Shown: piece after piece, positions 1 through 64,000 of the stretch
How the letters are laid out: every line of letters begins with the position of its first letter
How positions within the stretch are numbered: position 1 is the first letter of the stretch
NCBI GenBank assembly: GCA_902550225.1
Contig: CACCYL010000002.1
Coordinates: forward strand, 13,539 to 77,538
Length of the DNA stretch: 64,000 nt
From: an uncultured Alphaproteobacteria bacterium
Lineage (GTDB): Bacteria; Pseudomonadota; Alphaproteobacteria; Methylaequorales; Methylaequoraceae
Direction: 5' to 3'
Translations under genes and position numbers: made by a program
Notes under the pieces: model-generated
Database searches by the model: none
What the model was told of the DNA's origin: nothing
The model's input: only the letters and a program-made list of their open reading frames with translations

Positions 1-969
1 TTCTTGATAAAATTGGTTATTTTTATTCCATGGAAGAATAACACCTTCATTGAGAGATAATGAGGGATTGCCAATAATAAGCTCTGGGTTAAATTTTTCC
101 TTATAACCAAGACCGTCACAAGACTTACAGGCACCATTGGGACTATTGAACGAAAATAGTCTGGGCTCTATTTCTTCAATAGTGAAACCTGAAATTGGAC
201 AAGCAAATTTTGATGAAAAAATAAAATTTTTTTTTTCGACCACATCATAAAAATAAATGACTCCATCAGACAAACTTATCGCAGCTTCCACTGATTGTGC
301 TATTCTACTTTCGTATTTTTTGTCAACCTCTATTCTATCAACTATAATATCAATTGAATGATTTTTCTTCTTATCAAGTTGAGGTATATTTGAAGAGTCA
401 CAAACTTCCCCATCAATCCTAAATCTCATAAATCCTTTTTTAATAAAATCAGCAATCTCTTTTTTAAACTCACCCTTCCTGTTATTAACTACAGGAGAAA
501 TCAAATAAAATTTTTTCTTTTTTTTGAATTTATAAAATTCATCCACAATTTCTTGAACACTCATTGATTTGATTTCTTTTCCAGTTTCCGGAGAGTAAGG
601 AGTTCCAATTCTTGCAAATAAAACTCTAAAGTAATCATATATTTCAGTAACTGTGCCGACGGTTGATCTTGGATTTCTAGACGTTGTTTTCTGATCAATT
701 GATATAGATGGCGATAAACCTTCTATAGAATCAACATCAGGCTTCTCCATCATATTTAAAAATTGTCTAGCATAAGAGGATAAACTCTCTACGTATCGTC
801 TCTGACCTTCTGCGTAAATCGTATCAAAAGCAAGCGATGATTTTCCTGATCCAGATAAACCACTAATAACAACAAACTTATTTTTAGGAATATTTACATC
901 GATGTTCTTAAGATTGTGTTGTCTTGCTCCGACTATTTTTATAAAGTTTTGATTGTGCCTTGTTTTCAT
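1..969 (-). CDS. uvrA: Excinuclease ABC subunit A (3' part outside window)
   Basis: Manual minus-strand translation from ATG at 969 gives [37 protein letters not shown] and [18 protein letters not shown]; not in the ORF track because it runs off the window. Confidence 0.97.
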
Positions 970-1043
970 TTTCTTAAAAACTTTTAAAAGATTTATATTT
1001 TATTTAGAGTAATTATGATATTATAATTTTTTTTATTATAACA

Positions 1044-1505
1044 ATGGCCGGATCAGTTAATAAAGTCATATTACTTGGAAGATTAGGTGGAGACCCAGAA
1101 ATAAGAGTTTCTCAAGAAGGAACAAAAATAGCTAGGTTCTCAGTTGCTACAAGCGAATCTTGGAAAGATAAGACAACAAACGAGAAAAAAGAAAAAACGG
1201 ATTGGCATAAGATTGTAATTTTTTCAGCTGGGCTAGCTGAAATAGTCGAGAAATTTCTTAAAAAAGGCTCTCTTGTTTATTTAGAAGGTCAAATTAGATC
1301 CAGAAAATTCAATGACCAAGCTGGCGTTGAGAAAACAACAACTGAAATAATACTTCAAGGATATAACTGTCAGTTGACAATGTTAGATAACAAATCGGAT
1401 GATTTTCAAAAATTGAATTCTCCTGACATTGAAAATTCTTCTGTTGAAAAAAAAATTGAAGAATCTGCGCAAGATTTTGATATAGAGGATGAAGTCCCTT
1501 TTTAA
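1044..1505 (+). CDS. ssb: Single-stranded DNA-binding protein
   Basis: SVNKVILLGRLG N-terminus, acidic DEVPF tail, divergent from uvrA. Confidence 0.98.
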   Translation: MAGSVNKVILLGRLGGDPEIRVSQEGTKIARFSVATSESWKDKTTNEKKEKTDWHKIVIFSAGLAEIVEKFLKKGSLVYLEGQIRSRKFNDQAGVEKTTTEIILQGYNCQLTMLDNKSDDFQKLNSPDIENSSVEKKIEESAQDFDIEDEVPF

Positions 1506-1517
1506 AACAAAAAATTT

Positions 1518-4154
1518 ATGATTGACGATAGTAAGCCAGAAAATATAGAAAACGAAAGTATCTTTATAGAAAGAGAAATGGAGAACTCTTTCTTAGACTA
1601 TGCAATGAGTGTGATAGTTTCTAGGGCTTTGCCAGATGTATGCGATGGGTTAAAACCAGTTCACAGAAGAATTATTTATGCAATGAATGAAGCCGGGTAT
1701 ACTTCAGGTAAACCCTCCAGGAAATCTGCAAGAATTGTTGGTGATGTTATGGGTAAATACCATCCGCATGGTGATTCTGCTATATATGACGCGATGGTTC
1801 GATTGGCCCAGGATTTTAGTATGAGGGTTCCACTTATTGATGGCCAAGGAAACTTTGGTTCAATGGACGGAGATTCTGCAGCTGCTATGAGATATACAGA
1901 AGCTAAATTATCTCCAATTGCTTCATTTCTTGTAAATGATATTGACAACGAGACAGTCAATTTTAAAGAAAATTATGATGGGACAGCTTTTGAACCAGAA
2001 CTACTTCCTGCTGAGTTTCCAAACTTACTGATAAATGGTTCAGAAGGAATTGCTGTAGGCATGGCAACTAAAATTCCTCCACATTGTCCAAATGAAATTA
2101 TTGATGCGTGTTGTAAAATTATCTTAGAACCTAACGCCTCAGATGAAGATTTACTTGACTTAGTGAAAGGACCAGATTTCCCAACTGGAGGAATAATTGT
2201 CGGGAAAACAGGTATCAAAGATGCTTATTCAAAAGGAAAAGGTTCAATAATAATAAGAGCTAGAACATCTATAGAAAATTCAAAAAAAGGGAGAGAATCA
2301 ATAATTATTTCAGAGATTCCTTATTCAATAAAGAAGTCTCAATTAATTGAAAATATTGCAAAAGTAGCAAAAGAAAAGATTATAGATGGAATATCCGAAC
2401 TGAGAGATGAATCCAACAGAGAAGGGGTGAGAGTTGTAATTGATCTAAAAAGAGATGTTCAAGCTGACGTGGTAATGAACCAATTATACAAATTTACGTC
2501 ATTACAGACCTCCTTTGGGATAAATATGTTGGCATTAAACAATGGTGTTCCAGAACTTTTAAATTTAAGAAGATATTTAGAACTTTTCACAAAGTTTAGA
2601 AAAGATGTTGTTTATAAAAGAACCAAATATCATTTAAAGAAGACAAGAGAAAAGGCACACATACTATTAGGACTTTCTGTAGCTCTTGAAAATATTGACC
2701 TAATAATTGAACTTATAAAATCCTCAAAAGATTCAAATGATGCAAAAAATAAATTGACTTCTCAAAACTGGAAAATCCCATCTGACAATTTTATAAAAGA
2801 TTTTATTAACTCGGATAATGAAAGCTTAATTGAAACAGGTAACTTTAAGATTACTGATACCCAAGCTAAAGCAATTTTAGAGATTAAGTTGAGTAGACTT
2901 ACAGGGTTAGAGAGATCAAAATTAATTAATGATTTGAAGGAATGTGTAAATTTAATAAATAATTTTTTAAAAATTTTATCTTCAAAAGATAAACTTAACG
3001 AAGTAATAATCGAAGAATTACATCAAATAAAAGAAAAAATAGGATCTTCACGACAAACTGAGATATCAGAGAGTGAAGAAATCATTGATGACGAATCACT
3101 TATTAAGTCTGAGGATGTTGTCGTTACCCTAACGCATACAGGATACATAAAAAGGGTTCCACTTAATTCTTATAGAGCACAAAAGCGAGGTGGAAAAGGC
3201 AGAGCTGGAATGACAACTAAACAAGAAGACTTTGTCAGCGAAGTTTTTGCAGTAAATACACTTGCTCCACTTCTATTTTTTTCATCAAGAGGAATAGTAT
3301 ATAAATTGAAAACATACAAGTTGCCGATAGGAAGCCCGACCTCTAAAGGAAAAGCTTTGGTAAATTTACTCCCTTTAAGAAGTGGAGAAAAAATAACAGC
3401 AATAATGCCATATGATGTTTCAGAAAATAATATAATTTTTGCCACGTCTTCAGGAAACATCAGGAGAAATAAACTTACTGATTTTCACAACATCAATTCA
3501 AATGGAAAAATTGCTATGAAACTCAATGAAGACGACAAGCTGGTAAATGTATTAACATGTTCAGAAGATTCAAACATCTTTTTATCAACTAAACTAGGAA
3601 AATGTATTCGATTTTCTTGCAGTGATCTCAGAATATTCTCAGGTAGGTCGTCAATAGGCGTCAGAGGTATTAAACTTTCAAAAGGTGATACAGTTATTTC
3701 TTTGGCGATTCTTAACGGAATTGACTTTGATGTTTCTGAAAGAGACGAGTATCTGAGAATAAGCACTTTAATGAGAAAAAATGAAAAGATAGAAAATAAT
3801 AATTTAAATGATGAAAAGTTTGAAAATTTGAAAGAAAACGAGGAATTTATTTTAAGTGTTACAGATAAGGGTTTCGGTAAAAGAAGTTCCGCGTTTGAAT
3901 ACAGAAAGACAAAAAGAGGTGGACTTGGTATTGCAAATATGCAATTAAGCGATAGAAATGGAAGTCAGGTAGTAGCGTCTTTTCCAATTAATAATAGTGA
4001 TCAGTTAGTTCTGGTTACAGATAAGGGAAAATTAATTAGATGTCCTGTGAATGACGTAAGAATTGGAGGAAGACAAACTCAGGGTGTGACGCTTTTTAAT
4101 GTATCTGATGAAGAAAAAGTAGTTTCCGTTGCTAAATTAGAGGAAAATGACTGA
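1518..4154 (+). CDS. gyrA: DNA gyrase subunit A
   Basis: RALPD, YHPHGD, AAMRYTE active site, GyrA-box QKRGGKG. Confidence 0.98.
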
Positions 4155-4653
4155 TAATCTTATCACAGGAATTTATCCTGGAACGTTTGATCCTGTGACT
4201 TTTGGGCACCTGGATATCATCCAACGTGCCTCTCACATAGTTAATAAACTGATTATAAGCGTTGCTGAAAATAAACATAAAAAGCCTTTTTTTAAAATAG
4301 ATGAGAGAATTATTATGATTAAAGAGTCGTTAAACGGTATTGATACTAAAAATTGCGATATAAACGTTGTAGGTTTTGATAATTTGTTGGTTGAACATGC
4401 GAAAAAATGTGAAGCAAAAGTTATTATAAGAGGTTTAAGAGCTGTTGCAGATTTTGAATATGAGTTTCAGATGGCAGGTATGAATTCAAAGTTAGGTCCT
4501 GAGATAGAGACAATTTTTTTAATGGCATCCGAAAATCTTCAGTTAACTTCTGCAAGGTTTGTGAAAGAAATTGCATTGTATGATGGTGAGATTAATAATT
4601 TTGTTCCAGACAACGTTCTTAAAATGTTTGAAATCAAAAGAAAGGAAAAATAA
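4147..4653 (+). CDS. coaD: Phosphopantetheine adenylyltransferase
   Basis: [14 protein letters not shown] and [12 protein letters not shown]. Confidence 0.97.
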
Positions 4654-5180
4654 TGTTTAAATTTTTAAGATATTTTATACAAACTTGTTTATTTTTTATT
4701 TTTACTAATACTATGGCAACAGAGGGTCCAGTGCTTCACATGGTTTTAGAAAAAGGTATTGTTAAGATAAAGACTTTTTCAGAAAAAGCCCCAAATACTG
4801 TTAAAAGGATAATAGAATTGTCGGAATCTGGATTTTATGACGGTTTAACTTTCCATAGAGTCATATCTGGTTTTATGGCTCAAGGAGGAGATCCAAAAGG
4901 TGACGGAACCGGTGGAAGCGGAAAAAATATTAAAGCTGAATTTAATGATATTAAACATGAAAGGGGCATTGTATCGATGGCAAGGGCAAATGACCCAGAT
5001 TCAGCTGACAGTCAATTTTTTATTTGTTACGACAGTCATCCGTTTTTAGATGGCAAGTATACAGTTTGGGGTAAAGTTATTGAAGGGATGAACTTAATTG
5101 ACAGAATTCCAGAGGGAAAAGGACAAAACGGACAAGTTCTCAGAAACCCTACCAAAATAATTACAATAAGATTAAAATAA
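4653..5180 (+). CDS. Cyclophilin-type peptidyl-prolyl isomerase with signal peptide
   Basis: FHRVISGFMAQGGD, SMAR, SQFFI, LDGKYTVWG. Confidence 0.95.
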   Translation: MFKFLRYFIQTCLFFIFTNTMATEGPVLHMVLEKGIVKIKTFSEKAPNTVKRIIELSESGFYDGLTFHRVISGFMAQGGDPKGDGTGGSGKNIKAEFNDIKHERGIVSMARANDPDSADSQFFICYDSHPFLDGKYTVWGKVIEGMNLIDRIPEGKGQNGQVLRNPTKIITIRLK

Positions 5181-5233
5181 AATAAATTTTTGTTGTGAAA
5201 ATCATATAATTTTACTATATCCTTACTAACAAT

Positions 5234-5309
5234 GCGCCCGTAGCTCAGTTGGTAGAGCACTCCCCTTTTAAGGGAGTTGTCATGAGTTCGAGCCTCATCG
5301 GGCGTACCA
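5234..5309 (+). tRNA. tRNA-Lys(UUU)
   Basis: Cloverleaf: acceptor GCGCCCG/CGGGCGT, anticodon arm CTCCC-CTTTTAA-GGGAG, TTCGA T-loop, CCA end. Confidence 0.95.
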
Positions 5310-5326
5310 AAAGACTCGAGTGCTAA

Positions 5327-5950
5327 ATGTGGGCTAGATTAAAAAACTATTTTTTTACTGGAATCCTAGTAACAGCACCAGTTGTTATTACTTTCTGGAT
5401 CGTAATCTCACTCATTAACCTATTTGACAGGCTTATCACACCTGTCATACCATACTATTTAAATCCTAACTTTTATCTACCAAGAGATGTTCCAGGGTTA
5501 GGTCTTATAGTACTTATTTTATTCATGGTTGTTATTGGTTCTTTAACTGCCAATTTCTTTGGTTCGTGGCTCCTTAAGAAAACTGATTTGATAATACAAA
5601 GAATTCCATTGATAAAAGTTTTTTATAAAACAATTAAACAAATTTTGGAAACAATTCTCAAAACAAATAGTGACGCCTTCAGAGAAGCAGTTCTTGTTGA
5701 ATATCCTAGAAAAGGAGTATGGGTTATAGGTTTTACAACAGGCGATGTTGAAGGTGAGATTAAAAAAAAATTAAAAAAAAAACTTACCAATGTTTTTATC
5801 CCAACAACACCTAATCCAACATCCGGGTTTCTTTTAATGGTTCCTAATACAGAATTAAAAAAATTAAACGTTAGTGTTGATGATGCAATAAAAACAATTG
5901 TATCAGCAGGTATAATTAAATTAGAATCTAAACAGAATAAAAATTCTTAA
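5327..5950 (+). CDS. DUF502 family membrane protein
   Basis: VLVEYPRKG and VFIPTTPNPTSGF motifs, two TM segments. Confidence 0.92.
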   Translation: MWARLKNYFFTGILVTAPVVITFWIVISLINLFDRLITPVIPYYLNPNFYLPRDVPGLGLIVLILFMVVIGSLTANFFGSWLLKKTDLIIQRIPLIKVFYKTIKQILETILKTNSDAFREAVLVEYPRKGVWVIGFTTGDVEGEIKKKLKKKLTNVFIPTTPNPTSGFLLMVPNTELKKLNVSVDDAIKTIVSAGIIKLESKQNKNS

Positions 5951-7994
5951 AGTTTTTTTCTTGATAAAAAATTTTCTGCAGGAACTTAATTTTATCAGTG
6001 TTCTCTTTATAGTTTTTTATTAAATGTTCTGAATTTTCTTTAACAGAATTTAGAAGCGTGTGATCTTCATGAGGTTTAAAAAACTTCCATGATGGCATCC
6101 CAGTTTGGTTTGTCCCAAAAAAATCACCAGCCCCTCTTAAATAAAGATCCTTTTCTGCGATTTCAAAGCCATCATTGCTTTTTTTTAGTATTAAAAGTCT
6201 TTGTTTTGATAACTCTGATAAATTTTGATTATAAATTAAAACGCAATTAGATTGAAGATTACCTCTAGTTACTCTACCCCTAAGTTGATGAATTTGTGCA
6301 AGTCCAAATCTTTCAACATTTTCTATTATCATTAATGTTGCATTAGGTATATTTATTCCAACCTCTATTACGGTTGTAGATACAAGAATCATAATTTTTT
6401 GATCTTTAAAGTCCTGCATTACTCTCTCAGCATCTTCTTTATTCACTTTACCGTGGATAAAACCAACTTTGTTTTTAAATCTTTTCTTTAGATATTCATA
6501 TCTTGTGATTAATGTTTGCTCCTCAGAATCTAATGTTCCTATTGTGGGTAAAATCCAAAATATTTGTTCATTCTTAATAAGTTTTCTTTCTATTCCCTCT
6601 ATAAGAGTTTCAATTTGATTTTTATTTATTAAAGATGTAACTACTTCTTTTCTTCCTATGGGCTTAGACTTAATATTTGAAATGGATATTTCACCATACA
6701 TTACAAAAGAGAGACTTCTAGGAATTGGTGTTGCAGACATTATTAAAGTATGACATCCAGCTGACTTCTCTAAAAGATTAATTCTTTGTCTAACACCAAA
6801 TTTGTGTTGTTCGTCTATGACTATTAGACCTAATTTATAGAACTCAATAGAGGAATTGTAAACGCTATGAGTTCCAATTAAAATATCGATATTTTTATTT
6901 ACTAAACGAGCGTAAATATCTTTTTTATTTTTGGTTTTACCAGTGAGTATTTCAGTTTTAATATTAAAGGGAGAGAGTAGTTTATTAAAATAATTAAAAT
7001 GCTGATTAGCTAATATTTCAGTAGGAGCCATTAGGACTACTTGAAATCCACTTTTAATAACATCGGCAATAATTAAAAGTGCAACTATTGTCTTCCCGGA
7101 ACCAACATCACCCTGTATTAGTCTATACATTTGTTTTTTTAATGATAAGTCATATTTGATGTCCTGCAAAGTTGTTAATTGATCTTTTGTAAGTTTAAAT
7201 GAAAGTTTTCTTTGGATTTCATTTGACAATTCATAATTTAATATTGGTGAAATGTTATTTTTTAAATTTATTTTTTTTTTTAGTTCATAAAAAATTATAT
7301 AACTTGCGAGAAGCTCGTCATATGCAAGTCTTTGACGATTTCTTTCGAGTAATTTCAATTCACAAAGAGAACTGGGATTGTGAAGGTGTAAGAGAGAATC
7401 TTTAAAAGAGTTCCAATTTTTTTTTCTAAACTTTTTTAGAATCCATTCTTCAGGAAAATTATAAGATTCAATTATATCTAAATGATTTTTAACAAACTTT
7501 CTGAAAATTTTTTTATTAATCTTTTTTCTTGATAAATCGTATTGCGGTTCAAATTTGTCAAAATAAAAGAAATCTTTCTCATTTAAAACTCCTGTTGGGT
7601 GGATAATTTGAAGCTTATTTTTTACATAAATTAATTTACCTGAGATTCTGTATATATTTTCAAGTTTAATATAATTTTTGATTTGAAATTCATTCATATT
7701 AAAAAAAAGGAGTTCAATTATTTGTTTTTTTTTATTTTCGGCTAGAATCTTAAATGGAGCGCTTTTACTGTACTTTTTTTCATATTTATTTATTAACAAG
7801 TCACATGAGATAATTTTTTCGAAATGAATTGGTTTGATTTCTTCAACTAAAATATTCTCATTGATACTGAGTGGCATATGAGTAAAAAGATCAATAATTC
7901 TTTTTCCAAAATAGCTGATGATGTTTTTTATTGTTAAGTTAGATTTTAAGTAATCGAAATTATTAAAAATATTTTTATTTTTCAAATTGTTCAT
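5928..7994 (-). CDS. recG: ATP-dependent DNA helicase RecG
   Basis: QGDVGSGKT, DEQHKFGV, MSATPIPR, QLRGRV; divergent from sdhE-mfd. Confidence 0.93.
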   Translation of the reverse strand: MNNLKNKNIFNNFDYLKSNLTIKNIISYFGKRIIDLFTHMPLSINENILVEEIKPIHFEKIISCDLLINKYEKKYSKSAPFKILAENKKKQIIELLFFNMNEFQIKNYIKLENIYRISGKLIYVKNKLQIIHPTGVLNEKDFFYFDKFEPQYDLSRKKINKKIFRKFVKNHLDIIESYNFPEEWILKKFRKKNWNSFKDSLLHLHNPSSLCELKLLERNRQRLAYDELLASYIIFYELKKKINLKNNISPILNYELSNEIQRKLSFKLTKDQLTTLQDIKYDLSLKKQMYRLIQGDVGSGKTIVALLIIADVIKSGFQVVLMAPTEILANQHFNYFNKLLSPFNIKTEILTGKTKNKKDIYARLVNKNIDILIGTHSVYNSSIEFYKLGLIVIDEQHKFGVRQRINLLEKSAGCHTLIMSATPIPRSLSFVMYGEISISNIKSKPIGRKEVVTSLINKNQIETLIEGIERKLIKNEQIFWILPTIGTLDSEEQTLITRYEYLKKRFKNKVGFIHGKVNKEDAERVMQDFKDQKIMILVSTTVIEVGINIPNATLMIIENVERFGLAQIHQLRGRVTRGNLQSNCVLIYNQNLSELSKQRLLILKKSNDGFEIAEKDLYLRGAGDFFGTNQTGMPSWKFFKPHEDHTLLNSVKENSEHLIKNYKENTDKIKFLQKIFYQEKNFKNFYSV

Positions 7995-8020
7995 TTAAAA
8001 TGCTTCAAAAAGTTTTTATT

Positions 8021-8284
8021 ATGAATACATCTTCTAAAAAAAAAATTCTACATAGAGCTAAGTACAGAGGCATTAAAGAATTAGATATTATATTTGAAAA
8101 ATTCGTCAACACATATAAATATAAATTAAATGACCGAGAATTCAAAGAACTTGAAGAAATTTTAAATCTGCCAGATAATCTTCTTTTGGATATTATTTTA
8201 AAGAAAGAAAAGGTACCTGCTAATTATGACAATCCTGTAATGAAAAAAATTTTTAAAACTTGTAACGATAAATCAAGTGAATAA
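8021..8284 (+). CDS. sdhE: Succinate dehydrogenase assembly factor 2 (SdhE)
   Basis: RGIKELD matches the RGxxE motif; usual position upstream of mfd; start could also be 8000. Confidence 0.85.
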   Translation: MNTSSKKKILHRAKYRGIKELDIIFEKFVNTYKYKLNDREFKELEEILNLPDNLLLDIILKKEKVPANYDNPVMKKIFKTCNDKSSE

Positions 8285-11200
8285 AATATCAAATAAATTT
8301 GCACTAGATAAATCTTCATTAGAGTTTTTTTTAGCTGCCCAGTCCACTAAATACAACAAAATTGCCTATTTTTCCAGTATTGAGTACGACTTCGATGACA
8401 TCAAAAATAAATTACTTAAAATCAACTCTAAATTGAATGTAATTGAATTTCCAAGTTTTGATTGTTTTTTTTTTTCAAATCTTTCACCTACTAATAAAAA
8501 TAAATCTGATCGAATAAATTGTCTTCATAATTTAGTTTTCTCAGATTCTTCAGATAATATAATAATAAGCTCTCTGAAAGCAATAACAACTAATACAATT
8601 AACATCGAAACAGTAAAGAAATTTCAATTAGTAATAAAAAACAGAAGCTCTTTGACATACGACAAAATTCTTAATTTTTTAGTTGAAGGTGGGTATGAAA
8701 GAGTGGATTTTGTACATAATAAGGGAGAATTTGCAATTAGAGGAGAAATTATGGATATTTTCTCTCCAATTCATAGACAACCCCTTAGAATTTTATTTGA
8801 TTTTGAAAAAATAGACAAACTTAATTTGTTTTCTACACAAGACCAACTTTCAACAAGTACTGTTGATGATTATTATTTATCCTTATCTTCTGAGTTTCAA
8901 TTCAATTCAGAGAATATAGAATGTTTTAGAAGCTTATTTAGACAACTTAAACTAAAGGATAAAGCCGATTATTATAAATCACTTTCTCAGAAAATAGTTT
9001 TACCAGGTTCAGAACAGTTTTTTCCAATATTAAATAATAATTTTAATTCTTTTTTAGAATATTTAGATGGTTATAAAATCCTTTTGGACTCAAATTTTGA
9101 AAAGGATTTCACACAAGTAACATCGGATTCATTTGACAATATTGATGAATATAAAGTTTTAAAAAAAATAAACTGTAATTATTTTTATAATTTAAAAGAA
9201 CTAAATTCTAAAATTGAAAATAGATTTCATACTTTTTCATTCAATGAGTTAAATTTAAAAGAAGAAGGGATTAATTATTTTTCGTCAAGATATAACTTTA
9301 ATAAAAATAAAATTCTAAATCAAAAAAAGTTAATAAATTTAATAAAAAAAAGAGAAATTATAATTTTCTGTTATTCCTCAAATTTAAATAAAAAAAAAAT
9401 TCTAAGTTTTTTAAATTCACAAAATATAAACTATATTGACACGTTTAAACAAGATTTTTTCGATTTAACTAGAATAAACTTTAACTTCTTAGTTTATAAA
9501 TTCACAATAAATAATAGTTTTGTTTTAAATTTTAATAATACTCATTCACTATATTTTATTGCCGACCAAGAAATTTATGGCAAAACTTCGAATAAATATA
9601 TTTCTAAATCAATAAAAGAAGAAAATTTGATAGATGATTATTCAAATCTTAAAATTGGAGATTATATAGTCCATAATGACCATGGTATTGGAAAATATAA
9701 TGGACTTATATCCAGAACGTTTAACAACGTTGTTCAAGAGTTTTTAGAGTTGCTATATCACGGAAATGATAAATTGTTAATTCCAGTAGAAAACTTAGAT
9801 CAGATTTCAAAATATGGTCAAAGTGAAATTAAGGTGAGCTTAGATAAGTTAGGTTTACAGAGTTGGCAGCAAAGAAGGGCTATTGTAAAGAATCGAATAA
9901 AAGACATAGCAGAGAATTTATTAAAAACTGCAGCTAAGAGAAAATTAGAAAAAGGTGATGTTCTCATCGCTAAATCTTTTGAGTATGAAAAATTCTCATC
10001 AGAGTTTGAGTTTACGGAAACATCAGATCAGTTAAAATCAATACAGCAAATTGAAAATGATTTGGCCTCAGGTACACCAATGGATCGTTTAATCTGCGGA
10101 GATGTAGGTTTTGGCAAAACAGAAATAGCAATGAGAGCTTCATTTATTTCTGTTTCAGCTGGATTCCAAGTTGCATTGATATGCCCTAAATTACTTTTAG
10201 TGAATCAACACATAAAAAATTTTAAAAAAAGATTCAAAAATTTTGATTATGTAATAAAAAAAATTTCAAGAATAGAATCAGATACTGAAAAAAAAAATCT
10301 TAAAGAAGAAATTGGAAACGGAAATATTGATATTCTAATTGGAACTCATGCAATATTATCAAGTGAACTCGTCTTTAAAAAGTTAGGTTTAATAATCATT
10401 GATGAGGAGCAGAGTTTTGGTGTTGAACAAAAAGAAATTCTAAAAAAATTTAAGCCAAATTGTCATATCCTGACTTTAACTGCAACACCAATTCCAAGAA
10501 CATTACAATCGTCTATATTTCAATTAAAAAATATTTCATTAATTAAAACTCCACCTCTAAGTAGACTTAATATAAAAACCTATCTTATGTTAAAGGAAAA
10601 AAAACAAATAAAAAAAATTATTCAAAAAGAAATTAATCGTGATGGACAGGTTTTTTATGTTGCACCAAGAATTTCAGATTTAAATAATATCCAAAAAAAT
10701 CTAAATAATCTCATTCCTAAAGAAAAAATAGAAGTAATTCATGGTAGATTGTCCAATAAAAATATTGAAGAATCTTATAATAGATTCTTTTTAAAAAAGT
10801 CAAAAATATTGGTCTCAACAGCTATGATCGAATCTGGATTAGATATTTCTAATGTAAATACAATAATTATTGAAAAGCCACAATTATTTGGTCTTTCTCA
10901 GTTATATCAGTTAAGAGGACGAGTAGGCAGATCAAATAGACAAGCATATGCATATTTGCTTCTTGATGATTTTAGAAATATAAGTGAAAATTCGATTCAA
11001 AAACTAAAAATAATCTCTAAAATTCAAAATCTTGGTGCAGGTTTGTCTATTGCTTCTAGTGACCTTGATCTTAGAGGAGGCGGAAATATTGTTGGATCAG
11101 AACAGTCAGGTCATATTAAAGAAGTAGGTATTGAACTATATTATAAAATGCTCAAAGAAACTATTGACGAACTTAAAAATATTAAGACAAATGATAGAGA

Positions 11201-11645
11201 TTGGTCCCCAGTAATTAAACTTGGATTCGCAATTAGCATTCCAAAAAATTACATTAAAGATTTGGATATGAGATTAAGGTTTTATAGAAAAATATCAAAT
11301 ATAGTTAATATTGACGAATTAAAAGATATGTTATCCAACTTGAATGATAGATTCGGAAACATTCCTAACTCTTTCAAAAATTTATTTCATATAATTGAAA
11401 TTAAAATAAAAGCTAAACAAATGAATATAAAAAAAATTGAGAATACCAATAAAGGTTTTGTACTGGAATTTAAAGATGATAATATGATGAATGTTGAAAA
11501 ACTTATAAAATTAGTTGAAAAAAATGCTAAAATTTTAAAATTTTTGCCTGGTTCAAAGTTATTTTTTAAGAATGTTAAAATTAAAGATGAAGAGAAAGTC
11601 ATGAGTTTAAAAAATTTTTTACAAATACTCTCTAAACAAATATGA
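8277..11645 (+). CDS. mfd: Transcription-repair coupling factor
   Basis: GEFAIRGEI, CarD-like HGIGKY, CGDVGFGKTE, DEEQ, TRCF C-terminus; N-terminal half is divergent. Confidence 0.95.
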   Translation: MNKISNKFALDKSSLEFFLAAQSTKYNKIAYFSSIEYDFDDIKNKLLKINSKLNVIEFPSFDCFFFSNLSPTNKNKSDRINCLHNLVFSDSSDNIIISSLKAITTNTINIETVKKFQLVIKNRSSLTYDKILNFLVEGGYERVDFVHNKGEFAIRGEIMDIFSPIHRQPLRILFDFEKIDKLNLFSTQDQLSTSTVDDYYLSLSSEFQFNSENIECFRSLFRQLKLKDKADYYKSLSQKIVLPGSEQFFPILNNNFNSFLEYLDGYKILLDSNFEKDFTQVTSDSFDNIDEYKVLKKINCNYFYNLKELNSKIENRFHTFSFNELNLKEEGINYFSSRYNFNKNKILNQKKLINLIKKREIIIFCYSSNLNKKKILSFLNSQNINYIDTFKQDFFDLTRINFNFLVYKFTINNSFVLNFNNTHSLYFIADQEIYGKTSNKYISKSIKEENLIDDYSNLKIGDYIVHNDHGIGKYNGLISRTFNNVVQEFLELLYHGNDKLLIPVENLDQISKYGQSEIKVSLDKLGLQSWQQRRAIVKNRIKDIAENLLKTAAKRKLEKGDVLIAKSFEYEKFSSEFEFTETSDQLKSIQQIENDLASGTPMDRLICGDVGFGKTEIAMRASFISVSAGFQVALICPKLLLVNQHIKNFKKRFKNFDYVIKKISRIESDTEKKNLKEEIGNGNIDILIGTHAILSSELVFKKLGLIIIDEEQSFGVEQKEILKKFKPNCHILTLTATPIPRTLQSSIFQLKNISLIKTPPLSRLNIKTYLMLKEKKQIKKIIQKEINRDGQVFYVAPRISDLNNIQKNLNNLIPKEKIEVIHGRLSNKNIEESYNRFFLKKSKILVSTAMIESGLDISNVNTIIIEKPQLFGLSQLYQLRGRVGRSNRQAYAYLLLDDFRNISENSIQKLKIISKIQNLGAGLSIASSDLDLRGGGNIVGSEQSGHIKEVGIELYYKMLKETIDELKNIKTNDRDWSPVIKLGFAISIPKNYIKDLDMRLRFYRKISNIVNIDELKDMLSNLNDRFGNIPNSFKNLFHIIEIKIKAKQMNIKKIENTNKGFVLEFKDDNMMNVEKLIKLVEKNAKILKFLPGSKLFFKNVKIKDEEKVMSLKNFLQILSKQI

Positions 11646-12823
11646 ATACTTCAAAGAAACAGATTAATTTTAATTTGAACGATTTTCTTCCTTTTATTGA
11701 CGGTTTGGATATTGCAATAAACTTTTCTTTAGTTATTTTTTTATCTTCTTTTCTTTTAGAGTCATTAGATACAAGAATAGGTATCGTTATTTTATGTTTT
11801 GTTACTTCATTATCTTTTATTTCCAGAATTTTTGACTTAAAAATTTCAAAGTTATTAGAAAAATTAAAAATCAATAAAATAAATCTGTTTTTAATTTTAT
11901 TCTTTCTCTACTTTATACCTGTTATAATTCAAAAGGAATTTCCAATTTTTTTGTCAATTGGAATTTTCATTATTTTTAGGGTTTTTACAGGTATTATAAT
12001 TTCATTAAGTTATAGAAATGTTTTAATAAACGAACAAAAATTTGCTACAAACGTTTTACAGTTGAAATATTGGATATTAATTTTTCTTGGAATTGCCTGC
12101 GGTTCAGTATTTTATAATTTAATGAATGAAATTTATTCAAATGATTTCATAAATAATGGTGGTTGGAAAATACTTTATGTAATAGTTATAACCTTACTTT
12201 TAGTAATATTTGTTCTTTCCAAATTTTATTTAAAAAAAAATCTTATTATAATTCTAGATTCCAATAATATAAAAAATAATACTTTTGTTACTAACTATTT
12301 AAATAGTTTTATTTTATTTATACCTATTTTATGTTTTTTACTTTTTTCTTTTTCTAATTGGCTACCAAAATTCAGTAACCCTGACAATTTATACTTTTTG
12401 AGTTATGGATTTTTATATTTATTTTTAACTAACTTAATTTTGTTTTTTATAACACCGCTTGCTAATATTGTAGGTAGAAGAAAATCTGTAATCTTTTTCA
12501 ATTTATCGATTCTAATAATTTCCTCAATTTGCACATTTGTAGATCATTCATCAAGTTATAGTATTGATTTTCTTAAATTTTTTTTATCTTTGGTGTCAAG
12601 TTTCACGATTTGTTGCTTTATCCTTCAACAGCAAATAAACAGAACTACAGAAAATTTATGTATTTCAAGCTTAAACCTTTCTTTTCTTACCGCAGGTATA
12701 TTTGTTTCGCCATTTGTCTTTATTGCAGTTAATTTTTCAATAAATTATTCTGTTATTTACATATTTTTATCAATAGTTTATTTTATAAATTATATAAAGA
12801 TCGTTTTAAAAAAAGATGGATAA
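11642..12823 (+). CDS. Polytopic membrane protein, divergent MFS-like
   Basis: About 11-12 hydrophobic segments, GGWKILY and [10 protein letters not shown] (MFS motif-A-like). Confidence 0.55.
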
Positions 12824-13136
12824 AATTTCAGCTTCACACATTTTGATTATGCATAAAGATTCTAAAGATTCTAGATCAAGTTTATCCAAAGATGACGCTA
12901 TGAAACTTATCAATAAAATACATAATGAACTGACTAGTGAAAAGTCTTCTTTCAAGGATCTTGCTAGTAAACATTCTGAATGCTCCTCATCTGCATATGG
13001 AGGAAGTTTAGGAGAATTTGGCAAAGGAATGATGGTAAAGCCCTTCGAAGAAAGTGCCTTTTCTTTAAAAGTTGGTGAAATTTGTGAACCAATTGAAACT
13101 GAGTTTGGTTTTCATATAATTAAAAGAGATAAATAA
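12816..13136 (+). CDS. Parvulin-type peptidyl-prolyl isomerase
   Basis: [32 protein letters not shown]. Confidence 0.93.
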
Positions 13137-13158
13137 ATCCGTTAAATAATAAGAAACC

Positions 13159-13386
13159 TTATTCTTTTAAATCTTCTGACCAAGCAGCTGCCAATAGCTG
13201 TCTGATTCTTAAAATATTTTCATTATCTTGAGTTTTAATATTTATATCTTTTTTTTTTTTTTTTACGCTAGCGTTTAACCACAACATTTCAATTGATTCA
13301 ATTAAATTTTTTTTTTCAATTGAGGATAAATTATTGAAATTTTTAATAGACTCTTTCAAATTACTTACTTCGTCGTCATGCGCCAT
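13159..13386 (-). CDS. Hypothetical protein
   Basis: 75-aa ORF whose start overlaps the end of the upstream small ORF. Confidence 0.55.
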   Translation of the reverse strand: MAHDDEVSNLKESIKNFNNLSSIEKKNLIESIEMLWLNASVKKKKKDINIKTQDNENILRIRQLLAAAWSEDLKE

Positions 13387-13522
13387 ATTCAGTTGCCATT
13401 TCGAATAAAAATCTTGTTTCTTTTTGATAAACTTCTTTATTAATAAATCCTTTTACATAAAGTTCTCTGACATTTTCCATTTCGTTTTTTATTGCTACCA
13501 ATTTTTCTTCTGTATTTGTCAT
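13376..13522 (-). CDS. Small hypothetical protein (48 aa, SHOCT-like helical)
   Basis: Manual translation MTNTEEKLVAIKNEMENVRELYVKGFINKEVYQKETRFLFEMATEYGA; fills the gap and overlaps the next gene. Confidence 0.55.
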   Translation of the reverse strand: MTNTEEKLVAIKNEMENVRELYVKGFINKEVYQKETRFLFEMATEYGA

Positions 13523-13565
13523 ATTTTGATAATAATATAGTATTATATTTAGTAAACATTATAAA

Positions 13566-13820
13566 ATGAAAAATAGACTTTCAAAATCTATTCAAAGATT
13601 AAAAAAAGAGAAAAAAATTTCTGATAAAGAGAAATCTGATTCAAAAGTTTTAACAGCGTATAATGTAAAAATATTTAGAAATTTGTCCGAGAAATATGAC
13701 TTATCATTAACATTAAATAATGAAAAAATTAATAAAGAAAATGATAAGGAACAAAATTTAAGTTTGGGTGCACAGATGACTCTAGAAAGAATAAAAAAAG
13801 GTGAGAATTTTAAGTTATAA
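13566..13820 (+). CDS. Hypothetical protein
   Basis: 84-aa ORF overlapping the DUF192 start. Confidence 0.5.
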   Translation: MKNRLSKSIQRLKKEKKISDKEKSDSKVLTAYNVKIFRNLSEKYDLSLTLNNEKINKENDKEQNLSLGAQMTLERIKKGENFKL

Positions 13821-14283
13821 AATTCTCTTTTTTGTTATTTTTGGATTTACCGAGCTGCGATCAAACGAGTTCGCACTCATTCATTCAAAAAATTTTTCTA
13901 ATTTGTTAGTAAAAATAGCCATTGATGATAATACAAAGCAAAAAGGTCTTATGAATATGAAAAAGTTAAACACTAATAATGGGATGCTTTTTATTTACGA
14001 TGTACCGCAAATAGTCAAGTTCTGGATGTACAATACTTTCATTCCATTAGATATAATATTTATTGACGATAGAAACATCATCAGTTCTATAAAAGAGGGT
14101 GTTCCAATGAAAAAAAAATTAATTTCATCTGAAATTAAAATTTCTGCTGTGTTAGAAATACCGAAAGGCTGTGCAAAAAAATTAAAAATTAAGAAAGGTC
14201 AAATTGTTTCTTGGATAATAAAAAAATCAGCTGAAATAAAAAATATTAGATATTTTCATTGTTTAAATTTAAAAGAAAAATAG
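13801..14283 (+). CDS. DUF192 family protein
   Basis: KGLM, GMLF, FWMYNTFIPLDIIF, VLEIPKG. Confidence 0.9.
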   Translation: MRILSYKILFFVIFGFTELRSNEFALIHSKNFSNLLVKIAIDDNTKQKGLMNMKKLNTNNGMLFIYDVPQIVKFWMYNTFIPLDIIFIDDRNIISSIKEGVPMKKKLISSEIKISAVLEIPKGCAKKLKIKKGQIVSWIIKKSAEIKNIRYFHCLNLKEK

Positions 14284-14303
14284 AATAAAATGGGGAAATT
14301 GTT

Positions 14304-14927
14304 TTGGGAAAATTTATTGAAAAATATAAATTAGAAAATCCTAGCTTTAGCTTTGAGTTAAATGAGCTAATTCAAAAAATTAAGTCTGAGAATAATCAAG
14401 AAACAGAAGATTTGTTTTCTACAATTAACTCACTTAGAGAAAAATTAGATCAATCTATTTTTGAAAAAAATACTGCAGTACAAAAAGCTATTTCATTAAA
14501 AAATGATGAAATAAACCAGTTAAAAACTTCTGTAAAAGAACTTAGAAATCAAATGGAGAAGCTAAGATTTGAAAAAAGAGAAGCAATTCAAATTCAAATT
14601 CAGGCTTCAGCTAATGAAATAAAACAACTTAAGTTGTCTTGTTCCGCATTAAGAGAAGAGCTTGAAAATTTAAAGTTCGAAAAACAAGAAGCTGTACAAA
14701 ATGCGATAAAGAAATCTTCACTTGAAATTAGCGAATTAAAAGATGCAACTTCTGCTTTAAGAGACGAATTAGTTGAATCAAAGTTTTCAAAAAAACAAGC
14801 AATTCAAAAAGCGGTTTTAAATTCCAGTGATGAAATTAAACAACTTAAAAATTCAACACAATCACTTAGAGACGAATTAGAAAAAGTAATAAAAAATTAT
14901 GAAAAAAAAATCCAAAAAAAACAATAA
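14304..14927 (+). CDS. Coiled-coil protein with about 4.3 x 36-aa repeats
   Basis: Recurring LRxELxxxxFEKxxAVQxAxxxxxxEIxQLK unit; TTG start; 8 bp upstream of the cyclase. Confidence 0.8.
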   Translation: MGKFIEKYKLENPSFSFELNELIQKIKSENNQETEDLFSTINSLREKLDQSIFEKNTAVQKAISLKNDEINQLKTSVKELRNQMEKLRFEKREAIQIQIQASANEIKQLKLSCSALREELENLKFEKQEAVQNAIKKSSLEISELKDATSALRDELVESKFSKKQAIQKAVLNSSDEIKQLKNSTQSLRDELEKVIKNYEKKIQKKQ

Positions 14928-14935
14928 GTTAAAAA

Positions 14936-17242
14936 ATGAAAAACGGTAACGAAAACATAGTCCAAACCTTGGAGAAGCTAAGAAGAACCGAGCTCTTACT
15001 TCAGATATCTAGAAAAATTGCTGGACTTAAATCCTTAGAGGAGATTTTGTGGACACTTATAGAATTCGTTACTAATGAGTTAGATGCAGATAGAGGAACA
15101 TTATTTTTAAATGATAACGAAACTAATGAACTTTATTCAAGAGTTGCTCAAGGGGACTTGACTCGCGAAATAAGAATTTTAAATAACGTGGGAATTGCAG
15201 GTGCAATTTTTCAAAACAAGTCTGGGGAAGTCATTCATGACGTTTATGCCGATTCCCGTTTTAACAAAGAAGTTGATCAGGAAACAGGTTATAAGACAAA
15301 AAATATGATTTGTTGTCCAGTTAAAACTGTTGACGGACTGACGATAGGCGTTATTCAAGTTTTAAATAAAAGAAAGGGAAGATTTACAAAAGATAATCTT
15401 TTCTTTGCAGAGTCAATTGCTACCCAAGCCGCTGTATCAATTCAAAATGCGCAAAATACGGAACATTTTGAAAAAAAAAGAGCTAAAGAAATGGAGTTTA
15501 TAAGTATTGTTTCTGATGTCACAGCTGAAATCGATTTAGGAGCTTTGCTGCAAAGAGTGATGGAGGAGGCAACACGAATGCTCAATGCTGACAGGGCTAC
15601 ATTATTTTTAAATGATGAAAAAACCAATGAATTATTTTCAAGGGTAGCTATGGGGGAAGGCATTGGTGAGATAAGACTTCCTAACACTGCAGGAATTGCA
15701 GGATCAGTTTTTACTTCTGGTAAATCAATGAATATTCCCTATGCCTATGCTGATTTAAGATTTAATCCTTCATTTGATAAACAGACAGGGTATTTTACTC
15801 GTTCGATTTTGTGTGTACCTGTTGTAAATAAAGAGGGTAAGGTAATTGGTTGTACACAAGTTTTAAATAAGAGTGGTGGCAAGTTTACAGATGAAGATGA
15901 ATCTAGGTTAAAGGCATTTACTCAACAAGTTGCAATTGCTCTTGAAAATGCCAAGCTTTTTGAAGATGTATCTAAATCTAGAAAGTATAACGAAAGTATG
16001 CTTTCTAGTATGTCTAACGGAGTTATAACAATCAATAGTGAAGAAGAAATTGTTACTTGCAACAAATCTGGCTTAAAAATACTGCGAACTAAAGATTTAG
16101 ATATAATAAAAAAGCAATCCAAAGATTTTTTTTCTGGAAATAAAAAATGGATATATGAGAAAATTAAGAGTGTTGGTGAATCAAAAGAACCAGAAATTAT
16201 TGTTGACGCTGAAATAGAGGTTTTCGACAATGAAACAGAAAAAGAAGAAAAAATATCAGTAAATTTGACAATACTTCCACTGATAAATGAAGATAGTGAT
16301 GGAAGAACAGATCAATCAGACAATTTTCTTGGCACTTTATTGATGTTTGAAGATATTTCTTCAGAAAAAAGAATGAAATCAACAATGTCTAGATACATGG
16401 ATCCTGGAATAGCAGATCAATTATTAGAGGATGGATCAGACATCATGGGAGGGCTAGAAACAACCGCAACGTTGTTGTTTTCTGATTTAAGAAGTTTTAC
16501 TACCATTACAGAGTCGTTGGGTGCTCAGGGTACTGTAAAATTATTAAATGAATATTTTGAAATAATGGTTGAATGCATATCAGAGCAGGGGGGTATGTTA
16601 GACAAATTTATTGGAGATGCAATTATGGCGGCATTTGGTCTTCCAATATCACATGAAGATGACGAAGATAGGGGTGTTAAAGCTGGTATCAATATGATCA
16701 AAAGATTATGGGAGTGGAACGAGCAAAGAGAAAAAGACGGCAAACCTCCTGTTGATATGGGATTAGGATTAAATACGGACAAAATTGTGGCAGGAAATAT
16801 CGGATCACAAAAAAGAATGGATTACACGATGATCGGTGACGGTGTGAATTTAGCAGCGCGTTTAGAAAGTGCATGCAAACAATATAGTGCAAGAATTTTA
16901 ATTAGTGACTATACATTTAAAAAACTAAAAGGAACTTATCGCATTAGGTATATTGATGATGTTGTTGTTAAAGGAAAAAACGAACCTATTGGTGTTCATG
17001 AAGTTTTAGATTATCACACTGATAAAACTTTTCCGAATTTAATGGATGTTGTAAATCATTTTAATGAAGGTAGAAAACATTATAAAAGTGGAAGTTTTGA
17101 AAAAGCTATTTCATCTTTTAATGAATGTCTTAAATCAAATTCTCAAGATAACTTATCAAAAACATACATTGAGAGATGCAATTTGTTAATAGAGGAGAAA
17201 CCAACTGATTGGAACGGTGTTTGGGTAATGAAAAGCAAATGA
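14936..17242 (+). CDS. GAF-GAF-PAS class III adenylate cyclase (CyaB1-like architecture)
   Basis: Two GAF repeats (DADRGTLFL and NADRATLFL; NKxxGxF), PAS-like MSNGVI segment, catalytic FSDLRSFT, DKFIGDA, YTMIGDGVNLAARLE, TPR-like tail. Confidence 0.93.
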   Translation: MKNGNENIVQTLEKLRRTELLLQISRKIAGLKSLEEILWTLIEFVTNELDADRGTLFLNDNETNELYSRVAQGDLTREIRILNNVGIAGAIFQNKSGEVIHDVYADSRFNKEVDQETGYKTKNMICCPVKTVDGLTIGVIQVLNKRKGRFTKDNLFFAESIATQAAVSIQNAQNTEHFEKKRAKEMEFISIVSDVTAEIDLGALLQRVMEEATRMLNADRATLFLNDEKTNELFSRVAMGEGIGEIRLPNTAGIAGSVFTSGKSMNIPYAYADLRFNPSFDKQTGYFTRSILCVPVVNKEGKVIGCTQVLNKSGGKFTDEDESRLKAFTQQVAIALENAKLFEDVSKSRKYNESMLSSMSNGVITINSEEEIVTCNKSGLKILRTKDLDIIKKQSKDFFSGNKKWIYEKIKSVGESKEPEIIVDAEIEVFDNETEKEEKISVNLTILPLINEDSDGRTDQSDNFLGTLLMFEDISSEKRMKSTMSRYMDPGIADQLLEDGSDIMGGLETTATLLFSDLRSFTTITESLGAQGTVKLLNEYFEIMVECISEQGGMLDKFIGDAIMAAFGLPISHEDDEDRGVKAGINMIKRLWEWNEQREKDGKPPVDMGLGLNTDKIVAGNIGSQKRMDYTMIGDGVNLAARLESACKQYSARILISDYTFKKLKGTYRIRYIDDVVVKGKNEPIGVHEVLDYHTDKTFPNLMDVVNHFNEGRKHYKSGSFEKAISSFNECLKSNSQDNLSKTYIERCNLLIEEKPTDWNGVWVMKSK

Positions 17243-17961
17243 GGAATTTTCCATTAGACAAGGGTTTACCAAGTGTAGATTATATAGTTAAGAACTGGCC
17301 TAACACAAAATGTATTTTAAAAAAATATATTTTGTCAAATCATAAACAACCCAATTTATACTCGATAGCTATAATATGTTTGAAAGAGTTAAAAGTTTTT
17401 AAGTTAAAAGACTATAAATCAATTATTAGAAAATTATCAAAATTATGTTTAAGAAATACTTGTTTCAATACATATCATGATTCTCATCACTTTAAGTCAG
17501 TTTTGGTAATTTCATGCATATTAGGAAAACAATTAAATTTAAAATATAAGGATAGGCTTTTATTGGTCATAATAGCCCTTACTCACGATATGAATCATCA
17601 GGGTAGGAGGATACTTATTAGCAAACCATACTATCAGGAATTAAAAAGCTATGCCGGATTAGAAAAAATTTTATTCAAAAAAATCTTTGTTTTTAAAGAA
17701 TTGAAAAGGATTAAGAAAATATTTGAGAGTACCTTTTTCCCCGTTAAACCAGAAAATGTAGTAGATGATCTTGAGAAAATAATTTTAGATGCTGATATAT
17801 TATCATCCCTAATGTTTGGTCCGCAAGTTGGAGTGAAACTCGCTAGAAGACTGAAACAAGAAATTAGGTATAATGATGACTCTGAACTACTTTTTTCAAA
17901 TTTTCTTAAACTTTTAGGGGGAAAATGTTTATATCTAGATTATTCAAAAAAATCATGTTAA
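17239..17961 (+). CDS. HD-domain protein with class I cyclic-nucleotide phosphodiesterase-like motifs
   Basis: YHDSHH, ALTHDMNHQG, ILDADI; ATGA overlap with the cyclase stop. Confidence 0.7.
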   Translation: MRNFPLDKGLPSVDYIVKNWPNTKCILKKYILSNHKQPNLYSIAIICLKELKVFKLKDYKSIIRKLSKLCLRNTCFNTYHDSHHFKSVLVISCILGKQLNLKYKDRLLLVIIALTHDMNHQGRRILISKPYYQELKSYAGLEKILFKKIFVFKELKRIKKIFESTFFPVKPENVVDDLEKIILDADILSSLMFGPQVGVKLARRLKQEIRYNDDSELLFSNFLKLLGGKCLYLDYSKKSC

Positions 17962-18006
17962 TAATAAACTATTATGAAACGTTGTCGTTAAAAGTTATTC
18001 ACAGTT

Positions 18007-19344
18007 ATGAAATTGTGGATAAGTAGTAATATGGGAAAATTTTTAATAGGGTTTGTATTTTTGATGTGTGCTGGATCACTTGTATCAGCACAAGAAGTAA
18101 AAGATGAGGTTATACCTTATAATCTAAAAGCTGCACTTAAGTCAGTTTTGAATAATCATAAGACAATATTGGCAACAAAAAGTGATATAGAGGCTGCCAA
18201 GTTAAGACTAAAACAATCCAGGGGTGGCTATTTTCCTTCGTTAGATGTTACAGCCAACTACGGACATGAAAATATCATAAAATATGGACCAGGAAACAAC
18301 ACACAATTGATGGGAAGGGACGCAACAGCAAAAATAACTCAAACAATTACAGATTTTGGTTTAACAAAATCAACAGTAGAAACATCTAGATTATCATTAA
18401 AACAAACACGAGCAACTGAAACACAAATTAAAAATGACATTTTATTAAGAGCAATCTCAGCATACTTGAGAATAATTCAATCAAGGGAAAGTGTGCGGTT
18501 CGCAAGACAATCTGTTGCAAACATAAAAAAACAAACCGAACTCGAAGATGCAGCAGTAACTGCTGGAGGTGGACTTACTTCGGATGTTCTCCAAGCAAAA
18601 ACTCAATTAGCTGGTGCTCAGGCACGTTTAATTCAGTTTGAAGGTGTGTTAGCCACTTCTAGACATGAATTTGAATATGTTTTTAATTCATTTCCAGATA
18701 ATTTAAATTCTTTGGTACTCCTCAAATCTGTTTTTGATAAATTACCTAAATCTCTAGAAGAGGCTGAAGAAATAACTATGAAAAATAATCCTTCACTGAT
18801 TGCAGCACGAATCACAGAGGATATCGGTAAAGAAGCAATAAACACAGCTAAATCTTCTCTTTTTCCAACTGTTAAAGGGATAGTGAGTCATTCAGAAAAA
18901 CAAGATTTTGGTGGTGTAGTAGGATTCAAAAGAGAAACCTCTGCAAAGTTAGACTTTGCATATCCATTAAATCTAAGTCTTTCGGAATATGCTGGTAAAG
19001 ATGCGGCGATTGAGTCTTATTTAGCAACCTCTACTAGAATAAGAGATCAAGAGGATATGATTAAACAAATGCTCAGGACTACATGGGACGGTTTAAAAAC
19101 AGCTCAACAAAATTTTCAGTTTCTTACTAATCAGGCAAGAATCTCTGGTGAATTTTTAGAGCTTGCAAGACAAGAAAGAAAAGCAGGAAATCGAACTTTA
19201 CTTGACGTTTTAGGTGGTGAGACTGCTCTAATTAATGCCCAAGCCGATGCAATTGCAGCACAAATTGAAGTTCTCATAAATAGTTACACTTTAATGAGTT
19301 TAATGGGGGGACTTTCAATTGAATCGATTGAATTTGTTGAATAA
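18007..19344 (+). CDS. TolC family outer-membrane channel
   Basis: Signal peptide, YFPSLDV, RTLLDVL, two-repeat OEP architecture. Confidence 0.92.
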   Translation: MKLWISSNMGKFLIGFVFLMCAGSLVSAQEVKDEVIPYNLKAALKSVLNNHKTILATKSDIEAAKLRLKQSRGGYFPSLDVTANYGHENIIKYGPGNNTQLMGRDATAKITQTITDFGLTKSTVETSRLSLKQTRATETQIKNDILLRAISAYLRIIQSRESVRFARQSVANIKKQTELEDAAVTAGGGLTSDVLQAKTQLAGAQARLIQFEGVLATSRHEFEYVFNSFPDNLNSLVLLKSVFDKLPKSLEEAEEITMKNNPSLIAARITEDIGKEAINTAKSSLFPTVKGIVSHSEKQDFGGVVGFKRETSAKLDFAYPLNLSLSEYAGKDAAIESYLATSTRIRDQEDMIKQMLRTTWDGLKTAQQNFQFLTNQARISGEFLELARQERKAGNRTLLDVLGGETALINAQADAIAAQIEVLINSYTLMSLMGGLSIESIEFVE

Positions 19345-19345
19345 A

Positions 19346-19375
19346 TTAGGTCTTTTTAACTTTTAAAACAGTGGT
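19346..19375 (+). promoter_or_regulatory. Bipartite motif TTAGGTC-N14-AACAGTGGT (copy 1)
   Basis: Same half-sites and spacing recur at 22925-22954, upstream of the paralogous gene. Confidence 0.5.
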
Positions 19376-19400
19376 ATTTCGCCTATAGTTAAAACTGGAT

Positions 19401-22400
19401 ATGAAAGGAAATAGTCAACAAATAAATTTCAACGACAGTGGGTTTTTAACTAAAATATATGCTGGCAGCACCATTGACATTGAAGGATTGCCAAGTTGGT
19501 TACCAAAGGCAAATTTTTCAAAAACGCAAACAGACCTTCTGATAACTTCACCAGCTGGCGATGAAATATTATTAGTAGATTTTTTTACAAATTTTGAACT
19601 TCCCTCACTCAAAACCGAAAATGGTTTATTACTTAAAGGCACTTTAATTGATACTTTATCTGGATCATTCACACCTGGACAGTACGCGCAAGCCAATAAT
19701 GCAAATGCACTTTCGATTGGAGAGGTTTCTAGTGTTACGGGAGAGGCAAAAGCAACTCGTTTGGACGGATCAACTGTTAATCTTGCAACTGGAGATCCAG
19801 TTTTTCAAGGAGATACTGTAGAAACTACTGGGGCAGGGGCAATTGGATTAGTATTTCTTGATAAAACAACTCTCTCATTATCGGAGGGTGGAAAAATGGT
19901 TTTAGATGAACTTGTATATGACCCTGCAACAGGAACTGGAAGTATGGCCGTTGACATGGTTGAGGGAGCTTTCAGTTTTGTGAGTGGCGAGATTGCTAAA
20001 ACTGGGCCAGATGCAATGAAAGTTTCAACACCGGTTGCAACTATTGGGATAAGAGGAACTACGGTTGCAGGTAAAGCTGCAGTTGAAGGCAACGAAAACT
20101 CATTTACACTTCTACAAGACGCTGATGGAGGAGTAGGACAAATATCTGTGAGTAATGCCGGTGGAACTCAAGTTCTAGCACAGGTTGGTGCGACCACGAG
20201 TATAACGAGTTTTACAGCTCCACCCCCACCCCCAATTATTTTAAGTGCAGCACAAATTCAAGCAAATTATGGAACAGCTTTAAATGTTTTACCACCAACG
20301 CCTGTGGTTGCTCCAACACCACAACCACCCCCACCGCCTCAAGAACAACAACAGGAGCAAGTTCAAGAAGAGGAGTCTCAAGAGGAAGAAGAGGCAGTAG
20401 AAGAGGAGGCTGTTGAAGAGGAATTACAAGAGGAGGGAGAAGGTCCTCCAGAAGGAGAGGAGGGAGAAGGTCCTCCAGAGGGTGAAGAAGGAGAAGGTCC
20501 TCCAGAAGGAGAAGGTCCTCCAGAAGGAGAAGAGGGCCCGCCGATTGGACCTGATGGAGAACCGTTAGCAGAAGAAGGACCTCCCGAAGGAGACGGCCCG
20601 CCGATTGGACCTGATGGAGAGCCATTAGCAGAAGGAGAAGGCGGTCCACCAATAGGACCTGATGGAGAACCCTTACCACCTGGAGAAGGCGGTCCGCCGA
20701 TTGGACCCGATGGAGAGCCACTAGCTGACGGTCCACCAATAGGACCTGATGGAGAACCCTTACCGCCTGGAGATTTTGGTCCTGGAGGCCCGCCGATTGG
20801 ACCCGATGGAGAGCCACTAGCTGACGGCCCACCAATAGGACCTGACGGAGAACCCCTGCCACCTGGAGATTTTGGTCCTGGTGGTCCTACACCTGAACAA
20901 GACGCAGCTGCAAGAGAGGCTTTTGAAACTGCATTGGCCGCCGGTTTATCTCCTGAAGAAGCAATGGCAGAAGCCGCTGCTGCTGCTGGAATTCCTCCAC
21001 CACCAGGAGGGTTCGGAGGAGATCCTTTGTCAGCAACAGTTGGAGGTGATGAGTTTGCAGGAGGTCCTCTTGGTCCAGGCGGTCCAGGAGATTTTGGTCC
21101 GGGAGGTCCAGGAGACTTTGGTCCTGGTGGTCCAGGAGACTTTGGTCCGGGAGGTCCAGGAGATTTTGGTCCTGGTGGTCCAGGAGACTTTGGTCCTGGT
21201 GGCCCAGGAGACTTTGGTCCGGGTGACCCTGATGATTTTGGTTTTGGAGGTCCAGGAGATTTTGGTCCAGGAGGCCCAGGAGATTTTGGTCCTGGTGGTC
21301 CAGGTGGATTCGGTGATCCACTTTCATTTTTAGGACCCGCTCCTGATAATGCCGCAACTTTTGCGCCTCTAGGTGGTCCAATGGATCCTAATGATCCATT
21401 TGCTGCTTTCGGGGGGAATGCTTTTGGTGATAGCCCAATTGGTTTGCCAGGTGGTCCAGGCGGTCCTGGTGGTCCAGGAGACTTCGGTCCGGGAGGTCCC
21501 GGTGGTCCAGGAGACTTCGGTCCGGGAGGTCCTGGTGGTCCAGGAGATTTTGGACCAGGTGGAGGACCTGGAAATTTCGATTCTGGCTCGGGCGGTGATC
21601 AAGGGTCCTTTGGAACTTTTCTTCCACCAGGTTCTTTTCAACCACCTGGTACTGTTCAACAGCCAGGTGCTTATATCCCAGCTCAAGTAGGTTTTGCTCC
21701 AATTGCACCTGTTACAACAGCTCCCGTAATTGGTTCGGGTTTTTCAGCCAATGATGGTGGTGGTTTTCACGGAGGTCCTGGTGGACCTGCAGGTTTTGAT
21801 CCAGGTGGGGGTCCCGGTGATTTTGGTCCAGGTGGTCCAGGTGGTCCCGGTGATTTTGGTCCGGGAGGTCCAGGAGACTTTGGTCCAGGAGGCCCTGGTG
21901 GCTTTAGTCCAGCTGGCTTTGGTGCTGATGGCTTTGGTCCAGGAGGCTTTGGTCCTGCAGGCTTTGGTCCTGCAGGCTTTGGTCCTGGAGGCTTTGGTCC
22001 AGGAGGTTTCGGTCCTACGGGTTTTGGTCCTGGAGGCTTTGGTCCAGGAGGTTTTGGTCCTGCAGGTTTTGGTCCTGCAGGCTTCGGTCCTGCAGGCTTT
22101 GATCCATATGGTCCTGATCCAAGCGGTGGAGTGCCTGCTGGAGATTTTTATTATGAAGATGCAAGTATGTATGAGAATACTGGAGAAGCAGAAGGTTCTG
22201 AATCTGGAAGCGGAAGTGGAGGTGGAAGTAGTGGGACTACATTCATAGGATCAAATAATGTTGATAACGTTGATAAATCTGCGGAATCCGTCGCATGGCG
22301 TTTTGAAGGTTATAGCGGGGCAGATATTTTCAAGGGTGGGTCTGGTGATGATATCTTTTGGGGAGCAATTGATGGTGATACTTTAACTGGTAATGCTGGG

Positions 22401-22883
22401 CAAGATACTTTTTATTTTGGTGATATGACTGAAGGAAATGATACAATAACGGATTTCACAGTTGGAGCTAGTGGTGATGTATTAAAGTTTAACACTGCGT
22501 TTCAAACAAGTTCATATACAAGAGATGCATCGGTTGTCAATATGGTACAGCTTCACGGTACATCTTATAATATGGGATCCAATTCAAATGTTCTTCCAAC
22601 AATTTTTAATTTTACATCACAATTTTCATCAGCAAATACAACAGCAGGCGTTACAAATCAGCTTACAAGTTTCAAAGTTACAACGGATGGTTCAACTCCA
22701 ATTTCAACTGCAACTGATTTTATTATTGTAACAGGAGATACAAGTACTAATGGTCATGTCTATGGATGGTCAGACAGTGGAAATGGTGTTATTGATAATG
22801 GAGAACTTTTTGGTTTAGCAACCTTAACTGGTGTTGACAATGATAACATTGGGGCAACAAATTTCACTTTTGGTCCAATATAA
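19401..22883 (+). CDS. Putative T1SS cargo: BapA-prefix-like + FecR-like domain + Gly/Pro repeat region + RTX C-terminus
   Basis: No Sec signal; GDPVFQGD...TPVATIGIRGT FecR-like core; long acidic G/P repeats; 4 GGxGxD-type nonamers; lies between tolC and ABC/hlyD. Confidence 0.85.
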   Translation: MKGNSQQINFNDSGFLTKIYAGSTIDIEGLPSWLPKANFSKTQTDLLITSPAGDEILLVDFFTNFELPSLKTENGLLLKGTLIDTLSGSFTPGQYAQANNANALSIGEVSSVTGEAKATRLDGSTVNLATGDPVFQGDTVETTGAGAIGLVFLDKTTLSLSEGGKMVLDELVYDPATGTGSMAVDMVEGAFSFVSGEIAKTGPDAMKVSTPVATIGIRGTTVAGKAAVEGNENSFTLLQDADGGVGQISVSNAGGTQVLAQVGATTSITSFTAPPPPPIILSAAQIQANYGTALNVLPPTPVVAPTPQPPPPPQEQQQEQVQEEESQEEEEAVEEEAVEEELQEEGEGPPEGEEGEGPPEGEEGEGPPEGEGPPEGEEGPPIGPDGEPLAEEGPPEGDGPPIGPDGEPLAEGEGGPPIGPDGEPLPPGEGGPPIGPDGEPLADGPPIGPDGEPLPPGDFGPGGPPIGPDGEPLADGPPIGPDGEPLPPGDFGPGGPTPEQDAAAREAFETALAAGLSPEEAMAEAAAAAGIPPPPGGFGGDPLSATVGGDEFAGGPLGPGGPGDFGPGGPGDFGPGGPGDFGPGGPGDFGPGGPGDFGPGGPGDFGPGDPDDFGFGGPGDFGPGGPGDFGPGGPGGFGDPLSFLGPAPDNAATFAPLGGPMDPNDPFAAFGGNAFGDSPIGLPGGPGGPGGPGDFGPGGPGGPGDFGPGGPGGPGDFGPGGGPGNFDSGSGGDQGSFGTFLPPGSFQPPGTVQQPGAYIPAQVGFAPIAPVTTAPVIGSGFSANDGGGFHGGPGGPAGFDPGGGPGDFGPGGPGGPGDFGPGGPGDFGPGGPGGFSPAGFGADGFGPGGFGPAGFGPAGFGPGGFGPGGFGPTGFGPGGFGPGGFGPAGFGPAGFGPAGFDPYGPDPSGGVPAGDFYYEDASMYENTGEAEGSESGSGSGGGSSGTTFIGSNNVDNVDKSAESVAWRFEGYSGADIFKGGSGDDIFWGAIDGDTLTGNAGQDTFYFGDMTEGNDTITDFTVGASGDVLKFNTAFQTSSYTRDASVVNMVQLHGTSYNMGSNSNVLPTIFNFTSQFSSANTTAGVTNQLTSFKVTTDGSTPISTATDFIIVTGDTSTNGHVYGWSDSGNGVIDNGELFGLATLTGVDNDNIGATNFTFGPI
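20535..22105 (+). repeat. Intragenic GC-rich tandem repeats (GPPIGPDGEPL x7; PGDFGPGG 24-bp units; GFGPx 15-bp units x~14)
   Basis: Directly visible in DNA and protein; third codon positions vary between units. Confidence 0.95.
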
Positions 22884-22906
22884 AGCTCCTAATAAATAGA
22901 GCTTTT
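22882..22906 (+). terminator. Weak hairpin after the first FecR/RTX gene
   Basis: AAAGCTC...GAGCTTT followed by a short T run. Confidence 0.35.
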
Positions 22907-22924
22907 AACTAAATAAATTTCCTT

Positions 22925-22954
22925 TTAGGTCGTAAATATAGCATTAACAGTGGT
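22925..22954 (+). promoter_or_regulatory. Bipartite motif TTAGGTC-N14-AACAGTGGT (copy 2)
   Basis: Matches 19346-19375 in both half-sites and in the 14-nt spacer length. Confidence 0.5.
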
Positions 22955-22963
22955 TCGTGGAAT

Positions 22964-25618
22964 GTGTATAATGAAAATCAAATAAATGTCATTAAAATTG
23001 ACAAAGTAGACTCAATACGATCATCTATTGAAGGTCTAAAAGACAAGCTTTTTATCAATGATCTTAAAAAAGATCTTCAAGAATTCATAGATACAAATGT
23101 TGAATTAGATAAAAGCAATAATCATTTAAAAATCCCAACAATTAAAGAGGCTCCCTCTTGGTTTCCGAAAGCTAACTTATCAAAAACGCAAACGGATTTA
23201 ATAGCAACATCAGTTGATGGCGAAGAATTCATTTTTTTTGATTATTTTACAAATCATCGACTCCCATCTATCCAAACAGAAAATGGTTTAAATTTTCATG
23301 GAGGTTTAGTAGATAGGTTGGCTGGTTTATTTGCAAAAGGTCAGTATGTTCAGGCGTCTCTTGATGGTGAGTTATCGATCGGAGAAGTGTCGAGTTTAAC
23401 GGGTGTAGCCAAAGCAAAACGAGTTGATGGTAGCGAATTTAACTTATCAAATGGTGACCCTGTATTTCAAGGAGATACAATAACAGTTTCAAATTCTGGT
23501 GCGGTTGGTCTGACATTTTTGGATAAAACCACGTTATCTTTATCGGAAGGTGGAAAGATGCTTTTAGATGAGTTGGTTTATAATCCTGAAACTGGGGATG
23601 GGAATATGACTATCGACATGGTTGAGGGTGCATTCAGTTTTATAAGTGGAGAGATAGCAAAAACTGGAGAAGATGCCATGACCATAAAAACGCCTGTTGC
23701 AACCATCGGAATTAGAGGAACTACAGTTGCCGGTAAAGCTGCGGTGGAAGGAAACGAAAACTCATTTACTTTACTTCAGGATGCCGATGGAGGAGTAGGG
23801 CAAATATCTATCAGTAACGCTGGAGGCACACAAATACTAGAACAAGTTGGTGCAACCACAAGTGTAGTAAGTTTTAATGCCCCACCACCTCCACCAATTA
23901 TTTTAAGCGCTGCACAGATTCAAGCTAATTATGGAACAGCTTTAAACGTTTTGCCACCTACACCAACTGTAGCACCCACACCGCAAGAGGTTCCAGCACA
24001 ACAAGATCAACAGCAAGAAGAAGCTCAAGAAGAAGCTTCAGAAGAAGAATCTGATGAAGAAGCAGAAGAAACTTCGGAAGAAGTTATAGAAGAAGAAGGT
24101 TCTTTAGAAGGAGAAGAGGAATTAGCTGAAGAGGAGGAATCAATAGAGGAAGAAATAGCAAGAGTTGAAGAAGATTTATTCGAGGAGGGTGCTCCAGAGA
24201 ACCAAGCACTAGCAGAAGAAGAGGTCGTAGCGGAAGAAGAACTAGCTCTACCACCTGAAGAAGCTCAACCTGGAGGTGATGAACAAGCTGCTCGAGAAGC
24301 CTTTGATACTGCACTTTCAGCTGGAGCATCTCCTGAACAAGCAATGGCCGAAGCAGCCGCAGCCGCTGGTTTTGATGAATCTGTGGCTCGAGAATCAGCA
24401 CTAGATAGTGGCCCATTAGGAGACCCTACTTTTGCACAAACATTTGCTCCTGGAGTTGGGGGGACAATATTAGGTTTACCACTTGGACCTGAACCAATCA
24501 ACGCTAGTCAAGATTCTGTAATGATACCGGTTTTTGGAATGGGGCCAGCATTTGGATCTGCAACAATGGATGTATTTGGAGGTCAGTTAAGTGGGAGATT
24601 TGAAAACTCTCTTCAAGCTGCTTCTGGTTTTGGAGACGAAATATTTGGATTTTTGGATGAAAATCCTTATAGTTTTTCTGATACAGAGTCTTCTGAAAGT
24701 TATTTTTTTGACGATCCGTCACTTTATGATGATTACAGGAAACAAGATTTTGATCAATCAACAGAAATCTCAAGTTCACAAACAACAAATACTTTTGATG
24801 GTACAAATTTAAACGACACCATTGATAAATCTTCTGAAACCGCAAGTGTCATCATAAATGGATTAGATGGAGCCGATACACTTGAAGGAGGAATAAATAA
24901 TGACACAATTAATGGAGGTGATGGGATTGACAAACTAGTTGGTAATCAAGGTGATGATATTTTAAGAGGTGATGATGGTAATGATTTTATTTTTGGAGGT
25001 GATGGTAAGGACAAATTGATTGGAGGTTTGGGCGATGATGAACTTAACGGTGGTGACCAAGATGATGTAATTGTTGGAGGTCTAGGTAGCGATACTCTTT
25101 ATGGAAATGATGGTGACGACAAATTTTATTTTGAACCAGGTCACATAGATGGAACTTCAAAAGATGAAATAATTGATTTTAGAGTGAGTGGTAATGATTT
25201 GATTGTCGGTTCTCAAGCTCCTTCGTCAGCTTATAATCGAAGTTCAATACATACAGATTCGTCTCAGTTTGGTAGTAACTATGATATTACCAGTAACTCC
25301 AATGAGTTACCCTACTTATTCAATTTTACCAATGATGTAACAACAGCCATTGCTGAGAGTTCTTCTGCTCTTGCTAATCACTTCACTGGTTTTTCAATAA
25401 GTGTAAGTGGAAGTGGAACTAATGATTTTGAAAATGAATCAATGTACATAAGCGTAGGTGACGGAACAGATACATATATTTGGTTTTGGACAGACACCAA
25501 TAATCATCATGGGATGATAGCTGATAGCGAACTTGAACCATTTGCTAAACTAAGTAATTATGATAATGATAATTTAACTGGTAACGAATTTTTATTTCAA
25601 ACAATTTCTGGAGTTTAA
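22964..25618 (+). CDS. Paralogous T1SS cargo: FecR-like domain + Glu-rich linker + RTX Ca-binding repeats
   Basis: FecR-like block nearly identical in protein to that of 19401; 10 tandem GGxGxDxLx-type nonamers (~24860-25130); GTG start uncertain. Confidence 0.85.
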   Translation: MYNENQINVIKIDKVDSIRSSIEGLKDKLFINDLKKDLQEFIDTNVELDKSNNHLKIPTIKEAPSWFPKANLSKTQTDLIATSVDGEEFIFFDYFTNHRLPSIQTENGLNFHGGLVDRLAGLFAKGQYVQASLDGELSIGEVSSLTGVAKAKRVDGSEFNLSNGDPVFQGDTITVSNSGAVGLTFLDKTTLSLSEGGKMLLDELVYNPETGDGNMTIDMVEGAFSFISGEIAKTGEDAMTIKTPVATIGIRGTTVAGKAAVEGNENSFTLLQDADGGVGQISISNAGGTQILEQVGATTSVVSFNAPPPPPIILSAAQIQANYGTALNVLPPTPTVAPTPQEVPAQQDQQQEEAQEEASEEESDEEAEETSEEVIEEEGSLEGEEELAEEEESIEEEIARVEEDLFEEGAPENQALAEEEVVAEEELALPPEEAQPGGDEQAAREAFDTALSAGASPEQAMAEAAAAAGFDESVARESALDSGPLGDPTFAQTFAPGVGGTILGLPLGPEPINASQDSVMIPVFGMGPAFGSATMDVFGGQLSGRFENSLQAASGFGDEIFGFLDENPYSFSDTESSESYFFDDPSLYDDYRKQDFDQSTEISSSQTTNTFDGTNLNDTIDKSSETASVIINGLDGADTLEGGINNDTINGGDGIDKLVGNQGDDILRGDDGNDFIFGGDGKDKLIGGLGDDELNGGDQDDVIVGGLGSDTLYGNDGDDKFYFEPGHIDGTSKDEIIDFRVSGNDLIVGSQAPSSAYNRSSIHTDSSQFGSNYDITSNSNELPYLFNFTNDVTTAIAESSSALANHFTGFSISVSGSGTNDFENESMYISVGDGTDTYIWFWTDTNNHHGMIADSELEPFAKLSNYDNDNLTGNEFLFQTISGV

Positions 25619-25670
25619 GATGTTATATGTTTATTTTGAGGGTAAGAGAGTGATATTATAAAATAATATT

Positions 25671-27260
25671 ATGAAGTTTTGGTTTCACATATTAAAAGAA
25701 AGTAACTCTCTAAATACTATTCTTTTATTGACTTTTTTTATTACTATAATGGGTTTATTAAGCCCAATTTTTATTATTCACATTTTTAATAGATATATCG
25801 CATTTGGCCTTCAGGGTACTTTGTTTTTTTTATTATCAGGTGCTCTTTTAGTTGCAGTATTCGAGTATATATTTAGGAATATAAGGAGTAAAATTTTATG
25901 TGAAATTCTCATAAATCCAATAAAATTTTTTAAATTAGACCTAATCAAAACATTTTTTGAGAGAGAAAATAAAACATCAAAAAGAAATTTTGTTGAAATA
26001 ATTGATTTCAACAATAATTTTTTTCAATTCATATCACCTAAAGTTCAGTCAAATCTTCTCGACTCAATTTTTGCAATTTTAATTATTATTATTCTTTTTT
26101 TTCTAGACCTTTTATTAGCAACAATTTTTTTAATTCTTGTTATTATTTTCCTGTTATTGCAACAAAGATTAATAAAAAATAAAAATCTAAACTTGGAAAG
26201 ATTAAATTTATCTAAGAATGATAAATTAATAATTAAAGAGATTGGAACTAATCAAGAGCTTTTAAAATCTACTCTAGCATTTAAATATTCTGGATATTAT
26301 CTAGAAAATTACTTAAATAAAAAATTAAAAATCGACTCTTCAACTGCAAATTTTGATGCTCAACAAATTTCCACCACGAGTTTTTTTGTTTTGTTATCAT
26401 CAATCATTACTATTGGATTTGGGAGTATCTTTGTGGTGAATGGAAATCTCTCTATTGGTAGCCTGATAGGATTTAATATATTTGCTACTCGAGCGTTGGG
26501 TACAATTTCATCAGTTCAAAATTCATATTCCATTATTGAGAGAACAAATATGTATCTTAGTGATTGCCAAGATTTTTTTAAAAATTCTAAAAATCGAGTT
26601 GAGGGTATGCAACTTAGTAAAATTATTGGGAATTACAAACTTAAAAATGTAAACTATTCTTTTGATAATGATAATAAGTATATAATTAAAAATTTCTCTG
26701 CTAATTTTAATTCTTCAGAAATTTCAGTTATTAGCGGAGCGAATGGCTCCGGAAAGACCACAATTGCAAAATTGCTCATGGGACTAATTAATCCAGAATC
26801 TGGAGATATTTTATTAGATGAAACTAATTTGGAGAAACTATCATTGCAATGGTATAAGAATCAAGTAGCTTATATACCTGAAGATGTTGAAGTGTTAAAT
26901 TCATCAATTTTAAATAATATTTTAATATCCAACCCTGATCTGAATGAACAAGAGGTAAGTAGACTGCTTCAAAATGTTGGATTAGATAAAGAGTTAAAAA
27001 AATCAGATTTAACAATAACTGATTCTATAAATAAAAATTATTCAAAAGGGATTTTAAAAAAAATACATATTGCACGGTCGATTTCAAAAATCTATCAAAT
27101 TTATATTTTTGATGATCCGTTATTATATCTAGATAAATTAGGTAAAAATATGGTACTTAAATTGATAGCCTCATTAAAAAGAGCTGGAAAAACTGTAATT
27201 TGTTTTTCAGAAGATACTGAAATTATTAAATTAAGTGATAAACAAACTAATTTAGGGTGA
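25671..27260 (+). CDS. T1SS ABC transporter (TMD+NBD) with degenerate ATPase motifs
   Basis: Walker A GANGSGKT; signature YSKGI, Walker B IYIFDD, no switch His (CFSED). Confidence 0.85.
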   Translation: MKFWFHILKESNSLNTILLLTFFITIMGLLSPIFIIHIFNRYIAFGLQGTLFFLLSGALLVAVFEYIFRNIRSKILCEILINPIKFFKLDLIKTFFERENKTSKRNFVEIIDFNNNFFQFISPKVQSNLLDSIFAILIIIILFFLDLLLATIFLILVIIFLLLQQRLIKNKNLNLERLNLSKNDKLIIKEIGTNQELLKSTLAFKYSGYYLENYLNKKLKIDSSTANFDAQQISTTSFFVLLSSIITIGFGSIFVVNGNLSIGSLIGFNIFATRALGTISSVQNSYSIIERTNMYLSDCQDFFKNSKNRVEGMQLSKIIGNYKLKNVNYSFDNDNKYIIKNFSANFNSSEISVISGANGSGKTTIAKLLMGLINPESGDILLDETNLEKLSLQWYKNQVAYIPEDVEVLNSSILNNILISNPDLNEQEVSRLLQNVGLDKELKKSDLTITDSINKNYSKGILKKIHIARSISKIYQIYIFDDPLLYLDKLGKNMVLKLIASLKRAGKTVICFSEDTEIIKLSDKQTNLG

Positions 27261-27264
27261 AAAG

Positions 27265-28536
27265 ATGACAGAGAAATGGGTAAAATGGAATTTATTAAAA
27301 AACGATGAAAAACCAAAAAACGTTATTAGTAAAAGACTTAAAGTATCATTAATTCTTTTCTCACTTATTTTTTTGTTGCTAGTGAATTTAAAAATTATAG
27401 AGGTATTAAGCCTAGCTGACGGAAAAATAATTCCCCAAGGAAGAATAAAGTATGTGCAACATTTGGAGGGAGGAATAGTTGAAGAAATACTGATTAGTGA
27501 AGGTGAAAAAGTTGAAATAAATCAACCTTTAGTTGTTTTATCGAAAGAAAAAGCAAGCTCTGAATTTGAGGAGATTAACTCAAGACTTAAATCAATTGAT
27601 TTGTCGATACTAAGAGTTAATTCTGAAATAAATTCTAATAATTCAATAGAAATTCCTGAAAATAAAAATAATTTATTTGATGAGGAATTAGTAAAATCTG
27701 AAAATGAACTTTTTCAAAGTAGAAGAAAAGCAATCAATTCTGAAATAAAGTCTAAGAAAGCAAGTATTGATAAAGCTAACAAAAATCTCAAAAATTTAAA
27801 AAAAAGATTAAAAATCGTTAAAGAACAAGAAGATATTAGTCAAAAATTGTTAGAAGTTGAAGCAACAAATAGATTAAAGCATTTAGAAATTTTAAGAGAA
27901 AGGCAGGAGGTTGAAGGGAGTATCGACGAACAACAATCTATTATTGATTTGAGCAAGAATGACTTAGAAAAGGTGCAAAACAATTACATAGAAGATTTAA
28001 ATATCGAGTTGTCAAAGTACCGAAAAGAAAAAGAAGAACTTAATAAAAGAATTCAGAAATATTCAGATAACTTAAATAGAACTATTTTAAAAAGCCCTGT
28101 ATCTGGAACAGTAAAACTTGTATCGGTAAATTCTAAAGGTGCTATTGTTGCTCCTGGTGTGACTGTAGTTGAAATTGTACCTGAAAATGAAAAACTAATT
28201 ATTGAGGCAAAATTACCTTTATCAGAAATTGGCTATGTAAAAAAGAACCTTGAAGCAAAAATTAGATTAAATACACCTGAAGGCTCTAGGTTTAGATCAA
28301 TAAAAGGGAATGTTGTTTTTGTAGGGGCTGATAGAATTTCTAGTAAAGACGAAGAGGGTTTTTATTTAGTCAAGGTGGAAACCTCTGAAAACTCTTTTGC
28401 ACGAAAAAACGAGGAATATAAACTTTTGTCTGGTGTTCCAGTTATGGTTGGTATTATAACTGGTAAAAGAAGTTTTATGGATTATTTCTTAACGCCTTTT
28501 ATAACAGGTGCAAGCTTTGCATTATCTGAAAGGTAA
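27265..28536 (+). CDS. HlyD family T1SS membrane fusion protein
   Basis: VQHLEGGIV, coiled coil, KSPVSGTV, GKRSFMDYFLTP. Confidence 0.93.
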   Translation: MTEKWVKWNLLKNDEKPKNVISKRLKVSLILFSLIFLLLVNLKIIEVLSLADGKIIPQGRIKYVQHLEGGIVEEILISEGEKVEINQPLVVLSKEKASSEFEEINSRLKSIDLSILRVNSEINSNNSIEIPENKNNLFDEELVKSENELFQSRRKAINSEIKSKKASIDKANKNLKNLKKRLKIVKEQEDISQKLLEVEATNRLKHLEILRERQEVEGSIDEQQSIIDLSKNDLEKVQNNYIEDLNIELSKYRKEKEELNKRIQKYSDNLNRTILKSPVSGTVKLVSVNSKGAIVAPGVTVVEIVPENEKLIIEAKLPLSEIGYVKKNLEAKIRLNTPEGSRFRSIKGNVVFVGADRISSKDEEGFYLVKVETSENSFARKNEEYKLLSGVPVMVGIITGKRSFMDYFLTPFITGASFALSER

Positions 28537-28537
28537 A

Positions 28538-28837
28538 TTATTTTACAGATGATTTGGAAATTGTTTCAGATTTGAATATTACGCCGTTTTTTTGAGAATT
28601 GAGTTTTAAATGTTTGTAAAGCTCATCAAAAATAACATTTCCTTTTCTTTCTTTGACAATGAGAGTAAGAATATCTGCTTCACTAGCATCACCAAATTGC
28701 TGTATGTCAAAAATATCTGTGGCTCTACCATTAGCATAACCCACTGAAATAACGTCTGAATTTTCAGAAAACTTTTTAACAACTTTTTGTCCTAAACCTT
28801 TTTTTATTAAGCCACCAATTTCAATAAACTTTGACAT
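28538..28837 (-). CDS. Divergent PII-like protein
   Basis: Paralog-like to 28840 (YANGRAT vs YARGTG; KNGVIF vs GKGIM). Confidence 0.6.
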   Translation of the reverse strand: MSKFIEIGGLIKKGLGQKVVKKFSENSDVISVGYANGRATDIFDIQQFGDASEADILTLIVKERKGNVIFDELYKHLKLNSQKNGVIFKSETISKSSVK

Positions 28838-28839
28838 AT

Positions 28840-29196
28840 TTATCCTCCAGCTCGTTTGATGACATCTTTAGGTATATAAGTCGCAACTCTGTCAAGTTTA
28901 ACCATCCACATTATACCTTTTCCAGGTGTATCAAGATTTCCTGCTAAAAACATTGATTCAAAGACTCTGTTCGATTGTTCTTTAGAAACTATAATTCTTA
29001 TTATTTCTTTTTGTTCATCTATAGTTACTCCAAGAAGTCCCATTCTATCTCTAATGCCTGTACCCCTGGCATAATTAATTGTTGCACCTTGCGCTCCAAC
29101 ACTGGTGGCAGCATCTATGATTTTATCGGCTAGACCACTTTCAACAACACAAGTGATTAAAAAAACGTCTGTTAAATAAGTGATATCTCTGGCCAT
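28840..29196 (-). CDS. PII-family regulator
   Basis: GAQGATINYARGTG, KEIIRIIV, LDTPGKGI. Confidence 0.88.
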   Translation of the reverse strand: MARDITYLTDVFLITCVVESGLADKIIDAATSVGAQGATINYARGTGIRDRMGLLGVTIDEQKEIIRIIVSKEQSNRVFESMFLAGNLDTPGKGIMWMVKLDRVATYIPKDVIKRAGG

Positions 29197-29208
29197 AATT
29201 TTTTCCTT

Positions 29209-30909
29209 TTAGTTATTTTTTTGTTTAAATTGTATATATAGTCCCATTAGGAGTACAGCAAGAATTGGACAAATACTTGCCATAGATAGAATACCAAAAC
29301 CTTCAGTGGCGGATACAGCATTTCCTAGACCCAGACCCATAGCCAGAACAAGTGGTACTGTTACCGGGCCGGTTGTGACTCCAGCACTGTCCCAGGCGAC
29401 ATTAACAAATTCTTCAGTTGAAAAGTAAGTTAAAACAATTGCAAGAAGATAAAGTGGTATTAAAACGGTTGCTAAGTCAAAAGCAAATACAATTTTTCCA
29501 ACACCTAAGGCTATACCAAATGCAACACCCCCAGCAACACTATACATTAACATTGACTTTTTGAAAGCACCATTGGTAAGCTCTTGAACTGTCAAACCAA
29601 GGGCATTAAGTGCGGGCTCAGCAAGCGTTGCTCCAAATCCTAAGAGCCAAGCGAAAAGAATTACTATAGTTAAACCCAATAATTCGTTGTAAATTGGTGA
29701 TACTTCACTTATTGGGACTTCCATAAAGGCGGCAGGAAGATTGGTTCCAGCTTGTCCACCTATAGCTCCTAAACCATATGTGAGTCCTATATTGAAGACA
29801 CACATCCCAACAATGGACAAAGTTAACCCATAAGTTGTTATCATATTATTAGGAAGTTTAGATCTAAGGATTACAAAAAGCACAATCATTAAAAATATCA
29901 CAAGTGGGAGTATTGCACGAACTCCTCCAATAATTTCAACATACGGGGTTTGTGACCACTTAGAAACCTCTCCTATGGTCATATCTGAAGCCATACTAGT
30001 CGAAGCAATTATTTCCTCAACTGAGATTGTCTGAGAAACATGTATAGCAAGAATCAGAACAGCGATAATTGGAAATAATGAAGCCATTGTAACGACGCCG
30101 AAACCAGAAAGAGATGAATCTCCTTTACCAGCTGATGCTGCAATTCCAATACCTAGTGATAGCACAAGAGGTACAGTAACTGGTCCAGTTGTAACAGCAC
30201 CACAATCCCAAGCTAATCCGAGAATAGTTCTTAAATCAGGATTACTCCATACATATGCAGTAAGAATTATTGTTGGTGCAAGAGCTGCATAAATCATAGG
30301 TTTTAGAGACCAACCTTTGACAAACCTTATTGTTCCAATGATGGCTGCTAATCCAACACCAGCACCGACCATTACAACTAAGGTTTCACTTCTATTGTTT
30401 AGTATCTCATACAGATACGGTGCGTCCTGAGGATTTATTGACGAACCAAATGCTTTGAGTGCTCCAATAGCTGGTTCCGCATAAGTTACTCCCACCCCAA
30501 GTATTCCAATAATAATTAAAACAAGAACCATTGGTGCTTTTTTTGGTAATGTGTCACCAATTACATTGCCAAATGGCATTAAACCGGTTTTAAGACCTTC
30601 CATAAAAATTGCTAGGCCTATTATTACTGCAATTAATCCTAGACAAATTGTTGTCGCTGAAGAGATCGGTTGTCTTAAAATTAAAAGCTGAAACAGAAAT
30701 AAATATGCTGCAAGTGGAACAACAGCTTTAATTTGTTCCATAACTCTAGAAATCGTGTAAGGTGCTAACAGAGTAAGTGCCTTGGCAGGAGATACTTTAA
30801 TTTTCTGAGGCTTTAGTGATTTTCCTTTAGCTGCCTTCGGCGTAAGAAGATTATAACTTAAAGATTTATGATTTATCTCTGATTCGTGAATGTAATCGGA
30901 ATATTTCAT
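29209..30909 (-). CDS. DUF1538 family membrane protein (two fused domains)
   Basis: AEPA and AWD(C/S)xxVTTGPVTVP and GFG motifs each occur twice; adjacent to PII-like genes. Confidence 0.9.
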   Translation of the reverse strand: MKYSDYIHESEINHKSLSYNLLTPKAAKGKSLKPQKIKVSPAKALTLLAPYTISRVMEQIKAVVPLAAYLFLFQLLILRQPISSATTICLGLIAVIIGLAIFMEGLKTGLMPFGNVIGDTLPKKAPMVLVLIIIGILGVGVTYAEPAIGALKAFGSSINPQDAPYLYEILNNRSETLVVMVGAGVGLAAIIGTIRFVKGWSLKPMIYAALAPTIILTAYVWSNPDLRTILGLAWDCGAVTTGPVTVPLVLSLGIGIAASAGKGDSSLSGFGVVTMASLFPIIAVLILAIHVSQTISVEEIIASTSMASDMTIGEVSKWSQTPYVEIIGGVRAILPLVIFLMIVLFVILRSKLPNNMITTYGLTLSIVGMCVFNIGLTYGLGAIGGQAGTNLPAAFMEVPISEVSPIYNELLGLTIVILFAWLLGFGATLAEPALNALGLTVQELTNGAFKKSMLMYSVAGGVAFGIALGVGKIVFAFDLATVLIPLYLLAIVLTYFSTEEFVNVAWDSAGVTTGPVTVPLVLAMGLGLGNAVSATEGFGILSMASICPILAVLLMGLYIQFKQKNN

Positions 30910-30946
30910 AATCTATCATAACATATTGTAGAAATTAATAAAATCT

Positions 30947-31414
30947 TTATTCAACATGACTTGTTGACTTCTCTAATCTGTAAAGAATTTGCTTTGTTAT
31001 TTTTTTAATTATTTGATTCTCAGACTCTATAATCTCATCTATTTCATCATGAGAATAATGTACATTTTGATACTCATTTCTTTTAGCAAGTTCTTTACAT
31101 AAATTTAAAATTACTTTTTGTGCGGCCTTTGATCCAGAATTAATTAGTTCATCAAGATTTTCTTTACTTATAGATATCAACTCTGTGGATTGACTTGAGG
31201 TAATGGTTGCGCTTCTGTTTTGTTGTAAAATTAAAGCCATTTCACCAAAAACCTCTCCATCTCTCATAGACCCAACTTTTTTTCCATCAACTAATACGTC
31301 CAGCGATCCAGAAACTATCATGTAAGCTTTATCGCCTTTGTCGCCTTGATTAAAGAGCGTCTCGCCCTCTAACATCAAAACTTTTGTTGTTTTTCCGTGA
31401 CTTATCTCTTTCAA
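30947..31414 (-). CDS. Stand-alone cyclic-nucleotide-binding protein
   Basis: LFNQGDKG, FGEMALILQQNRSAT phosphate-binding cassette; no HTH evident. Confidence 0.9.
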   Translation of the reverse strand: MKEISHGKTTKVLMLEGETLFNQGDKGDKAYMIVSGSLDVLVDGKKVGSMRDGEVFGEMALILQQNRSATITSSQSTELISISKENLDELINSGSKAAQKVILNLCKELAKRNEYQNVHYSHDEIDEIIESENQIIKKITKQILYRLEKSTSHVE

Positions 31415-31851
31415 GAAAATATCCTTTGAGATAATCTATAGTGAATCTGAAGCGCTAAAGCTCTTATTACGTTGGGAGAGTCCTTAGTTAGTTTTACAAG
31501 ATCAGCTTTGGTAATTGGAAGTTTTTGGTTATCTGATTTTCCTAATTCCTTAGACATTTCATTAATTACTTTATGAAGATCAATGTTAGAGGATAATAAA
31601 ATAGCTTCCAACGCCTTTCTTTTTATTTCAACAATTTCACTTGGTACAATTGCTTTTATGCTCGCAGTTCTGTTTTCATTTAGAATTAAAGACAATTCTC
31701 CAAAGATTTCACCTGTTTCAATTTTTCCTATCTTTTTTCCTTCAATTTCTGCAACTAGTCCACCTGAAATAACTAGAAAAGCTGTTTCTCCTTTTTCGCC
31801 CTCTCGAACAATATATTGATCTGGAAGAACTCTTATTTTTTTTAAACCCAT
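31411..31851 (-). CDS. Stand-alone cyclic-nucleotide-binding protein
   Basis: IVREGEKG, FGELSLILNENRTAS; paralog of 30947. Confidence 0.9.
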   Translation of the reverse strand: MGLKKIRVLPDQYIVREGEKGETAFLVISGGLVAEIEGKKIGKIETGEIFGELSLILNENRTASIKAIVPSEIVEIKRKALEAILLSSNIDLHKVINEMSKELGKSDNQKLPITKADLVKLTKDSPNVIRALALQIHYRLSQRIFS

Positions 31852-31866
31852 TTAAACCTAATTTTT

Positions 31867-34242
31867 TTATTTAGAGGTTGCGACAAAAACACCATCCCAA
31901 TCTTTTGGGGGAGGATACTTTTTAAATTCATTAATTCTTTCTGTCATCATTTCATAGTAATCTTTCATTAAATTTTTACAAAGTGTTTTTGCCTGAGTCA
32001 TTTCCTCGACAGCATCTTTCCAATTTTGATTAAAATAATGATTTAATACATTTTTATGCTTTTTTTCAAGATTTTTGAAATCAACACTATTTTTAAAACT
32101 TGGATCACCAAGTAAACAAAAAATTGATACAGCTTCTTTTTTTCCTTTTACTGCTAGCATATCAAGTTGGAGTGTAGCAAAAGTATCTTTAACAGCATCG
32201 TTTGTTTCTTGCCCAATAACTGTTTTAACTCCATAACCTTTTGATTGACCTTCAAGACGTGATGCTAGATTTACTGCGTCTCCCAGTACTGAATAGTCAA
32301 ACCTTTGATCCGATCCCATATTTCCAACAACACAACCTCCGGTATTTAGTCCAATTCCAATTTTTAATTCCAAAAAATCTTTATTTTCTGACTTCGCTTC
32401 TTGCTCTCTGATATCGTTAAGTTCTTTTAGTGCTTTATGCATACTTAATGCTGCTTCACAAGAAACTTGCTCATGTTTATCAACATCTATAGGTGCATTC
32501 CAAAAAGCCATAATACAATCTCCCATATATTTATCGATTGTTCCGTTTTTATTTATGATTTCATTAGTAAGAGGTGTTAAAAATCTATTTATAAGTTTTG
32601 TTAGGCCTTGAGGATCTGATTTAAAAGCTTCTGAAATTGTTGTAAATCCTCTTACATCACAAAAAAGAAATGTCATTTTTTTTGTTTCTCCACCCAAAAC
32701 TAATTTATCAGGATCTTCAGCTAATTGTTCCACTAAAGCGGGAGATAGATATTGAGAAAATGCACCCCTTATTTGTTTTTTCTCATTGGCATCACGTAAA
32801 TAGTTTGCAAAGGTGTTACTAAAATAAATTACAAAAGTTGTTACACCTGCAAAGGTTGGATCAAATAAAGTTTTATGTTCAGTAAATAATCTTACACTAA
32901 TATAAAATGCTGAACTTATTATGGTTACAAGTGATGAAATATTTACAATTGGACCAAACTTTAATGCAGATACTGTGATAAATAATGCAAGCAAAATTGT
33001 AAAGAGTGCTTCATAAAATTTCATATTTGCACCAGATTTCAAAAAAGGTGATCCTGAAATTTTAACTTTGTTTTTTTCAATTATTGCTTCTTCTTCACTT
33101 AAACCTTTTTTTAATGCATCTTTATAAACTTTTTCAGAATTTTTTGTGGAAGTATAATAAAGAATTGCTGAAATGACTGTATCAATGAGATTTGCATGAA
33201 TTTCGACACCTGGCATTCTTTCATCGACTGGAGTGGGTCTAATATCCTTTAACCCAGTGGCCGATGTGCCTAATATACCAAGTTTTCCTTGTAATCTATC
33301 TTTGCCGACCCTTCCTTTAATTATATCCACTGCACTTACATAATACCTTGATTTGCCTTCTTTAACTTTTCCAGCATCTGAATCACCATAATAAATCCAC
33401 ACTCTACCATTCTCATCAGTCGGAATAGCAGCATTACCAATAGCTTTAGTTTGAATTATTATTTCTTTAATTCCCGTCAAACCTGTCCTAGTGGCAATAC
33501 TATTTCCTTGAAACGCAACCCTTATCATATCAAGCCCAAGAGTTGGTCTGATTTCACCTGCAACATTTGATATTAAAGGTACTCTTCTAATAATACCATC
33601 TGGTTCTTGTGCAACTGAAACTGTACCAGACCCAGAAGCAGCTTTTTCAAACTCTGTCACATTAGCAAGCAATCCAGGATAAGATATCAACCATTCCTTT
33701 GGATTTTTACCTTTGCCAATAAAAACTTTTACAGATGAATCGTTTATATCATTTCTGTTTGCATCACCTTCAATATCTAATCCCGAGTGACCAATTATTA
33801 CAGGGAACTCATTCATAGCTTCCATTGCTAAAAACTCATTAGAGGGAAGTTCACTTAGTAGTTTGGCAATATTTGGGTTTCGTTTTTCTAAATCTTGAGA
33901 AATCAAATCGGGTGAAGTCCTGTCTTTTTCTGCAAATAGAACATCTAGGCCTAAAACGAGCATGCCCGATTCTTTAGATTTTTTAAAAAGATCAGCAAGT
34001 ACAGTTCTTGGCCACGGCCATTGACCAATTTCTCTAAGAGATTTTTCATCAATATCTACTATTACGGAATAAGTTTGACCATCCGTAGACCTTGGGAATT
34101 TTTTTTGAAGAACATCAAAATACTTTAGTCTAAGAACTTCTACTACTTCAGGATCAGCTATACGAACCAAACCAAAAAGAATAGCCATTAATACAGAAGC
34201 AATAGTAACAATTAGTCTAAAACTTAGCTTAAATTTGATCAT
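31867..34242 (-). CDS. CHASE2-domain adenylate cyclase
   Basis: IVDIDEKSL..GQWPWPR, DGIIRRVPL, GVEIHAN, 3 TM segments, FCDVRGFT, DKYMGDC, YSVLGDAVNLASRLE. Confidence 0.95.
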   Translation of the reverse strand: MIKFKLSFRLIVTIASVLMAILFGLVRIADPEVVEVLRLKYFDVLQKKFPRSTDGQTYSVIVDIDEKSLREIGQWPWPRTVLADLFKKSKESGMLVLGLDVLFAEKDRTSPDLISQDLEKRNPNIAKLLSELPSNEFLAMEAMNEFPVIIGHSGLDIEGDANRNDINDSSVKVFIGKGKNPKEWLISYPGLLANVTEFEKAASGSGTVSVAQEPDGIIRRVPLISNVAGEIRPTLGLDMIRVAFQGNSIATRTGLTGIKEIIIQTKAIGNAAIPTDENGRVWIYYGDSDAGKVKEGKSRYYVSAVDIIKGRVGKDRLQGKLGILGTSATGLKDIRPTPVDERMPGVEIHANLIDTVISAILYYTSTKNSEKVYKDALKKGLSEEEAIIEKNKVKISGSPFLKSGANMKFYEALFTILLALFITVSALKFGPIVNISSLVTIISSAFYISVRLFTEHKTLFDPTFAGVTTFVIYFSNTFANYLRDANEKKQIRGAFSQYLSPALVEQLAEDPDKLVLGGETKKMTFLFCDVRGFTTISEAFKSDPQGLTKLINRFLTPLTNEIINKNGTIDKYMGDCIMAFWNAPIDVDKHEQVSCEAALSMHKALKELNDIREQEAKSENKDFLELKIGIGLNTGGCVVGNMGSDQRFDYSVLGDAVNLASRLEGQSKGYGVKTVIGQETNDAVKDTFATLQLDMLAVKGKKEAVSIFCLLGDPSFKNSVDFKNLEKKHKNVLNHYFNQNWKDAVEEMTQAKTLCKNLMKDYYEMMTERINEFKKYPPPKDWDGVFVATSK

Positions 34243-35963
34243 GGTTCTGCAAAACTATTACCGAGGGTTCTTATAAGTGGATAAATAAAATACGTAATTA
34301 ATCTTCTTTGCCCAACTCTAAATTTTCCTGAGACTTTCATTCCTGGCATTAAATTAAATCCTGGAGGAATATCTTTTAACTCATTTTCTGTTATTTGAGC
34401 TCTAGCCCTATAAAAATTTCCAGGTTTTCCATCGACGTCTTTATCAATTGTGTCAGCAGAAACATAAATGAGCTTTCCTTTTAACTCACCGTGTTTTTGT
34501 GCTGGAAGGGCATTGAGTTGAATTTTAACAGATGTATCCGGAATCAGTTTACTAATATCAGAAGGATCAACATCAAAAACAGTTAATAACTCCACACCTG
34601 TTGGTACCAATGTAACAACACTTTTACCTTGTGTTATTACTGCTCCAGGATATAGAGAATGAAGGTCTAGAATCATACCGTCAGAGGGCGCTCTTACTAC
34701 AACATCAGTTTGTTGTCTTTCAAGTTTTTTTACATCTTCTTGTAGCGACATTCTTTGATCCTCTAATCCAACAAGCTCATCGTTTATTCCTCCAAAAAAT
34801 TGACTGTTATATTCTTTTCTATTAGATTTTAATTCGCTTAGTTTATTGCTTGTTTTTGTGAATTCTTTTTCTAAAGATAGTCTTTTGTTTTTCTCAGCTA
34901 AAACTTGTGATTCTGCTACTAGATCAAGTTCAAATAACTCCAACTTTGAATCTTCTAGCTGCTTTTGTATATCAAGTTGTTCCTTTATAAACTTCAAATC
35001 GTCTTCTGTGGAACCTATTTGTTGATCTAAGGAAGCAATCTTTGCTAAATATTGGTCTTTTTTATCTTTGAAGATTCTGCTTTGTCTTTCGTCATTTGGA
35101 TTTGCAACCGAAACATTATTCCTCAACAATGACTGCTTTTTTAGTCTATCAATTTTTGAATTAACAACTGAAAGCTGATAATCAAGTTTCATTTTATCGG
35201 CTCTTTGAAGTGTAGCATCGAATGTTACGAGTGGATCTCCTTGATTGACACTTTCACCTTTTTTAACAAGTATTTCTTTAACAACAGAATTATAGTTTGA
35301 TTGAACCTCTACATTTGGAACAACGGTAGTTATTTTTCCAGAAGCAGAAATTGTAGTATCAATTTCAGAAATAGTGCCCCAACTAATTAAAAATAAAACT
35401 AGGAAACCAAATGAATAAACTGACATTTTAACAGAACGAGGTACCTGTTTTGTTTTAATTCTATCAATGTCGTCATCAAATTCATCTAATAATTCACTCA
35501 TCATTTTTTTCTTTGATCTATTTTCTTTTTCTTCCTCAGTTAAAACCTCTTCTTGATCTTTGTTATTTTCATTTTCATTGCCAGATTCGAAAGCATCTAC
35601 AGATAATTTTTCGTTTGCATTTCTGGCGTAGCTTGCAAGCTGCTGCATCATATTAAAAGCGGTTTGTGGAGAGTTTTTGAGATAGCCTAGTAAAGCATTT
35701 TGATCAATTTCTTTTACCGTTGTCTCAACTGTCGCTCTTGCCATCGCACTTCTTGGTTGTTTGTCAATTAATGCCATTTCTCCAAACAATGCACCTTTTT
35801 CAAGTATTGATAAAGTGACGTATTCGTCACCGTTGAATTTGCATACCTCTATTTTTCCTTTTACTATTTGATAGGCATAGTCTCCAACTTCACCTTCTCT
35901 AAAAAGTACATCACCTGCAGCTAAATTTCTAACAGCCGGTTGTATATTTTTTTTATCAGCCAT
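34239..35963 (-). CDS. HlyD family membrane fusion protein with N-terminal cNMP-binding domain
   Basis: LFREGEVGD...FGEMALIDKQPRSA, then TM, coiled coil, RAPSDG, LMPGM. Confidence 0.92.
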   Translation of the reverse strand: MADKKNIQPAVRNLAAGDVLFREGEVGDYAYQIVKGKIEVCKFNGDEYVTLSILEKGALFGEMALIDKQPRSAMARATVETTVKEIDQNALLGYLKNSPQTAFNMMQQLASYARNANEKLSVDAFESGNENENNKDQEEVLTEEEKENRSKKKMMSELLDEFDDDIDRIKTKQVPRSVKMSVYSFGFLVLFLISWGTISEIDTTISASGKITTVVPNVEVQSNYNSVVKEILVKKGESVNQGDPLVTFDATLQRADKMKLDYQLSVVNSKIDRLKKQSLLRNNVSVANPNDERQSRIFKDKKDQYLAKIASLDQQIGSTEDDLKFIKEQLDIQKQLEDSKLELFELDLVAESQVLAEKNKRLSLEKEFTKTSNKLSELKSNRKEYNSQFFGGINDELVGLEDQRMSLQEDVKKLERQQTDVVVRAPSDGMILDLHSLYPGAVITQGKSVVTLVPTGVELLTVFDVDPSDISKLIPDTSVKIQLNALPAQKHGELKGKLIYVSADTIDKDVDGKPGNFYRARAQITENELKDIPPGFNLMPGMKVSGKFRVGQRRLITYFIYPLIRTLGNSFAEP

Positions 35964-35969
35964 TTTAAT

Positions 35970-38141
35970 TTATCCGGCCTTTTTTAAAGATTTAATTTTG
36001 TTCTCTACGCCTAAAATAGACATTTGCTTATTATACGTTTGACCAAAATAACCTGAAATTTGTCTTAATTCTTCAAAAGAACCCTGTTGAGATATTTTCC
36101 CCTTTTCAAGCACAAAGATTTTGTTACAAAGTCGAAGATGCCAAACCCTGTTTGATACGATAATTATCGTTCTACCAAGTGCAATATCTGATAGTGCATC
36201 GTATAATTTTATTTCACTGTCAACATCAAAACCTGTGAAAGCATCATCAAGTATCATGATACGAGGGTTTCTAATAAGTGCTCTGGCAATTGCTAGTTTT
36301 TGTCTTAAGCCAGTTGCAAGATTTGTGGCATTTTCCTCTAAGAATGTTTCATATCCATCAGGATAAGACTCAATTTCTTCATGTGCGAAAACTTTTTTCG
36401 CAGCCCAAGTTATCCTGTCCATGGAGGAATTTGGCATTGCACTCGCTATTGTTTCTCTTATTGTTCCTGGAAAAAAATAACTATCTGTTCCAACCAATGA
36501 AACCTGTGATCTTACATGACTAAGATCCAGTAAACGTAGATCTATATTATCCAGAGCCACGATACCAGCCTGGGGTCTATATAGACCCTGAATTAGTTTT
36601 GCGATAGTACTTTTTCCACATCCACTTTTACCTGTAATACCAATTATCTGTCTTGGATTAATTTCAATATCAATATCATTTAATACTTTTGTATTATCAT
36701 CGTATCCAAACTCAACATTTTTAAAACTAACTTGTCCCATAAGTTGAGGTTTTTGGCCTCTGACAGTTGTTTCGGAGTTTGCATCCACTATTCCTGATAT
36801 AATCTGAAGAGATTGAACTAATTTTGTTATTTCTGTTTTAAGTGTAACTAGATCAATTATTGGCTTTGATACTCTGCCGGCAAGCATATTAAAACCTACT
36901 AAAATCCCAGCTGAAAGAGATCCAGAAAATACAAGATGCACCCCTACAAAAATAACCATTGCAGTCATAAGTTGATTTATGGTTGATGAAATATTGTTTA
37001 AAACTGCTGACTTTTTTTGCATTTCTTCATTTGCAATAATATAATTTGCTTCCAAATCTCTCCACTGATCTTTCAAATTAGGTTCAAGAGCAAGTCCCTT
37101 AACATTCTCAATTCCGTTAACAGCAACAGAAATAAATTCTTGTCTTTTTGATTCAGCCTTACTTAAACCAGCGAGCGAATCTCTTTGTTTTTTTGAGTAA
37201 AACATTGATGCTAAAGCTCCTAATATACTAAAAGAAAACACAACAATAAATAGTAATGGGCTATAAAAAAATAGAATGGGAACAAAAACAAGTAAACTAA
37301 TTGAGTCCAGTGCTGTTGAGAAAACTTTTTGCGTCAGAAGGCTTTTGATCTGCGATATTTGGCCTGTGAATCTCAAAAAAGTAGCTGATTCTTTATGAAA
37401 CCTTTGCATTGGTAAAGCAATTAATTTTTCAAAAACTTTAACTGAAAGTTTCGCCTCAACCTTTTGTGAGAAAAAATCAAGAAGATATGACTTTAAATAC
37501 CCGAGTATTCCGTTAAATACATAAGCAACAACTACACCTGAAGTTATAACATATAAAGTTGAATAAGCTTCATAGTTTACAACCTTATCCAAAACCAACA
37601 TCATGAAAACAGCTGGTATAACTGCGAAAATGTTTAAAATCAAAGCTACAATTACAACTTGAAACATAACAGACTTGTTTCTAAAGGATTCACCTATTAG
37701 CCATCCAATTTTTAATTCACTGTCTTCTTCAAATTTTTTAAGTTTGGCTTTAAGAAGTATTACTTCTCCGTTCCAGCCTTTTTTTAATTCTTTTAAATTA
37801 ATTTGTTGAGGTTTCGGACTGGTAACACCAGTATCAAGACATAAAATTGACTTATCATCATCTTTTTCACCCTGAATAACTCTTAAAGCTATTATGTATC
37901 TTCCATTTTTAAGTCTTAAGATCTGTTGTTTTTTAGACAAGAGCTTTACTAGTTCCTTCTCGCTAATTTTGGTTGCTTTTGCTTTTAAATCAAAGGATTG
38001 AGCTAAGTCACACATTTCAGAGGTTCTAAGTTCTCTATCCTCAATTTGAAATCTTTCTGGAATATCATTTGGACCAATATGAACACCTAATTGTCTTGCA
38101 ACTAGAATAATTGATTTTTGAGAACCTCGCATCGCTTCCAT
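35970..38141 (-). CDS. T1SS ABC transporter with C39-like domain and degenerate ATPase motifs
   Basis: N-terminal C39-like region ending WNGEVIL with no evident catalytic Cys; Walker A GKSGCGKS; LATGL signature; Walker B IMILDD; IVSNR switch. Confidence 0.9.
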   Translation of the reverse strand: MEAMRGSQKSIILVARQLGVHIGPNDIPERFQIEDRELRTSEMCDLAQSFDLKAKATKISEKELVKLLSKKQQILRLKNGRYIIALRVIQGEKDDDKSILCLDTGVTSPKPQQINLKELKKGWNGEVILLKAKLKKFEEDSELKIGWLIGESFRNKSVMFQVVIVALILNIFAVIPAVFMMLVLDKVVNYEAYSTLYVITSGVVVAYVFNGILGYLKSYLLDFFSQKVEAKLSVKVFEKLIALPMQRFHKESATFLRFTGQISQIKSLLTQKVFSTALDSISLLVFVPILFFYSPLLFIVVFSFSILGALASMFYSKKQRDSLAGLSKAESKRQEFISVAVNGIENVKGLALEPNLKDQWRDLEANYIIANEEMQKKSAVLNNISSTINQLMTAMVIFVGVHLVFSGSLSAGILVGFNMLAGRVSKPIIDLVTLKTEITKLVQSLQIISGIVDANSETTVRGQKPQLMGQVSFKNVEFGYDDNTKVLNDIDIEINPRQIIGITGKSGCGKSTIAKLIQGLYRPQAGIVALDNIDLRLLDLSHVRSQVSLVGTDSYFFPGTIRETIASAMPNSSMDRITWAAKKVFAHEEIESYPDGYETFLEENATNLATGLRQKLAIARALIRNPRIMILDDAFTGFDVDSEIKLYDALSDIALGRTIIIVSNRVWHLRLCNKIFVLEKGKISQQGSFEELRQISGYFGQTYNKQMSILGVENKIKSLKKAG

Positions 38142-38173
38142 GACAATATAATATATTAATTTTTGATTTAATC

Positions 38174-38213
38174 AAAAAAAAAACCCCCTTAGAAACACCA
38201 AGAGGGTTTTTTT
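38174..38213 (-). terminator. Rho-independent terminator of the 38232-39218 gene
   Basis: Minus strand AAACCCTCTTGG-loop-CTAAGGGGGTTT followed by a long U tract. Confidence 0.85.
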
Positions 38214-38231
38214 ATTTATAAAGGTATAGGT

Positions 38232-39218
38232 TTAGACTACCTCACCACCATCATTTGGATCGTCAGGAGGTGGAGGCATATCTGCGGGCATATCACCTGG
38301 CATTGGCCCTGGATCTCCCGGAGGAGGTCCTTCTGGACCTTGATGTGCTCCCGCATCGTCCATGTGTGTATGCATGTCACCCATTCCATCCGGAGGAGGT
38401 GGAGGCATTCCATCGCCGTCCATGTCCATGCCTGGAGGAGGTCCCATTGGATCACCCGGAGGAGGTCCGCCTGGTTCTCCTGGAGGAGGTCCACCAGCTG
38501 GTCCACCTTCACCAAATAATGGATCTGGTCCTTCACCACCTGGAGGTGGTGGAGGCATTCCATCTCCATCCATATCCATGCCTGGAGGAGGTCCATCTGG
38601 TCCCATTCCGCCTGGACCCATATCACCTGGAGGAGGTCCGTCTGGTCCGCCGGCCATATCACCTGGAGGAGGTCCGTCTGGTCCCATTCCGCCTGGACTC
38701 ATATCACCTGGAGGAGGTCCATCTGGTCCCATTCCGCCTGGACCCATATCACCTGGAGGTGGTCCGTCTGGTCCGCCGGCCATATCACCTGGAGGAGGTC
38801 CACCTTCACCTGGAGGAGGTCCATCAGGAGCTCCTGGTAAATCACCAGGAGGCGGAGGTGGAGGAGCATCAGCACCTGGTCCCATGTCAGGAACAGGAGG
38901 CATATCAGGACCAAAATCCGAACATGGTCCGTCAGGACAACCATCTAAATGGGTGTCCATAACATCAGAGACAGCGTCAAAAGCCTCTTCTGCACTTGCA
39001 CCAGGGTTTTCAGCCATAAAATCGTTGTATGCACCTTGAGCTGTGTCAGCCATATTCATCATAACTTCGGGGGGCATACCTCCATCAGTCATAACGTCCA
39101 TTGCTGCAGTCATACATTCGTCAAAACTACCTCCACCTTGCATTACGTCAAACGCAGCAGAGCCTGCAGCGTCGCCGAGATCCATAAGTTCAGGAGGCAG
39201 TGTAGTAAAATCTGCCAT
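38232..39218 (-). CDS. Very acidic Pro/Gly/Asp/Met-rich repeat protein, candidate T1SS cargo
   Basis: AAGGAA RBS at 39225-39230, own terminator, located between tolC and ABC; GPDGPPPGDM repeats. Confidence 0.8.
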   Translation of the reverse strand: MADFTTLPPELMDLGDAAGSAAFDVMQGGGSFDECMTAAMDVMTDGGMPPEVMMNMADTAQGAYNDFMAENPGASAEEAFDAVSDVMDTHLDGCPDGPCSDFGPDMPPVPDMGPGADAPPPPPPGDLPGAPDGPPPGEGGPPPGDMAGGPDGPPPGDMGPGGMGPDGPPPGDMSPGGMGPDGPPPGDMAGGPDGPPPGDMGPGGMGPDGPPPGMDMDGDGMPPPPPGGEGPDPLFGEGGPAGGPPPGEPGGPPPGDPMGPPPGMDMDGDGMPPPPPDGMGDMHTHMDDAGAHQGPEGPPPGDPGPMPGDMPADMPPPPDDPNDGGEVV

Positions 39219-39330
39219 AATAAATTCCTTTATTAAATTGTAAGATTAAATTGTGTTAATACTTTAAAAAGTCGATACAGTCTATTTTAATCATATTTTA
39301 TTTTTCAATTTAAGCAAGCTTTAATTAATT

Positions 39331-40656
39331 TTATTTTTCAATTGTTTCAAAGTTTAAAATTCCGCATAATTTTAATAATTCAAAGGATGAAATAATAAGT
39401 TGATATTGTGCGTTTACTAAATTTGATTCAGAATCTGTTAATTCTTTTTGTGCATCTAGAATTTCCAATGTTGTTCTGGTACCAACACTAGCTTCTTTAG
39501 TTACTCCCTCAACTGCCATTAAATTTGACTCAACTGAAACCTCAAGGGAATCTATACTTGATTTGGAACTTTGTATTTTCTTCCATGCCGAATTAATTTG
39601 AAATTGTAAGTCAAGTTTTTTTGTCTCGATGGATTTAATAACTGAAAGTGCAGAATCTTTTGATTTTTCTAAATTTAACAAATTATGTCCTTTGTTAAAC
39701 AATGGAACCGTAACATTGGCAGTTACTGAGTATGAATCTGTTCTTTCAACTGTCCTTGATGGATCAAGTGATTTTCCTACTGAACCAGACAAAGAAAATT
39801 CTGGTGCAAAATTTAAATTATTTTTTCTTACATCCAATTTTGAGTTTATAAGTTGTAATTTTAATTTTCTATAATCTGGGTTCTTTTCCAAACCTGTTTG
39901 TATTGAATCTTCCAAAGATTTTGGAAGTTTTGGTATTTGCCCAAATTTTAACCAATCTTTTGGATTGGCGTCGACAATTTGGGCATTATTGGAATCAAAC
40001 CATTTGATATCTGGAGCTCTACCGACAATAGTTTTAAAATCAGAAATTGAAATTTCTAAGTTATTTTCAGCTTCTATTCTCTTTGAAGTAGCACCTGCTA
40101 ATCTTGCTTTAGCTTGAAAAACGTCAGTTTTAGTAACGTCTTTAAATTCGAATCGCTTTTCAGCAGCATTTAGTTTTTTTTCAAGAGTTTCTTCGTTCCT
40201 TTTTGAAACATCTAAAAGAAAATAATCCTTTAAGACAGTATAATAAGCTCTACTAGCTTTAAACAAAACATCTTGGACTGTGGCATAAAAGGTTAACTTT
40301 GCGATGTTCAAGTTATTTTTAGCTTGCTTGAAATTTATAGCTTTTGTGTAACCTAGAGGTTGAGATAAATCTACGTCGAACGTAGTTGGGTTGAAAGCGC
40401 TATCATTAATTCTAGATGTATCGGGATTACTTTTTGTAATTTTCCTTCCTTGTGAAGCTGAAAAATCAAGGGATGGAAGAAAATCTGTTTTTGAAATTTT
40501 TAAATCTTTTTCTGAAATTTTTAGTTCAGTTTTACTTTTTTCAATGTCTGGATAAAACTTATATGCATCTTTCAAAACATTGGAGAGTTCTTCAGAAATT
40601 GAAATAACGGGAAAAAATATCAATGCTAAGATAACCAGATTTAATTTGGATTTCAC
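39331..40656 (-). CDS. TolC family outer-membrane channel
   Basis: Signal peptide, FLPSLD, GTRTTLEILDAQ. Confidence 0.92.
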   Translation of the reverse strand: MKSKLNLVILALIFFPVISISEELSNVLKDAYKFYPDIEKSKTELKISEKDLKISKTDFLPSLDFSASQGRKITKSNPDTSRINDSAFNPTTFDVDLSQPLGYTKAINFKQAKNNLNIAKLTFYATVQDVLFKASRAYYTVLKDYFLLDVSKRNEETLEKKLNAAEKRFEFKDVTKTDVFQAKARLAGATSKRIEAENNLEISISDFKTIVGRAPDIKWFDSNNAQIVDANPKDWLKFGQIPKLPKSLEDSIQTGLEKNPDYRKLKLQLINSKLDVRKNNLNFAPEFSLSGSVGKSLDPSRTVERTDSYSVTANVTVPLFNKGHNLLNLEKSKDSALSVIKSIETKKLDLQFQINSAWKKIQSSKSSIDSLEVSVESNLMAVEGVTKEASVGTRTTLEILDAQKELTDSESNLVNAQYQLIISSFELLKLCGILNFETIEK

Positions 40657-40783
40657 TTCTAAATTTCCATTTCCTCAAAAATAAACTAATATTAAAGTAA
40701 CTTCTAATTAACAACAACATTTAAAAGAAAAATTTAAATTTTTCGCTTTTCATTCACCAATTCATATATTATAAGCAGACTAT

Positions 40784-40860
<77 letters not shown>

Positions 40861-40906
40861 TTAAGTTTTTGGAAAGCATTGATATTGACCTTTATGGGAG
40901 AAAGTT

Positions 40907-41515
40907 ATGTTTAAAAACTATTTTGTGGCAATTTTTATTACAGTAATTGGATTTTCTGCTTTTGCAAACGACTATTATAAAGCTCTAGAGCTTTTCAATA
41001 AAAAAATGATTGAACAATCTATCATCCACTTTAAGAAAGTTGCTGAAGACGAGAATCATGAAAAAAGAAGTGATGCAATGTTTAATATTGCTCTTATTTA
41101 TGATAATGGTTTTGGAATTCAAACTGATAAAACTAGAGCACTATATTACTATGAATCTGCTTCAGAACTTTCAAACAAGTATGCTCTATTCAATCTGGGT
41201 TGGATGTATTATAATGGCGAGAACGTAAATAAAGACGTTTTCAAGGCATTCGAATTATATAAAATGTCGTCAGACTTTGGTCATCCAAGAGCTATGTATA
41301 ATTTAGCTAATATGCATTTTACAGGAACAGGAACAGTTAAAGATTTAAAGATGGCTTATAAATTATTTTTAAAATCAAAGATGCACGGAATCAAAGAAAG
41401 TGAATATTTTATTGAACAAATTGAAATTTCTTTAAATCCTGAGGAGTTAAATCTACTTAATAGAGAGTTTGAATCATTGATAGAAAAAAAAATTGTTTTA
41501 CCTCCTATAAATTAA
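40907..41515 (+). CDS. Secreted Sel1-like repeat protein
   Basis: Three AxxNL(G/A)xMYxxGxG repeats, signal peptide. Confidence 0.9.
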   Translation: MFKNYFVAIFITVIGFSAFANDYYKALELFNKKMIEQSIIHFKKVAEDENHEKRSDAMFNIALIYDNGFGIQTDKTRALYYYESASELSNKYALFNLGWMYYNGENVNKDVFKAFELYKMSSDFGHPRAMYNLANMHFTGTGTVKDLKMAYKLFLKSKMHGIKESEYFIEQIEISLNPEELNLLNREFESLIEKKIVLPPIN

Positions 41516-41669
41516 ACAGATATTTTACTAATACTAGTATTAAGTAAAATGAAATTAGGAAGCATAAAATAACTACTGAAAACTTATTTTTTTTTAGCTT
41601 TATAAAAAATTTATAAGTAAGGTATGTATCAATAATTGCAAGTATGAATGCTAAAAGATAGATATTCAT
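41505..41669 (-). CDS. Possible 54-aa two-TM protein
   Basis: Manual translation MNIYLLAFILAIIDTYLTYKFFIKLKKNKFSVVILCFLISFYLILVLVKYLFNL; could be a chance ORF in AT-rich DNA. Confidence 0.35.
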   Translation of the reverse strand: MNIYLLAFILAIIDTYLTYKFFIKLKKNKFSVVILCFLISFYLILVLVKYLFNL

Positions 41670-41756
41670 GAAACGAATAAACAATATTTTGAAAATAAAT
41701 TTTTATAAATATAGTAGAATGTTATATTTATATTACTTCCTCCCCAATATTAGTCA

Positions 41757-41790
41757 TAAAAAGGCGTTTTTTTCTAAAAACGCCTTTTTA
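41757..41790. terminator. Perfect 15-bp inverted repeat overlapping the stop of the 41774 ORF
   Basis: TAAAAAGGCGTTTTT-ttct-AAAAACGCCTTTTTA. Confidence 0.65.
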
Positions 41791-42106
41791 TTTTCTCACA
41801 GTCATAACGCTTAATAAATTGATCTTTGTATGTTATCCATTTGTTAGTGGAAATATTGAAGGTGCTCCTAGTGTTAAAAATATCATTATTAAAAATGATT
41901 TCATTTCTGCCAAATAAAACCACATTATCAAAAACACCCCCCGAATAATTTACAATAGTCTGATCTTTTAAGTTAACAATTTTTGAAAAGTCTCTGCTCA
42001 AACCTATGTCTAAGGAGGAATTTATTTCTGAACATACAAGTTTAAAGTCTTGGCTTATTGAAGACTTGTTAAATAATAAAATTATAATTGTCAAAATTTT
42101 AATCAT
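41774..42106 (-). CDS. Small secreted hypothetical protein (2 Cys)
   Basis: Signal-like N-terminus, one Cys near each end. Confidence 0.65.
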   Translation of the reverse strand: MIKILTIIILLFNKSSISQDFKLVCSEINSSLDIGLSRDFSKIVNLKDQTIVNYSGGVFDNVVLFGRNEIIFNNDIFNTRSTFNISTNKWITYKDQFIKRYDCEKIKRRF

Positions 42107-42118
42107 ATTTTTATAACT

Positions 42119-42195
42119 TGGCGACCCCGGTACGATTCGAACGTACGACCTACTGCTTAGAAGGCAGTTGCTCTATCCAGCTGAGCTACGGGGCC
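42119..42195 (-). tRNA. tRNA-Arg(UCU)
   Basis: GGCCCCG/CGGGGTC acceptor, ACTGC-CTTCTAA-GCAGT, CCA. Confidence 0.96.
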
Positions 42196-42262
42196 CGCTA
42201 GATCTATTTATACATAAAGATACTAGAGATTGAAATATTTCTTTTTTTTTTACTTTATTATT

Positions 42263-43144
42263 TTAAATACTAATGTTTTTCTTTAATTTTCTTTTGATTT
42301 TATCATATTTTCTTTTAATTCTAGTAATGTATGAAGGATACATAACATTATTATTCAACAAACATTTGTACATTTTATTAGTCAGAGAATCAGAGAGGTT
42401 TGGACGTAGAATATTAAAATAATTAATTTTTTTTTTTATTAGATTTAACTTTTTCTTTACATCTATTTTTTTTAAATTTTTATAAGACTCTAATTCCGCA
42501 TTACACCACAAAAACCTAAGTTCGTAACGTGAGTTTATTTTACTGTAAATTATAATTTTTGGTTTTTCTAACTTACTTGAACCAGATCCGGACAATTTAT
42601 CATTAATTTGATCAATATAATCTATCGAATTTTCAATGTATTTTAATGCAACTTTTTTTTCACGATAATATTTCTGTTCGATATTCTTTGCATCTTTTCC
42701 CATCACATTATTGAAAGGATCAAAAGAATTTATTTCTATACTATCTTTAAATTTTATTTTGATTTGCTTTATGTTACTTTCTTTTGCACTCAAATTGAAA
42801 CACTTGATTATATCTGGGTGAGAGAGATCAGGTTTTATAACTGAAATTTTTGAATAAAAATTCTTCATCGCATTTAATACATTTAAAACATCTTTTTTTT
42901 CTATATTTGTTTGAGATCTTATAATTTTTTTTGACCATCTAAGGTGAACATGAAAAAGATTTGACATGAAATTTGAAGTCTCCCAATGAATGGACTTCTT
43001 CTGTTTAGAAAATATCTGGAAAAAAAAATTCTTTTCTTGAAATTTATTCCACTCTTCAATAGAAATTTGAATATCTTTTAACGCTTGTTCTTTGTATGGT
43101 CTTAAAAAATTACCTTTTTTGTGATTTTGAAGAATGTTTGTCAT
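42263..43144 (-). CDS. Hypothetical protein with an internal duplication
   Basis: Two copies of W-x(n)-KxDVxxxLNxxK-x(n)-PxLS-x(n)-C. Confidence 0.7.
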   Translation of the reverse strand: MTNILQNHKKGNFLRPYKEQALKDIQISIEEWNKFQEKNFFFQIFSKQKKSIHWETSNFMSNLFHVHLRWSKKIIRSQTNIEKKDVLNVLNAMKNFYSKISVIKPDLSHPDIIKCFNLSAKESNIKQIKIKFKDSIEINSFDPFNNVMGKDAKNIEQKYYREKKVALKYIENSIDYIDQINDKLSGSGSSKLEKPKIIIYSKINSRYELRFLWCNAELESYKNLKKIDVKKKLNLIKKKINYFNILRPNLSDSLTNKMYKCLLNNNVMYPSYITRIKRKYDKIKRKLKKNISI

Positions 43145-43430
43145 TTTTTTTTCTCATTATGAATACTGGAAATAATGTTATAAACGAAATCACAAGTGAA
43201 GCTATTAAAATAACAATCATCCAGTATGTGGTTACAATTTTTTCACAAAGATCTTTATTCGTTATAACGAAATCCTCGCTACATTTTTCGTAGTTATTGA
43301 ATAAGTGATGTATAAGTTTTGTATCTGAAAAGTAAATTAGGTTAATTAAGTATCCAAAAGAAATTAAAAAGAGCGTAAGAAAAATAATGCCTATCAAAAA
43401 TAGAAAGAGTCTCAGAAGGAAAAAAATCAT
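43110..43430 (-). CDS. Two-TM hypothetical protein
   Basis: Two hydrophobic helices flanking a loop with 2 Cys. Confidence 0.6.
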   Translation of the reverse strand: MIFFLLRLFLFLIGIIFLTLFLISFGYLINLIYFSDTKLIHHLFNNYEKCSEDFVITNKDLCEKIVTTYWMIVILIASLVISFITLFPVFIMRKKNDKHSSKSQKR

Positions 43431-43453
43431 CTTATTTTAATATGAATATGTTA

Positions 43454-44041
43454 CTAATTTTTGATTTTATATTCTAATTCATTGACATGTCTTTGAAATC
43501 TATCTTTTAGTGTTTTATGATTTTTTAAGAATTTTTTTAATTTATTACAGAGTGTTTTGTAGTACCACAAAATATCGTTCGTTGTTTGTACATGATTTTT
43601 CCATAATTTTTTTCCAATTTTATTATGATCATTTATCATACAGCTAACGCTATGTAGTTTATCACATAAAATTACAAAAAGAGAAGATTGAGATTTTTTC
43701 TGAATAGTTTCCAAATATTCTTTTTTTTTTTCAAGCCATTGATCATTCTGGTTGTCTAATTCTTCGTAATCAGAACACTGCTTTACTATGTTAAAAACTT
43801 TAACACCGAATTTCTTTTTTATAAAATTTGACTTTTTATTTATATCTTCCAACTCAAAATAATCGTGAATTAATGCTGCAATTGCTTCATCGGTATTTCC
43901 ATTATTTTCTATTATCAAATTACTAACTGAAGACAAATAATTAAAATATGGAAATTTAATTCCTTTTCTGTATTTATGCCTATAAAAATTATATGAAAAG
44001 TCCAATGCTCTTTTGTATTGAATTAGGTCTAATTTCCCCAT
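43454..44041 (-). CDS. Mesh1/SpoT-hydrolase-like HD protein (degenerate)
   Basis: RKGIKFPY, IAALIHD, FGVKV, DKLH. Confidence 0.8.
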   Translation of the reverse strand: MGKLDLIQYKRALDFSYNFYRHKYRKGIKFPYFNYLSSVSNLIIENNGNTDEAIAALIHDYFELEDINKKSNFIKKKFGVKVFNIVKQCSDYEELDNQNDQWLEKKKEYLETIQKKSQSSLFVILCDKLHSVSCMINDHNKIGKKLWKNHVQTTNDILWYYKTLCNKLKKFLKNHKTLKDRFQRHVNELEYKIKN

Positions 44042-44110
44042 GTTATAACTAAATGTTTAAAAGATTATAATTTATTGTTCAGAAGAGTAATATCAGCATT
44101 GCGAATCTTT

Positions 44111-45127
44111 TTAAATGTTTTTGTAAAAATTATTTAAAGTTTCAATGTGTGTTACAGCTGCTTTTGCATTACCTACAATATTGTAACCTCCCTCTAAAAT
44201 AGACAGAATTCTTCCATTACAGTGGTTTTCTGCTATTTGGAGCACAATTGTTGTTAGTGTTTTAAATCCTTTATCTGAAATGTCAAAGCAACCAAGAGGA
44301 TCATCCTTTCTACTATCAAATCCAGCAGATATTAAAATAAAATCAGGTTTAAAAATATTTGCTTTTTTTACTAATATATTTTCATAAGTACTTACGATTT
44401 TTTTATCAGTTGTACCGCAAGGAAAGTGAATATTAACATTATACCCTTTACCTTTTCCACTTCCTGTTCTGTCAGGCGATCCAGTTCTTGGATAGGCGTT
44501 TGCATCATGAGTTGAAAAGAAAAGAACTGAAGGATCTTTATAAAAGAATGCTTCTGTTGAATTCCCATGATGATAGTCCCAATCAATGATAAGTACTCTC
44601 TTTAATTTATATTTATTTTGTATATATTTAGCTGATATTGCAACATGATTATAAAAACAAAATCCTTCATGTTTACCAGTATTTAGTGCATGATGTCCAG
44701 GTGGACGCACTGCACAAAAAATATTTTTATGCTTGTTTTTCATAATTTCATCTATACCTTGCAAACATCCTTTAACTGCTGTTAGTGAAGATTTCTCACC
44801 AATTGGATACTTACGCTTTAAAGACTTAATATGATAATTTGAATGTATAGTCTTTAACCAATTTTTTTCTTTTGTTTCAAGATTGATTTCACGAATCAAA
44901 GTTCCTAATTTTTTTTTTTCAAGTAATTTTATTAATTCTATAATCCTTTCGGATTTCTCTGGATGATCAATTGAGATTAAATGATTTAGTACAATATCGT
45001 GTGTCAAAACTCCGGTTTGATTCCGTTGTTTAAAATTTGCAAATAAATTATTAAAAATCTTTATTTTGAAAAAGAAAATAAAAATAGTATAAAAAGAAAA
45101 TAGCAGAAATTTTCTTTTTTTTTTCAT
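44111..45127 (-). CDS. Histone deacetylase family amidohydrolase
   Basis: HPE, RPPGHHA, GFCFYN, DWDYHHGN, SAGFD, LEGGY. Confidence 0.93.
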   Translation of the reverse strand: MKKKRKFLLFSFYTIFIFFFKIKIFNNLFANFKQRNQTGVLTHDIVLNHLISIDHPEKSERIIELIKLLEKKKLGTLIREINLETKEKNWLKTIHSNYHIKSLKRKYPIGEKSSLTAVKGCLQGIDEIMKNKHKNIFCAVRPPGHHALNTGKHEGFCFYNHVAISAKYIQNKYKLKRVLIIDWDYHHGNSTEAFFYKDPSVLFFSTHDANAYPRTGSPDRTGSGKGKGYNVNIHFPCGTTDKKIVSTYENILVKKANIFKPDFILISAGFDSRKDDPLGCFDISDKGFKTLTTIVLQIAENHCNGRILSILEGGYNIVGNAKAAVTHIETLNNFYKNI

Positions 45128-45133
45128 GTGAAA

Positions 45134-45730
45134 TTATCTTTTTAATTGAGAAACTGATTCATAAGTAGTTTCGTATATTCTTTCTATTAGATTTTCAAGA
45201 GCTTTTTGTCCAGATTTAACTGCACCACTCTGTAAATTACAATTAAGAAAAATATTCTTTTCCCAATTCATGCTTGAAGAAATATCATTTGTGACACGTT
45301 TTGAGGAATTTGAGACCTCAATTTTGATATCTAATGAAATTTGGTACATTCCAGTATTTCTGACTGTTTTAAATTTTGAGTTCCCATTAAAATCATAGAA
45401 AGAAACCTGTGAAACAAAACCATCTCCTTCTATTTTTTCTTTTTCTAACTTTTGATCTACTATTTCAAAATCTTTGAACATGTTATTAACTAAATTTTCA
45501 ATTGATTTTTTGATTGGTTTTTCAAAGTTTAATTTTAGTGCCCATGATTCACAGCTTTCAGACTTAATTTGATTAATTTGGTTAAAGTTTTTTTTGGAAA
45601 TGAAGATTGCATGCTTTCCCTCTATTTTTGCTGTTGAGGGAGGAGAAACCTCCATGATATTTAGTTTATCAAAATTTTTAGCGCAACTTAAAATAATAAA
45701 AAACAAAAATATAGGGAAAGTTTTTATCAT
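45134..45730 (-). CDS. Lipoprotein of unknown function
   Basis: Lipobox ILSC after a hydrophobic stretch. Confidence 0.75.
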   Translation of the reverse strand: MIKTFPIFLFFIILSCAKNFDKLNIMEVSPPSTAKIEGKHAIFISKKNFNQINQIKSESCESWALKLNFEKPIKKSIENLVNNMFKDFEIVDQKLEKEKIEGDGFVSQVSFYDFNGNSKFKTVRNTGMYQISLDIKIEVSNSSKRVTNDISSSMNWEKNIFLNCNLQSGAVKSGQKALENLIERIYETTYESVSQLKR

Positions 45731-45824
45731 AATATTTAGATTATAATAATTAGAAACATTATTGAAACGAAAATTTAAATACGTAGGACTTTGTTTTTTC
45801 CTATGTATTTAAGATAAAAAAGTA

Positions 45825-45944
45825 CTACTTCTGTGAAAGTTTATATCCCCATCTGTTTTCAGATGCGTCCCAAACTCTATTAGTTTCTTTGGGTATTTTC
45901 ACAAAAAAGTTGTTAAACTTTATAATATTATTGGTTAATAACAT
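45825..45944 (-). CDS. 39-aa microprotein
   Basis: MLLTNNIIKFNNFFVKIPKETNRVWDASENRWGYKLSQK; GGAG RBS upstream; hairpin at 45777-45810 downstream. Confidence 0.6.
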   Translation of the reverse strand: MLLTNNIIKFNNFFVKIPKETNRVWDASENRWGYKLSQK

Positions 45945-45969
45945 ACTATTTACTCCATTAAAGTTAATA

Positions 45970-46025
45970 AGTATGTACTTTTGACGCATGTACTATGCGC
46001 CACTTTTGAACCATGTGGATGGTAA
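45970..46025 (-). promoter_or_regulatory. Candidate structured leader: two hairpins with the repeat ACATG-NN-TCAAAAGT
   Basis: Plus-strand copies at 45977-45991 and 46002-46016, each overlapping a short stem-loop. Confidence 0.45.
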
Positions 46026-46184
46026 GTATATTTTACAAATATTTTAGCCAATTACAACAAATAAATGGATATTTAATGAATTTCATAAATCAATAGCTTT
46101 TAAATACGCATGTTTTAGTTTTTTTCTTTTAAAAGAGTTTACAGAGGTGTTGAATATCCAAAAGAGAACTATATTCTAGAAATC

Positions 46185-46544
46185 ATGATTTTGTTTTTTC
46201 TAGTATCTTTATTTTCTATACCAGCTTATGCAGGTGAAATTGATGGTAAAGGTATAATTTGTAATGTATATGGAGATACTGTGGGATATTTCTTTGAAAG
46301 TGACAGAGCTTTTGAATATAAAATCGCCGGAGGAGATAAAGGGCTAGAGGTTGTAAAGAAAGATGTGGGAAAATATTACACAAATGAAAATTCAATTTTC
46401 ATAAATGAAATCAAAATTAACAGAAAAGATTTAAAGTATCAAAAGTTCTCTTCATTTAGAGGTGAATGCAAGGCTTATGACAATTTTAATTCTTTTAAAG
46501 ATGGATTTGATATAGAAAAACTAATTGAGGATAACAAAATTTAA
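46185..46544 (+). CDS. Secreted hypothetical protein (paralog of 49678)
   Basis: Signal peptide AYA, GKGIIC, FESD, RKDL, NKI end. Confidence 0.75.
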   Translation: MILFFLVSLFSIPAYAGEIDGKGIICNVYGDTVGYFFESDRAFEYKIAGGDKGLEVVKKDVGKYYTNENSIFINEIKINRKDLKYQKFSSFRGECKAYDNFNSFKDGFDIEKLIEDNKI

Positions 46545-46961
46545 ATGAAAAGCTTCAATCTGACCTATGCAGCTTTTTTATTTCCAGCTATTCCTTTGAT
46601 GATGCTTACCTTTGGAAACAGATGGATTGCAATTAGCAAGTTAATTAGACAAATGCATAGGGATTTAATTGACAAACGAAAACAACAAAGTAAATCAGCA
46701 TCTAAATATTTAGTTCAAATTAAAATTTTAAGTTTGAGACTTAAATATGTTAAATATATGCAATTATTTTCAGGAATAGCTTTTATTATTAACCTTTTGA
46801 CAATTCTATTTGGAATGATCGGGAGCACAATAGCCCCTTATTTGTTTGCTATGGCCTTATTAATTTTTTCGACTGCATTGATTATTTTTCTAATTGAAAT
46901 TAATTTGAGCAGTCAAGCTCTAAAAACACATCTTGAAGATTTGGAAGATAAAAAAAAATAG
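46545..46961 (+). CDS. DUF2721 family membrane protein
   Basis: FPAIPLMML.FGNR, QIKIL..R, EI.LS.QAL..HL. Confidence 0.8.
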   Translation: MKSFNLTYAAFLFPAIPLMMLTFGNRWIAISKLIRQMHRDLIDKRKQQSKSASKYLVQIKILSLRLKYVKYMQLFSGIAFIINLLTILFGMIGSTIAPYLFAMALLIFSTALIIFLIEINLSSQALKTHLEDLEDKKK

Positions 46962-47021
46962 TTTTTAACATACTTGTTAATTTTATCTTGTGTTTTTTTT
47001 TTTTAATATTAAAAAACTAAT

Positions 47022-47642
47022 ATGATTTTTGTAAGGCTAATAATTTTATCACTAATATTTTCAGGAAGTTCGAAAGCTTCTGACTTTAGCTCACGGGAAG
47101 TCTTCAATAAGCTTTTAAAAGGCTTTTATAAAAACGATATACATAAGTGTAATTATGTTAATAAATCGTGGAGTACTGGTTTTGAGGCGTATCCTTATGG
47201 AATGGTTTTAAATAGCAGTGCATTTAAGAGTATATTAGTTTTTAACAACAAAAATGTTTTAGGAACACTATGGCCAAACATAGGAGAAATATCATTGGAA
47301 AGAGGCGTGAGAAAGTATCAATTATGGAAAAAAAATAAAAATGATGAATATGAATTACTTAATTCAGATTATTTGGATGATGCAAGCAGTGCTGATATAA
47401 ATTTGAAATCTGAAACAAATACAAATTATAAAGTATACTTTGATAACAAAACATTAAAAATTGGAGTAAAACACTGGATTACAGATTTCTACAGTTGCCA
47501 AAAAATTGAATCATCTAATTTTGCAAAAAAAAAATTAATTGATATCTTTGTTAACCAAAACGAATATGTTAAGAAAGATTTCGCATACAGGGAGAAAAAT
47601 CCAAGTCTATTCACCAACAATATTGAGCTTCTTGCTAATTAA
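47022..47642 (+). CDS. Secreted hypothetical protein
   Basis: Signal peptide, 206-aa ORF. Confidence 0.7.
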   Translation: MIFVRLIILSLIFSGSSKASDFSSREVFNKLLKGFYKNDIHKCNYVNKSWSTGFEAYPYGMVLNSSAFKSILVFNNKNVLGTLWPNIGEISLERGVRKYQLWKKNKNDEYELLNSDYLDDASSADINLKSETNTNYKVYFDNKTLKIGVKHWITDFYSCQKIESSNFAKKKLIDIFVNQNEYVKKDFAYREKNPSLFTNNIELLAN

Positions 47643-47736
47643 TATAGTAGAATTGTGGTAGATATTAAATTTGATTTAGATTATTTGGTGTTTTGTTGGA
47701 TTTTGGATTTTGAAGTTTTTGGTATAAATAATTAAT

Positions 47737-47907
47737 ATGAAAAAAGTTAATTTTGGGCTTGCATTACTAGTTTTATTGATAGTACTTGTTTCGTTTCTTT
47801 ACAAAAAAATTAATAAAGACTTTGCAACAATCATTGACCAATTAGAAGTAATAGATTCAAAATTGGATCATATTGAATACGATCTGCACGAATTGGAAGA
47901 AAAATAA
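47737..47907 (+). CDS. 56-aa single-TM + acidic coiled-coil microprotein
   Basis: MKKVNFGLALLVLLIVLVSFLYKKINKDFATIIDQLEVIDSKLDHIEYDLHELEEK (manual translation). Confidence 0.6.
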   Translation: MKKVNFGLALLVLLIVLVSFLYKKINKDFATIIDQLEVIDSKLDHIEYDLHELEEK

Positions 47908-47925
47908 TATTAAATTAAGTTTTAC

Positions 47926-48126
47926 TTATATCTTAAGATTAACAGCTGAATTTTTTCCATTTTCTTCAGCAATTTCAAATGTTATATCTTGGCCCTCTTC
48001 TAAATTATCAATGCCAGAGCTTTTTAAAGCCGTCTTGTGTACAAAAACGTCTTTAGACCCATCTTCTGGCTGGATAAATCCATAACCTTTTTTAAAATTA
48101 AACCATTTGACTTTACCTTTTATCAT
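47926..48126 (-). CDS. cspA: Cold-shock protein
   Basis: GKVKWFN, KGYGFI, DVFVH; AAGGAG RBS. Confidence 0.95.
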
Positions 48127-48405
48127 TTTTCTCCTTGTTAAAATACGGATTTAGATTACAAAGCAACTTAATGCAAAATAAATTTAATTGAGTCTAAATC
48201 ATATTCCAAAAAAAAGAAATTATTGTAAGATTCAATACAATTTATTTATTTCATTATAATCAAAATCTCTTAATTAGATAGTTTTAATATTTAAAAAAGC
48301 AATCTTTAATATTTTTAATTTAAAAGCCACCTTGCTTTTGCTTCAATATAAAATTTACTATTACAAGGTGGTTCTATTAAAATAATAGCAATTTGAAAAA
48401 AAAAA

Positions 48406-48753
48406 ATGAAAAAGTTAATAATTTTTATATATTGTTTTAGTTTTAGTCTATTTTGTGAGGATTTCTGTGTCATTAATAATATTTTAGACAACAACAATAA
48501 GATCCTTAATTGCAATGATAAACAGTTGCTTTTTGGTTATATACAATTTAAATCAAAACAAGAAAATTTAAAATTCTCCTATAACAAAGAGGTAAGAGAA
48601 TATGTACCTCAACTTTATAAGTCAGAAATTTTGACTTTTGTCAGTAATAATTGTTATAAAAAATCTTTAAAAATAAAAACTATTACAAATTTTTATAGTA
48701 AACCAGATGAATATATTAATAAAATTATTGTAGAATGCAGATTTAAACTATGA
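48406..48753 (+). CDS. Secreted Cys-containing hypothetical protein
   Basis: Signal-like N-terminus, spaced cysteines. Confidence 0.65.
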   Translation: MKKLIIFIYCFSFSLFCEDFCVINNILDNNNKILNCNDKQLLFGYIQFKSKQENLKFSYNKEVREYVPQLYKSEILTFVSNNCYKKSLKIKTITNFYSKPDEYINKIIVECRFKL

Positions 48754-48884
48754 AAAATGAAGACGATATAAAATTAAAGGTTTGCAAAGAATGTGATGCG
48801 CCACTACCTTGCGATGCCTTAAAGTTAAGTTACTTTAATTTAAACTCTTACGTTTGTGATGATTGTTTTAAACAGTTGTCCTAG
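48750..48884 (+). CDS. 44-aa CxxC...CxxC microprotein
   Basis: MKNEDDIKLKVCKECDAPLPCDALKLSYFNLNSYVCDDCFKQLS; ATGA overlap with the upstream stop and 1 bp to the next ATG. Confidence 0.65.
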   Translation: MKNEDDIKLKVCKECDAPLPCDALKLSYFNLNSYVCDDCFKQLS

Positions 48885-48885
48885 C

Positions 48886-49065
48886 ATGAGAATAAGAGAG
48901 GAAAGAAGTTGTTTTAAGTGTGATAAATCGTTTTCTGAATTATTTCGATGCAAATATGACGAAAGAGGTAATTGGGTATTTCTATGCAAAAACTGTTTAG
49001 AAGAATCCAAGTTAAATAATTTGTTTTATCAATATGGTGGGACCTGGAAATCAAAGAAAAAATAG
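48886..49065 (+). CDS. 59-aa CxxC...CxxC microprotein
   Basis: CFKC...LFRC...W.FLCKNC...YQYGGTWKS. Confidence 0.75.
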   Translation: MRIREERSCFKCDKSFSELFRCKYDERGNWVFLCKNCLEESKLNNLFYQYGGTWKSKKK

Positions 49066-49078
49066 AAATATAAAAATT

Positions 49079-49636
49079 ATGTGTGGCAGATACGTACTTT
49101 ATTCAAAAGAGAAATTCAAAAACAAATATAATATAAATATAAGCCCAAACTATAATATTTCGCCGAATCAAGAGGTATTTGTGATTGATCAAAATATGAA
49201 TATTATGAAACTAAAGTGGGGAATAAGGGCTGAGTGGAAAAAATCGTTAATCATAAACGCGAGATCAGAAACAATGGAAATAAAGAAGTCTTTTGCCAGC
49301 TTAAATAGATGCGTTTTTATAAGCGATGGATATTATGAGTGGAAAAGAAGTGGAAAATTAAAAAGCCCATATTATCATTACATCCCAAATAGTTTTTTGT
49401 ATTTTGCCGGCCTTTGTAATCATAAAGGCTGCGTTGTTGTTACTATGGATAGTTTTCATTACCTTTCGAAAGTTCATAGAAGACAACCATTTTTTTTAAA
49501 AGAAAATCAAATTGATTCATGGATTAAAAATGATAAAAGTAATATAATTTTTGATGAAATAATAAATTTTCATAAAGTATCAACTGAAGTAAATAAAATA
49601 TGGTGTAACTCAAACAATTTAATTAGTGAAATTTAA
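49079..49636 (+). CDS. SOS response-associated peptidase (SRAP/YedK)
   Basis: N-terminal MCGRY, YNISP, INARSET, GYYEW, HxRxP. Confidence 0.93.
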   Translation: MCGRYVLYSKEKFKNKYNINISPNYNISPNQEVFVIDQNMNIMKLKWGIRAEWKKSLIINARSETMEIKKSFASLNRCVFISDGYYEWKRSGKLKSPYYHYIPNSFLYFAGLCNHKGCVVVTMDSFHYLSKVHRRQPFFLKENQIDSWIKNDKSNIIFDEIINFHKVSTEVNKIWCNSNNLISEI

Positions 49637-49677
49637 GATAAAACTCAATAATCACATATACTTATTAAATATATCTT

Positions 49678-50145
49678 ATGCTTAGCATCATAAAAATATT
49701 TCTTTTCGCGTCCTTAAATATTCTAGTGCTTTCTGAACTTCAAAGTAAGCCAATTGGTAAAGGTTTATCGTGTTTTTCCAAGGAAGATTCGGTTAATAAT
49801 AATCACGAATCATTTCGAGGATTATATTTTGAATCAGACAATTCAATTAGAGTAGTTAGTTTTAAAAGTAAAAATAAATCTCTTAAAATTATTTCAAAAC
49901 TTACTCCTTATAAAATTTCTGAGAATTTCGTAAAATTTAAAATAAAGTTTATTTGGTACGGTGATATTTCTTTTGAAGAATTTACTTTGAGAAGGAAAGA
50001 CCTTGAACTAAATCATGAAATAAATAATAAAAACAGAGTTTTGAAGTGCAAAATTCTAGATGGTGAATTTATGCCTGAAATGATCGAGTTAAAAAATTTC
50101 TTTCAAGTGAAATTTGATGATGGTTTAAAATCAAATAAAATATAA
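49678..50145 (+). CDS. Secreted hypothetical protein (paralog of 46185)
   Basis: GKGLSC, FESD, RKDL, CK, NKI end. Confidence 0.75.
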   Translation: MLSIIKIFLFASLNILVLSELQSKPIGKGLSCFSKEDSVNNNHESFRGLYFESDNSIRVVSFKSKNKSLKIISKLTPYKISENFVKFKIKFIWYGDISFEEFTLRRKDLELNHEINNKNRVLKCKILDGEFMPEMIELKNFFQVKFDDGLKSNKI

Positions 50146-50175
50146 AAAAAAGCCTGACTTAATTAAGTCAGGCTT
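50143..50175 (-). terminator. Rho-independent terminator downstream of pqqA
   Basis: AAGCCTGACTTA-at-TAAGTCAGGCTT with an A tract on the left (U tract on the minus strand). Confidence 0.85.
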
Positions 50176-50202
50176 ATTAAATACATGAAAATCTCTACTT
50201 AT

Positions 50203-50280
50203 TTACTTTTCAGCGCAAGCGTAAGAGTTGATTTCAAGTCCTACTGAGATTTCAGAAATAGTTGGTTTTGTCCAAGCCAT
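50203..50280 (-). CDS. pqqA: Pyrroloquinoline quinone precursor peptide PqqA
   Basis: MAWTKPTISEISVGLEINSYACAEK with the W-x-x-P leader and ExxxY core; AAGGAG RBS; terminator. Confidence 0.93.
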   Translation of the reverse strand: MAWTKPTISEISVGLEINSYACAEK

Positions 50281-50429
50281 TGTATTCTCCTTTATGTTAA
50301 TATTAATAATTGTAAAAAATATATTATCTAAACCTTAATTAACTCTGATAAGTTTGTTCATAATCCATTAATGTTTAGTGGTCTTAAAATAAGATTTTAT
50401 CGGTATTCTGCCTACAAGAATGAATTAGA

Positions 50430-50463
50430 TAATAAAGAGAATGAAGTTTCATTCTCTTTATTA
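50430..50463. terminator. Perfect 16-bp inverted repeat downstream of the 50471 ORF
   Basis: TAATAAAGAGAATGAA-gt-TTCATTCTCTTTATTA. Confidence 0.6.
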
Positions 50464-50470
50464 CTATAGA

Positions 50471-50713
50471 TTAGTTGTTTAGCAGTGCAAGAGCTCTATC
50501 AAAGATTTCTTCAGCATTATCAAGCTCACCAATTTCTAACTTTTCAGCTCCTTGAGATCTAAGGTTAGAAATCTGTGCAAAAGTTTCTGTGTTAATTGAA
50601 CTTTTGTTAGAAAATAGCTTTGAATCGACTTCAGCCATTTTTTGATAAGGACAAGCCTCAGCGCTTGTTGAAATGATGAAGGCAGCAGCTAAGCATAAAA
50701 TAATTTTTTTCAT
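50471..50713 (-). CDS. Small secreted helical protein
   Basis: Signal peptide ending AEA-CP, AAGGA RBS. Confidence 0.75.
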   Translation of the reverse strand: MKKIILCLAAAFIISTSAEACPYQKMAEVDSKLFSNKSSINTETFAQISNLRSQGAEKLEIGELDNAEEIFDRALALLNN

Positions 50714-50918
50714 TGTTTATCCTTTTGTTAAATATCTAAGATAGTATATTAAATTTTTTTTTCTATTATTATTTTTTTTAAGGTGTATTTTAATATAATC
50801 TTTTATACTGCTAATTGATTTTTTACTCTTTACTCATTAATAATCTGAAAAAAATTTTTTTTTAAAATTCTTTTGTAAATAGGAAAAAAATCTAAAAATT
50901 AAAAAAGGTCTTGGTCTA

Positions 50919-51755
50919 ATGGAATTCACTGGAGGTAAAAATTATATTTCGACAAATGATTTAACTGTTGCTGTAAATGCGTCAATCGCTCTGGAAAAAC
51001 CATTATTGGTTAAAGGGGAACCAGGTACTGGAAAGACTGAGTTAGCAAGACAAATTGCTAGTAGTTTAAAATTACAAATAATTGAATGGAGCATAAAGTC
51101 CACAACAAAGGCACAGCAGGGCTTATATGAGTACGATGCTGTCAGTAGATTAAGAGACAGTCAGCTTGGAGAAGAAATAAAAAATATTTCTAAGTATATA
51201 AAAAAAGGTAAGATATGGGAATCCTTTGAAACAACAAAAAAATCAGTTCTTTTAATTGATGAAATTGATAAAGCTGATATTGAGTTTCCTAATGATTTAC
51301 TTCAAGAATTGGATAAAATGGAGTTTTACATTTACGAAACAGGAGAAGTTGTTAAAGCTAATCATAGACCTATAATAATCATAACATCCAATAATGAAAA
51401 AGAGCTTCCTGAAGCATTTTTAAGGAGATGTTTTTTCCATTATATTCAATTCCCTGAAATTGATACCCTAAGAAAGATAGTTGAAGTTCATTTTCCAGAC
51501 ATAAAAAAATCATTATTAGAAACTGCACTAAAAAAATTTTTTCAGATAAGAGAAGTTCCAGGATTAAAAAAAAAACCATCTACATCAGAAGCTCTTGATT
51601 GGATAAAACTTTTATTAGTAGAGGATTTAGAATCAAAAGATTTGAAATCAGATGGAAAGAACATATTACCAAAGCTTCATGGGGCGTTGCTAAAAAATGA
51701 ACAAGATATTCAACTTTTTGAACAATTAGCGTTTATGTCAAGAAGAGAAGATTAA
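50919..51755 (+). CDS. MoxR family AAA+ ATPase
   Basis: GEPGTGKT, YEYDAVSRL, IDEIDKAD, TSNNEKELP. Confidence 0.95.
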   Translation: MEFTGGKNYISTNDLTVAVNASIALEKPLLVKGEPGTGKTELARQIASSLKLQIIEWSIKSTTKAQQGLYEYDAVSRLRDSQLGEEIKNISKYIKKGKIWESFETTKKSVLLIDEIDKADIEFPNDLLQELDKMEFYIYETGEVVKANHRPIIIITSNNEKELPEAFLRRCFFHYIQFPEIDTLRKIVEVHFPDIKKSLLETALKKFFQIREVPGLKKKPSTSEALDWIKLLLVEDLESKDLKSDGKNILPKLHGALLKNEQDIQLFEQLAFMSRRED

Positions 51756-51759
51756 GTTT

Positions 51760-52956
51760 ATGTTTTTAGATTTTTTCCTCAAATTAAAAAATGCTAAAAT
51801 ACCTGTATCGATAAATGAATTTTTAAATCTTCTCAATGCTTGTAATAATCAAGTAATTTCGTATGACGTAAATGCATTTTATTATTTGGCAAGAACATGT
51901 TTGATAAAAGACGAAAAACTTTTTGATAGGTTTGACTTAGTTTTTGGCGAATATTTCAAGTCAATTGAAAGAATTGAATTAGAAGATGTGATGTCATCTA
52001 TGGATATACCTGATGATTGGATTAAACAAATGTTTAACAGATATTTCACAGAAGACGAAATTAACAGAATCAAGTCTCAAGGTGGTTTTGAAAAACTTTT
52101 AAAAACTTTAAAACAAAGATTAAAAGATCAAAAAAAAAGACATCAGGGTGGAAATAAATGGATTGGAACCTCCGGAACGTCTCCGTTTGGAGCATATGGA
52201 TATAATCCTGAGGGCATAAGAATTGGGCAGGATAAAAGGCGTCATGGAAAAGCAATAAAAGTTTGGGATAAAAGGATTTTTAAAGATTTTGACAATACCA
52301 AGGAATTTAATAATAGAAGTTTTAAAGTAGCTCTAAAGAAACTAAGACAATGGGCTAGAACTGGAATTAACCAGGAGTTAGATATTGAAGAAACAATATC
52401 AGATACGGCAAAAAATGGAATTTTAAATATAAAAACTAAAAAAGAAAGAGAAAATTCGATCAAAGTTTTATTGTTCTTAGATGTTGGTGGTTCCATGGAA
52501 AGTCATATCGAGCAAGTTGAACAACTTTTTTCAGCTGCCAGTAACGTATTTAAAAATCTTCATTATTTTTATTTTCATAACTGCTTATATGAGGGTATTT
52601 GGAAAAACAATAACAGAAGATGGAATGAAAGGTTATCAACATATGATGTCATAAGAACCTATGGAAAAGAATTTAAATGTATCTTTGTTGGAGATGCAAC
52701 TATGAGTCCATACGAAATTGAAATTCCAGGTGGAGGTAATGAACATTTTAATAATGAACCTGGAAGAGTTTGGCTGGAAAGAGCTATTACCCAATGGCCG
52801 TCATATATATGGATAAATCCTGTTATCGAAAAATACTGGCAGTATTCAGAATCTACAATGATAATAAAAGATATCTTTCAGAATCGGATGGTACCATTAA
52901 CATTGGATGGAATTGACAAAGCTACAAGTATCCTCGCGAAACCAAATTATAATTAA
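51760..52956 (+). CDS. VWA (CoxE-like) domain protein
   Basis: GGNKWIGT, DVGGSM, YFHNC, GDA.MSPYE; MoxR partner. Confidence 0.92.
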   Translation: MFLDFFLKLKNAKIPVSINEFLNLLNACNNQVISYDVNAFYYLARTCLIKDEKLFDRFDLVFGEYFKSIERIELEDVMSSMDIPDDWIKQMFNRYFTEDEINRIKSQGGFEKLLKTLKQRLKDQKKRHQGGNKWIGTSGTSPFGAYGYNPEGIRIGQDKRRHGKAIKVWDKRIFKDFDNTKEFNNRSFKVALKKLRQWARTGINQELDIEETISDTAKNGILNIKTKKERENSIKVLLFLDVGGSMESHIEQVEQLFSAASNVFKNLHYFYFHNCLYEGIWKNNNRRWNERLSTYDVIRTYGKEFKCIFVGDATMSPYEIEIPGGGNEHFNNEPGRVWLERAITQWPSYIWINPVIEKYWQYSESTMIIKDIFQNRMVPLTLDGIDKATSILAKPNYN

Positions 52957-52963
52957 GAAATTA

Positions 52964-53158
52964 TTATTTTTTAATTATTAAATTTTTCTTATTTTTAGTT
53001 TCTTGTTTATTCTTTTTTTCCAAATCAAGAGGTTTGACTTTAATTGAGTATGAATTGTTCTCCTTACCGTATTTTGATCTAACTGAATCAAAAAAGTTAT
53101 TATTAGAATAACCTTTAGAAAAAAAAAGGACTAAGATTAGAATTATTAAAATTTTCAT
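52964..53158 (-). CDS. Small hypothetical exported protein
   Basis: Signal-like N-terminus, 64 aa. Confidence 0.45.
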   Translation of the reverse strand: MKILIILILVLFFSKGYSNNNFFDSVRSKYGKENNSYSIKVKPLDLEKKNKQETKNKKNLIIKK

Positions 53159-53237
53159 TGTATTTAATTAATAATTTCACTATTAACTTCAATTAAAATT
53201 TTAATTTTTAATCATGAATAACTGAAAGTTTTATAAA

Positions 53238-53498
53238 ATGAATGAAAAAGTAAATACACTCTTTAAAAAAGTTGATTGTTGGAGATGGTTTGGTTTTTTT
53301 TTAGCAGTAATCGGTGCCTATGTCCTAGGAAATGCAAAAGTATCGTCTCAATCAATTGGTTGGATTATATGCAGTTTTTCATGTCTCATATGGATAGTTA
53401 TGGGCATAAAAGATAAAGATATACCAAGAACTTTAATGGAAATAATGTATTTTGTTATTGGTATAAGAGCAACAATTAATTGGCTCAACTTTACATAA
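53238..53498 (+). CDS. Small three-TM membrane protein
   Basis: Three hydrophobic helices, Trp-rich. Confidence 0.65.
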   Translation: MNEKVNTLFKKVDCWRWFGFFLAVIGAYVLGNAKVSSQSIGWIICSFSCLIWIVMGIKDKDIPRTLMEIMYFVIGIRATINWLNFT

Positions 53499-53605
53499 TT
53501 GACTGTTAACATAAATCCAATAAGTAATTTTAAAAAAGATTTTACTAAATTATTCTCTATAATTTGTGAAGGCAGAGAAAGGAAAATCATGTATAATATT
53601 TTAAT

Positions 53606-53878
53606 ATGAAGAACTGGTGGGTCTATATAATTCAATGCAGGAATAAAAGTTTATATACAGGCATTACAACTGATGTCGAACGACGACTGGATGAACACCA
53701 AAACGATAACAAAAAGGCATCAAAGTATTGTGCAAGACTTCGTCCACTTAAACTAGTTTACAAAAGTTTAGCGTATGAAAGTAAAAGTGATGCATCCAAA
53801 GAAGAATATCGTATTAAACAATTGTGTCATAAAGATAAACTTAAAATTATAAAAAATATTTATGAACGAACTAGCTAA
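53606..53878 (+). CDS. GIY-YIG nuclease (UPF0213-like)
   Basis: WVYIIQC, LYTGITTD, RRLDEH, EYRIK. Confidence 0.9.
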   Translation: MKNWWVYIIQCRNKSLYTGITTDVERRLDEHQNDNKKASKYCARLRPLKLVYKSLAYESKSDASKEEYRIKQLCHKDKLKIIKNIYERTS

Positions 53879-55676
53879 AACTCTTGAAGATATATTTGGA
53901 TTTTCTTCTTTTAGGCCAGGGCAAGAGGAAATTATTAATCATTTAATGCAGAAGAAAAAATTGTTAGCAGTTATGCCCACAGGAGCAGGAAAATCTCTAT
54001 GCTTTCAACTTCCAGCTTTGCTCTTTGAAAATCAGACTATTGTAGTGTCTCCGCTTTTAGCTCTTATGGATGACCAAGTTATTGGCTTGAAGGATTTGGG
54101 TGTTAAGGCTGAACGTGTTCACTCAGGAATGACTGAGTCCAAGAGAGAGCAAGTATGGGAAGAGTTTAAAAATAAAACAATTAAAATTTTATATATCTCG
54201 CCTGAATCATTAATGCGTAATGAAATGATATGCGCATTAAAGCCATTGAATATTAGCATGTTTGTTGTTGATGAAGCTCACTGTATTTCTAAATGGGGGA
54301 ATGATTTTAGACGAGAGTATGAGCTACTAAAAGAACTTCAAAATCATTTTCCTGAAGCAGTTATTTCAGCATTTACTGCAACAGCTGATGAAGAAACACG
54401 CAGTGACATTAATAACAAATTAACTAATGGTGAAGGTAAAATATTTCTTCATGGATTTAATCGTCCTAATCTATCTTTAGCTGTGCAGCAGAAAACTAAC
54501 AATTGGAAAGCTCAGCTACTTGAGTTCTTAGAAAATAGAAAAAATCAATCAGGTATTGTGTATTGTTTGTCTCAAAAACTAACTGAACAATGTTCTGAAT
54601 TTTTGAGATCAGAGGGATTCAATGCCTATCCGTTTCATGCTGGATTAGACAGCCAGGTAAAAATTGATACGCAAGACAAATTTATGACAGAAGACAATGT
54701 TGTAGTTTGTGCAACAATAGCTTTTGGGATGGGAATTGATAAAGCTGATGTTAGATACATCGCTCATATAAGTTTGCCAAGTAGTATGGAAGCTTTTTAT
54801 CAAGAAATTGGCAGAGCCGGGCGAGACGGTATGGAGGCTGATACATTGCTAATTTTTGGTTTACAAGATTTGTTTCAACGTAAACGTTTTATTGATATGA
54901 GCGATGCCCATAATAGCTTTAAAATTAAAGAGCATAAACGATTAGACGCATTGATTACGTATTGTGATTCGGCTACTTGTAGGCGCCAAACACTATTATC
55001 TTATTTTAAAGAAACCTGCGAAATATGCGGTAAGTGTGATAATTGTCTTAATCCACCTCAAATGATTGAAGGAACAGAGTATGCACAAATGGTTTTATCA
55101 GCCATATATCGTACAGGTCAATATTTTGGTTCGGGACATATTGTTGATTTACTGAGAGGGGTTTTAAGCGATAAAGTTAAGGCAAAAGGACACGATAATA
55201 TTAAAACATTTGGAGTAGGGCAAACAGCTACTGCTGATTTTTGGAAAACATTTATTCGTCAGATGGTTTCAGCAAATTACTTGCGTATTAATATTCAGCG
55301 TTATGGTGCATTACAAATTACATCAAAGGGTGAAATGGTTCTTAAAGGAGAGGACGAATATTTTTATCGTAAGATTGAATTTAATCAGCCTATTAAATCA
55401 AAAAGAATTAAACCTGAAACTATTGATACTGAAACACTTGATGATGAAAAAGAATTGTTCTCTGCATTAAAATCTAAACGTTTGGAATTGGCACGAAAAA
55501 GGCGTGTTCCTGCTTATATAATTTTCCCTGATACTACTCTTCATCAAATGGTAATTCACAAACCTCAAACGATCTATGAGATGGGAAAGCTGAATGGAGT
55601 AGGGCCACAAAAGTTAGAGAAATATGGCGAAGCTTTTTTATCTATTATTACAAACGAAAAATATTCTTATGATTAA
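53862..55676 (+). CDS. recQ: DNA helicase RecQ
   Basis: MPTGAGKS, DEAHC, QEIGRAGRDG, Zn-binding RQC and HRDC domains. Confidence 0.96.
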   Translation: MNELAKTLEDIFGFSSFRPGQEEIINHLMQKKKLLAVMPTGAGKSLCFQLPALLFENQTIVVSPLLALMDDQVIGLKDLGVKAERVHSGMTESKREQVWEEFKNKTIKILYISPESLMRNEMICALKPLNISMFVVDEAHCISKWGNDFRREYELLKELQNHFPEAVISAFTATADEETRSDINNKLTNGEGKIFLHGFNRPNLSLAVQQKTNNWKAQLLEFLENRKNQSGIVYCLSQKLTEQCSEFLRSEGFNAYPFHAGLDSQVKIDTQDKFMTEDNVVVCATIAFGMGIDKADVRYIAHISLPSSMEAFYQEIGRAGRDGMEADTLLIFGLQDLFQRKRFIDMSDAHNSFKIKEHKRLDALITYCDSATCRRQTLLSYFKETCEICGKCDNCLNPPQMIEGTEYAQMVLSAIYRTGQYFGSGHIVDLLRGVLSDKVKAKGHDNIKTFGVGQTATADFWKTFIRQMVSANYLRINIQRYGALQITSKGEMVLKGEDEYFYRKIEFNQPIKSKRIKPETIDTETLDDEKELFSALKSKRLELARKRRVPAYIIFPDTTLHQMVIHKPQTIYEMGKLNGVGPQKLEKYGEAFLSIITNEKYSYD

Positions 55677-56316
55677 AATCATTCACATTTTTATAAGTTT
55701 CTTTTTAATTATAAATGTTTCCAAGGCTAAATCTCCTGAGGAAATGATTAAAGAATCTATTGCAAATTATCCAGGAAAATGCCCATGTCCTTATTCAATA
55801 ATGAGTAGCGGTAGGAAATGTGGGAAAAGAAGTGCTTATTCAAAACCCGGTGGTTATGAGCCGTTGTGTTATATTTCAGATATCACAGGTATAAAATATG
55901 ATAGTGTAAATATTCAACAAAAAATAAGAATTATTGATGGAGACACCATCCATATAAATAAAATTAAATATAGACTTCACGGTATTGATGCACCTGAAAT
56001 AAAACAATTATGTAAAATGAAAGAAAAAAATTACAAATGTGGGGTTAAATCAAAGGAATTTTTAGTTTCTCTCATCAGCAAACAGTCAGTAAATTGTAAT
56101 TACAAAGATAAAGATAGATACAAACGAATTGTAGCTGAATGTTTTGTAGGTCAAATCAACCTAAATAAGGAATTAGTAAGAAACGGGTGGGCTCTTGCTT
56201 ACAGAGATTATTCCAAAGACTATGTTATGGATGAAAAATACGCCCAAGAAAACAGCCTAGGTATGTGGAAGGGAACATTTATTCATCCAAAAAAATGGAG
56301 AAAATTTAATAGATGA
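55669..56316 (+). CDS. Thermonuclease (SNase) family protein with an N-terminal Cys-rich module
   Basis: Signal peptide, CPCPY...CGKRSAY...PLCY, then IDGDT, RLHGIDAPE, DRYKR. Confidence 0.9.
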   Translation: MIKIIHIFISFFLIINVSKAKSPEEMIKESIANYPGKCPCPYSIMSSGRKCGKRSAYSKPGGYEPLCYISDITGIKYDSVNIQQKIRIIDGDTIHINKIKYRLHGIDAPEIKQLCKMKEKNYKCGVKSKEFLVSLISKQSVNCNYKDKDRYKRIVAECFVGQINLNKELVRNGWALAYRDYSKDYVMDEKYAQENSLGMWKGTFIHPKKWRKFNR

Positions 56317-56591
56317 AAAATATCAAGGGTACTGAATTTCAAAAAATGGTATGGTCAGAGATAACCAAAATTCCTAAAGGAAAAACAATCACTTATAAAG
56401 GACTCGCGATAAAAATAGGTAAGCCCAAAGCTTATCGTGCCGTTGCTAATGCATGCGCTAAGAATCCATTATTAGAAATAATTCCATGTCACAGAGTCAT
56501 TAGAGAGGACGGAAAAATGGGTGGATATAAAGGAAAAAAAGGAGTAAGAAGAAAAAAAAAACTTCTTAAGAGTGAAGGAGTAAAATTATAA
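56313..56591 (+). CDS. MGMT family (O6-alkylguanine alkyltransferase C-terminal domain)
   Basis: IPKG..TY, RAVANA, NP...IPCHRV. Confidence 0.92.
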   Translation: MKNIKGTEFQKMVWSEITKIPKGKTITYKGLAIKIGKPKAYRAVANACAKNPLLEIIPCHRVIREDGKMGGYKGKKGVRRKKKLLKSEGVKL

Positions 56592-56726
56592 ACTTATTAT
56601 TCTATAGAGATTAAAAATCATTATTTTGAACGTAATTCAAAATAAATATCCGGTAGTGATATTTAGTGTGTTTGAAATTATTTCTTTATTTATGGTATTA
56701 TTCATAAAGTTTGATTTGATAGTAAA

Positions 56727-57521
56727 ATGAACAAATTGAAAAAGTTTAAATTTGGAGAAAATTGGTATAGCTTTTCTAAGCTAATAAACAATAAAAAACT
56801 AAAATATTCTGTTAATTCACTTCAAAAATTGACAGATATGAAAAGTTTCAAAAACATGACGTTTCTTGATATAGGTTGTGGTTCTGGTCTTTCATCTTTA
56901 GCAGCAATTAATTTAAAATGTAAAAGTTTATTTGCAATAGACGATGATCCAAAATCAGTTTTAACAACAAAATTAGTTTTAAAAAAATATAAAAAAAAAG
57001 CTAAAGTAAAAAAATTAAGCGTTTTTGATTTAAATGAAAAAAATAAATTTGATATAGTTTACTCTTGGGGTGTCTTGCATCATACAGGATTTATGATTAA
57101 AGCCATAAAGAAGACCTGTAAAATGGTCGATAATGATGGTTTGCTAATTATTTCTTTGTATAAAAAAACTTATTTGTGTTCCTTTTGGAAAGTTGAAAAA
57201 TTTATTTATAATAAATCTCCAATCCTTATTCAGAGAATTATAAAAAATGCTTTTATATTTTTTATCAAATTTGGTTTATTTTTAACAAAAAGAAATTTTA
57301 ACGATTATGTTAACAATTACGAAAACATGCGAGGTATGAATTTTTATCATGATGTTCATGACTGGCTTGGTGGATATCCTTATGAGTCAATATCAGTAAA
57401 AGAAACGAAGAGTTTGTTAGAGTCATTGAATTTTAAATTAATAAAATGCTTTGAGACGAACAGAACGGTAGGGTTATTCGGAGCTAGTTGTGATGAATAC
57501 GTGTTTAAAAAAAATTACTAA
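56727..57521 (+). CDS. Class I SAM-dependent methyltransferase
   Basis: FKFGENW, FLDIGCGSG, YSWGVLHHT, DWLGGYPYE. Confidence 0.9.
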   Translation: MNKLKKFKFGENWYSFSKLINNKKLKYSVNSLQKLTDMKSFKNMTFLDIGCGSGLSSLAAINLKCKSLFAIDDDPKSVLTTKLVLKKYKKKAKVKKLSVFDLNEKNKFDIVYSWGVLHHTGFMIKAIKKTCKMVDNDGLLIISLYKKTYLCSFWKVEKFIYNKSPILIQRIIKNAFIFFIKFGLFLTKRNFNDYVNNYENMRGMNFYHDVHDWLGGYPYESISVKETKSLLESLNFKLIKCFETNRTVGLFGASCDEYVFKKNY

Positions 57522-57577
57522 TTTCATTTCTTAAAATAACATTTGAAAAAATAATTCATTTTACGTAGTGTTTAATT

Positions 57578-57874
57578 ATGAAAAATTTAATTATAACTTC
57601 ACTTTTATTTCTAGGGCTTACTTCCTGTTCAAGTATCGATAACAAAACAATTGGCAATACGCTAGGTGCAGCTGCAGGTGGAGTGATTGGTGCTCAATTT
57701 GGAGCTGGAACTGGCAAATTATTCATGACAGCTATTGGTGCTGGTGTAGGAGCTTTAGTTGGTGGTGAAATTGCAGATGAATTGTCTGTAGACAAAGTCA
57801 AAAAGAAATGTGAAGAGTTGGGCTTTGAAGAAAAAACTCCAGAGTTTAAAAATTGTCTAAATAAACTTAAATAA
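57578..57874 (+). CDS. Glycine-zipper 2TM lipoprotein
   Basis: LTSC lipobox, GxxxG repeats, C-terminal C..LGF..TPEF..C. Confidence 0.88.
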   Translation: MKNLIITSLLFLGLTSCSSIDNKTIGNTLGAAAGGVIGAQFGAGTGKLFMTAIGAGVGALVGGEIADELSVDKVKKKCEELGFEEKTPEFKNCLNKLK

Positions 57875-58050
57875 GAGCATACTAAAATAATCAAAAATTA
57901 GAGGCTCTTTGATCTTTATGCTAAATGTAGTTAATAGGCAAGGGAAAAGTTTTCTGTTATGCTCCTGTGTCTTTTTTTTGTAAATATTTCATTAGATAAA
58001 TATCTTATCATTGCTTGAGTTTTATAATTTATATTCACATATAAATAAAT

Positions 58051-58674
58051 GTGAAAAAATTCCTTTCATCTCTTGTTATGACAACGCTTATTTCGTCATG
58101 TGCAGTAGAAAAAAAGAAACTTACAGAAAATGTTGGTAAATATGTTCCACCAAATATTGATGATACTAATTTTAAAAATTCAGTAATTACTAATAAAAAT
58201 TTTGACGAAACTTGGACCTCTTTAATTAATTTTGTAAATGATTCTTTTTTTAAAATCGAAAAATTAGAGAAAAACTCTGGATTGTTAACGTTATCATTTG
58301 GTTCAAGAGAACCTGAAAACTTTATAGATTGTGGTGATTTTGAATATACTCTTTTTTTTACTGGTGAAAAATTTAAAGGCTCTTATATTGATTATGCTAA
58401 AAGTGGCTTACTGGCAGTACTTGCAGCAAAAATGTATGTTAATATACGAGAAATTGATAATGAATCTACAAAAATAAGTGTTAACACAAATTATACGTTC
58501 TCAACACAACATGCACTTGGTTATTATGACCCTAAACTAAACCAAACTTATAGTTTTGTATCAGGAGGCTATCAAACAATAAATGTTATCAACCCTATTA
58601 AAGGAAGCATTCCAACACGAACTTGTAAATCAACTAACTTTGCAGAAAATGCAATTTTTAATGTAACTAAGTAA
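58051..58674 (+). CDS. Lipoprotein of unknown function
   Basis: ISSC lipobox, IDCG motif, C-terminal CKST. Confidence 0.75.
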   Translation: MKKFLSSLVMTTLISSCAVEKKKLTENVGKYVPPNIDDTNFKNSVITNKNFDETWTSLINFVNDSFFKIEKLEKNSGLLTLSFGSREPENFIDCGDFEYTLFFTGEKFKGSYIDYAKSGLLAVLAAKMYVNIREIDNESTKISVNTNYTFSTQHALGYYDPKLNQTYSFVSGGYQTINVINPIKGSIPTRTCKSTNFAENAIFNVTK

Positions 58675-58684
58675 GGTTTCTTTG

Positions 58685-58888
58685 CTACTTTTTAAAGAAC
58701 ATTGATATTAAACTTACAACTACACTCACAACGATACAGGTAACTATTGGAAAATAAAAAGAAGAGTTTTCTTTTTTAATAACAATATCACCCGGCAATC
58801 TACCCAGTCCAATGTCCTTTAAAAAGGGAAATAATAACCCTAAAAGAATAAATAAAACTCCTATGATAATAAGTGCCTTTTGTATCAC
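58685..58888 (-). CDS. DUF2905 family protein
   Basis: LGRLPGDI, FYFPIVTC. Confidence 0.9.
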   Translation of the reverse strand: MIQKALIIIGVLFILLGLLFPFLKDIGLGRLPGDIVIKKENSSFYFPIVTCIVVSVVVSLISMFFKK

Positions 58889-59027
58889 AATTTAATCTTA
58901 TAAGATAAATTTAAACAATCAAATATTTATCAATCTTTTACATTTTTTCAATTATTATCAACATTTAAGAGTTCTGAATGAAAACAAAATTGATTCACTA
59001 ATAATCATTTTTAATAGTGAAATATTC

Positions 59028-59276
59028 TTAAACTGAATTATCATCCTTAGGTGATGATGGAAGTTCTTTTTCCCATTTAAATTCTTCAATATATTCTTCC
59101 ATCTCTTGAAAGATATTTTGAATCTCATTGTAACCATCGCCAATTAATCCTATAAACTGAAAGATAGGAATCAAAAACATTATAATGATGTAAATAATTG
59201 CCAAACCAATGGGAATGAATATGAGTTTAAACATATTTCGTTCAAACCATTTAAATATTTTATGGATGTCTTTCAT
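59028..59276 (-). CDS. Small membrane hypothetical protein
   Basis: One long TM segment and an acidic tail. Confidence 0.6.
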   Translation of the reverse strand: MKDIHKIFKWFERNMFKLIFIPIGLAIIYIIIMFLIPIFQFIGLIGDGYNEIQNIFQEMEEYIEEFKWEKELPSSPKDDNSV

Positions 59277-59339
59277 AATATTAACTTGTTCCTAATAGTG
59301 TTGAATTTTAGAATAGTTGCTTGAGGTGAGTAATATAAA

Positions 59340-59358
59340 GTGTAGCCTCAGTGTAGCC
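59340..59358. repeat. GTGTAGCC direct repeat (11-bp period) near the tRNA-Thr 3' end
   Basis: Copies at 59340-59347 and 59351-59358. Confidence 0.5.
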
Positions 59359-59402
59359 CACACCAATAATTTATAAGCAACTTTTCGGAAACCCTTGGTG
59401 AG

Positions 59403-59478
59403 TGGTGCCGCTTGAGAGATTTGAACTCCCGACCCACTGATTACAAATCAGTTGCTCTACCAACTGAGCTAAAGCGGC
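59403..59478 (-). tRNA. tRNA-Thr(UGU)
   Basis: GCCGCTT/AAGCGGC acceptor, ACTGA-TTTGTAA-TCAGT, CCA. Confidence 0.96.
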
Positions 59479-59518
59479 ATTTAAAATCAAATTACATAAA
59501 AATTATTATTTTTTCAAC

Positions 59519-59758
59519 CTAATTTTGTGGAGGCTCAAATGGTAGTTCGTCTTCAACATTGTTCTCATTATTCTCCATATTTTCAATATTATTTGGGTTG
59601 GAAAATGAACTAGGTGTGCACTGCTTCATTACAACTTGAGCAAAAAGAGATTCTTTACATTTGACCCATGGTGGTGCTTCTCTATTCCTTCCAAACCAAA
59701 ATGAACTAATCATTAGAATTAGAATTAAAACTGAGATTATCCACATACTTCTAGACAT
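59519..59758 (-). CDS. Small membrane-anchored hypothetical protein
   Basis: N-terminal TM, W.KCKESL...CTP. Confidence 0.65.
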   Translation of the reverse strand: MSRSMWIISVLILILMISSFWFGRNREAPPWVKCKESLFAQVVMKQCTPSSFSNPNNIENMENNENNVEDELPFEPPQN

Positions 59759-59760
59759 AA

Positions 59761-60159
59761 TTATATTGAAACCACGTTGTTACGTTGAACAGGAATTGAA
59801 GATTTGATTTTATCAATGATATTAGAATCATTTTTGAAATAAATAAGTTTTGGAGTGTGTTTTTTAATATCTTTTTTATTTATCTCTGCATATGTGCAGA
59901 TTATAACTTTATCATTTTTGTTACCTTTAAAGGCGGCGGCTCCATTGAGTGTGATTATGCCGCTCCCGCTCTCAGCTTTGATTGCATAAGTAGTGAATCT
60001 CTCCCCATTTACTAAATTATAAATATGAATCATTTCATACTCTGAAATTTCAGCAGCGTTTAACAATTCACAATCAATTGCACATGAACCTTCGTAGTCA
60101 AGGTGAGTATTTGTAATTGTTGCTCTGTGAAGCTTTGATTTTAAAACGCTAATTTTCAT
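59761..60159 (-). CDS. panD: Aspartate 1-decarboxylase
   Basis: LKSKLHRAT, YEGS cleavage site, NGERFTTY, NGAAA. Confidence 0.96.
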   Translation of the reverse strand: MKISVLKSKLHRATITNTHLDYEGSCAIDCELLNAAEISEYEMIHIYNLVNGERFTTYAIKAESGSGIITLNGAAAFKGNKNDKVIICTYAEINKKDIKKHTPKLIYFKNDSNIIDKIKSSIPVQRNNVVSI

Positions 60160-60223
60160 AAATGTAACTAAAAACATAATGATGATGGATAATCAACAAA
60201 AAATATAATATAATATACTGTTT

Positions 60224-62041
60224 ATGAAATTAAGAAGATGGCAACAAAAAGTAATTGATGAATTTCCTGAAATTACAAAAAATTACAAGAAGTTTATCTT
60301 AAAAGCTCCAACAGGAGCTGGTAAGACTGTTTTAGCAAGTGAGATAATCAATAGATTTTATAAAAATAAAAAAATAGTTGTCCTTTGTCATAGATTAGTT
60401 TTATTAGAACAACTTGAAAAAGGGTTATCTACCGATCACAAAGTTAAAAAACTTGGTCTATCCGAAGAGGGAACTCCATTTGAGAATTATGACGTTTTAA
60501 TCTCAACTAATTTAAGATCCAGAGATTTTCTTCAAAATGCAATTAAACATTGTGATCTACTCATTATTGACGAGGCACATAGAGTTTCACCTAACGGACA
60601 AGCTTATAGGGAATTACTTGATCAATTTGACAAAGAATCTGCAGAACAATCTAAACTTCTTGGCCTAACTGCCTCTCCAGAAAGAAGAACAGGTGATCAA
60701 AAAGATCAATTAGGTTTAGCATTTGATGCAATAATAGATTGTGCTGACATTGAGGAGTTAATCAAAGAAGGGGTTCTTGTCCCTGCTGATTATCGCTCGT
60801 TTTTTATTCACGATTTAGAGCTCGATAATATGGATATTTCCACAGGCGATTTTCCAATAGAACAATTGTCTAATGCCATTATCAAGTCGTCAATGATTGA
60901 GTATGCTATAAATATATATCTTGGAGAAACAAAAAAAATGAAAGACAAACCTATTTCCGCATGGTTTTGTCCAGATATTTTAGTTGCTGAGGAAACCAAA
61001 AAGCAGGTAGCAAATAAAAATCTCAATGTTGAGTTAATAACAGCTAAAACTCCAATTAAAGAAAGATTAGAGATACTTAAAAAGCATGAGGTTGGTGATC
61101 TTGAGTGTTTGATTTCTGTAGGAGTTCTATCTGAAGGGTGGGATAATCCAAATTGTAATATTATTGTTCATCTAAGGCCAACTTTATCAAAAGTATTTTG
61201 GGGACAATCAGTTGGACGTGGTTTAAGATCGGCTAAGGGTAAGACTAAATGTTTGGTTATAGATGTAAGTTCAAATTTCACAACCTTTGGGCCTGTTGAA
61301 CAACTCAAGTGGAAACTAATGAATCATAGAAAATCTTACTTGGAATTTAAAAATAGATTTAATTGGGTAAGTAAACAGCAATTTGTAAAAGACAGAGATT
61401 ACACTTATTTACTTTGTGAAGGACCTAGTGTCACTGGGAAAAGATGTTCACTTGTATACAAAAAAAAGCAACTTTCAGACGAGGCATGTCCGATATGTAA
61501 GTCTTATGCGTCAACAGATCTTTATAAAGATAATAAGATTGAAAAACCTAAAAATGATAACAGTCTTCACAAAATCTTTTTCGAAAAAGTACCTAAAATT
61601 TTTAAGGATATGAATCAAAATATATGGCAAAATATGGAATCTACAGCCTGGCGAGACGCTAATATTTATGAAAAATTATTCCTAACATTTTGTTTGGCTT
61701 TTGACTTTGTATCAGGCGAAATGACTAATTCTGAACATGAGTTCTGGAACTTGACGTTGGATGCTGAAAAAAAAATACGAGAGTTTTTATTTGAAAGAGA
61801 AATTACTATTCCACAGCAGGAAGAGTTTATATTTACGACATTAGCAGACGGGTTAAGTAAAGGTAGAGTGATTAGACCAGTTCAAACCAATTATGGTATT
61901 GCTTTATGTGGTGAAAATTTTGTTAAAAACTCAAGTGATGAAAATGAAAGAAAATTTCAAAAAGCTTTACAAGTAATTGAAAGAATAGCCGCGATGGGTG
62001 TAACTAATACGGAGGAATTGCCGTACTATAAGATAAATTAA
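60224..62041 (+). CDS. SF2 DEAH helicase (RadD/Irc3-like) with a Cys cluster
   Basis: APTGAGKT, DEAH, GLTASP, EGWD.P, QSVGRGLR, CPIC. Confidence 0.85.
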   Translation: MKLRRWQQKVIDEFPEITKNYKKFILKAPTGAGKTVLASEIINRFYKNKKIVVLCHRLVLLEQLEKGLSTDHKVKKLGLSEEGTPFENYDVLISTNLRSRDFLQNAIKHCDLLIIDEAHRVSPNGQAYRELLDQFDKESAEQSKLLGLTASPERRTGDQKDQLGLAFDAIIDCADIEELIKEGVLVPADYRSFFIHDLELDNMDISTGDFPIEQLSNAIIKSSMIEYAINIYLGETKKMKDKPISAWFCPDILVAEETKKQVANKNLNVELITAKTPIKERLEILKKHEVGDLECLISVGVLSEGWDNPNCNIIVHLRPTLSKVFWGQSVGRGLRSAKGKTKCLVIDVSSNFTTFGPVEQLKWKLMNHRKSYLEFKNRFNWVSKQQFVKDRDYTYLLCEGPSVTGKRCSLVYKKKQLSDEACPICKSYASTDLYKDNKIEKPKNDNSLHKIFFEKVPKIFKDMNQNIWQNMESTAWRDANIYEKLFLTFCLAFDFVSGEMTNSEHEFWNLTLDAEKKIREFLFEREITIPQQEEFIFTTLADGLSKGRVIRPVQTNYGIALCGENFVKNSSDENERKFQKALQVIERIAAMGVTNTEELPYYKIN

Positions 62042-62046
62042 TAATA

Positions 62047-62337
62047 TTAGTTAGGTTCGTAAATACAAATTAAAGTAAAGCCGCTACCTCGTTTATGGAT
62101 GATTTTAACTTCATCTTTTGTAATTATTGTGTGCTCAAGATTACATAACTTTACGATTAACTCTTCTTCTCTTACTTTTATGTCAAAATAAAGAAGTAGT
62201 TTATCACCTTTATCACATATTTTTAATTTTTCCTGAATTTCATTTTCTGATTTAATAATTGGTGGTTTGCAAATCTTTTTTGCTATACTCACGTTTGATG
62301 TAAGTAAAATAAAGGAAATGATAAAAATCTTTTGCAT
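62047..62337 (-). CDS. Small secreted 4-Cys protein
   Basis: Signal peptide, four spaced cysteines. Confidence 0.65.
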   Translation of the reverse strand: MQKIFIISFILLTSNVSIAKKICKPPIIKSENEIQEKLKICDKGDKLLLYFDIKVREEELIVKLCNLEHTIITKDEVKIIHKRGSGFTLICIYEPN

Positions 62338-64000
62338 TAGATTGTTGCAGAAACCTTACCCAAATGTTTTGTTAGTTTCATATTTTCACCATAGTCGACA
62401 GGGACACCAATTATTGCAGGACCATTCTGTTTAAATGCTTCATTGAGTGCTGGAATAAATTGATCTGCAGAGTGCACCTGTTTTCCCCACATACCGAAAG
62501 ATTTGGCTAATTCAAGAAAATTTGGATTGTCAAATTTTAAATCAGAATGTTCACCTTTAAATTGAACTTGTTGTTTCCATTTTATTAAACCATATTCACC
62601 GTCTAACCAAACAACAGCAACAATATTTATTTTCTTTCTAACAGCAGTTTCTAAATCTTGCACGTTCATAAGGAATCCAGCATCACCATTTACTGAAAGT
62701 ACTTTTTTGTCTGGAAATGCCATTTTTGCTCCAATTGAACCGGGAAGAGCAAAACCCATTGTACAAAATCCATTGGAGATAAGACACGTATTTGGATTGA
62801 CACAATTATACTCTCTTGCAACCCACATCTTATGAGCCCCAACGTCTGAAAGGATAATATCATCTTCTCCGAGTACTTTCTTTATGTCTGCTAAGACTCT
62901 CTGTGGTTTCATTGGAAATGAGTTATCTTCATTATTTTTATCTAAATGATTTAACATTTTTGATCTTAATTTTTTTCTTGAATCAATGTTGAATAATGGC
63001 AATTGACTTCTAGAAACTTTATTTATTAAAGCTAAATTTAGTTGATAGAGAGCACCTGCTAAATCTGCAATAATTTCAACATTAGGGAGATAGTCTCTGT
63101 CTACTTCTGCAGGAGTATAGTCAATGTGAATAATCTTCTTTTCTCTCCCTTCAATTCTATTCCAAGCTGATGGGGAATATTCAACTAAATCGTAACCTAC
63201 GGCAATTACTAAATCTGACTCATCAATTGCCAAATTATTGTAATCACCACTTCCAAGTCCAATAGTAAATAGAGAATGTTTATCTTTAAAAGAAACTGAT
63301 CCTTTGCCCATAAAAGTATTGATTACTCCGATTCCTAAATTCTCTACTAGCACCCTAAGTCTGTTAGAGGCTCTTTTTCGTATTGTTCCGTTTCCAGCAA
63401 GGATGATTGGATTTTTTGCATCCAAAATAAGATTAAGCGCCATCTCGATTGCCCTATTATCAGCTGCTGGTCTTCTTATCAAAGTTGGTTTAATTGGTGT
63501 ATCTTTTATTTCTTCTTTTGCAATATCCTCTGGAAATTCAACAACGGTAACACCTGGTTTTTCAGTTTCAGCTACCTTAAAGGCTTTTCTTACTACTTCA
63601 GTTATATTTTTTGGGGATAAAATAGTTTGCGCCCATTTTGATATTGGGTGAACCATGCTTATTGAATCCATAATTTGGTGACTTTCTTTGTGAAGTCTAT
63701 TTGTAGATCCTTGTCCAATTATTGCTACTACTGGGGATCTATCCATGTTAGCATCCGCTAATCCTGTCATAAGGTTAGTCACGCCAGGACCTAGTGTAGA
63801 TAAACAAACTCCCGCTTTACCAGTTAATCTACCGTATGCATCAGCCATAAAAGCAGCTGCTTGCTCGTGTCTACATAAAATAAATTCTATTTTTTTACTT
63901 TGTTTTAAGGAAATCATAAAATCAGCATTTTCTTCTCCGGGAACTCCGAATATCCGAGTAACCCCTTCCTCTTCAAGACATTTTACAAATAAGTCTGATG
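62337..64000 (-). CDS. Acetolactate synthase large subunit family (start outside window)
   Basis: Frame stays open past 63917 (SDLFVKCLEEEGV..IFGVPGEEN); RHEQAAAFMA, TLGPG, GDAGFLMN TPP motif. Confidence 0.93.
   Translation of the reverse strand, partial: SDLFVKCLEEEGVTRIFGVPGEENADFMISLKQSKKIEFILCRHEQAAAFMADAYGRLTGKAGVCLSTLGPGVTNLMTGLADANMDRSPVVAIIGQGSTNRLHKESHQIMDSISMVHPISKWAQTILSPKNITEVVRKAFKVAETEKPGVTVVEFPEDIAKEEIKDTPIKPTLIRRPAADNRAIEMALNLILDAKNPIILAGNGTIRKRASNRLRVLVENLGIGVINTFMGKGSVSFKDKHSLFTIGLGSGDYNNLAIDESDLVIAVGYDLVEYSPSAWNRIEGREKKIIHIDYTPAEVDRDYLPNVEIIADLAGALYQLNLALINKVSRSQLPLFNIDSRKKLRSKMLNHLDKNNEDNSFPMKPQRVLADIKKVLGEDDIILSDVGAHKMWVAREYNCVNPNTCLISNGFCTMGFALPGSIGAKMAFPDKKVLSVNGDAGFLMNVQDLETAVRKKINIVAVVWLDGEYGLIKWKQQVQFKGEHSDLKFDNPNFLELAKSFGMWGKQVHSADQFIPALNEAFKQNGPAIIGVPVDYGENMKLTKHLGKVSATI

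Follow-up and report, generated by a model that had tools for sequence, protein, structure and literature searches.

Two adjoining type I secretion-type machines of a small marine bacterium have ABC proteins predicted to lack the residues for splitting ATP

In the HlyB–HlyD–TolC system of E. coli (PDB 7sgr, 8dck), the ABC protein has a canonical LSGGQ signature, a D-E Walker B pair, an H-loop His and a Q-loop Gln, and the cytoplasmic N-terminus of the adaptor is small. This N-terminal domain of HlyD touches HlyB and is needed for TolC recruitment, according to passages of 10.1101/2025.05.27.656419. The driving force of type I secretion is described as open in part of PMC5018854, which names an ATP-gated-channel model, the proton motive force and an electrostatic gradient as options. 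Exporters with one degenerate site (TM287/288, TmrAB, TAP1/2, MRP1, CFTR) have lost the Walker B Glu, the H-loop His and the signature at that site and kept Walker A; according to sections of PMC7756269, a site of this kind holds ATP firmly with no useful turnover, and its neighbour in the heterodimer or full-length transporter is a consensus site. HetC of Nostoc PCC 7120 carries a cNMP-type domain on the ABC protein of a peptidase-domain export system; excerpts of PMC10986499 report that this domain is required for function and binds ppGpp, not cAMP, in vitro, and that the catalytic Glu is essential. Two ABC proteins, RtxB and RtxE, take part in the four-component MARTX type I system RtxB–RtxD–RtxE, where they share one operon and one adaptor (PMC3034196, in part).

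We analysed a 64,000-nt stretch of DNA (the window) from a small marine bacterium. Alignment confirms, at the level of sequence, that two adjoining type I secretion-type machines in it carry ABC proteins, ABC1 and ABC2, without the residues for splitting ATP. Both are real, conserved ABC components of complete machines, each consisting of a TolC-like protein, one or more cargo genes, an ABC protein and an HlyD adaptor. The machines lie back to back within one conserved block of about 26 kb, which also holds two class III cyclases, three cNMP-binding domains and a DUF1538/P-II pair, and which a genome from a different genus, 98% complete, has in full and in synteny.

ABC2 (723 aa; positions 35970-38141, minus strand) has the architecture of HlyB, namely a C39-like domain, a TMD and an NBD, here degenerate (Pfam Peptidase_C39 25.3, ABC_membrane 113.9 and ABC_tran 94.4 bits). 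It aligns with HlyB end to end (PDB 7sgr; E 1.6e-99) and scores 487.9 bits against TIGR01846, below the cut-off of 725.55. A first-pass annotation had noted that the C39-like domain shows no catalytic Cys; none lies in residues 1-12, and the Pfam C39 match starts at residue 13. This absence is ordinary, because the domain of HlyB likewise lacks that Cys, as stated in a passage of 10.1101/2025.05.27.656419. The motif strings quoted in the same annotation are all present in window ORFs, and residue-by-residue alignment to HlyB places them on the signature, Walker B and H-loop positions. In ABC2, alignment to HlyB and the orthologues gives, all on the minus strand, LATGL at the signature (36306-36320), IMILDD at Walker B (36243-36260; Glu to Asp), IVSNR at the H-loop (36147-36161; His to Asn) and LVGTDS at the Q-loop (36480-36497; Gln to Thr), with an intact Walker A, GKSGCGKST (36606-36632). 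All 20 of 20 orthologous loci (81-100% identity) show exactly these degenerate states, and orthologues (71-99% identical) occur in 29 further family genomes. Purifying selection on ABC2 is strong (dN/dS 0.063 in the C39-like domain, 0.016 in the TMD, 0.027 in the NBD), which makes the stalled export suggested earlier unlikely for this protein. Metatranscriptome contigs from four marine runs of four studies cover parts of ABC2, its adaptor HlyD2, the cyclase and the cargo gene; contigs of such RNA libraries may contain DNA and cannot rank genes.

ABC1 (529 aa; 25671-27260, plus strand; Pfam ABC_tran 80.5 bits) consists of a TMD and a degenerate NBD, with no N-terminal domain, and aligns with HlyB (PDB 7sgr) at E 8.7e-32. 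Fourteen residues follow the H-loop position, and its NBD is about 30 residues shorter than that of HlyB. Its best NCBIfam model is TIGR03375, of the LssB/LapB type, which likens it to the LapB-type ABC of the Lap system, at 206 bits (cut-off 693.1); in one source, relatives of ABC1 bear the name ‘subfamily C protein LapB’. Judged by the HlyB alignment and the orthologues, its plus-strand motifs are an intact Walker A, GANGSGKTT (26736-26762), YSKGI at the signature (27039-27053; xSxGx in 23 of 23 orthologues), IYIFDD at Walker B (27099-27116; Glu to Asp) and CFSED at the H-loop (27201-27215; His to Glu), and the Q-loop Gln is replaced by Glu. The H-loop His is absent in all 23 orthologues, the second Walker B acid is Asp in 21 and Glu in two, and Walker A is kept in every row where it is visible. 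Length (527-537 aa) and motif pattern are kept in the 22 full-length orthologues. ABC1 evolves about ten times faster than the ABC2 NBD (dN/dS ~0.3), its homologues are confined to this family, and the gene has two stop codons in one relative; it may be partly dispensable. The local decay or sequencing error that the first-pass annotation had proposed to look for among orthologues is thus not borne out for either protein.

The elements for binding nucleotide persist in both NBDs, namely Walker A, the A-loop aromatic, the Asp of Walker B and the signature Ser and Gly; the D-loop Asp is also kept and conserved. The hydrolytic set is gone, with no Walker B Glu, H-loop His or Q-loop Gln, and the signature is non-canonical, so that all four elements that are canonical in HlyB are changed. 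The loss of the Q-loop Gln, the retained A-loop aromatic and the short C-terminus of ABC1 are not listed in the first-pass annotation. Since neither protein has a canonical signature or the Glu/His pair, no consensus site can arise from homodimers or from an ABC1/ABC2 heterodimer, and on this point the earlier interpretation holds; its suggestion of stalling is unlikely for ABC2, and that of a partner encoded elsewhere is not supported. No consensus T1SS-type ABC was found among the type-IV exporters (PF00664-type) of 41 family genomes, nine of them at least 90% complete, nor with ABC2 as query at E <= 1e-40. Besides ABC1 and ABC2, the exporters of this type in the 41 genomes were limited to an MsbA-like protein and weaker matches of about 445-620 aa, one of which, inspected in genome G009, has a polysaccharide context. 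In contrast to the one-degenerate-site exporters, then, every site that can be formed here is degenerate.

Double loss of Glu and His exceeds what chance or base composition would give. Among 21 non-UvrA NBDs of the same genome, 17 have both residues, one has Glu without His, and three have neither, namely ABC1, ABC2 and a small ATPase on contig C3. A wider sample, 60 HlyB-like cluster representatives of the 150 listed, comprised 49 canonical proteins (xSxGQ, Glu, His), one trivial FSGGE variant with Glu and His present, and 10 that deviate, all with the TMD motif of the ABC2 clade.

The first machine is encoded on the plus strand. Its locus is headed by a class III nucleotide cyclase of GAF-GAF-PAS type (14936..17242; Pfam GAF 131.4 and Guanylate_cyc 81.7 bits; PAS_9 25 bits, below its 27-bit cut-off), followed by a 250-aa protein that is possibly an HD-type phosphodiesterase (17209..17961; sub-threshold Pfam matches only, HD E 0.011 and PDEase_I E 0.062) and by TolC-like outer-membrane factor 1 (18007..19344; OEP 186.3 bits). 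Two FecR-domain proteins are the likely cargo. One is acidic and Lys/Arg-poor, with Gly/Pro-rich repeats (1160 aa, K16, R5; 19401..22883; FecR 28.8 bits, composition); the other carries RTX repeats (884 aa; 22964..25618; HemolysinCabind 52.7, FecR 27.7 bits). Beyond ABC1 lies HlyD1, an adaptor without a cNMP domain (27265..28536; TIGR01843 288.5 bits, cut-off 208.65).

The second machine lies on the minus strand, with TolC-like outer-membrane factor 2 (39331..40656; OEP 190.7 bits) and a likely cargo of 328 aa, rich in Pro, Gly, Asp and Met and free of Lys and Arg (38232..39218; K0 R0 D48 E12 P86 G74 M35), which matched no Pfam family. Only two of 1090 long ORFs in the genome have K+R below 2% and D+E above 12%; both adjoin the two ABC systems, and the 1160-aa protein is one of them. 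Like HlyD1, the adaptor HlyD2 (34239..35963; HlyD_3 56.8 bits) passes the curated type I secretion HlyD cut-off (TIGR01843, 219.7 bits against 208.65). Unlike HlyD, it has a full cNMP-binding domain at its cytoplasmic N-terminus (residues 12-97, 70.4 bits), with phosphate-binding-cassette residues invariant across eight diverse homologues. The arrangement recalls HetC, and differs from it in that the domain sits on the adaptor, its cassette is canonical and the catalytic Glu of the ABC protein is absent; HlyD2 matches TIGR03896, the model for cyanobacterial cNMP-associated bacteriocin exporters, only weakly and below threshold (30.2 bits against 161.05). Adjoining it are a CHASE2 class III cyclase, probably an adenylate cyclase (31867..34242; CHASE2 158.8, Guanylate_cyc 71.1 bits), two single-domain cNMP-binding proteins of 146 aa (31411..31851; 55.6 bits) and 155 aa (30947..31414; 65.6 bits), a tandem DUF1538 membrane protein of UmpA/UmpB-like type (29209..30909; DUF1538 358.5 bits; NCBIfam UmpA and UmpB matches under their cut-offs) and, last in the minus-strand block, a P-II-like protein (28840..29196; 31.1 bits). 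The first-pass annotation mentioned neither the cNMP-binding adaptor nor the adenylate cyclases, nor that ABC2 belongs to a widespread clade.

In a 45-row tree this clade comprises 33 rows with an SH-aLRT support of 100. Its gene order is the ABC gene, then an HlyD adaptor with a cyclic-nucleotide-binding domain, and in 42 of 51 related loci the ORF immediately upstream of the ABC gene encodes an acidic, Lys/Arg-poor protein (missing in nine). A non-canonical NBD accompanies a cNMP-domain adaptor in 47 of the 50 loci with both ORFs, and a canonical NBD a plain adaptor in the other three, with no mixed pairs; as the link has a single origin, one change on the tree, it carries no statistical weight. 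A distant cNMP adaptor (L118, 28% identity) adjoins a canonical ABC. The fewest changes required on the tree are one for the SGG signature, four for the Walker B Glu, five for the H-loop His and three for Walker A. Relatives without Walker A (L111, L112, P0122, P0123) still have intact ORFs, and L111 and L112 retain the cNMP adaptor, TolC and CHASE2 cyclase alongside. Several clade members with Lys/Arg-free cargo (Terasakiella L049; Piscirickettsiaceae L051 and L053) keep Glu and His, so that such cargo alone does not make hydrolysis dispensable.

We tentatively favour, at somewhat less than even probability, the reading that the machines are nucleotide- and cAMP-controlled gates rather than hydrolysis-driven pumps. 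ATP hydrolysis would no longer be the power stroke in the ABC2 clade; the NBDs would serve as latches that bind nucleotide and that open or assemble the ABC–adaptor–TolC conduit under the control of cAMP on the cytoplasmic domain of the adaptor; in the relatives where degeneration has gone furthest, their role would be purely structural. The cargo would be unfolded, acidic and free of positive charge, and the work of moving it could come from the membrane potential (inside negative), from extracellular events or from both. ABC1 would be a lineage-specific, faster-evolving variant with the same losses, serving the adjoining FecR/RTX cargo, one of the two also strongly Lys/Arg-depleted. By analogy of working only, such gates might resemble CFTR, a protein of ABC fold whose passive conduit is gated by the binding of nucleotide and subject to a further regulatory input; CFTR differs in keeping one hydrolytic site that closes the gate (sections of PMC7756269). 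It also conducts chloride, not a polypeptide, and shares no sequence relationship beyond the ABC fold.

With Asp as a weak base, ABC1 and ABC2 may still hydrolyse ATP slowly. They would then be ordinary type I pumps, with Asn or Glu partly replacing His; slow turnover could be tolerable, or even an advantage, for a marine cell that grows slowly and is limited in energy. We consider this rather unlikely, though it deserves real weight: the conserved Walker A, A-loop aromatic, Walker B Asp, D-loop Asp and signature Ser and Gly are as expected of a sandwich dimer that still binds Mg-ATP, the ABC2 NBD is strongly constrained and complete tripartite loci with cargo genes are conserved. It also agrees with reports, in parts of PMC5018854 and 10.1101/2025.05.27.656419, that secretion by HlyB requires hydrolysis and that hydrolysis-dead HlyB does not secrete in the HlyA system, which speaks against the gate reading. 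On the other hand, four catalytic elements are altered together, comparable sites hold ATP without useful turnover beside a consensus site (PMC7756269, in part), close ABC2 relatives that lost Walker A are intact and syntenic, and the repeated catalytic-residue changes on the tree suggest a relaxed need for catalysis. Walker A loss also fits the improbable proposal that the ABC2–adaptor–TolC assembly has left protein secretion for a role in cAMP-linked signalling, as scaffold or as sensor, or for the gated passage of a small solute such as cAMP, its NBD being a module for structure or for binding a ligand. A conduit working downhill could do without ATP hydrolysis, and the locus lies amid two cyclases, three cNMP domains and a P-II-like protein; but the C39-like cargo-docking domain is conserved (dN/dS 0.063), a dedicated acidic ORF precedes the ABC gene in most loci, the adaptor exceeds the type I secretion cut-off and system 1 has clear RTX/FecR cargo genes.

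A heteromer of ABC1 with ABC2, or of either with an ABC encoded elsewhere, that restores one working site in the manner of one-degenerate-site exporters or the two-ABC MARTX system seems very improbable. The two genes do share a contig, some 10 kb from each other, in all relatives found to have both, and two-ABC type I systems such as RtxB/RtxE exist (PMC3034196, in part). The pair nevertheless cannot build a consensus site; unlike RtxB and RtxE, each protein has its own adaptor and TolC; ABC2-type cassettes of other lineages have no ABC1 or other exporter nearby, the family-restricted distribution of ABC1 points the same way, and no other T1SS-type ABC was seen in the 41 genomes. We give as little credence to decaying relics, pseudo-enzymes heading for loss, or to assembly or sequencing errors. 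The fast evolution, short NBD and two stops in one relative of ABC1 would suit decay, whereas both ORFs are intact here and ABC1 keeps its length and motif pattern at dN/dS below 1; for ABC2 this reading is largely refuted by its orthologues, their identical motifs and their low dN/dS.

The placement of ABC2 in a well-supported clade spanning several proteobacterial lineages is new; the clade is widespread, and NBD degeneration within it is progressive. As the residue loss is kept in many relatives, the machines of ABC1 and ABC2 are probably driven or switched otherwise than by ATP splitting.

Two T1SS-type loci face one another in the window. Locus 1, on the plus strand, consists of a TolC-like gene (18007-19344; Pfam OEP), genes for a 1160-aa FecR-domain protein with Gly/Pro-rich repeats (19401-22883) and for an 884-aa FecR-domain protein with RTX repeats (22964-25618; PF00353, 52.7 bits against 23), the ABC gene ABC1 (25671-27260) and the adaptor gene HlyD1 (27265-28536; TIGR01843, 288.5 bits against a cut-off of 208.65). 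Locus 2, on the minus strand, comprises a TolC-like gene (40656-39331; OEP, 190.7 bits), a gene for a 328-aa protein rich in Pro, Gly, Asp and Met (39218-38232), ABC2 (38141-35970), HlyD2 (35963-34239; TIGR01843, 219.7 bits against the same cut-off of 208.65) and a CHASE2 class III cyclase gene (34242-31867), followed on the same strand by genes for two single-domain cNMP-binding proteins. At its end stand a tandem DUF1538 (UmpA/UmpB-like) membrane protein gene and a P-II-like gene (28840-30909, minus strand); this pair closes the minus-strand block and accompanies the ABC2 operon throughout the family. Locus 1 is preceded by a GAF-GAF-PAS cyclase gene (14936-17242) and by a gene for a 250-aa protein whose HD/phosphodiesterase matches are all sub-threshold (within 14936-17961), so that both secretion loci are flanked by cyclic-nucleotide enzymes. 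The entire block, from the first TolC-like gene through the Sel1-repeat gene beyond the second, recurs in the same gene order in another genus, in a genome that is 98% complete. Positions 20001-22000, at the Gly/Pro-rich repeats of the 1160-aa protein, have a G+C content of 54% (about 30% genome-wide) and contain long spurious ORFs in other frames.

The first-pass annotation had reported that both ABC proteins lack the catalytic Glu and the switch His. All the motif strings on which it relied align to the expected motif of HlyB, the Escherichia coli haemolysin exporter (PDB 7sgr), with which ABC1 and ABC2 were aligned to set the motif positions. ABC2 has the Walker A sequence GKSGCGKST and keeps the A-loop Tyr; it carries Thr at the Q-loop Gln position, the signature LATGL, I-L-D-D at Walker B, TGFD at the D-loop and S-N-R at the H-loop. 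The corresponding elements of ABC1 are GANGSGKTT, Phe, Glu, YSKGI, I-F-D-D, LYLD and S-E-D, and its NBD stops 14 residues past the H-loop position. The features of a competent NBD (LSGGQ, Walker B Asp-Glu, H-loop His and Q-loop Gln) are thus found neither in ABC2 nor in ABC1. ABC2 aligns end-to-end with HlyB residues 16-691 and is composed of a C39-like domain, a six-helix exporter TMD and a C-terminal NBD (Peptidase_C39, ABC_membrane and ABC_tran). The C39-like domain does lack the catalytic Cys, as had been pointed out, but this is no anomaly: the accessible parts of two sources describe C39-like domains of the HlyB type as normally devoid of it (10.1101/2025.05.27.656419; PMC10986499).

Both adaptors score above the curated cut-off for T1SS HlyD proteins, and both ABC proteins fall far under the cut-offs of their best models: 487.9 bits against 725.55 for ABC2 with the HlyB subfamily (TIGR01846), and 206 against 693.1 and 159.7 against 510.15 for ABC1 with the LssB/LapB (TIGR03375) and PrtD (TIGR01842) types, respectively. 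A HlyD-family adaptor and a TolC-like factor adjoin ABC2, an arrangement kept in relatives; ABC1 has HlyD1, an OEP gene and the RTX protein as neighbours, and the PF00664 match on ABC1 itself fails E 0.001. Among the 21 non-UvrA NBDs of the window genome, Glu and His are both present in 17; one NBD lacks His only, and three lack both, namely ABC1, ABC2 and a small ATPase on another contig. Base composition can be ruled out as the cause of motif loss, because those 17 of 21 NBDs are canonical in the same genome of 30% G+C. The small ATPase (contig C3:22582-23244, outside the window) is a stand-alone ABC ATPase with an LSNSQ signature, Gln after Walker B and no H-loop His.

The degenerate states hold across orthologues. 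ABC2 orthologues of 71-99% identity occur in 29 of 36 other family genomes (three of the 29 as contig-end fragments), and the best match outside the family is only 34% identical. The 20 fetched loci agree without exception in the Q-position, the L[AS]TG[LMF] signature, D-D, the [ST]GFD D-loop and S-N-R, and all retain Walker A. Median pairwise dN/dS is lowest in the TMD (0.016), followed by the NBD (0.027) and the C39-like domain (0.063). ABC1 is present in 27 of 37 family genomes and lies about 10 kb from ABC2 in every case where one contig holds both; its homologues are limited to the family (42-98% identity, then at most 29%). In the 23 orthologue rows in which the ABC1 NBD is visible, the signature is xSxGx and the His is absent without exception; the residue after the Walker B Asp is Asp in 21 and Glu in two. 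The Q-loop Gln is kept in 15 of these rows, the window-type Glu being limited to the eight closest, and the short C-terminus is common to all. The dN/dS of ABC1 is about 0.3 in both domains. In one relative ABC1 is broken by one TAG and one TAA stop (G006:C6:38882-40467, locus L036); that contig also carries an intact ABC2, which shares 99% identity with that of the window. Overall, the alignments show the ATP-binding elements retained and the hydrolytic ones lost, with conservation of the residues that took their place.

Exporters with one degenerate site show the same kinds of substitution, and are defined by the presence of a second, consensus NBD, either on the same chain or on a partner subunit. 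No such partner was found here. The ABC1/ABC2 pair cannot build a consensus site, and the suggestion of the first-pass annotation that a consensus partner might be encoded elsewhere found no support among 41 family genomes, nine of which are at least 90% complete; because the assemblies are incomplete, we describe the partner as 'not found in the genomes searched' rather than 'absent'. In the window genome PF00664 matches ABC2, an MsbA-like protein and an ORF cut off by the end of a contig, and in the 41 genomes it matches only MsbA-like proteins, ABC2, ABC1 (weakly) and, again more weakly, exporters of about 445-620 aa; no HlyB-, PrtD- or LapB-like protein with consensus motifs was detected among them. 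The one weaker match that was checked, in genome G009, has canonical motifs and lies amid sugar-modifying genes. The third, weak match in the window genome, at the end of contig C1, was rejected as a T1SS partner because its counterpart in G009 is an exporter with canonical motifs among polysaccharide genes. Outside the family of the window organism, none of the genome-collection loci described below has a second exporter gene beside the ABC2-type cassette.

In a profile-free search of 1.84 billion cluster representatives, the ABC2 family formed a single 50% cluster. The next six clusters (29-39% identity) all have a non-canonical signature, with varied loss of Glu, His or Walker A. Of the 150 representatives listed, 60 were fetched: 49 are canonical, 10 deviate and carry the TMD motif of the clade, and the remaining one differs trivially, with Glu and His in place. 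A scan of genome collections with a three-sequence alignment as query yielded 56 loci, assigned by record title to Terasakiella, Piscirickettsiaceae, Ectothiorhodospiraceae, Magnetococcales, Rhodospirillaceae, SAR116 and the window's own group. The ABC gene is full-length in 51 of these, and in 50 of the 51 an adaptor ORF is adjacent as well. A non-canonical NBD is accompanied by a cNMP-domain adaptor in 47 of the 50 loci and a canonical NBD by a plain adaptor in the other three (two Planctomycetota, one Burkholderiales), with no mixed combination.

Metagenomes were scanned with an adaptor alignment as query. Only L105-L118 of the 80 loci obtained match beyond the cNMP domain, the other 66 being generic cNMP domains. 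The pattern recurs among them: L109 is SAR116-like. L111:1806-9935 and L112:757-8891 encode a distant ABC2-type protein without any Walker A, between a Lys/Arg-free ORF and a cNMP-domain adaptor and adjoined by a TolC-like gene and a CHASE2 cyclase; in L113-L115 the signature is altered and Glu and His are kept. L118 is an exception, with a cNMP adaptor, 28% identical, adjoining a canonical ABC C-terminus.

A tree of 45 rows, 12 of them canonical and used as outgroup, unites all 33 non-canonical rows in a single clade (support 100); this is a quick IQ-TREE reconstruction with some long branches and should not be over-read. The fewest changes on the tree are one for the SGG signature, four for the Walker B Glu, five for the H-loop His and three for Walker A. 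Such counts alone cannot separate gain from loss, and loss is the natural reading because the outgroups are canonical. Within the clade, catalytic residues change repeatedly.

The 328-aa protein of locus 2 belongs to no Pfam family and contains neither Lys nor Arg, together with 60 Asp and Glu residues. If a cargo-type ORF is taken to have less than 2% Lys plus Arg and more than 12% Asp plus Glu, only 2 of 1090 long ORFs in the window genome qualify, this one and the 1160-aa protein of locus 1. PF00353 RTX repeats are present in the 884-aa protein and in neither of these two. Among the 51 loci with 400 or more bases available upstream of the ABC gene, 42 have a Lys/Arg-poor acidic ORF immediately before it in the same orientation; these include loci of Terasakiella, Piscirickettsiaceae, Magnetococcales and SAR116, the Rhodospirillaceae-type loci and L111/L112. 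The count overstates independence because many of the loci are close kin. The nine loci that lack the ORF are L068 and L069, which are the two canonical Planctomycetota loci, L052 and L056, with 3.2% and 2.4% Lys plus Arg, L065, where an acidic Lys/Arg-poor ORF lies downstream on the opposite strand, and L087, L092, L113 and L115. The association of cargo and adaptor type with NBD state has no statistical weight yet, because one origin of the signature change has been sampled. At L087:6330-9533, a gene for a 1068-aa protein homologous to both FecR-domain proteins of the window adjoins an ABC2-type cassette, and no ABC1 was seen in that lineage; FecR-type cargo may therefore also use ABC2-type systems.

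Residues 12-97 of HlyD2, on the cytoplasmic side of the membrane helix, form a cNMP-binding domain (PF00027, 70.4 bits against a gathering threshold of 27.5). Its phosphate-binding cassette (Gly-Glu ... Arg-Ser/Thr-Ala) is intact, and G57, F60, G61, E62, R71, A75 and A77 are invariant in eight diverse adaptors. The domain is a predicted cNMP sensor with an intact cassette. A complex prediction of the ABC2 C39-like domain and NBD with the adaptor cNMP domain and cAMP gave no answer (score 0.00, mark 0.32), and binding is neither favoured nor disfavoured by it.

Four marine metatranscriptome runs, each from a different study, contain contigs that cover segments of the genes for ABC2, HlyD2, the cyclase, the DUF1538 protein, the P-II-like protein and the 328-aa protein, the likely cargo; no run contains more than 15% of the sampled words. 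We take these data as presence in RNA libraries only, because such libraries can contain DNA; the contigs carry no information on strand, ends, level or gene ranking. Summed contig depth over the cargo gene (38100-39147) is 82-502 in all four runs, with neighbouring bins at about 34 or less, and many contigs skip 36-396 bases within its repeats. Strong expression of variants that differ in repeat number could account for this depth, as could relatives piling up on low-complexity or repeat sequence. Only a few short contigs represent ABC1 (among those listed, 242 and 320 bases long), which should not be taken as silence.

The driving force of T1SS is described as unresolved in the accessible part of PMC5018854, the options being an ATP power stroke, ATP as gate-opener (an ATP-gated channel), the proton motive force or an electrostatic gradient. 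The most likely mechanism, in our tentative view, is that the NBDs act as nucleotide-binding latches and not motors, that cAMP on the adaptor decides conduit assembly or opening, and that the polyanionic unfolded chain is moved by the membrane potential, perhaps with a contribution of extracellular events. A bolder and more doubtful reading is that this whole clade of T1SS machines gave up ATP hydrolysis and, at its extremes, ATP binding too, the ABC protein becoming a gate or docking platform, the cAMP sensor of the adaptor a switch, and the membrane potential the force that pulls the positive-charge-free cargo out electrophoretically. By a rough estimate, moving some 60 net negative charges across about 0.15 V would yield as much free energy as well over ten ATP. 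The main rival explanation is slow residual ATP hydrolysis by the ABC proteins. The strict conservation of Walker A in the window's family speaks for it, and the existence of relatives without Walker A speaks against it.

The window system is built like, and appears to work like, HlyB-HlyD-TolC, from which it differs in family score and catalytic motifs; in the sections of 10.1101/2025.05.27.656419 available to us, the cytoplasmic N-terminus of HlyD touches HlyB and is required for TolC recruitment, and HlyB dead for hydrolysis does not secrete. Degenerate ABC sites, according to the available portion of PMC7756269, hold ATP without useful turnover and accompany a consensus site, and that portion mentions no exporter in which every nucleotide site is degenerate. 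HetC, as partially accessible in PMC10986499, has a cNMP-type domain that binds ppGpp and lies on the ABC protein, with an essential catalytic Glu, whereas here the domain is on the adaptor. In our searches of freely available papers, we found no description of an all-degenerate T1SS ABC protein, of an ABC exporter with both sites degenerate, or of a cNMP-domain HlyD adaptor, with CHASE2 or otherwise; for cNMP domains together with membrane fusion proteins, HetC alone was found.

The proteins described here would be an example of an ABC exporter with every nucleotide site degenerate. They make up a naturally occurring set of T1SS-type ABC proteins, conserved and widespread, that lacks the hydrolytic residues and bears on the open question of how T1SS are powered; their clade is a graded series from a change in the signature only to full loss of Walker A. 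The pairing of degenerate ABC proteins with cargo that lacks positive charges and with an adaptor-borne cyclic-nucleotide sensor would make this question testable with wild-type proteins, without engineered dead mutants. The finding further suggests that second messengers directly control secretion in marine bacteria that are abundant and genome-streamlined.

Follow-up and report, generated by a model that had tools for sequence, protein, structure and literature searches.

Can a type I secretion system (T1SS) be switched by a second messenger that binds to its own membrane adaptor? The question is raised by one gene in the genome of an uncultured marine Alphaproteobacteria bacterium (GCA_902550225.1, CACCYL010000002.1:13539-77538; the whole 64,000-nucleotide stretch analyzed is called the window), in which a cyclic-nucleotide-binding (CNB; cNMP-binding) domain is joined to a HlyD-type adaptor. 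The gene and the parts of its product are as follows.

34239..35963, minus strand: cNMP-binding::HlyD fusion gene (574 aa, P0001), ATG start (Pfam, NCBIfam, AlphaFold2)
35586..35930, minus strand: CNB domain, residues 12-126, cytoplasmic, beta-barrel and B/C helices (PF00027 and model)
35733..35789, minus strand: phosphate-binding cassette, residues 59-77, LFGEMALIDKQPRSAMARA (conservation in 42 family members)
35439..35585, minus strand: acidic disordered linker and juxtamembrane helices, residues 127-175 (pLDDT <50 at 125-165)
35370..35438, minus strand: single transmembrane (TM) helix, residues 176-198 (model helix; hydrophobic stretch in the translation)
34242..35369, minus strand: periplasmic HlyD part with lipoyl domain, long alpha-hairpin and beta-barrel (Pfam HlyD_3, HlyD_D23, Biotin_lipoyl)

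The original prediction that a complete cNMP domain and an acidic linker precede the TM helix of a HlyD protein was upheld by Pfam, by the AlphaFold2 model, and by a net charge of -8 for linker residues 125-176. The Pfam cNMP_binding match covers residues 12-97 (E 1.3e-19; 70.4 bits, cut-off 27.5), HlyD_3 covers residues 422-535 (E 4.3e-15), and the protein scores above the NCBIfam cut-off for TIGR01843 type_I_hlyD (219.7 versus 208.65 bits). The model (mean pLDDT 86) consists of a beta-barrel at 11-86, helices at 88-126, disorder at 125-165 (pLDDT <50), and the TM helix at 176-198, followed by the lipoyl domain, the long alpha-hairpin, and a second beta-barrel. Strands 11-86 and helices 88-126 reproduce the CNB fold, an eight-stranded beta-barrel followed by B/C helices, and the best solved sequence relatives of this domain are PKG, PKA-R, CRP-family proteins, Bd1971, SthK, and MloK1. 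The remainder has the anatomy of the HlyD-family adaptors, namely, a cytoplasmic N-terminus, one TM helix, lipoyl domain, hairpin, and beta-barrel, and EmrA, MacA, and E. coli HlyD (5C21/5C22) were among the Foldseek matches of the HlyD part.

In true cNMP binders, the Gly-Glu and Arg-Ser/Thr-Ala of the cassette make the contacts with ribose and cyclic phosphate, and the fusion protein has both (FGEMALIDKQPRSAMARA). Among 42 family members with 23-83% identity, the G-E...R pattern (GE...RSA, canonical) is present in 40 and lost in two; G61 is invariant, and E62, R71, and A73 are each kept in at least 90%. The linker equivalents in these members have 24-80 residues (median 48) and are net negative in 35/42.

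Of the 42 species genomes from the window's order, 33 have the fusion, including 9/9 of the high-quality ones, and at least 41 protein clusters (50% identity), mostly from marine Alphaproteobacteria, contain it. The best 120 database matches are all 572-623 aa long and all combine PF00027 with HlyD-type Pfam domains. The words sampled from the window were partly contained (0.29-0.47) in marine metagenome runs from at least 10 studies. Misassembly, which the original prediction had named among the outcomes that would refute it, was ruled out by the recurrence of the fusion across assemblies and database proteins, and chance was excluded along with it by the full-length architecture in the best 120 matches and in 33/42 order genomes. 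That the gene is an assembly or gene-calling artefact is scarcely conceivable: no point in its favor was found, and against it stand one unbroken frame in the 31 order assemblies that span the junction, the 120/120 listed matches, 41/45 scanned distant representatives, and unbroken loci from SAR116, Magnetococcales, and Rhodospirillaceae. In a tree of the HlyD part only, all 42 fusions and 6 plain HlyDs were separated from 47 plain HlyDs with a split support of 0.994, which is consistent with a single origin of the fusion. A full-text literature search found no paper on the cNMP-HlyD architecture. As judged from sequence and model, the gene encodes a genuine, vertically conserved HlyD-family T1SS adaptor whose cytoplasmic N-terminus is extended by a canonical CNB domain on a flexible acidic tether some 50 residues long.

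The fusion lies within a gene string that begins with a TolC-family gene and continues through a polyanionic candidate cargo free of Lys and Arg (K/R), a HlyB-like ABC exporter, the fusion, a CHASE2 adenylate cyclase, and two small CNB proteins.

39331..40656, minus strand: TolC-family outer-membrane channel, first gene of the operon (Pfam OEP, E 2.8e-56)
38232..39218, minus strand: candidate cargo, 328 aa, Pro/Gly/Asp/Met-rich, no Lys, no Arg (composition, synteny)
35970..38141, minus strand: HlyB-like ABC exporter, 723 aa, putative N-terminal C39-like domain (Pfam ABC_membrane, ABC_tran, weak Peptidase_C39)
31867..34242, minus strand: CHASE2 sensor and class III (IIIb-type) adenylate cyclase, 791 aa (Pfam CHASE2, E 2.5e-46; Guanylate_cyc, E 1.2e-19)
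31411..31851, minus strand: small stand-alone cNMP-binding protein, 146 aa (PF00027, E 5.3e-15; cassette FGELSLILNENRTAS)
30947..31414, minus strand: second small stand-alone cNMP-binding protein, 155 aa (PF00027, E 4e-18; cassette FGEMALILQQNRSAT)
28538..30909, minus strand: tail of the gene string with a DUF1538 membrane protein (fused UmpA/UmpB-like), a P-II-like protein, and a 99-aa ORF (Pfam/NCBIfam)

The genes are closely packed. Six bases separate the stop codon of the upstream ABC gene from the ATG of the fusion, and a TolC gene is in the same string; the predicted overlap of 4 bp between the fusion and the start of the cyclase was confirmed in the sequence (stop TGA and start ATG in ATGA, read as ccATGAtc), and the two small cNMP genes also overlap each other by 4 bp. 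An ABC gene is directly upstream in 17/17 related fusion loci with upstream sequence. The TolC-family protein reached 213 bits on TIGR01844, slightly short of the cut-off of 225. Contigs from RNA libraries covered the fusion gene in 4/4 metatranscriptome runs from 4 studies and one such contig bridged the ABC/HlyD junction, with DNA carry-over possible in both cases. The trio of DUF1538, P-II, and 99-aa genes was also found near the cNMP-HlyD loci L001-L003, L009, and L015, which belong to three lineages.

Among solved structures, E. coli HlyB (7SGR/8DCK) is the best relative of the ABC partner, whose residues 13-693 align with it at E 1.6e-99; the best-scoring family of the partner is TIGR01846, with a score below the cut-off for membership (487.9 versus 725.55 bits). 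In the alignment with HlyB, the Q-loop Gln is replaced by Thr, LSGGQ by LATGL, the DE of Walker B by DD, and the H-loop His by Asn, leaving Walker A intact and the canonical set of ATPase motifs incomplete. The same tendency was seen in all 15 cNMP-HlyD-linked ABCs examined, in which the Q-loop Gln and the LSGGQ signature are lost throughout (15/15); 9 of these ABCs also lack the H-loop His, 6 the catalytic Glu, and 1 Walker A. The Peptidase_C39 match at residues 13-132 is weak (E 1.5e-05); the first 40 residues contain no Cys, and the HlyB alignment begins at residue 13 with the exact catalytic column unaligned.

The 328-aa candidate cargo has a net charge of -60 and a local GC content of 52% compared with about 31% around it. 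It had no match in Pfam or NCBIfam, and neither GGxGxD nonapeptide repeats nor HemolysinCabind of the RTX type were found in it with Pfam. A K/R-free acidic ORF in the same orientation is located directly upstream of the ABC gene in 11/13 related loci of different lineages; the cargo-like ORFs contain no Lys in 13/13 and no Arg in 12/13, carry net charges from -19 to -96, and have N-terminal and C-terminal motifs in common. The Pro/Gly-rich ORF might be a non-coding or unrelated low-complexity stretch while the pump moves something else, since it lacks a family match, its N-terminal 110 residues gave no match in a word-index search, and its GC-rich repeat holds several overlapping ORFs on both strands. 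This is very improbable, however, in view of the position upstream of the ABC gene and the shared terminal motifs in the related loci, the retention in place in 24/42 order genomes, and the high depth of RNA contigs on the ORF in 4/4 metatranscriptome runs, where DNA carry-over is possible. New here are the associations of the fusion, as far as they can be read from sequence, with a HlyB-like ABC of degenerate ATPase motifs and with a K/R-free, strongly acidic Pro/Gly/Met-rich candidate cargo. The window also holds a second T1SS, where an RTX protein is present; its ABC is degenerate too and its cargoes contain 1.8-4.5% K+R.

The downstream enzyme combines CHASE2 (residues 24-360) with Guanylate_cyc (residues 520-705) in the Pfam assignment. 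P. aeruginosa CyaB, a membrane-anchored class III adenylate cyclase, has a MASE2 sensor, unlike the CHASE2 of the window's enzyme. In class III adenylate cyclases, a Lys/Thr pair for specificity stands beside two metal-binding Asp residues and the catalytic Asn and Arg. The two catalytic domains are alike: CyaB (3R5G) is the best solved relative (E 9.6e-33; other adenylate cyclases align too), and both metal Asp residues, the Lys/Thr pair, the Asn, and the Arg are present at the aligned positions, which together with the Pfam domains identifies a class III adenylate cyclase with a CHASE2 sensor. In 33/33 fusion-bearing order genomes, which are kin of one order and not 33 independent observations, the fusion is followed at a distance of about 2 kb by a cyclase of the same strand with a frame of about 795 aa. 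Outside the order, a CHASE2 cyclase follows cNMP-HlyD directly at 1/14 full-length loci (L017 from SAR116), a different class III cyclase occurs within 10 kb at L005 and L015, and none was found at 11/14 loci with the window's cyclase as the query and flanks down to 2.4 kb in two of them. Because most of these loci have no cyclase found nearby, the fusion family as a whole does not appear to depend on a local one. Locus L021 has a HlyD gene with a CHASE2 cyclase and small cNMP ORFs after it.

The window's genome, which is 63% complete, contains five cNMP domains, three of them in the fusion operon, and two cyclases, both inside the window and each beside a T1SS. Across the 42 order genomes, HTH_Crp_2 scored above the cut-off in one, and Crp matched the same single genome; the positive controls of this search for CRP-type regulators gave matches in 14/14 and 9/14 genomes. 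The order is thus almost devoid of CRP-type regulators, and its putative cAMP receptors are therefore the non-DNA-binding CNB proteins.

In comparison to the E. coli hemolysin system HlyB-HlyD-TolC (7SGR/8DCK; 5C21/5C22), the window's system shares the three components and the adaptor anatomy, and its ABC has a putative C39-like N-terminus. It differs in an adaptor whose cytoplasmic N-terminus, 175 residues long, contains an entire CNB domain, in an ABC without the Q-loop Gln, LSGGQ, catalytic Glu, and H-loop His, in a candidate cargo without RTX repeats, Lys, or Arg, and in the cyclase within the operon. The assumption that the cytoplasmic N-terminus of HlyD takes part in substrate engagement and TolC recruitment has published support: this segment is reported to contact HlyB and to be indispensable both for recognizing the substrate and for recruiting TolC (bioRxiv 10.1101/2025.05.27.656419; PMC8277102). 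The original prediction also placed the known cNMP fusions in T1SS on the ABC subunit, and HetC of Nostoc PCC 7120 is such a case. HetC is reported as a peptidase-containing ABC exporter whose N-terminal cNMP domain is required for function, does not respond to or gain stability from cAMP, and binds ppGpp (Kd 59 uM) and GTP, with no adaptor gene nearby (PMC10986499); no other cNMP domain on an exporter of this kind is known to have been studied. In both cases, a cNMP-type domain is built into the cytoplasmic side of a T1SS/PCAT-type exporter, on the ABC in HetC and on an adaptor with a canonical cassette here. PF00027 had no Pfam match on the window's ABC protein.

Other genomic links between cNMP proteins and peptide or protein ABC export are known from TIGR03896 cyc_nuc_ocin, a bacteriocin-type transport-associated family with two cNMP domains. 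Its first domain is matched by one of the two small CNB proteins and its second by the other as well as by the HlyD-fused domain, all at about 27-35 bits for single domains; this is far below the cut-off of 161, so none of them is a member. In contrast to the fusion, the TIGR03896 sensor is a separate soluble protein and not a part of the adaptor. A split form, a HlyD adaptor followed by a small cNMP protein, was found in Methylocystaceae and Rhodospirillales MAGs (L019, L020, L022, and L023), where the HlyD and cNMP genes are separate; the L019 adaptor reaches 403.7 bits on TIGR01843. Two LssB-like ABC genes are present at each of L019, L020, and L023, and unlike the ABC beside the fusion they retain the Q-loop Gln, catalytic Glu, and H-loop His.

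We favor, with a probability of roughly 0.55, the reading that cAMP from the neighboring cyclase is bound by the CNB domain of the adaptor and controls secretion post-translationally. This reading starts from the observed domain architecture, conservation, synteny, and residue patterns; we infer from these which ligand binds, which way the switch works, which surface the domain touches, and what the cargo is. The CHASE2 domain would sense an extracytoplasmic cue, upon which the cyclase would produce cAMP, and this would be bound by the CNB domains hanging beneath the machine, six of them if the machine has the E. coli HlyB/HlyD stoichiometry. As the ligand moved the B/C helices, the tethered domain would change its contacts on the cytoplasmic face, where the C39-like domain or the nucleotide-binding domain of the ABC, the juxtamembrane HlyD segment, or the cargo are candidate surfaces, and the altered contacts could permit or block cargo engagement and TolC recruitment. 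The disorder of the linker and its variable length of 24-80 residues make direct mechanical coupling to the TM helix unlikely and argue, on the model, for a regulatory module on a tether rather than rigid allosteric gating through this helix. The proposal that secretion is gated by locally made cAMP was partly borne out, with the cassette in 40/42 members, the adenylate-type residues of the cyclase, its adjacency in 33/33 genomes, the recurrence in SAR116, and the near-absence of CRP-type regulators on one side, and the variable disordered linker, the loss of the cassette in two members, the 11/14 outside loci without a cyclase found, and the guanosine ligands of HetC on the other.

The last two of these points also feed the alternative that the fused domain is a real sensor of another ligand, such as cGMP, a guanosine nucleotide, for example, ppGpp, or another small molecule, with the cyclase mainly serving the two small CNB proteins. 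It draws further on the cGMP-dependent kinases among the best solved sequence relatives and on the cNMP domain of HetC, which is reported not to be stabilized by cAMP and to bind ppGpp (PMC10986499). We regard it as rather unlikely against the Gly-Glu and Arg-Ser/Thr-Ala cassette in 40/42 members, read with the general roles of these residues, and the adenylate-type Lys/Thr pair of a cyclase that adjoins the fusion throughout the order.

A CNB domain that binds cAMP without gating secretion would account for the flexible tether, which offers no obvious route of force transmission. It might serve assembly or oligomerization through CRP-like C-helix dimerization, as the 28-residue model helix at 99-126 resembles the CRP C-helix, or it might buffer cAMP while tethered to the membrane and thereby shape the local signal for the small CNB proteins, the downstream DUF1538/P-II module, or both; the two further CNB proteins and the P-II-like protein in the same gene string, and the trio near fusion loci in three lineages, point in this direction. 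However, the domain is placed exactly on the HlyD segment linked to substrate recognition and TolC recruitment in published work (bioRxiv 10.1101/2025.05.27.656419; PMC8277102), and lineages with 23-39% identity have retained the fusion, in most cases with neither small CNB genes nor the DUF1538 trio in the vicinity, so that a role apart from gating has a small chance of being correct.

A bolder and quite unlikely possibility is that the machine is a cAMP-gated conduit and not an ATP-driven pump, in which the K/R-free, disordered protein of net charge -60 would be driven out electrophoretically by the membrane potential. The ABC would then bind ATP as a gate or a scaffold, with the on/off control left to the tethered CNB domains. 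This is suggested by the lost ABC motifs (Q-loop Gln and LSGGQ in 15/15) together with a cargo that has no positive charge to oppose export, and by the pairing of a degenerate ABC with K+R-poor cargoes in the second T1SS of the window.

On the favored reading, that of secretion controlled by cAMP at the adaptor, post-translational control would fit this lineage because CRP-type transcription factors are almost wholly absent from it. With a CNB sensor on the adaptor and a cAMP-making enzyme encoded next to it, secretion may be switched by a second messenger directly at the machine.

The original prediction described a complete cNMP domain and linker ahead of the transmembrane (TM) helix of a HlyD, and this architecture was confirmed. 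The fusion gene occupies the minus strand (window 34239-35963) as a single 574-codon open frame. Pfam assigned residues 12-97 of its product to a cyclic-nucleotide-binding (CNB) domain (E = 1.3e-19) and residues 409-535 to HlyD_3 and HlyD_D23, and the protein scored 219.7 bits against the NCBIfam model type_I_hlyD, above the curated cut-off of 208.65. The AlphaFold2 model, which rests on 42 family members (aligned cNMP-HlyD fusion proteins), had a mean pLDDT of 86 and comprised a CNB beta-barrel (residues 11-86), B/C helices (88-126), a TM helix (176-198), and then the usual adaptor domains, matched by Foldseek to EmrA, MacA, and E. coli HlyD. No confident structure was modelled for residues 125-165. 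The linker, disordered in the model, spans 24 to 80 residues across the family and is net negative in 35 of the 42 members, and the juxtamembrane consensus F..D...I.....P is kept across them. The fusion stop overlaps the ATG of the next gene, encoding CHASE2 and class III cyclase domains, as ATGA, the overlap with the cyclase start that had been proposed. Domain matches, model, and overlap together therefore make the first description correct in every sequence-readable point. By the curated threshold, the adaptor is a HlyD-family component of a type I secretion system (T1SS), and the system is predicted to work like one.

The operon genes all point the same way and are spaced -4 to 112 bp apart, from the TolC-family gene through the 99-aa ORF:
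39331-40656, minus strand, TolC-family channel
38232-39218, minus strand, 328-aa ORF rich in Pro, Gly, Asp, and Met
35970-38141, minus strand, HlyB-like ABC exporter
34239-35963, minus strand, cNMP-HlyD fusion
31867-34242, minus strand, CHASE2 and class III cyclase (Pfam domains)
31411-31851, minus strand, small stand-alone CNB protein
30947-31414, minus strand, second small stand-alone CNB protein
28538-30909, minus strand, DUF1538 membrane protein, P-II-like protein, and 99-aa ORF

A second T1SS locus converges on this operon (14936-28536, plus strand):
14936-17242, plus strand, GAF-GAF-PAS class III cyclase heading the locus, followed by a 250-aa ORF before the channel
18007-19344, plus strand, OEP channel
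25671-27260, plus strand, PrtD-like ABC
27265-28536, plus strand, plain HlyD
also in this locus, plus strand, a 1160-aa FecR-domain protein (1.8% K+R) and an 884-aa FecR and RTX protein

The best solved relative of the CHASE2 cyclase was P. aeruginosa CyaB (E = 9.6e-33), and both metal-binding Asp residues as well as the Lys, Thr, Asn, and Arg were present in the alignment. We take Lys and Thr to confer ATP specificity in class IIIb and Asn and Arg to form the transition-state site; the product of 31867-34242 was accordingly read as a putative adenylate cyclase whose sensor would face the extracytoplasmic side. The two small CNB proteins matched the first and the second domain, respectively, of the two-domain family TIGR03896, a pairing that looks like this family split in two. 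A '...QI.YRL...' motif is found at the end of both proteins, and the closest related loci from other genomes (L001-L003) carry one such gene. The trio formed by DUF1538 (resembling UmpA fused to UmpB), P-II-like protein, and ~99-aa ORF adjoins cNMP-HlyD loci in three lineages, namely, the window's order (Methylaequorales), one Magnetovibrio MAG, and one UBA4588 MAG (window 28538-30909, minus strand; L009 3870-6310; L015 1895-4301; also L001-L003).

The phosphate-binding cassette of the fusion is FGEMALIDKQPRSAMARA. Among the 42 aligned members, G61 is invariant, E62, R71, and A73 are each kept in at least 90%, and the Gly-Glu...Arg pattern is found in 40. The nearest solved domains by sequence were PKG, PKA regulatory subunits, CRP-family proteins, Bd1971 (a cAMP-binding EAL protein), SthK, and MloK1, all true cyclic-nucleotide binders. 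Cassette conservation and these relatives together speak for a functional cNMP pocket kept by selection. Neither tells cAMP from cGMP; the cyclase residues point to cAMP as the probable ligand.

Misassembly, named in the original prediction as a result that would overturn the fusion, was excluded by its occurrence across genomes of the order, database matches, and distant relatives. The best 120 of 668 database matches were all 572 to 623 aa long with PF00027 and HlyD-type domains, and came from many independent contigs, some of ~1.49 Mb. The fusion was present in 33 of the order's 42 species genomes (one family, 14 genera, 0.8 to 2.0 Mb), including all nine that are at least 90% complete; the domain junction was covered in 31 of the 33, and two were cut by contig ends. 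A HMMER scan of 1.84 billion cluster representatives yielded ~35 full-length matches at 23 to 39% identity among the best 150, and 41 of the 45 long matches chosen for domain scanning had both CNB and HlyD domains. Named relatives are marine: a 'Rickettsiales bacterium' and uncultured alphaproteobacterial genomes at 73 to 75% identity, and further SAR116, Magnetococcales, Rhodospirillaceae, Magnetovibrio, Nisaea, UBA4588, and a partial Scalindua contig; public records name the proteins merely 'HlyD family secretion protein'. The cNMP-HlyD fusion is thus real and conserved and not an artefact.

A tree of the HlyD part was built from the 42 fusions, 52 plain HlyDs from the same match list, and the second HlyD of the window. 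An unrooted split with a support of 0.994 separated the 42 fusions and six plain HlyDs from 47 plain ones, the plain HlyDs being those among the best 150 matches and no root being established. When the second HlyD of the window served as root, the fusions fell into 13 scattered groups; the informative result is the unrooted split, which is consistent with a single origin of the fusion. In one of the 33 fusion-bearing genomes (G038:C3:12000-31000, locus L081), the fusion and cyclase genes contain many stops. Specific joint decay of the two was rejected because every neighbouring gene is broken too, with TolC, ABC, fusion, cyclase, small CNB genes, DUF1538, and P-II all split by frame changes; the locus looks like noisy assembly or whole-locus decay and not specific co-loss.

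Each of the 33 order genomes with the fusion also has, ~2 kb downstream of it on the same contig and strand, a ~795-aa frame that contains a cyclase domain, a figure that stands for conserved synteny and not 33 independent events, since genomes of one order are kin. Outside the order, the pairing recurred independently at two loci: SAR116 locus L017, with a 796-aa cNMP-HlyD followed directly by a CHASE2 cyclase, and L021, where a HlyD truncated at its N-terminus by the end of the contig precedes a CHASE2 cyclase and small CNB ORFs. Among the 14 full-length loci outside the order, L017 is the only one with cNMP-HlyD directly 5' of a CHASE2 cyclase, in two others (L005 and L015) a different class III cyclase is present within 10 kb, and no nearby cyclase was found in 11. 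At L005, a class III cyclase domain (10927-12306, minus strand) lies between 2Fe-2S ferredoxin and Rieske domains, 4 kb from the SAR116 cNMP-HlyD.

Five cNMP domains were counted in the window's genome (63% complete): three belong to the fusion operon, and two lie in frames of only 86 and 134 aa. The genome has two cyclases, both inside the window and each beside a T1SS. Genomes of the order typically carry the same two cyclases, and class III cyclases were detected in 36 of 42. HTH_Crp_2 (PF13545) scored above cut-off in one of the 42 genomes and Crp (PF00325) matched in one, both at G003:C95, a small contig of one genome of the order, in searches where control genomes gave 14/14 for HTH_Crp_2 and 9/14 for Crp. 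Given this near-absence of CRP-type domains and the inventory of cNMP domains and cyclases, cAMP in the order appears to be read by non-transcriptional receptors, of which the secretion adaptor would be the most conserved.

The ABC partner can be aligned with HlyB over its whole length and differs from it at the Q-loop (Gln to T), the signature (LSGGQ to LATGL), the catalytic Glu (to Asp), and the H-loop (His to Asn). The second T1SS ABC (25671-27260) is degenerate in the same four motifs, and Walker A is intact in both (35970-38141, minus strand; 25671-27260, plus strand). Among 15 cNMP-HlyD-linked ABCs (the window's and those of 14 related loci), the Q-loop Gln and an intact signature were found in none, the catalytic Glu in nine, and the H-loop His in six; in the ABC of L017, Walker A is missing as well. 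Gln, Glu, and His are all retained in the two-ABC systems whose CNB proteins stand alone.

The 328-aa ORF between the channel and ABC genes (38232-39218, minus strand), free of Lys and Arg and with no site for trypsin, is the probable cargo. A K/R-free ORF lies directly upstream of the ABC gene in 11 of 13 related loci examined; none was found upstream of the ABC at L007, and masked bases obscure the call at L004. Cargo-type ORFs, from several lineages, are ~300 to 570 aa long, strongly acidic (net charge -19 to -96), and rich in Pro, Gly, Ala, and Met (Met 4 to 23%), with no Lys in 13/13 and no Arg in 12/13. They contain 'MPP[DE]AM'-type repeats and have related ends, N-terminal PPE[IL]MD...EAFDA and C-terminal ...DDGGEV[VI] or ...DPxAGMG. 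Metal binding as the role of the Met/Asp richness is pure conjecture. Such ORFs were located in the related loci as follows:
L003 6732-7742
L005 1757-2845
L009 6664-7668
L010 4891-6615
L013 6116-7060
L015 5470-6729 and 6987-7553
L017 1-1275

The position of the ORF is kept in 24 of 42 order genomes, and its divergence is much faster than that of the adaptor; a homologue search with its N-terminal 110 residues gave 35 candidates, none at E <= 0.001. Outside the window, a 114-aa ORF (G000:C9:17813-18001, in a genome of the order) resembles cargo residues 30-92 (35% identity, E = 1.3e-6) and is seen again in several genomes of the genus. Across four metatranscriptome runs, each from a different study, summed RNA-contig depth was 316 to 3040 for the cargo gene versus 0 to 15 for ABC, adaptor, and cyclase, a poor measure that cannot rank genes and to which repeats and relatives add. 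Bins without RNA cover (for example, window 30942-31755 in three runs) do not mean that the genes there are silent. Repeat-number variants of cargo-type ORFs appear as many 'joints' in the RNA contigs.

Three other forms of cNMP domains tied to such exporters are known: on the ABC, as a separate two-domain protein, and as a separate small protein. In HetC, a Nostoc exporter, the sensor is on the ABC subunit (PMC10986499), whereas in the window system the CNB domain is on the adaptor itself. TIGR03896 is a separate two-domain cNMP protein that the window proteins match weakly, and in L019 and its relatives the CNB domain is a separate small protein beside HlyD instead of being fused. The ABC resembles HlyB, but its score stays under the family cut-off and its catalytic motifs are not the canonical ones, and, unlike RTX substrates, the candidate cargo is not an RTX protein. 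No description of a CNB domain fused to a HlyD adaptor was found in full-text literature searches. The system is best filed as a T1SS whose adaptor incorporates a second-messenger receptor.

A charged motif of the HlyD cytoplasmic tail is reported to contact HlyB and to be essential for TolC recruitment (bioRxiv 10.1101/2025.05.27.656419), and a review describes such cytoplasmic regions as essential for substrate recognition and assembly and structurally little known (PMC8277102). The location of the CNB domain on this TolC-recruiting region, joined by a disordered and variable linker, therefore favours a tethered-module mechanism. The CHASE2 cyclase would make cAMP, which would bind the CNB domains of the adaptor; the resulting B/C helix movement would change how these domains dock, either to the ABC/HlyD complex from the cytoplasmic side or to the cargo, and so enable or block cargo engagement and TolC recruitment, either switch direction being allowed. 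Such cAMP-gated secretion via the adaptor is well motivated and putative, with a probability of roughly 0.55. The boldest version, in which a polyanionic protein passes through a cAMP-gated conduit driven by the membrane potential and the ABC is a scaffold that does not hydrolyse ATP, is improbable.

Control of type I secretion is usually explained by transcription and substrate arrival. If the gating proposed here is true, a second-messenger receptor in the adaptor would switch the machine itself directly and post-translationally. The role of the HlyD segment in substrate recognition and TolC recruitment is known from genetics and poorly understood structurally, and a ligand-controlled version would therefore offer a handle on that step. 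With a probable polyanionic cargo that has neither Lys nor Arg, and with degenerate ATPase motifs, how such exporters are energised becomes a question open to testing. The lineage is an abundant group of marine Alphaproteobacteria with streamlined genomes, and with two cyclases beside T1SSs and almost no CRP-type regulator, cAMP signalling may serve mainly the control of secretion there.

Follow-up and report, generated by a model that had tools for sequence, protein, structure and literature searches.

The window, a stretch of DNA of 64,000 nucleotides, carries on its minus strand a 328-aa open reading frame (38232..39218 in the ORF list, stop codon included) within a row of genes for a type I secretion system (T1SS); all features described below are on the minus strand unless stated otherwise. 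On one side lies the gene for a TolC-family outer-membrane channel (39331..40656; Pfam OEP, 2.8e-56; TIGR01844, 213 bits, below the cut-off of 225) and on the other that for an HlyB-type ABC transporter (35970..38141; Pfam), which bears a C39-like domain at its N-terminus, has degenerate ATPase motifs and can be aligned with E. coli HlyB (7SGR, E = 1.6e-99) along its entire length, including the N-terminal domain. The row continues with an HlyD-family adaptor fused to an N-terminal cyclic-nucleotide-binding domain (cNMP::HlyD, 34239..35963; cNMP_binding, 1.3e-19; HlyD_3; TIGR01843, 219.7 bits, above the cut-off of 208.65), a CHASE2-sensor class III adenylate/guanylate cyclase (31867..34242; Pfam CHASE2, 2.5e-46; Guanylate_cyc, 1.2e-19) and two small stand-alone cyclic-nucleotide-binding proteins (31411-31851 and 30947-31414, spanning 30947..31851; identified by Pfam and syntenic in related loci). 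It ends with genes for a DUF1538 membrane protein and a P-II-like protein (28840..30909; Pfam, synteny), which we assign to the secretion system tentatively and from gene order only. Our literature search found no paper that joined cyclic-nucleotide-binding with T1SS terms.

Records of relatives belong to TMED127/Methylaequorales, described as lanthanide-dependent methylotrophs in PMC12542740. The order P-II, DUF1538, cNMP, cNMP, CHASE2 cyclase, cNMP::HlyD, HlyB, candidate cargo, TolC is kept in eight of 11 TMED127 loci (seven of the ten loci fetched and one more), and these eight span four genera. Two further loci were uninformative, one lying at a contig end and the other being a weak match, and in a genome designated G018 no T1SS genes accompany the candidate cargo gene over the 17 kb retrieved. 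The ABC transporter deviates from the canonical ATPase motifs at four sites, with the Walker B Glu changed to Asp, the H-loop His to Asn, and the Q-loop and signature altered as well; these four sites are replaced in all eight TMED127 orthologues. The transporter of a second family that bears the candidate cargo (represented by genome G399) has its signature and H-loop replaced, while two cNMP::HlyD systems without the cargo feature canonical ABC motifs.

The 328-aa protein contains no Lys, Arg, Ile or Trp and is rich in Pro (86 residues, 26.2%), Gly (74, 22.6%), Asp (48, 14.6%) and Met (35, 10.7%), so that residue counts bear out the composition given in the initial annotation; its net charge is approximately -61 and its pI approximately 2.6. 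By comparison, a crude set of 1166 host ORFs of at least 100 aa contains 10.5% Lys and 9.7% Ile. Within it, the protein ranks lowest in Lys plus Arg, highest in both Met and Pro, and lowest in side-chain nitrogen per residue (0.046; the median is 0.354). Under proteome frequencies, the absence of all four residues over 328 aa has a log10 chance of about -40. The two RTX-bearing proteins of the neighbouring T1SS account for most of the next-lowest genome-wide values for Lys plus Arg and for side-chain nitrogen. No Pfam or NCBIfam family model, including those for RTX, was matched by the protein.

Composition, codon usage, orthologues and natural variation all identify this ORF as a genuine gene. 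Local GC is 0.515 at the ORF and approximately 0.31-0.35 in its flanks, an increase that arises because codon positions 1 and 2 are GC-rich (0.80 and 0.61), with position 3 at 0.26. All 20 of the natural variants listed are synonymous third-position changes in this frame. The possibility that there is no gene here, with the open frame reflecting repeat composition or with a plus-strand ORF (38255-38962 or 38362-39039) being the real one, draws on the fact that both strands of the repeat DNA are open and that antisense ORFs also occur in relatives. We regard it as negligible, given that the non-repetitive N- and C-terminal parts are conserved in the minus frame only, that the N-terminal domain has a paralogue family, that a ribosome-binding site and a terminator are present on the minus strand, and that 14 of the 20 listed synonymous variants fall outside the longest plus-strand ORF. 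The initial annotation had raised absence of transcription and expression of the opposite strand as objections to its own proposal; RNA-library contigs from four marine metatranscriptomes lie on the gene, and the position of those 14 variants also counters the opposite-strand alternative. Its placing of the gene inside a type I secretion cluster was confirmed by Pfam, NCBIfam and synteny.

Structure prediction with AlphaFold2 on 20 sequences divides the protein into a four-helix N-terminal domain (residues 9-92, 38943..39194), a tract of variable repeats predicted to be disordered, and a C-terminal region of approximately 50 aa that is conserved. Helices are predicted at residues 9-27, 32-45, 50-70 and 76-92, with block pLDDT values of 88-95; by eye, the domain resembles an internal duplication of a helix-loop-helix unit. 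Foldseek returned no match in the PDB at E up to 0.001, and the best ESM Atlas score of 0.77 was uninformative. A VIA wide fold search was topped by the pollen allergen Phl p 5b (Z 8.8, rmsd 3.4, 92 residues), followed by dynamin stalks and SRP54 N-domains; matches of this kind are within the range common for helical bundles, and we take the domain only as a predicted four-helix bundle. A 111-aa paralogue of this domain is encoded on another contig (31% identity; E = 5e-25 with a 20-sequence profile) and has an ordinary Lys content, with 10 Lys/Arg in its 111 residues, and no secretion context.

The Pro/Gly/Asp/Met linker and repeat tract (residues 96-270, 38409..38933) has block pLDDT values of 40-65 and no predicted secondary structure, and approximately 70% of the whole protein is predicted to be disordered. 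Among relatives, this tract has a mean pairwise identity of 0.24-0.37 and an indel fraction of 0.51-0.62. The protein has five copies of PPPG[DE]M, and the underlying DNA repeats with a 45-nt period over 4.5-5.4 copies (38581-38801). Two GMDMDGDGMPPPPP motifs provide DxDxDG sequences at residues 215-220 (38559..38576) and 265-270 (38409..38426); shuffles of residues 101-328 contain a mean of 0.19 such motifs (P = 0.019 for two or more). They do not form the EF-hand/lanmodulin loop DxDxDGxxxxxE, as each runs into MPPPPP with no Glu at position 12, and neither flanking helices in the AlphaFold2 model nor a Pfam EF-hand match were found for these regions. DxDxDG occurs in 12 of the 20 aligned members and in 38 of 93 database clusters. 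The repeats, the two DxDxDG motifs and an MHTHM cluster noted in the initial annotation are all present, although neither DxDxDG nor His is conserved across the family. The accompanying statement that RTX nonamers are absent needs a small correction: the protein is essentially non-RTX, with no match to PF00353 (HemolysinCabind) at E up to 0.01, but a lone nonamer, GGEGPDPLF (residues 227-235, 38514..38540), does fit the consensus and opens a DPLFGEGGPAGG block that is conserved in most TMED127 members. Three GGMGPDGPP copies fit the nonamer consensus at their first six positions only. GGxGxD was considered as an RTX feature and dropped, since it is enriched here (4 against 0.68 expected, P = 0.004) but occurs in only six of the 20 aligned members; the enrichment is a by-product of the repeat unit in the host species.

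The last 52 residues (277-328, 38235..38390) are the most conserved part of the protein within the genus, with a mean pairwise identity of 0.74 and an indel fraction of 0.09. Of the 20 aligned members, 16 terminate in VV or IV preceded by an acidic residue, and the protein studied here ends in ...DDPNDGGEVV. MHTHM occupies residues 282-286; the two Met of this block are invariant in the 20 members, while His is missing from five of them. Type I secretion signals lie at the extreme C-terminus and, to our knowledge, no sequence rule defines them; the conservation of this region makes it a candidate uncleaved secretion signal. The N-terminus is acidic and lacks a hydrophobic stretch, which agrees, by eye, with the earlier observation that there is no signal peptide. 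A double-glycine leader was rejected because the GG sites of the N-terminal domain are unconserved and because the N-terminal domain of the ABC transporter aligns with HlyB, while peptidase-type transporters align only from residue 155. A complex prediction for the C39-like domain of the transporter (residues 1-150) with residues 215-328 of the candidate cargo scored 0.00 and counts neither way.

The gene's own ribosome-binding site and strong terminator, both proposed in the initial annotation, were located. AAGGA (39226..39230) precedes the ATG by 7 nt, and AAAGGA is conserved in 12 aligned upstream regions. Further upstream, an element of the form (TA)GACTGTATYGACTTT..AAAGTATTAACACAA (39251..39284) is invariant or nearly so in all 12 upstream regions, which represent three genera and whose flanks diverge; it occurs once in the window, features no covariation across these regions, and may represent a -10 element with a 5' leader or an operator. 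A promoter scan found 16 sites where 16.1 are expected by chance. Between this gene and the ABC transporter gene lies a predicted intrinsic terminator (38177..38213), whose hairpin has a folding energy of -20 kcal/mol (z = -3.8), with none of 200 shuffles folding as well.

Abundant expression, also predicted from the sequence, is documented for an orthologue. AG-892-F10.CDS.1472, from a congeneric single-cell genome, averages 11,071 TPM (6,184-23,335) across 35 Sargasso surface metatranscriptomes (PMC12542740, Table S5), a figure for a protein approximately 70% identical rather than for this allele and from mapping that possibly lacked strand information. The same table gives 357 TPM for the ABC transporter gene, 114 for TolC and 36.5 for the paralogue of the N-terminal domain, so the orthologue stands approximately 31-fold above the ABC gene and 97-fold above TolC. 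It is not named in the text of PMC12542740 and is labelled 'Efflux ABC transporter' in its table; the paper draws attention to two 'unknown' genes, whose averages are 12,095 and 18,147 TPM. Part of the stretch is present in 20 RNA-library runs from 13 studies. Summed contig depth in four RNA runs was approximately 10-890 over the bins of the gene and 0-13 over those of its neighbours, but these runs were chosen with the gene itself, so depth cannot rank genes, uncovered parts prove nothing, and the expression ranking rests on the published table. A diel signal, with orthologue TPM at 00-04 h approximately twice that at 16 h, was read as compositional, since the ABC gene varies in parallel (r = 0.65) and xoxF accounts for 16-57% of afternoon TPM.

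Orthologues of 279-405 aa are found in 14 of 15 genomes of the genus and in 23 of 36 genomes of the family. A word-index search with residues 1-110 found nothing, and the family was reached via the paralogue, a full HMMER scan and genome searches. The scarcity of Lys and Arg is general, with two Lys and no Arg summed over the 20 aligned members and 49 of 93 database clusters entirely without either residue. A single-sequence query had found no match in 397 genomes outside the family, but restriction to TMED127 was dropped when synteny and a 12-sequence profile revealed a homologue in G399, which belongs to a different alphaproteobacterial family and has 56% GC (hhalign, 98.2% probability, E = 6e-14). 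The gene for this homologue immediately precedes those for HlyB and cNMP::HlyD and adjoins that for TolC; the protein contains 5% Met, and Ala replaces the Met of the TMED127 repeats. The hallmarks of the family are the absence of Lys and Arg, strong acidity, predicted Pro/Gly-rich disorder, an N-terminal helical domain and a conserved C-terminus. A likeness seen by eye in a neighbouring 1160-aa protein (hairpin 'AAREAFETALAAGLSPEEAM', PGDF repeats) was not significant by BLASTP, hhalign or hmmsearch. Separately, a giant FecR/RTX protein of G399 matches positions 55-89 of the N-terminal domain profile (E = 5e-4), the only statistical hint of such a relationship. A possible polycation partner, the 34%-Lys protein CDS.257, was also set aside, as it looks like a helix-turn-helix with a Lys-rich tail and nothing links it to the candidate cargo.

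On balance, we consider it probable that this protein is a dedicated non-RTX T1SS cargo that acts as an extracellular polyanion. TolC, the HlyB-type transporter with its C39-like domain and the cNMP::HlyD adaptor would export it, and export may be gated by cAMP; the CHASE2 cyclase and the two cyclic-nucleotide-binding proteins are encoded in the same gene row. The chain would leave the cell in an unfolded state, led by its C-terminus, whenever cAMP allows, and outside the cell it would be a soluble or surface-associated polyanion binding multivalent cations, with a repeat tract whose length drifts through repeat gain and loss. The gene has its own candidate promoter region and ribosome-binding site, and we propose that its mRNA far exceeds that of the transporter because the terminator follows it. 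Export is supported by synteny, with tolC and the ABC gene flanking this gene in two families, while the low side-chain nitrogen that the protein has in common with the neighbouring RTX cargos fits a protein lost from the cell. On the other side, substrates of ABC transporters with a C39-like domain normally carry RTX repeats and this protein is RTX-free by Pfam, the G018 gene lacks nearby T1SS genes, the degenerate ATPase motifs mean that the machine may not work like HlyB, and the DxDxDG and His residues are not conserved. It is doubtful, although conceivable, that the loss of Lys and Arg is an adaptation to electrophoretic export, in which the chain of about -61 would be pulled outward by the inside-negative potential. 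The ABC transporter, lacking fast ATP hydrolysis, would then be an ATP- and cAMP-gated conduit, and positive residues would act as a brake and be purged even from the folded N-terminal domain; the non-secreted paralogue of this domain retains its 10 Lys/Arg.

Retention of the protein at the surface as a coat or brush, with the N-terminal domain stalled in or near TolC or bound to the envelope and the tract displayed, is unlikely. LapA-type retention modules and the RsaA S-layer anchor provide models for such an arrangement, and a layer of this kind might repel particles, phages or grazers or concentrate cations. Work on HlyA established that export proceeds C-terminus first, and the confidently folded N-terminal domain would thus exit last; in addition, relatives differ greatly in repeat number, a common trait of exposed proteins, expression is very high, as it is for S-layer proteins, and neighbouring giant T1SS proteins weakly match the LapA retention module (4e-5 and 6e-5). 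The protein itself, however, matches no retention-module or S-layer family in NCBIfam or Pfam, the scanned ORFs of the window included no LapG/LapD-like genes, and mRNA levels 31- to 97-fold above those of the orthologous transporter genes would saturate one-to-one channel plugging. The converse proposal, that the protein stays inside the cell as an abundant cytoplasmic polyanion, for instance buffering cations, or regulating or plugging an ABC 'sensor' with degenerate ATPase motifs, appears decidedly improbable. The loss of canonical hydrolysis motifs from the transporter, the low abundance and non-secretory context of the paralogue, and the absence of RTX repeats are in line with it, but the position of the gene in two families, its low side-chain nitrogen and the fact that conservation within the genus peaks at the extreme C-terminus, where T1SS signals lie, all point towards export.

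Two metal-binding roles were also weighed. As a secreted collector of lanthanides or other trivalent metals for the XoxF methanol dehydrogenase, comparable to HasA but for rare-earth ions, the protein would suit a lineage reported in PMC12542740 to be obligately lanthanide-dependent; according to that study, genes for a lanthanophore, lanmodulin or lanpepsy were not found in the lineage, and highly transcribed unknown genes are suspected. The host genome encodes a PQQ alcohol dehydrogenase (669 bits, above the cut-off of 480), and all five cargo-bearing genomes carry such a dehydrogenase, against 95 of the 401 class genomes sampled, although these five represent only two independent lineages and G273, a congener of G399, has the dehydrogenase and no cargo match. 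The two cNMP::HlyD systems without cargo are in dehydrogenase-free genomes. Carboxylate density is extreme and DxDxDG motifs are present, but these lack the position 12 Glu and flanking helices and are missing from eight of the 20 aligned members. On general chemical grounds, 10 mM Ca2+ would probably keep picomolar lanthanides from binding to a disordered carboxylate polymer. Furthermore, the cluster has no lut gene, no TonB-dependent receptor domain was detected in the scanned ORFs of the window, our literature search found no description of a T1SS-secreted lanthanide binder, and TPM for the cargo orthologue falls at the afternoon peak of xoxF, as that of the ABC gene does and as is expected of a compositional measure. 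Taken together, we judge this role unlikely. Binding of Cu(I) or Ag(I) through Met and His, as put forward in the initial annotation and in the manner of CopA/PcoE/SilE-type motifs, is very improbable: the Met fraction is the highest in the genome, the two Met of the MHTHM block are invariant, and this block holds overlapping MxxH and HxxM spacings, which are the motifs of Cu(I)/Ag(I) binders, yet a quarter of the aligned members (five of 20) have no His, the G399 homologue has Ala in place of repeat Met, the repeats have no MxxM or MxM spacing, and no copper-handling genes were found in the cluster. As His, Met and DxDxDG vary across the family, the arguments for Cu/Ag binding and for Ca2+-binding loops rest on features that do not define it.

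In PMC12542740, TMED127/Methylaequorales is reported to lead the lanthanide-dependent methylotrophs of oligotrophic surface oceans in transcriptional activity. Under the favoured reading of a dedicated T1SS cargo, a genome of approximately 1.5 Mb would maintain a secretion module of nine genes, under signal control, for a single orphan protein and, if exported, this protein would steadily supply seawater or the cell surface with a nitrogen-poor, sulfur-rich polyanion that trypsin cannot cut. Lacking tryptic sites, it would escape standard metaproteomics. The protein is a candidate for the missing metal-scavenging strategy of TMED127 cells, and its locus lends itself to the study of type I secretion without RTX repeats, of adaptor gating by cyclic nucleotides and of what ABC exporters do once their ATP sites have degenerated.

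Several known systems share individual features with this locus. The HasA hemophore is a small, folded, heme-binding non-RTX protein that is exported by a T1SS via a C-terminal signal, scavenges a scarce cofactor and is encoded beside its cognate TonB-dependent receptor. By analogy, our protein may likewise be a non-RTX T1SS substrate with a C-terminal signal, but its cluster has no receptor gene and the protein has no defined binding pocket. Lanmodulin, a periplasmic protein, contains four EF-hands in which loop position 12 is Glu and helices flank the loop; Pro occurs near its DxDxDG-type loops. Lanmodulin and our protein are both acidic proteins of lanthanide-using methylotrophs with Asp-rich DxDxDG-type sequences and nearby Pro; the differences are that the DxDxDG of our protein leads straight into a Pro run without flanking helices and is not universal among its relatives. 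The HlyA-type substrates of E. coli HlyB/HlyD/TolC are also encoded beside a C39-like-domain ABC transporter, an adaptor and TolC, and are also acidic with a conserved C-terminus and no N-terminal signal. Here, as in the hly operon, a terminator lies between the cargo and ABC genes and leaves cargo mRNA in excess. In contrast to them, the protein described here lacks an RTX domain, lacks Lys and Arg and is largely predicted to be disordered, and its secretion system differs from HlyB/HlyD in having an adaptor with a cyclic-nucleotide-binding domain, a sensor cyclase and degenerate ABC ATPase motifs. The tandem-repeat proteins of Ehrlichia are acidic as well. No sequence relation was found between them and our protein, but TRP32, TRP47 and TRP120 of Ehrlichia chaffeensis are alphaproteobacterial repeat proteins that are exported by a T1SS and are not classical RTX toxins (PMC3417381). 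They are effectors of an intracellular pathogen, whereas the protein described here comes from a free-living planktonic methylotroph and is built largely from Pro, Gly, Asp and Met.

The window has a GC content of about 30%, and the rise to 51.5% at positions 38001-39000 is due to a single minus-strand ORF (38232..39218) encoding a 328-aa protein, hereafter the cargo protein. Residue counts agreed with the composition reported in the initial annotation: Lys, Arg, Ile and Trp are all absent, and the protein is rich in Pro (86), Gly (74), Asp (48) and Met (35). The probability of finding none of K/R/I/W over 328 residues is approximately 1e-40. Among a crude set of 1166 ORFs (>=100 aa) of its genome (Lys 10.5%, Ile 9.7%), the cargo protein ranks lowest in K+R content and in side-chain nitrogen per residue (0.046 versus a median of 0.354) and highest in Met and Pro contents. 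GC at the three codon positions is 0.80, 0.61 and 0.26, so the amino acid sequence dictates the high GC, whereas the third position tracks the AT-rich genome, which is the look of a native coding frame. The repeats, two GMDMDGDGMPPPPP motifs and the MHTHM cluster were all found as described, as were an RBS (AAGGA, with the ATG 7 nt further on) and a 3' terminator (-20 kcal/mol, z = -3.8), both on the minus strand. The proposed absence of RTX nonamers is nearly right: Pfam detects no RTX repeats in the protein, but there is a single match to the consensus (GGEGPDPLF), and GGMGPDGPP, which occurs three times, fits the first six consensus positions only.

The repeat DNA of this locus has open frames on both strands, so an ORF on the opposite strand could in principle be the real gene. 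This is very unlikely, because four lines of evidence favour the minus frame. In an alignment of 20 relatives, this is the only frame in which the N- and C-terminal non-repeat parts are conserved, and a 111-aa paralogue of the N-terminal ~100 residues (the N-domain) is encoded elsewhere in the genome, on a different contig (31% identity; E = 5e-25 against a 20-sequence profile). The RBS and terminator are also located on this strand. Finally, contigs from RNA libraries of four marine metatranscriptomes provide 20 variants within the CDS among those listed (19 sites; 233 further differences lie beyond the listing), all of which are synonymous third-position changes in the minus frame, and 14 of these 20 fall outside the longest plus-strand ORF.

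To assess expression, we used Table S5 of PMC12542740, in which 35 Sargasso Sea surface metatranscriptomes are mapped to a congeneric single-cell genome; row CACMWI010000012.1, minus, 3349-4455 (368 aa) corresponds exactly to the coordinates of the cargo orthologue. This gene (CDS.1472) has a mean of 11,071 TPM (SE 818; range 6,184-23,335; >10,000 in 19 of 35 samples), compared with 357 for the ABC gene and 114 for TolC, which substantiates the predicted abundant expression for the congeneric orthologue. Means for the adaptor fragment and the divergent Sel1-repeat gene are 122 and 491 TPM, respectively. An apparent night-time maximum of the cargo gene is shared with the ABC gene, and we read it as compositional, reflecting the afternoon peak of xoxF. 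The text of PMC12542740 highlights two 'hypothetical' genes as >10^4 TPM (means 18,147 and 12,095) and makes no mention of the cargo gene. This silence may be due to mislabelling in Table S5 (rows CDS.1471-1473), where the name 'Efflux ABC transporter' is given to the cargo orthologue, and the actual ABC gene appears as 'Sensor and efflux transporter (apxIB)'. The 12,095-TPM gene, CDS.257 (L072:1002-1619, plus strand, G009 contig C1), encodes a 34% Lys protein that appears to consist of KLKK-type repeats preceded by an HTH-like N-terminus, and no link between this protein and the cargo polyanion was found. Parts of the window's own stretch are present in 20 RNA-library runs from 13 studies, with zero-difference contigs in at least two runs; these contigs give neither levels nor strand.

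AlphaFold2 modelling from the 20-sequence alignment predicted four helices (residues 9-27, 32-45, 50-70 and 76-92) with block pLDDT values of 88-95, whereas the remainder of the protein has pLDDT ~40-70 and no secondary structure. Fold searches returned only generic helical bundles (top VIA match, Z 8.8), and Foldseek gave no match at E <= 0.001. Within the genus, mean pairwise identity and indel fraction are 0.74 and 0.09 for the C-terminal 52 residues, 0.59 and 0.05 for the N-domain, and 0.37 and 0.51 for the repeat tract, and orthologues span 279-405 aa. The 20 aligned members contain two Lys and no Arg overall, have net charges of -46 to -79, and mostly (16/20) end in an acidic residue followed by VV or IV. 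In outline, the head of the cargo protein is folded, the polyanionic tract that follows is disordered and free of K/R, and the tail is conserved. DxDxDG is present in 12 of the 20 members, and His is missing from five.

A profile search of a 5.8-billion-protein collection identified 93 clusters; every one is unnamed or 'hypothetical' and lacks Pfam domains, 49 are K/R-free and 38 feature DxDxDG. Most of the multi-Arg clusters have tails such as '...GTSSR', which look like the result of frameshifted assembly. P0063, P0109, P0119, P0142 and similar proteins, which are metagenomic and encoded on very long contigs, have Arg/Trp/Ser-rich tails of this kind. Such tails are the product expected of a frameshift in repeat DNA, which suggests that cargo-family gene calls are often wrong in long-read assemblies. 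When all 1.84 billion representatives were scanned with HMMER, just 49 proteins were recovered at E <= 0.001, so the family is small, though not confined to TMED127 (the order 'Methylaequorales'). We found no family model, solved structure or published description of the protein.

The type I secretion system (T1SS) setting of the cargo gene was also borne out. A TolC gene (39331-40656, same strand) comes first, followed by the cargo gene, its terminator and then, all on the minus strand, genes for a HlyB-type ABC protein (35970-38141), a HlyD adaptor whose N-terminus carries a cyclic-nucleotide-binding domain (34239-35963), a CHASE2 adenylate/guanylate cyclase (31867-34242), two small cNMP-binding proteins and, at the end of the row, a fused double DUF1538 membrane protein and a P-II-like protein (28840-30909). 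The ABC protein aligns end to end with Escherichia coli HlyB (7SGR), N-terminal domain included (E = 1.6e-99), whereas the peptidase-type transporter PCAT1 can be aligned to it only from residue 155. The entire gene order is retained at seven of ten loci fetched around orthologues, two of the ten being uninformative for synteny, and at one further locus, across four genera; in G018, no T1SS genes accompany the cargo gene within 17 kb. Na+(Li+,K+)/H+ antiporter activity has been reported for DUF1538 pairs (UmpAB; PMC5484666), and the cluster may accordingly link export of the polyanion to the exchange of cations for protons.

Upstream of the cargo gene, a 34-nt block (39251-39284, minus strand; (TA)GACTGTATYGACTTT..AAAGTATTAACACAA) that contains a small palindrome, ACTTT/AAAGT, is invariant or nearly so in 12/12 relatives while its flanks diverge. 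No covariation was detected among these relatives, and the block could be a promoter, leader or operator. A tRNA-Pro(UGG) gene (40784-40860, plus strand) is flanked by tolC and the divergent Sel1-repeat gene. It occupies the same place in 6/6 TMED127 loci checked, is absent at the G399 locus described below, and RNA contigs pile up over it. The only other tRNA-Pro gene in the genome assembly is of the GGG type; the cargo protein is 26% Pro, with CCT used 42 times and CCA 37 times.

A single-sequence N-domain query identified the family in 14/15 genomes of the genus and 23/36 of the family, but in 0/24 genomes representing other families (one each) and 0/397 of a class sample outside the family. 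The apparent restriction to TMED127 was overturned by an adaptor-guided search. A query with the fusion of HlyD to a cyclic-nucleotide-binding domain (cNMP::HlyD) matched 13/401 class-sample genomes at E <= 1e-40, and three matches outside TMED127 (G399, G176 and G295) span the fused N-terminal domain. G399, from another family (56% GC, 2.5 Mb), encodes a 253-aa protein directly upstream of the ABC gene and adjoining TolC. This Asp/Pro/Gly/Ala-rich protein has 1% K+R, a 'DMAHMDDAMSDHMDH' block and an acidic C-terminus, and is homologous to the N-domain (hhalign 98.2%, E = 6e-14). A 12-sequence N-domain profile recovered 5/401 genomes, comprising four from TMED127 and G399. The cargo gene is conserved and highly transcribed, and in two families it is placed between tolC and the T1SS ABC gene.

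The second T1SS arm of the window is headed by a class III cyclase with two GAF domains (14936-17242, plus strand), so each secretion arm has its own cyclase; it continues with an OEP (18007-19344), two FecR/RTX proteins, an ABC protein and HlyD. One of these, a 1160-aa FecR-domain protein with RTX repeats (19401-22883, plus strand), accounts for the other GC-rich part of the window (53-56% at 20001-22000). GPPIGPDGEPL and GPGGPGDF repeats make up the middle third of this protein, whose K+R content is 1.8% and whose helix hairpin 'AAREAFETALAAGLSPEEAM' resembles an N-domain half-unit by eye, although not significantly. Low side-chain nitrogen is common to the cargo and the neighbouring RTX cargos, which would fit thrift in proteins lost from the cell. 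In G399 both modules are adjacent (L061, G399:C57:7000-25000): a FecR/RTX giant, two TolC genes, the cargo homologue, a HlyB with a C39-like domain and cNMP::HlyD, with no CHASE2 cyclase beside them. The giant matches N-domain profile positions 55-89 (E = 5e-4). The stand-alone 111-aa paralogue (L002:1375-1710, plus strand, G000 contig C9) adjoins an aminotransferase gene and a beta-barrel-like gene and is conserved in 56 database clusters. Its Lys/Arg content is ordinary (the near-identical L017 copy has 7 K and 3 R), and its orthologue averages only 36.5 TPM.

We infer that the conserved tail of the cargo protein acts as a secretion signal and that the chain leaves the cell unfolded; cAMP from the CHASE2 cyclase would gate the adaptor, and the terminator would fix the cargo-to-machine ratio. 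Compared with HlyB, the ABC protein has an intact Walker A, but its Q-loop Gln is replaced by T/A/S, LSGGQ by L[AS]TGL, the Walker B Glu by Asp and the H-loop His by Asn, and these four changes are present in 8/8 TMED127 orthologues. The G399 transporter has an LSECL signature and an H-loop Ser but retains the Gln and Glu, whereas all motifs are canonical in the G176 and G295 cNMP::HlyD systems, which lack this cargo. Combined with the complete loss of positive residues from the cargo, this degeneracy allows a reading in which the membrane potential, by pulling on a purely anionic chain, supplies most of the driving force for export, and the transporter is a conduit gated by ATP and cAMP. We consider this improbable. 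In the second ABC protein of the window (25671-27260, plus strand), Walker A is likewise intact and the Q-loop Gln, LSGGQ, Walker B Glu and H-loop His are all replaced, so motif loss may be a lineage trait that is not tied to the cargo.

Outside the cell, the secreted product would function as a polyanion, and we rank a soluble or loosely attached cation-binding polyanion first, followed by a retained surface brush, a lanthanide collector serving XoxF and a Cu(I) binder. The third of these suits the biology of TMED127, whose members are described as ~1.5-Mb obligate methylotrophs that require the lanthanide enzyme XoxF5, and the authors suspect a role for abundant unknown genes in metal scavenging (PMC12542740). 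The window genome encodes a PQQ alcohol dehydrogenase of this kind (669 bits against a cut-off of 480), as do all five cargo-bearing class-sample genomes, compared with 95/401 overall. However, these five genomes represent two lineages only, no linked receptor or lut gene was found, and the DxDxDG motifs lack conservation and are not EF-hands.

The cargo would be exported by a system that works like HlyA-type T1SSs, but differs in that its cargo does not qualify as an RTX protein and in the addition of cyclic-nucleotide control. The nearest functional analogues of the cargo include HasA, as well as retained adhesins and S-layer proteins. They also include the non-RTX repeat cargos described in Ehrlichia (PMC3417381).
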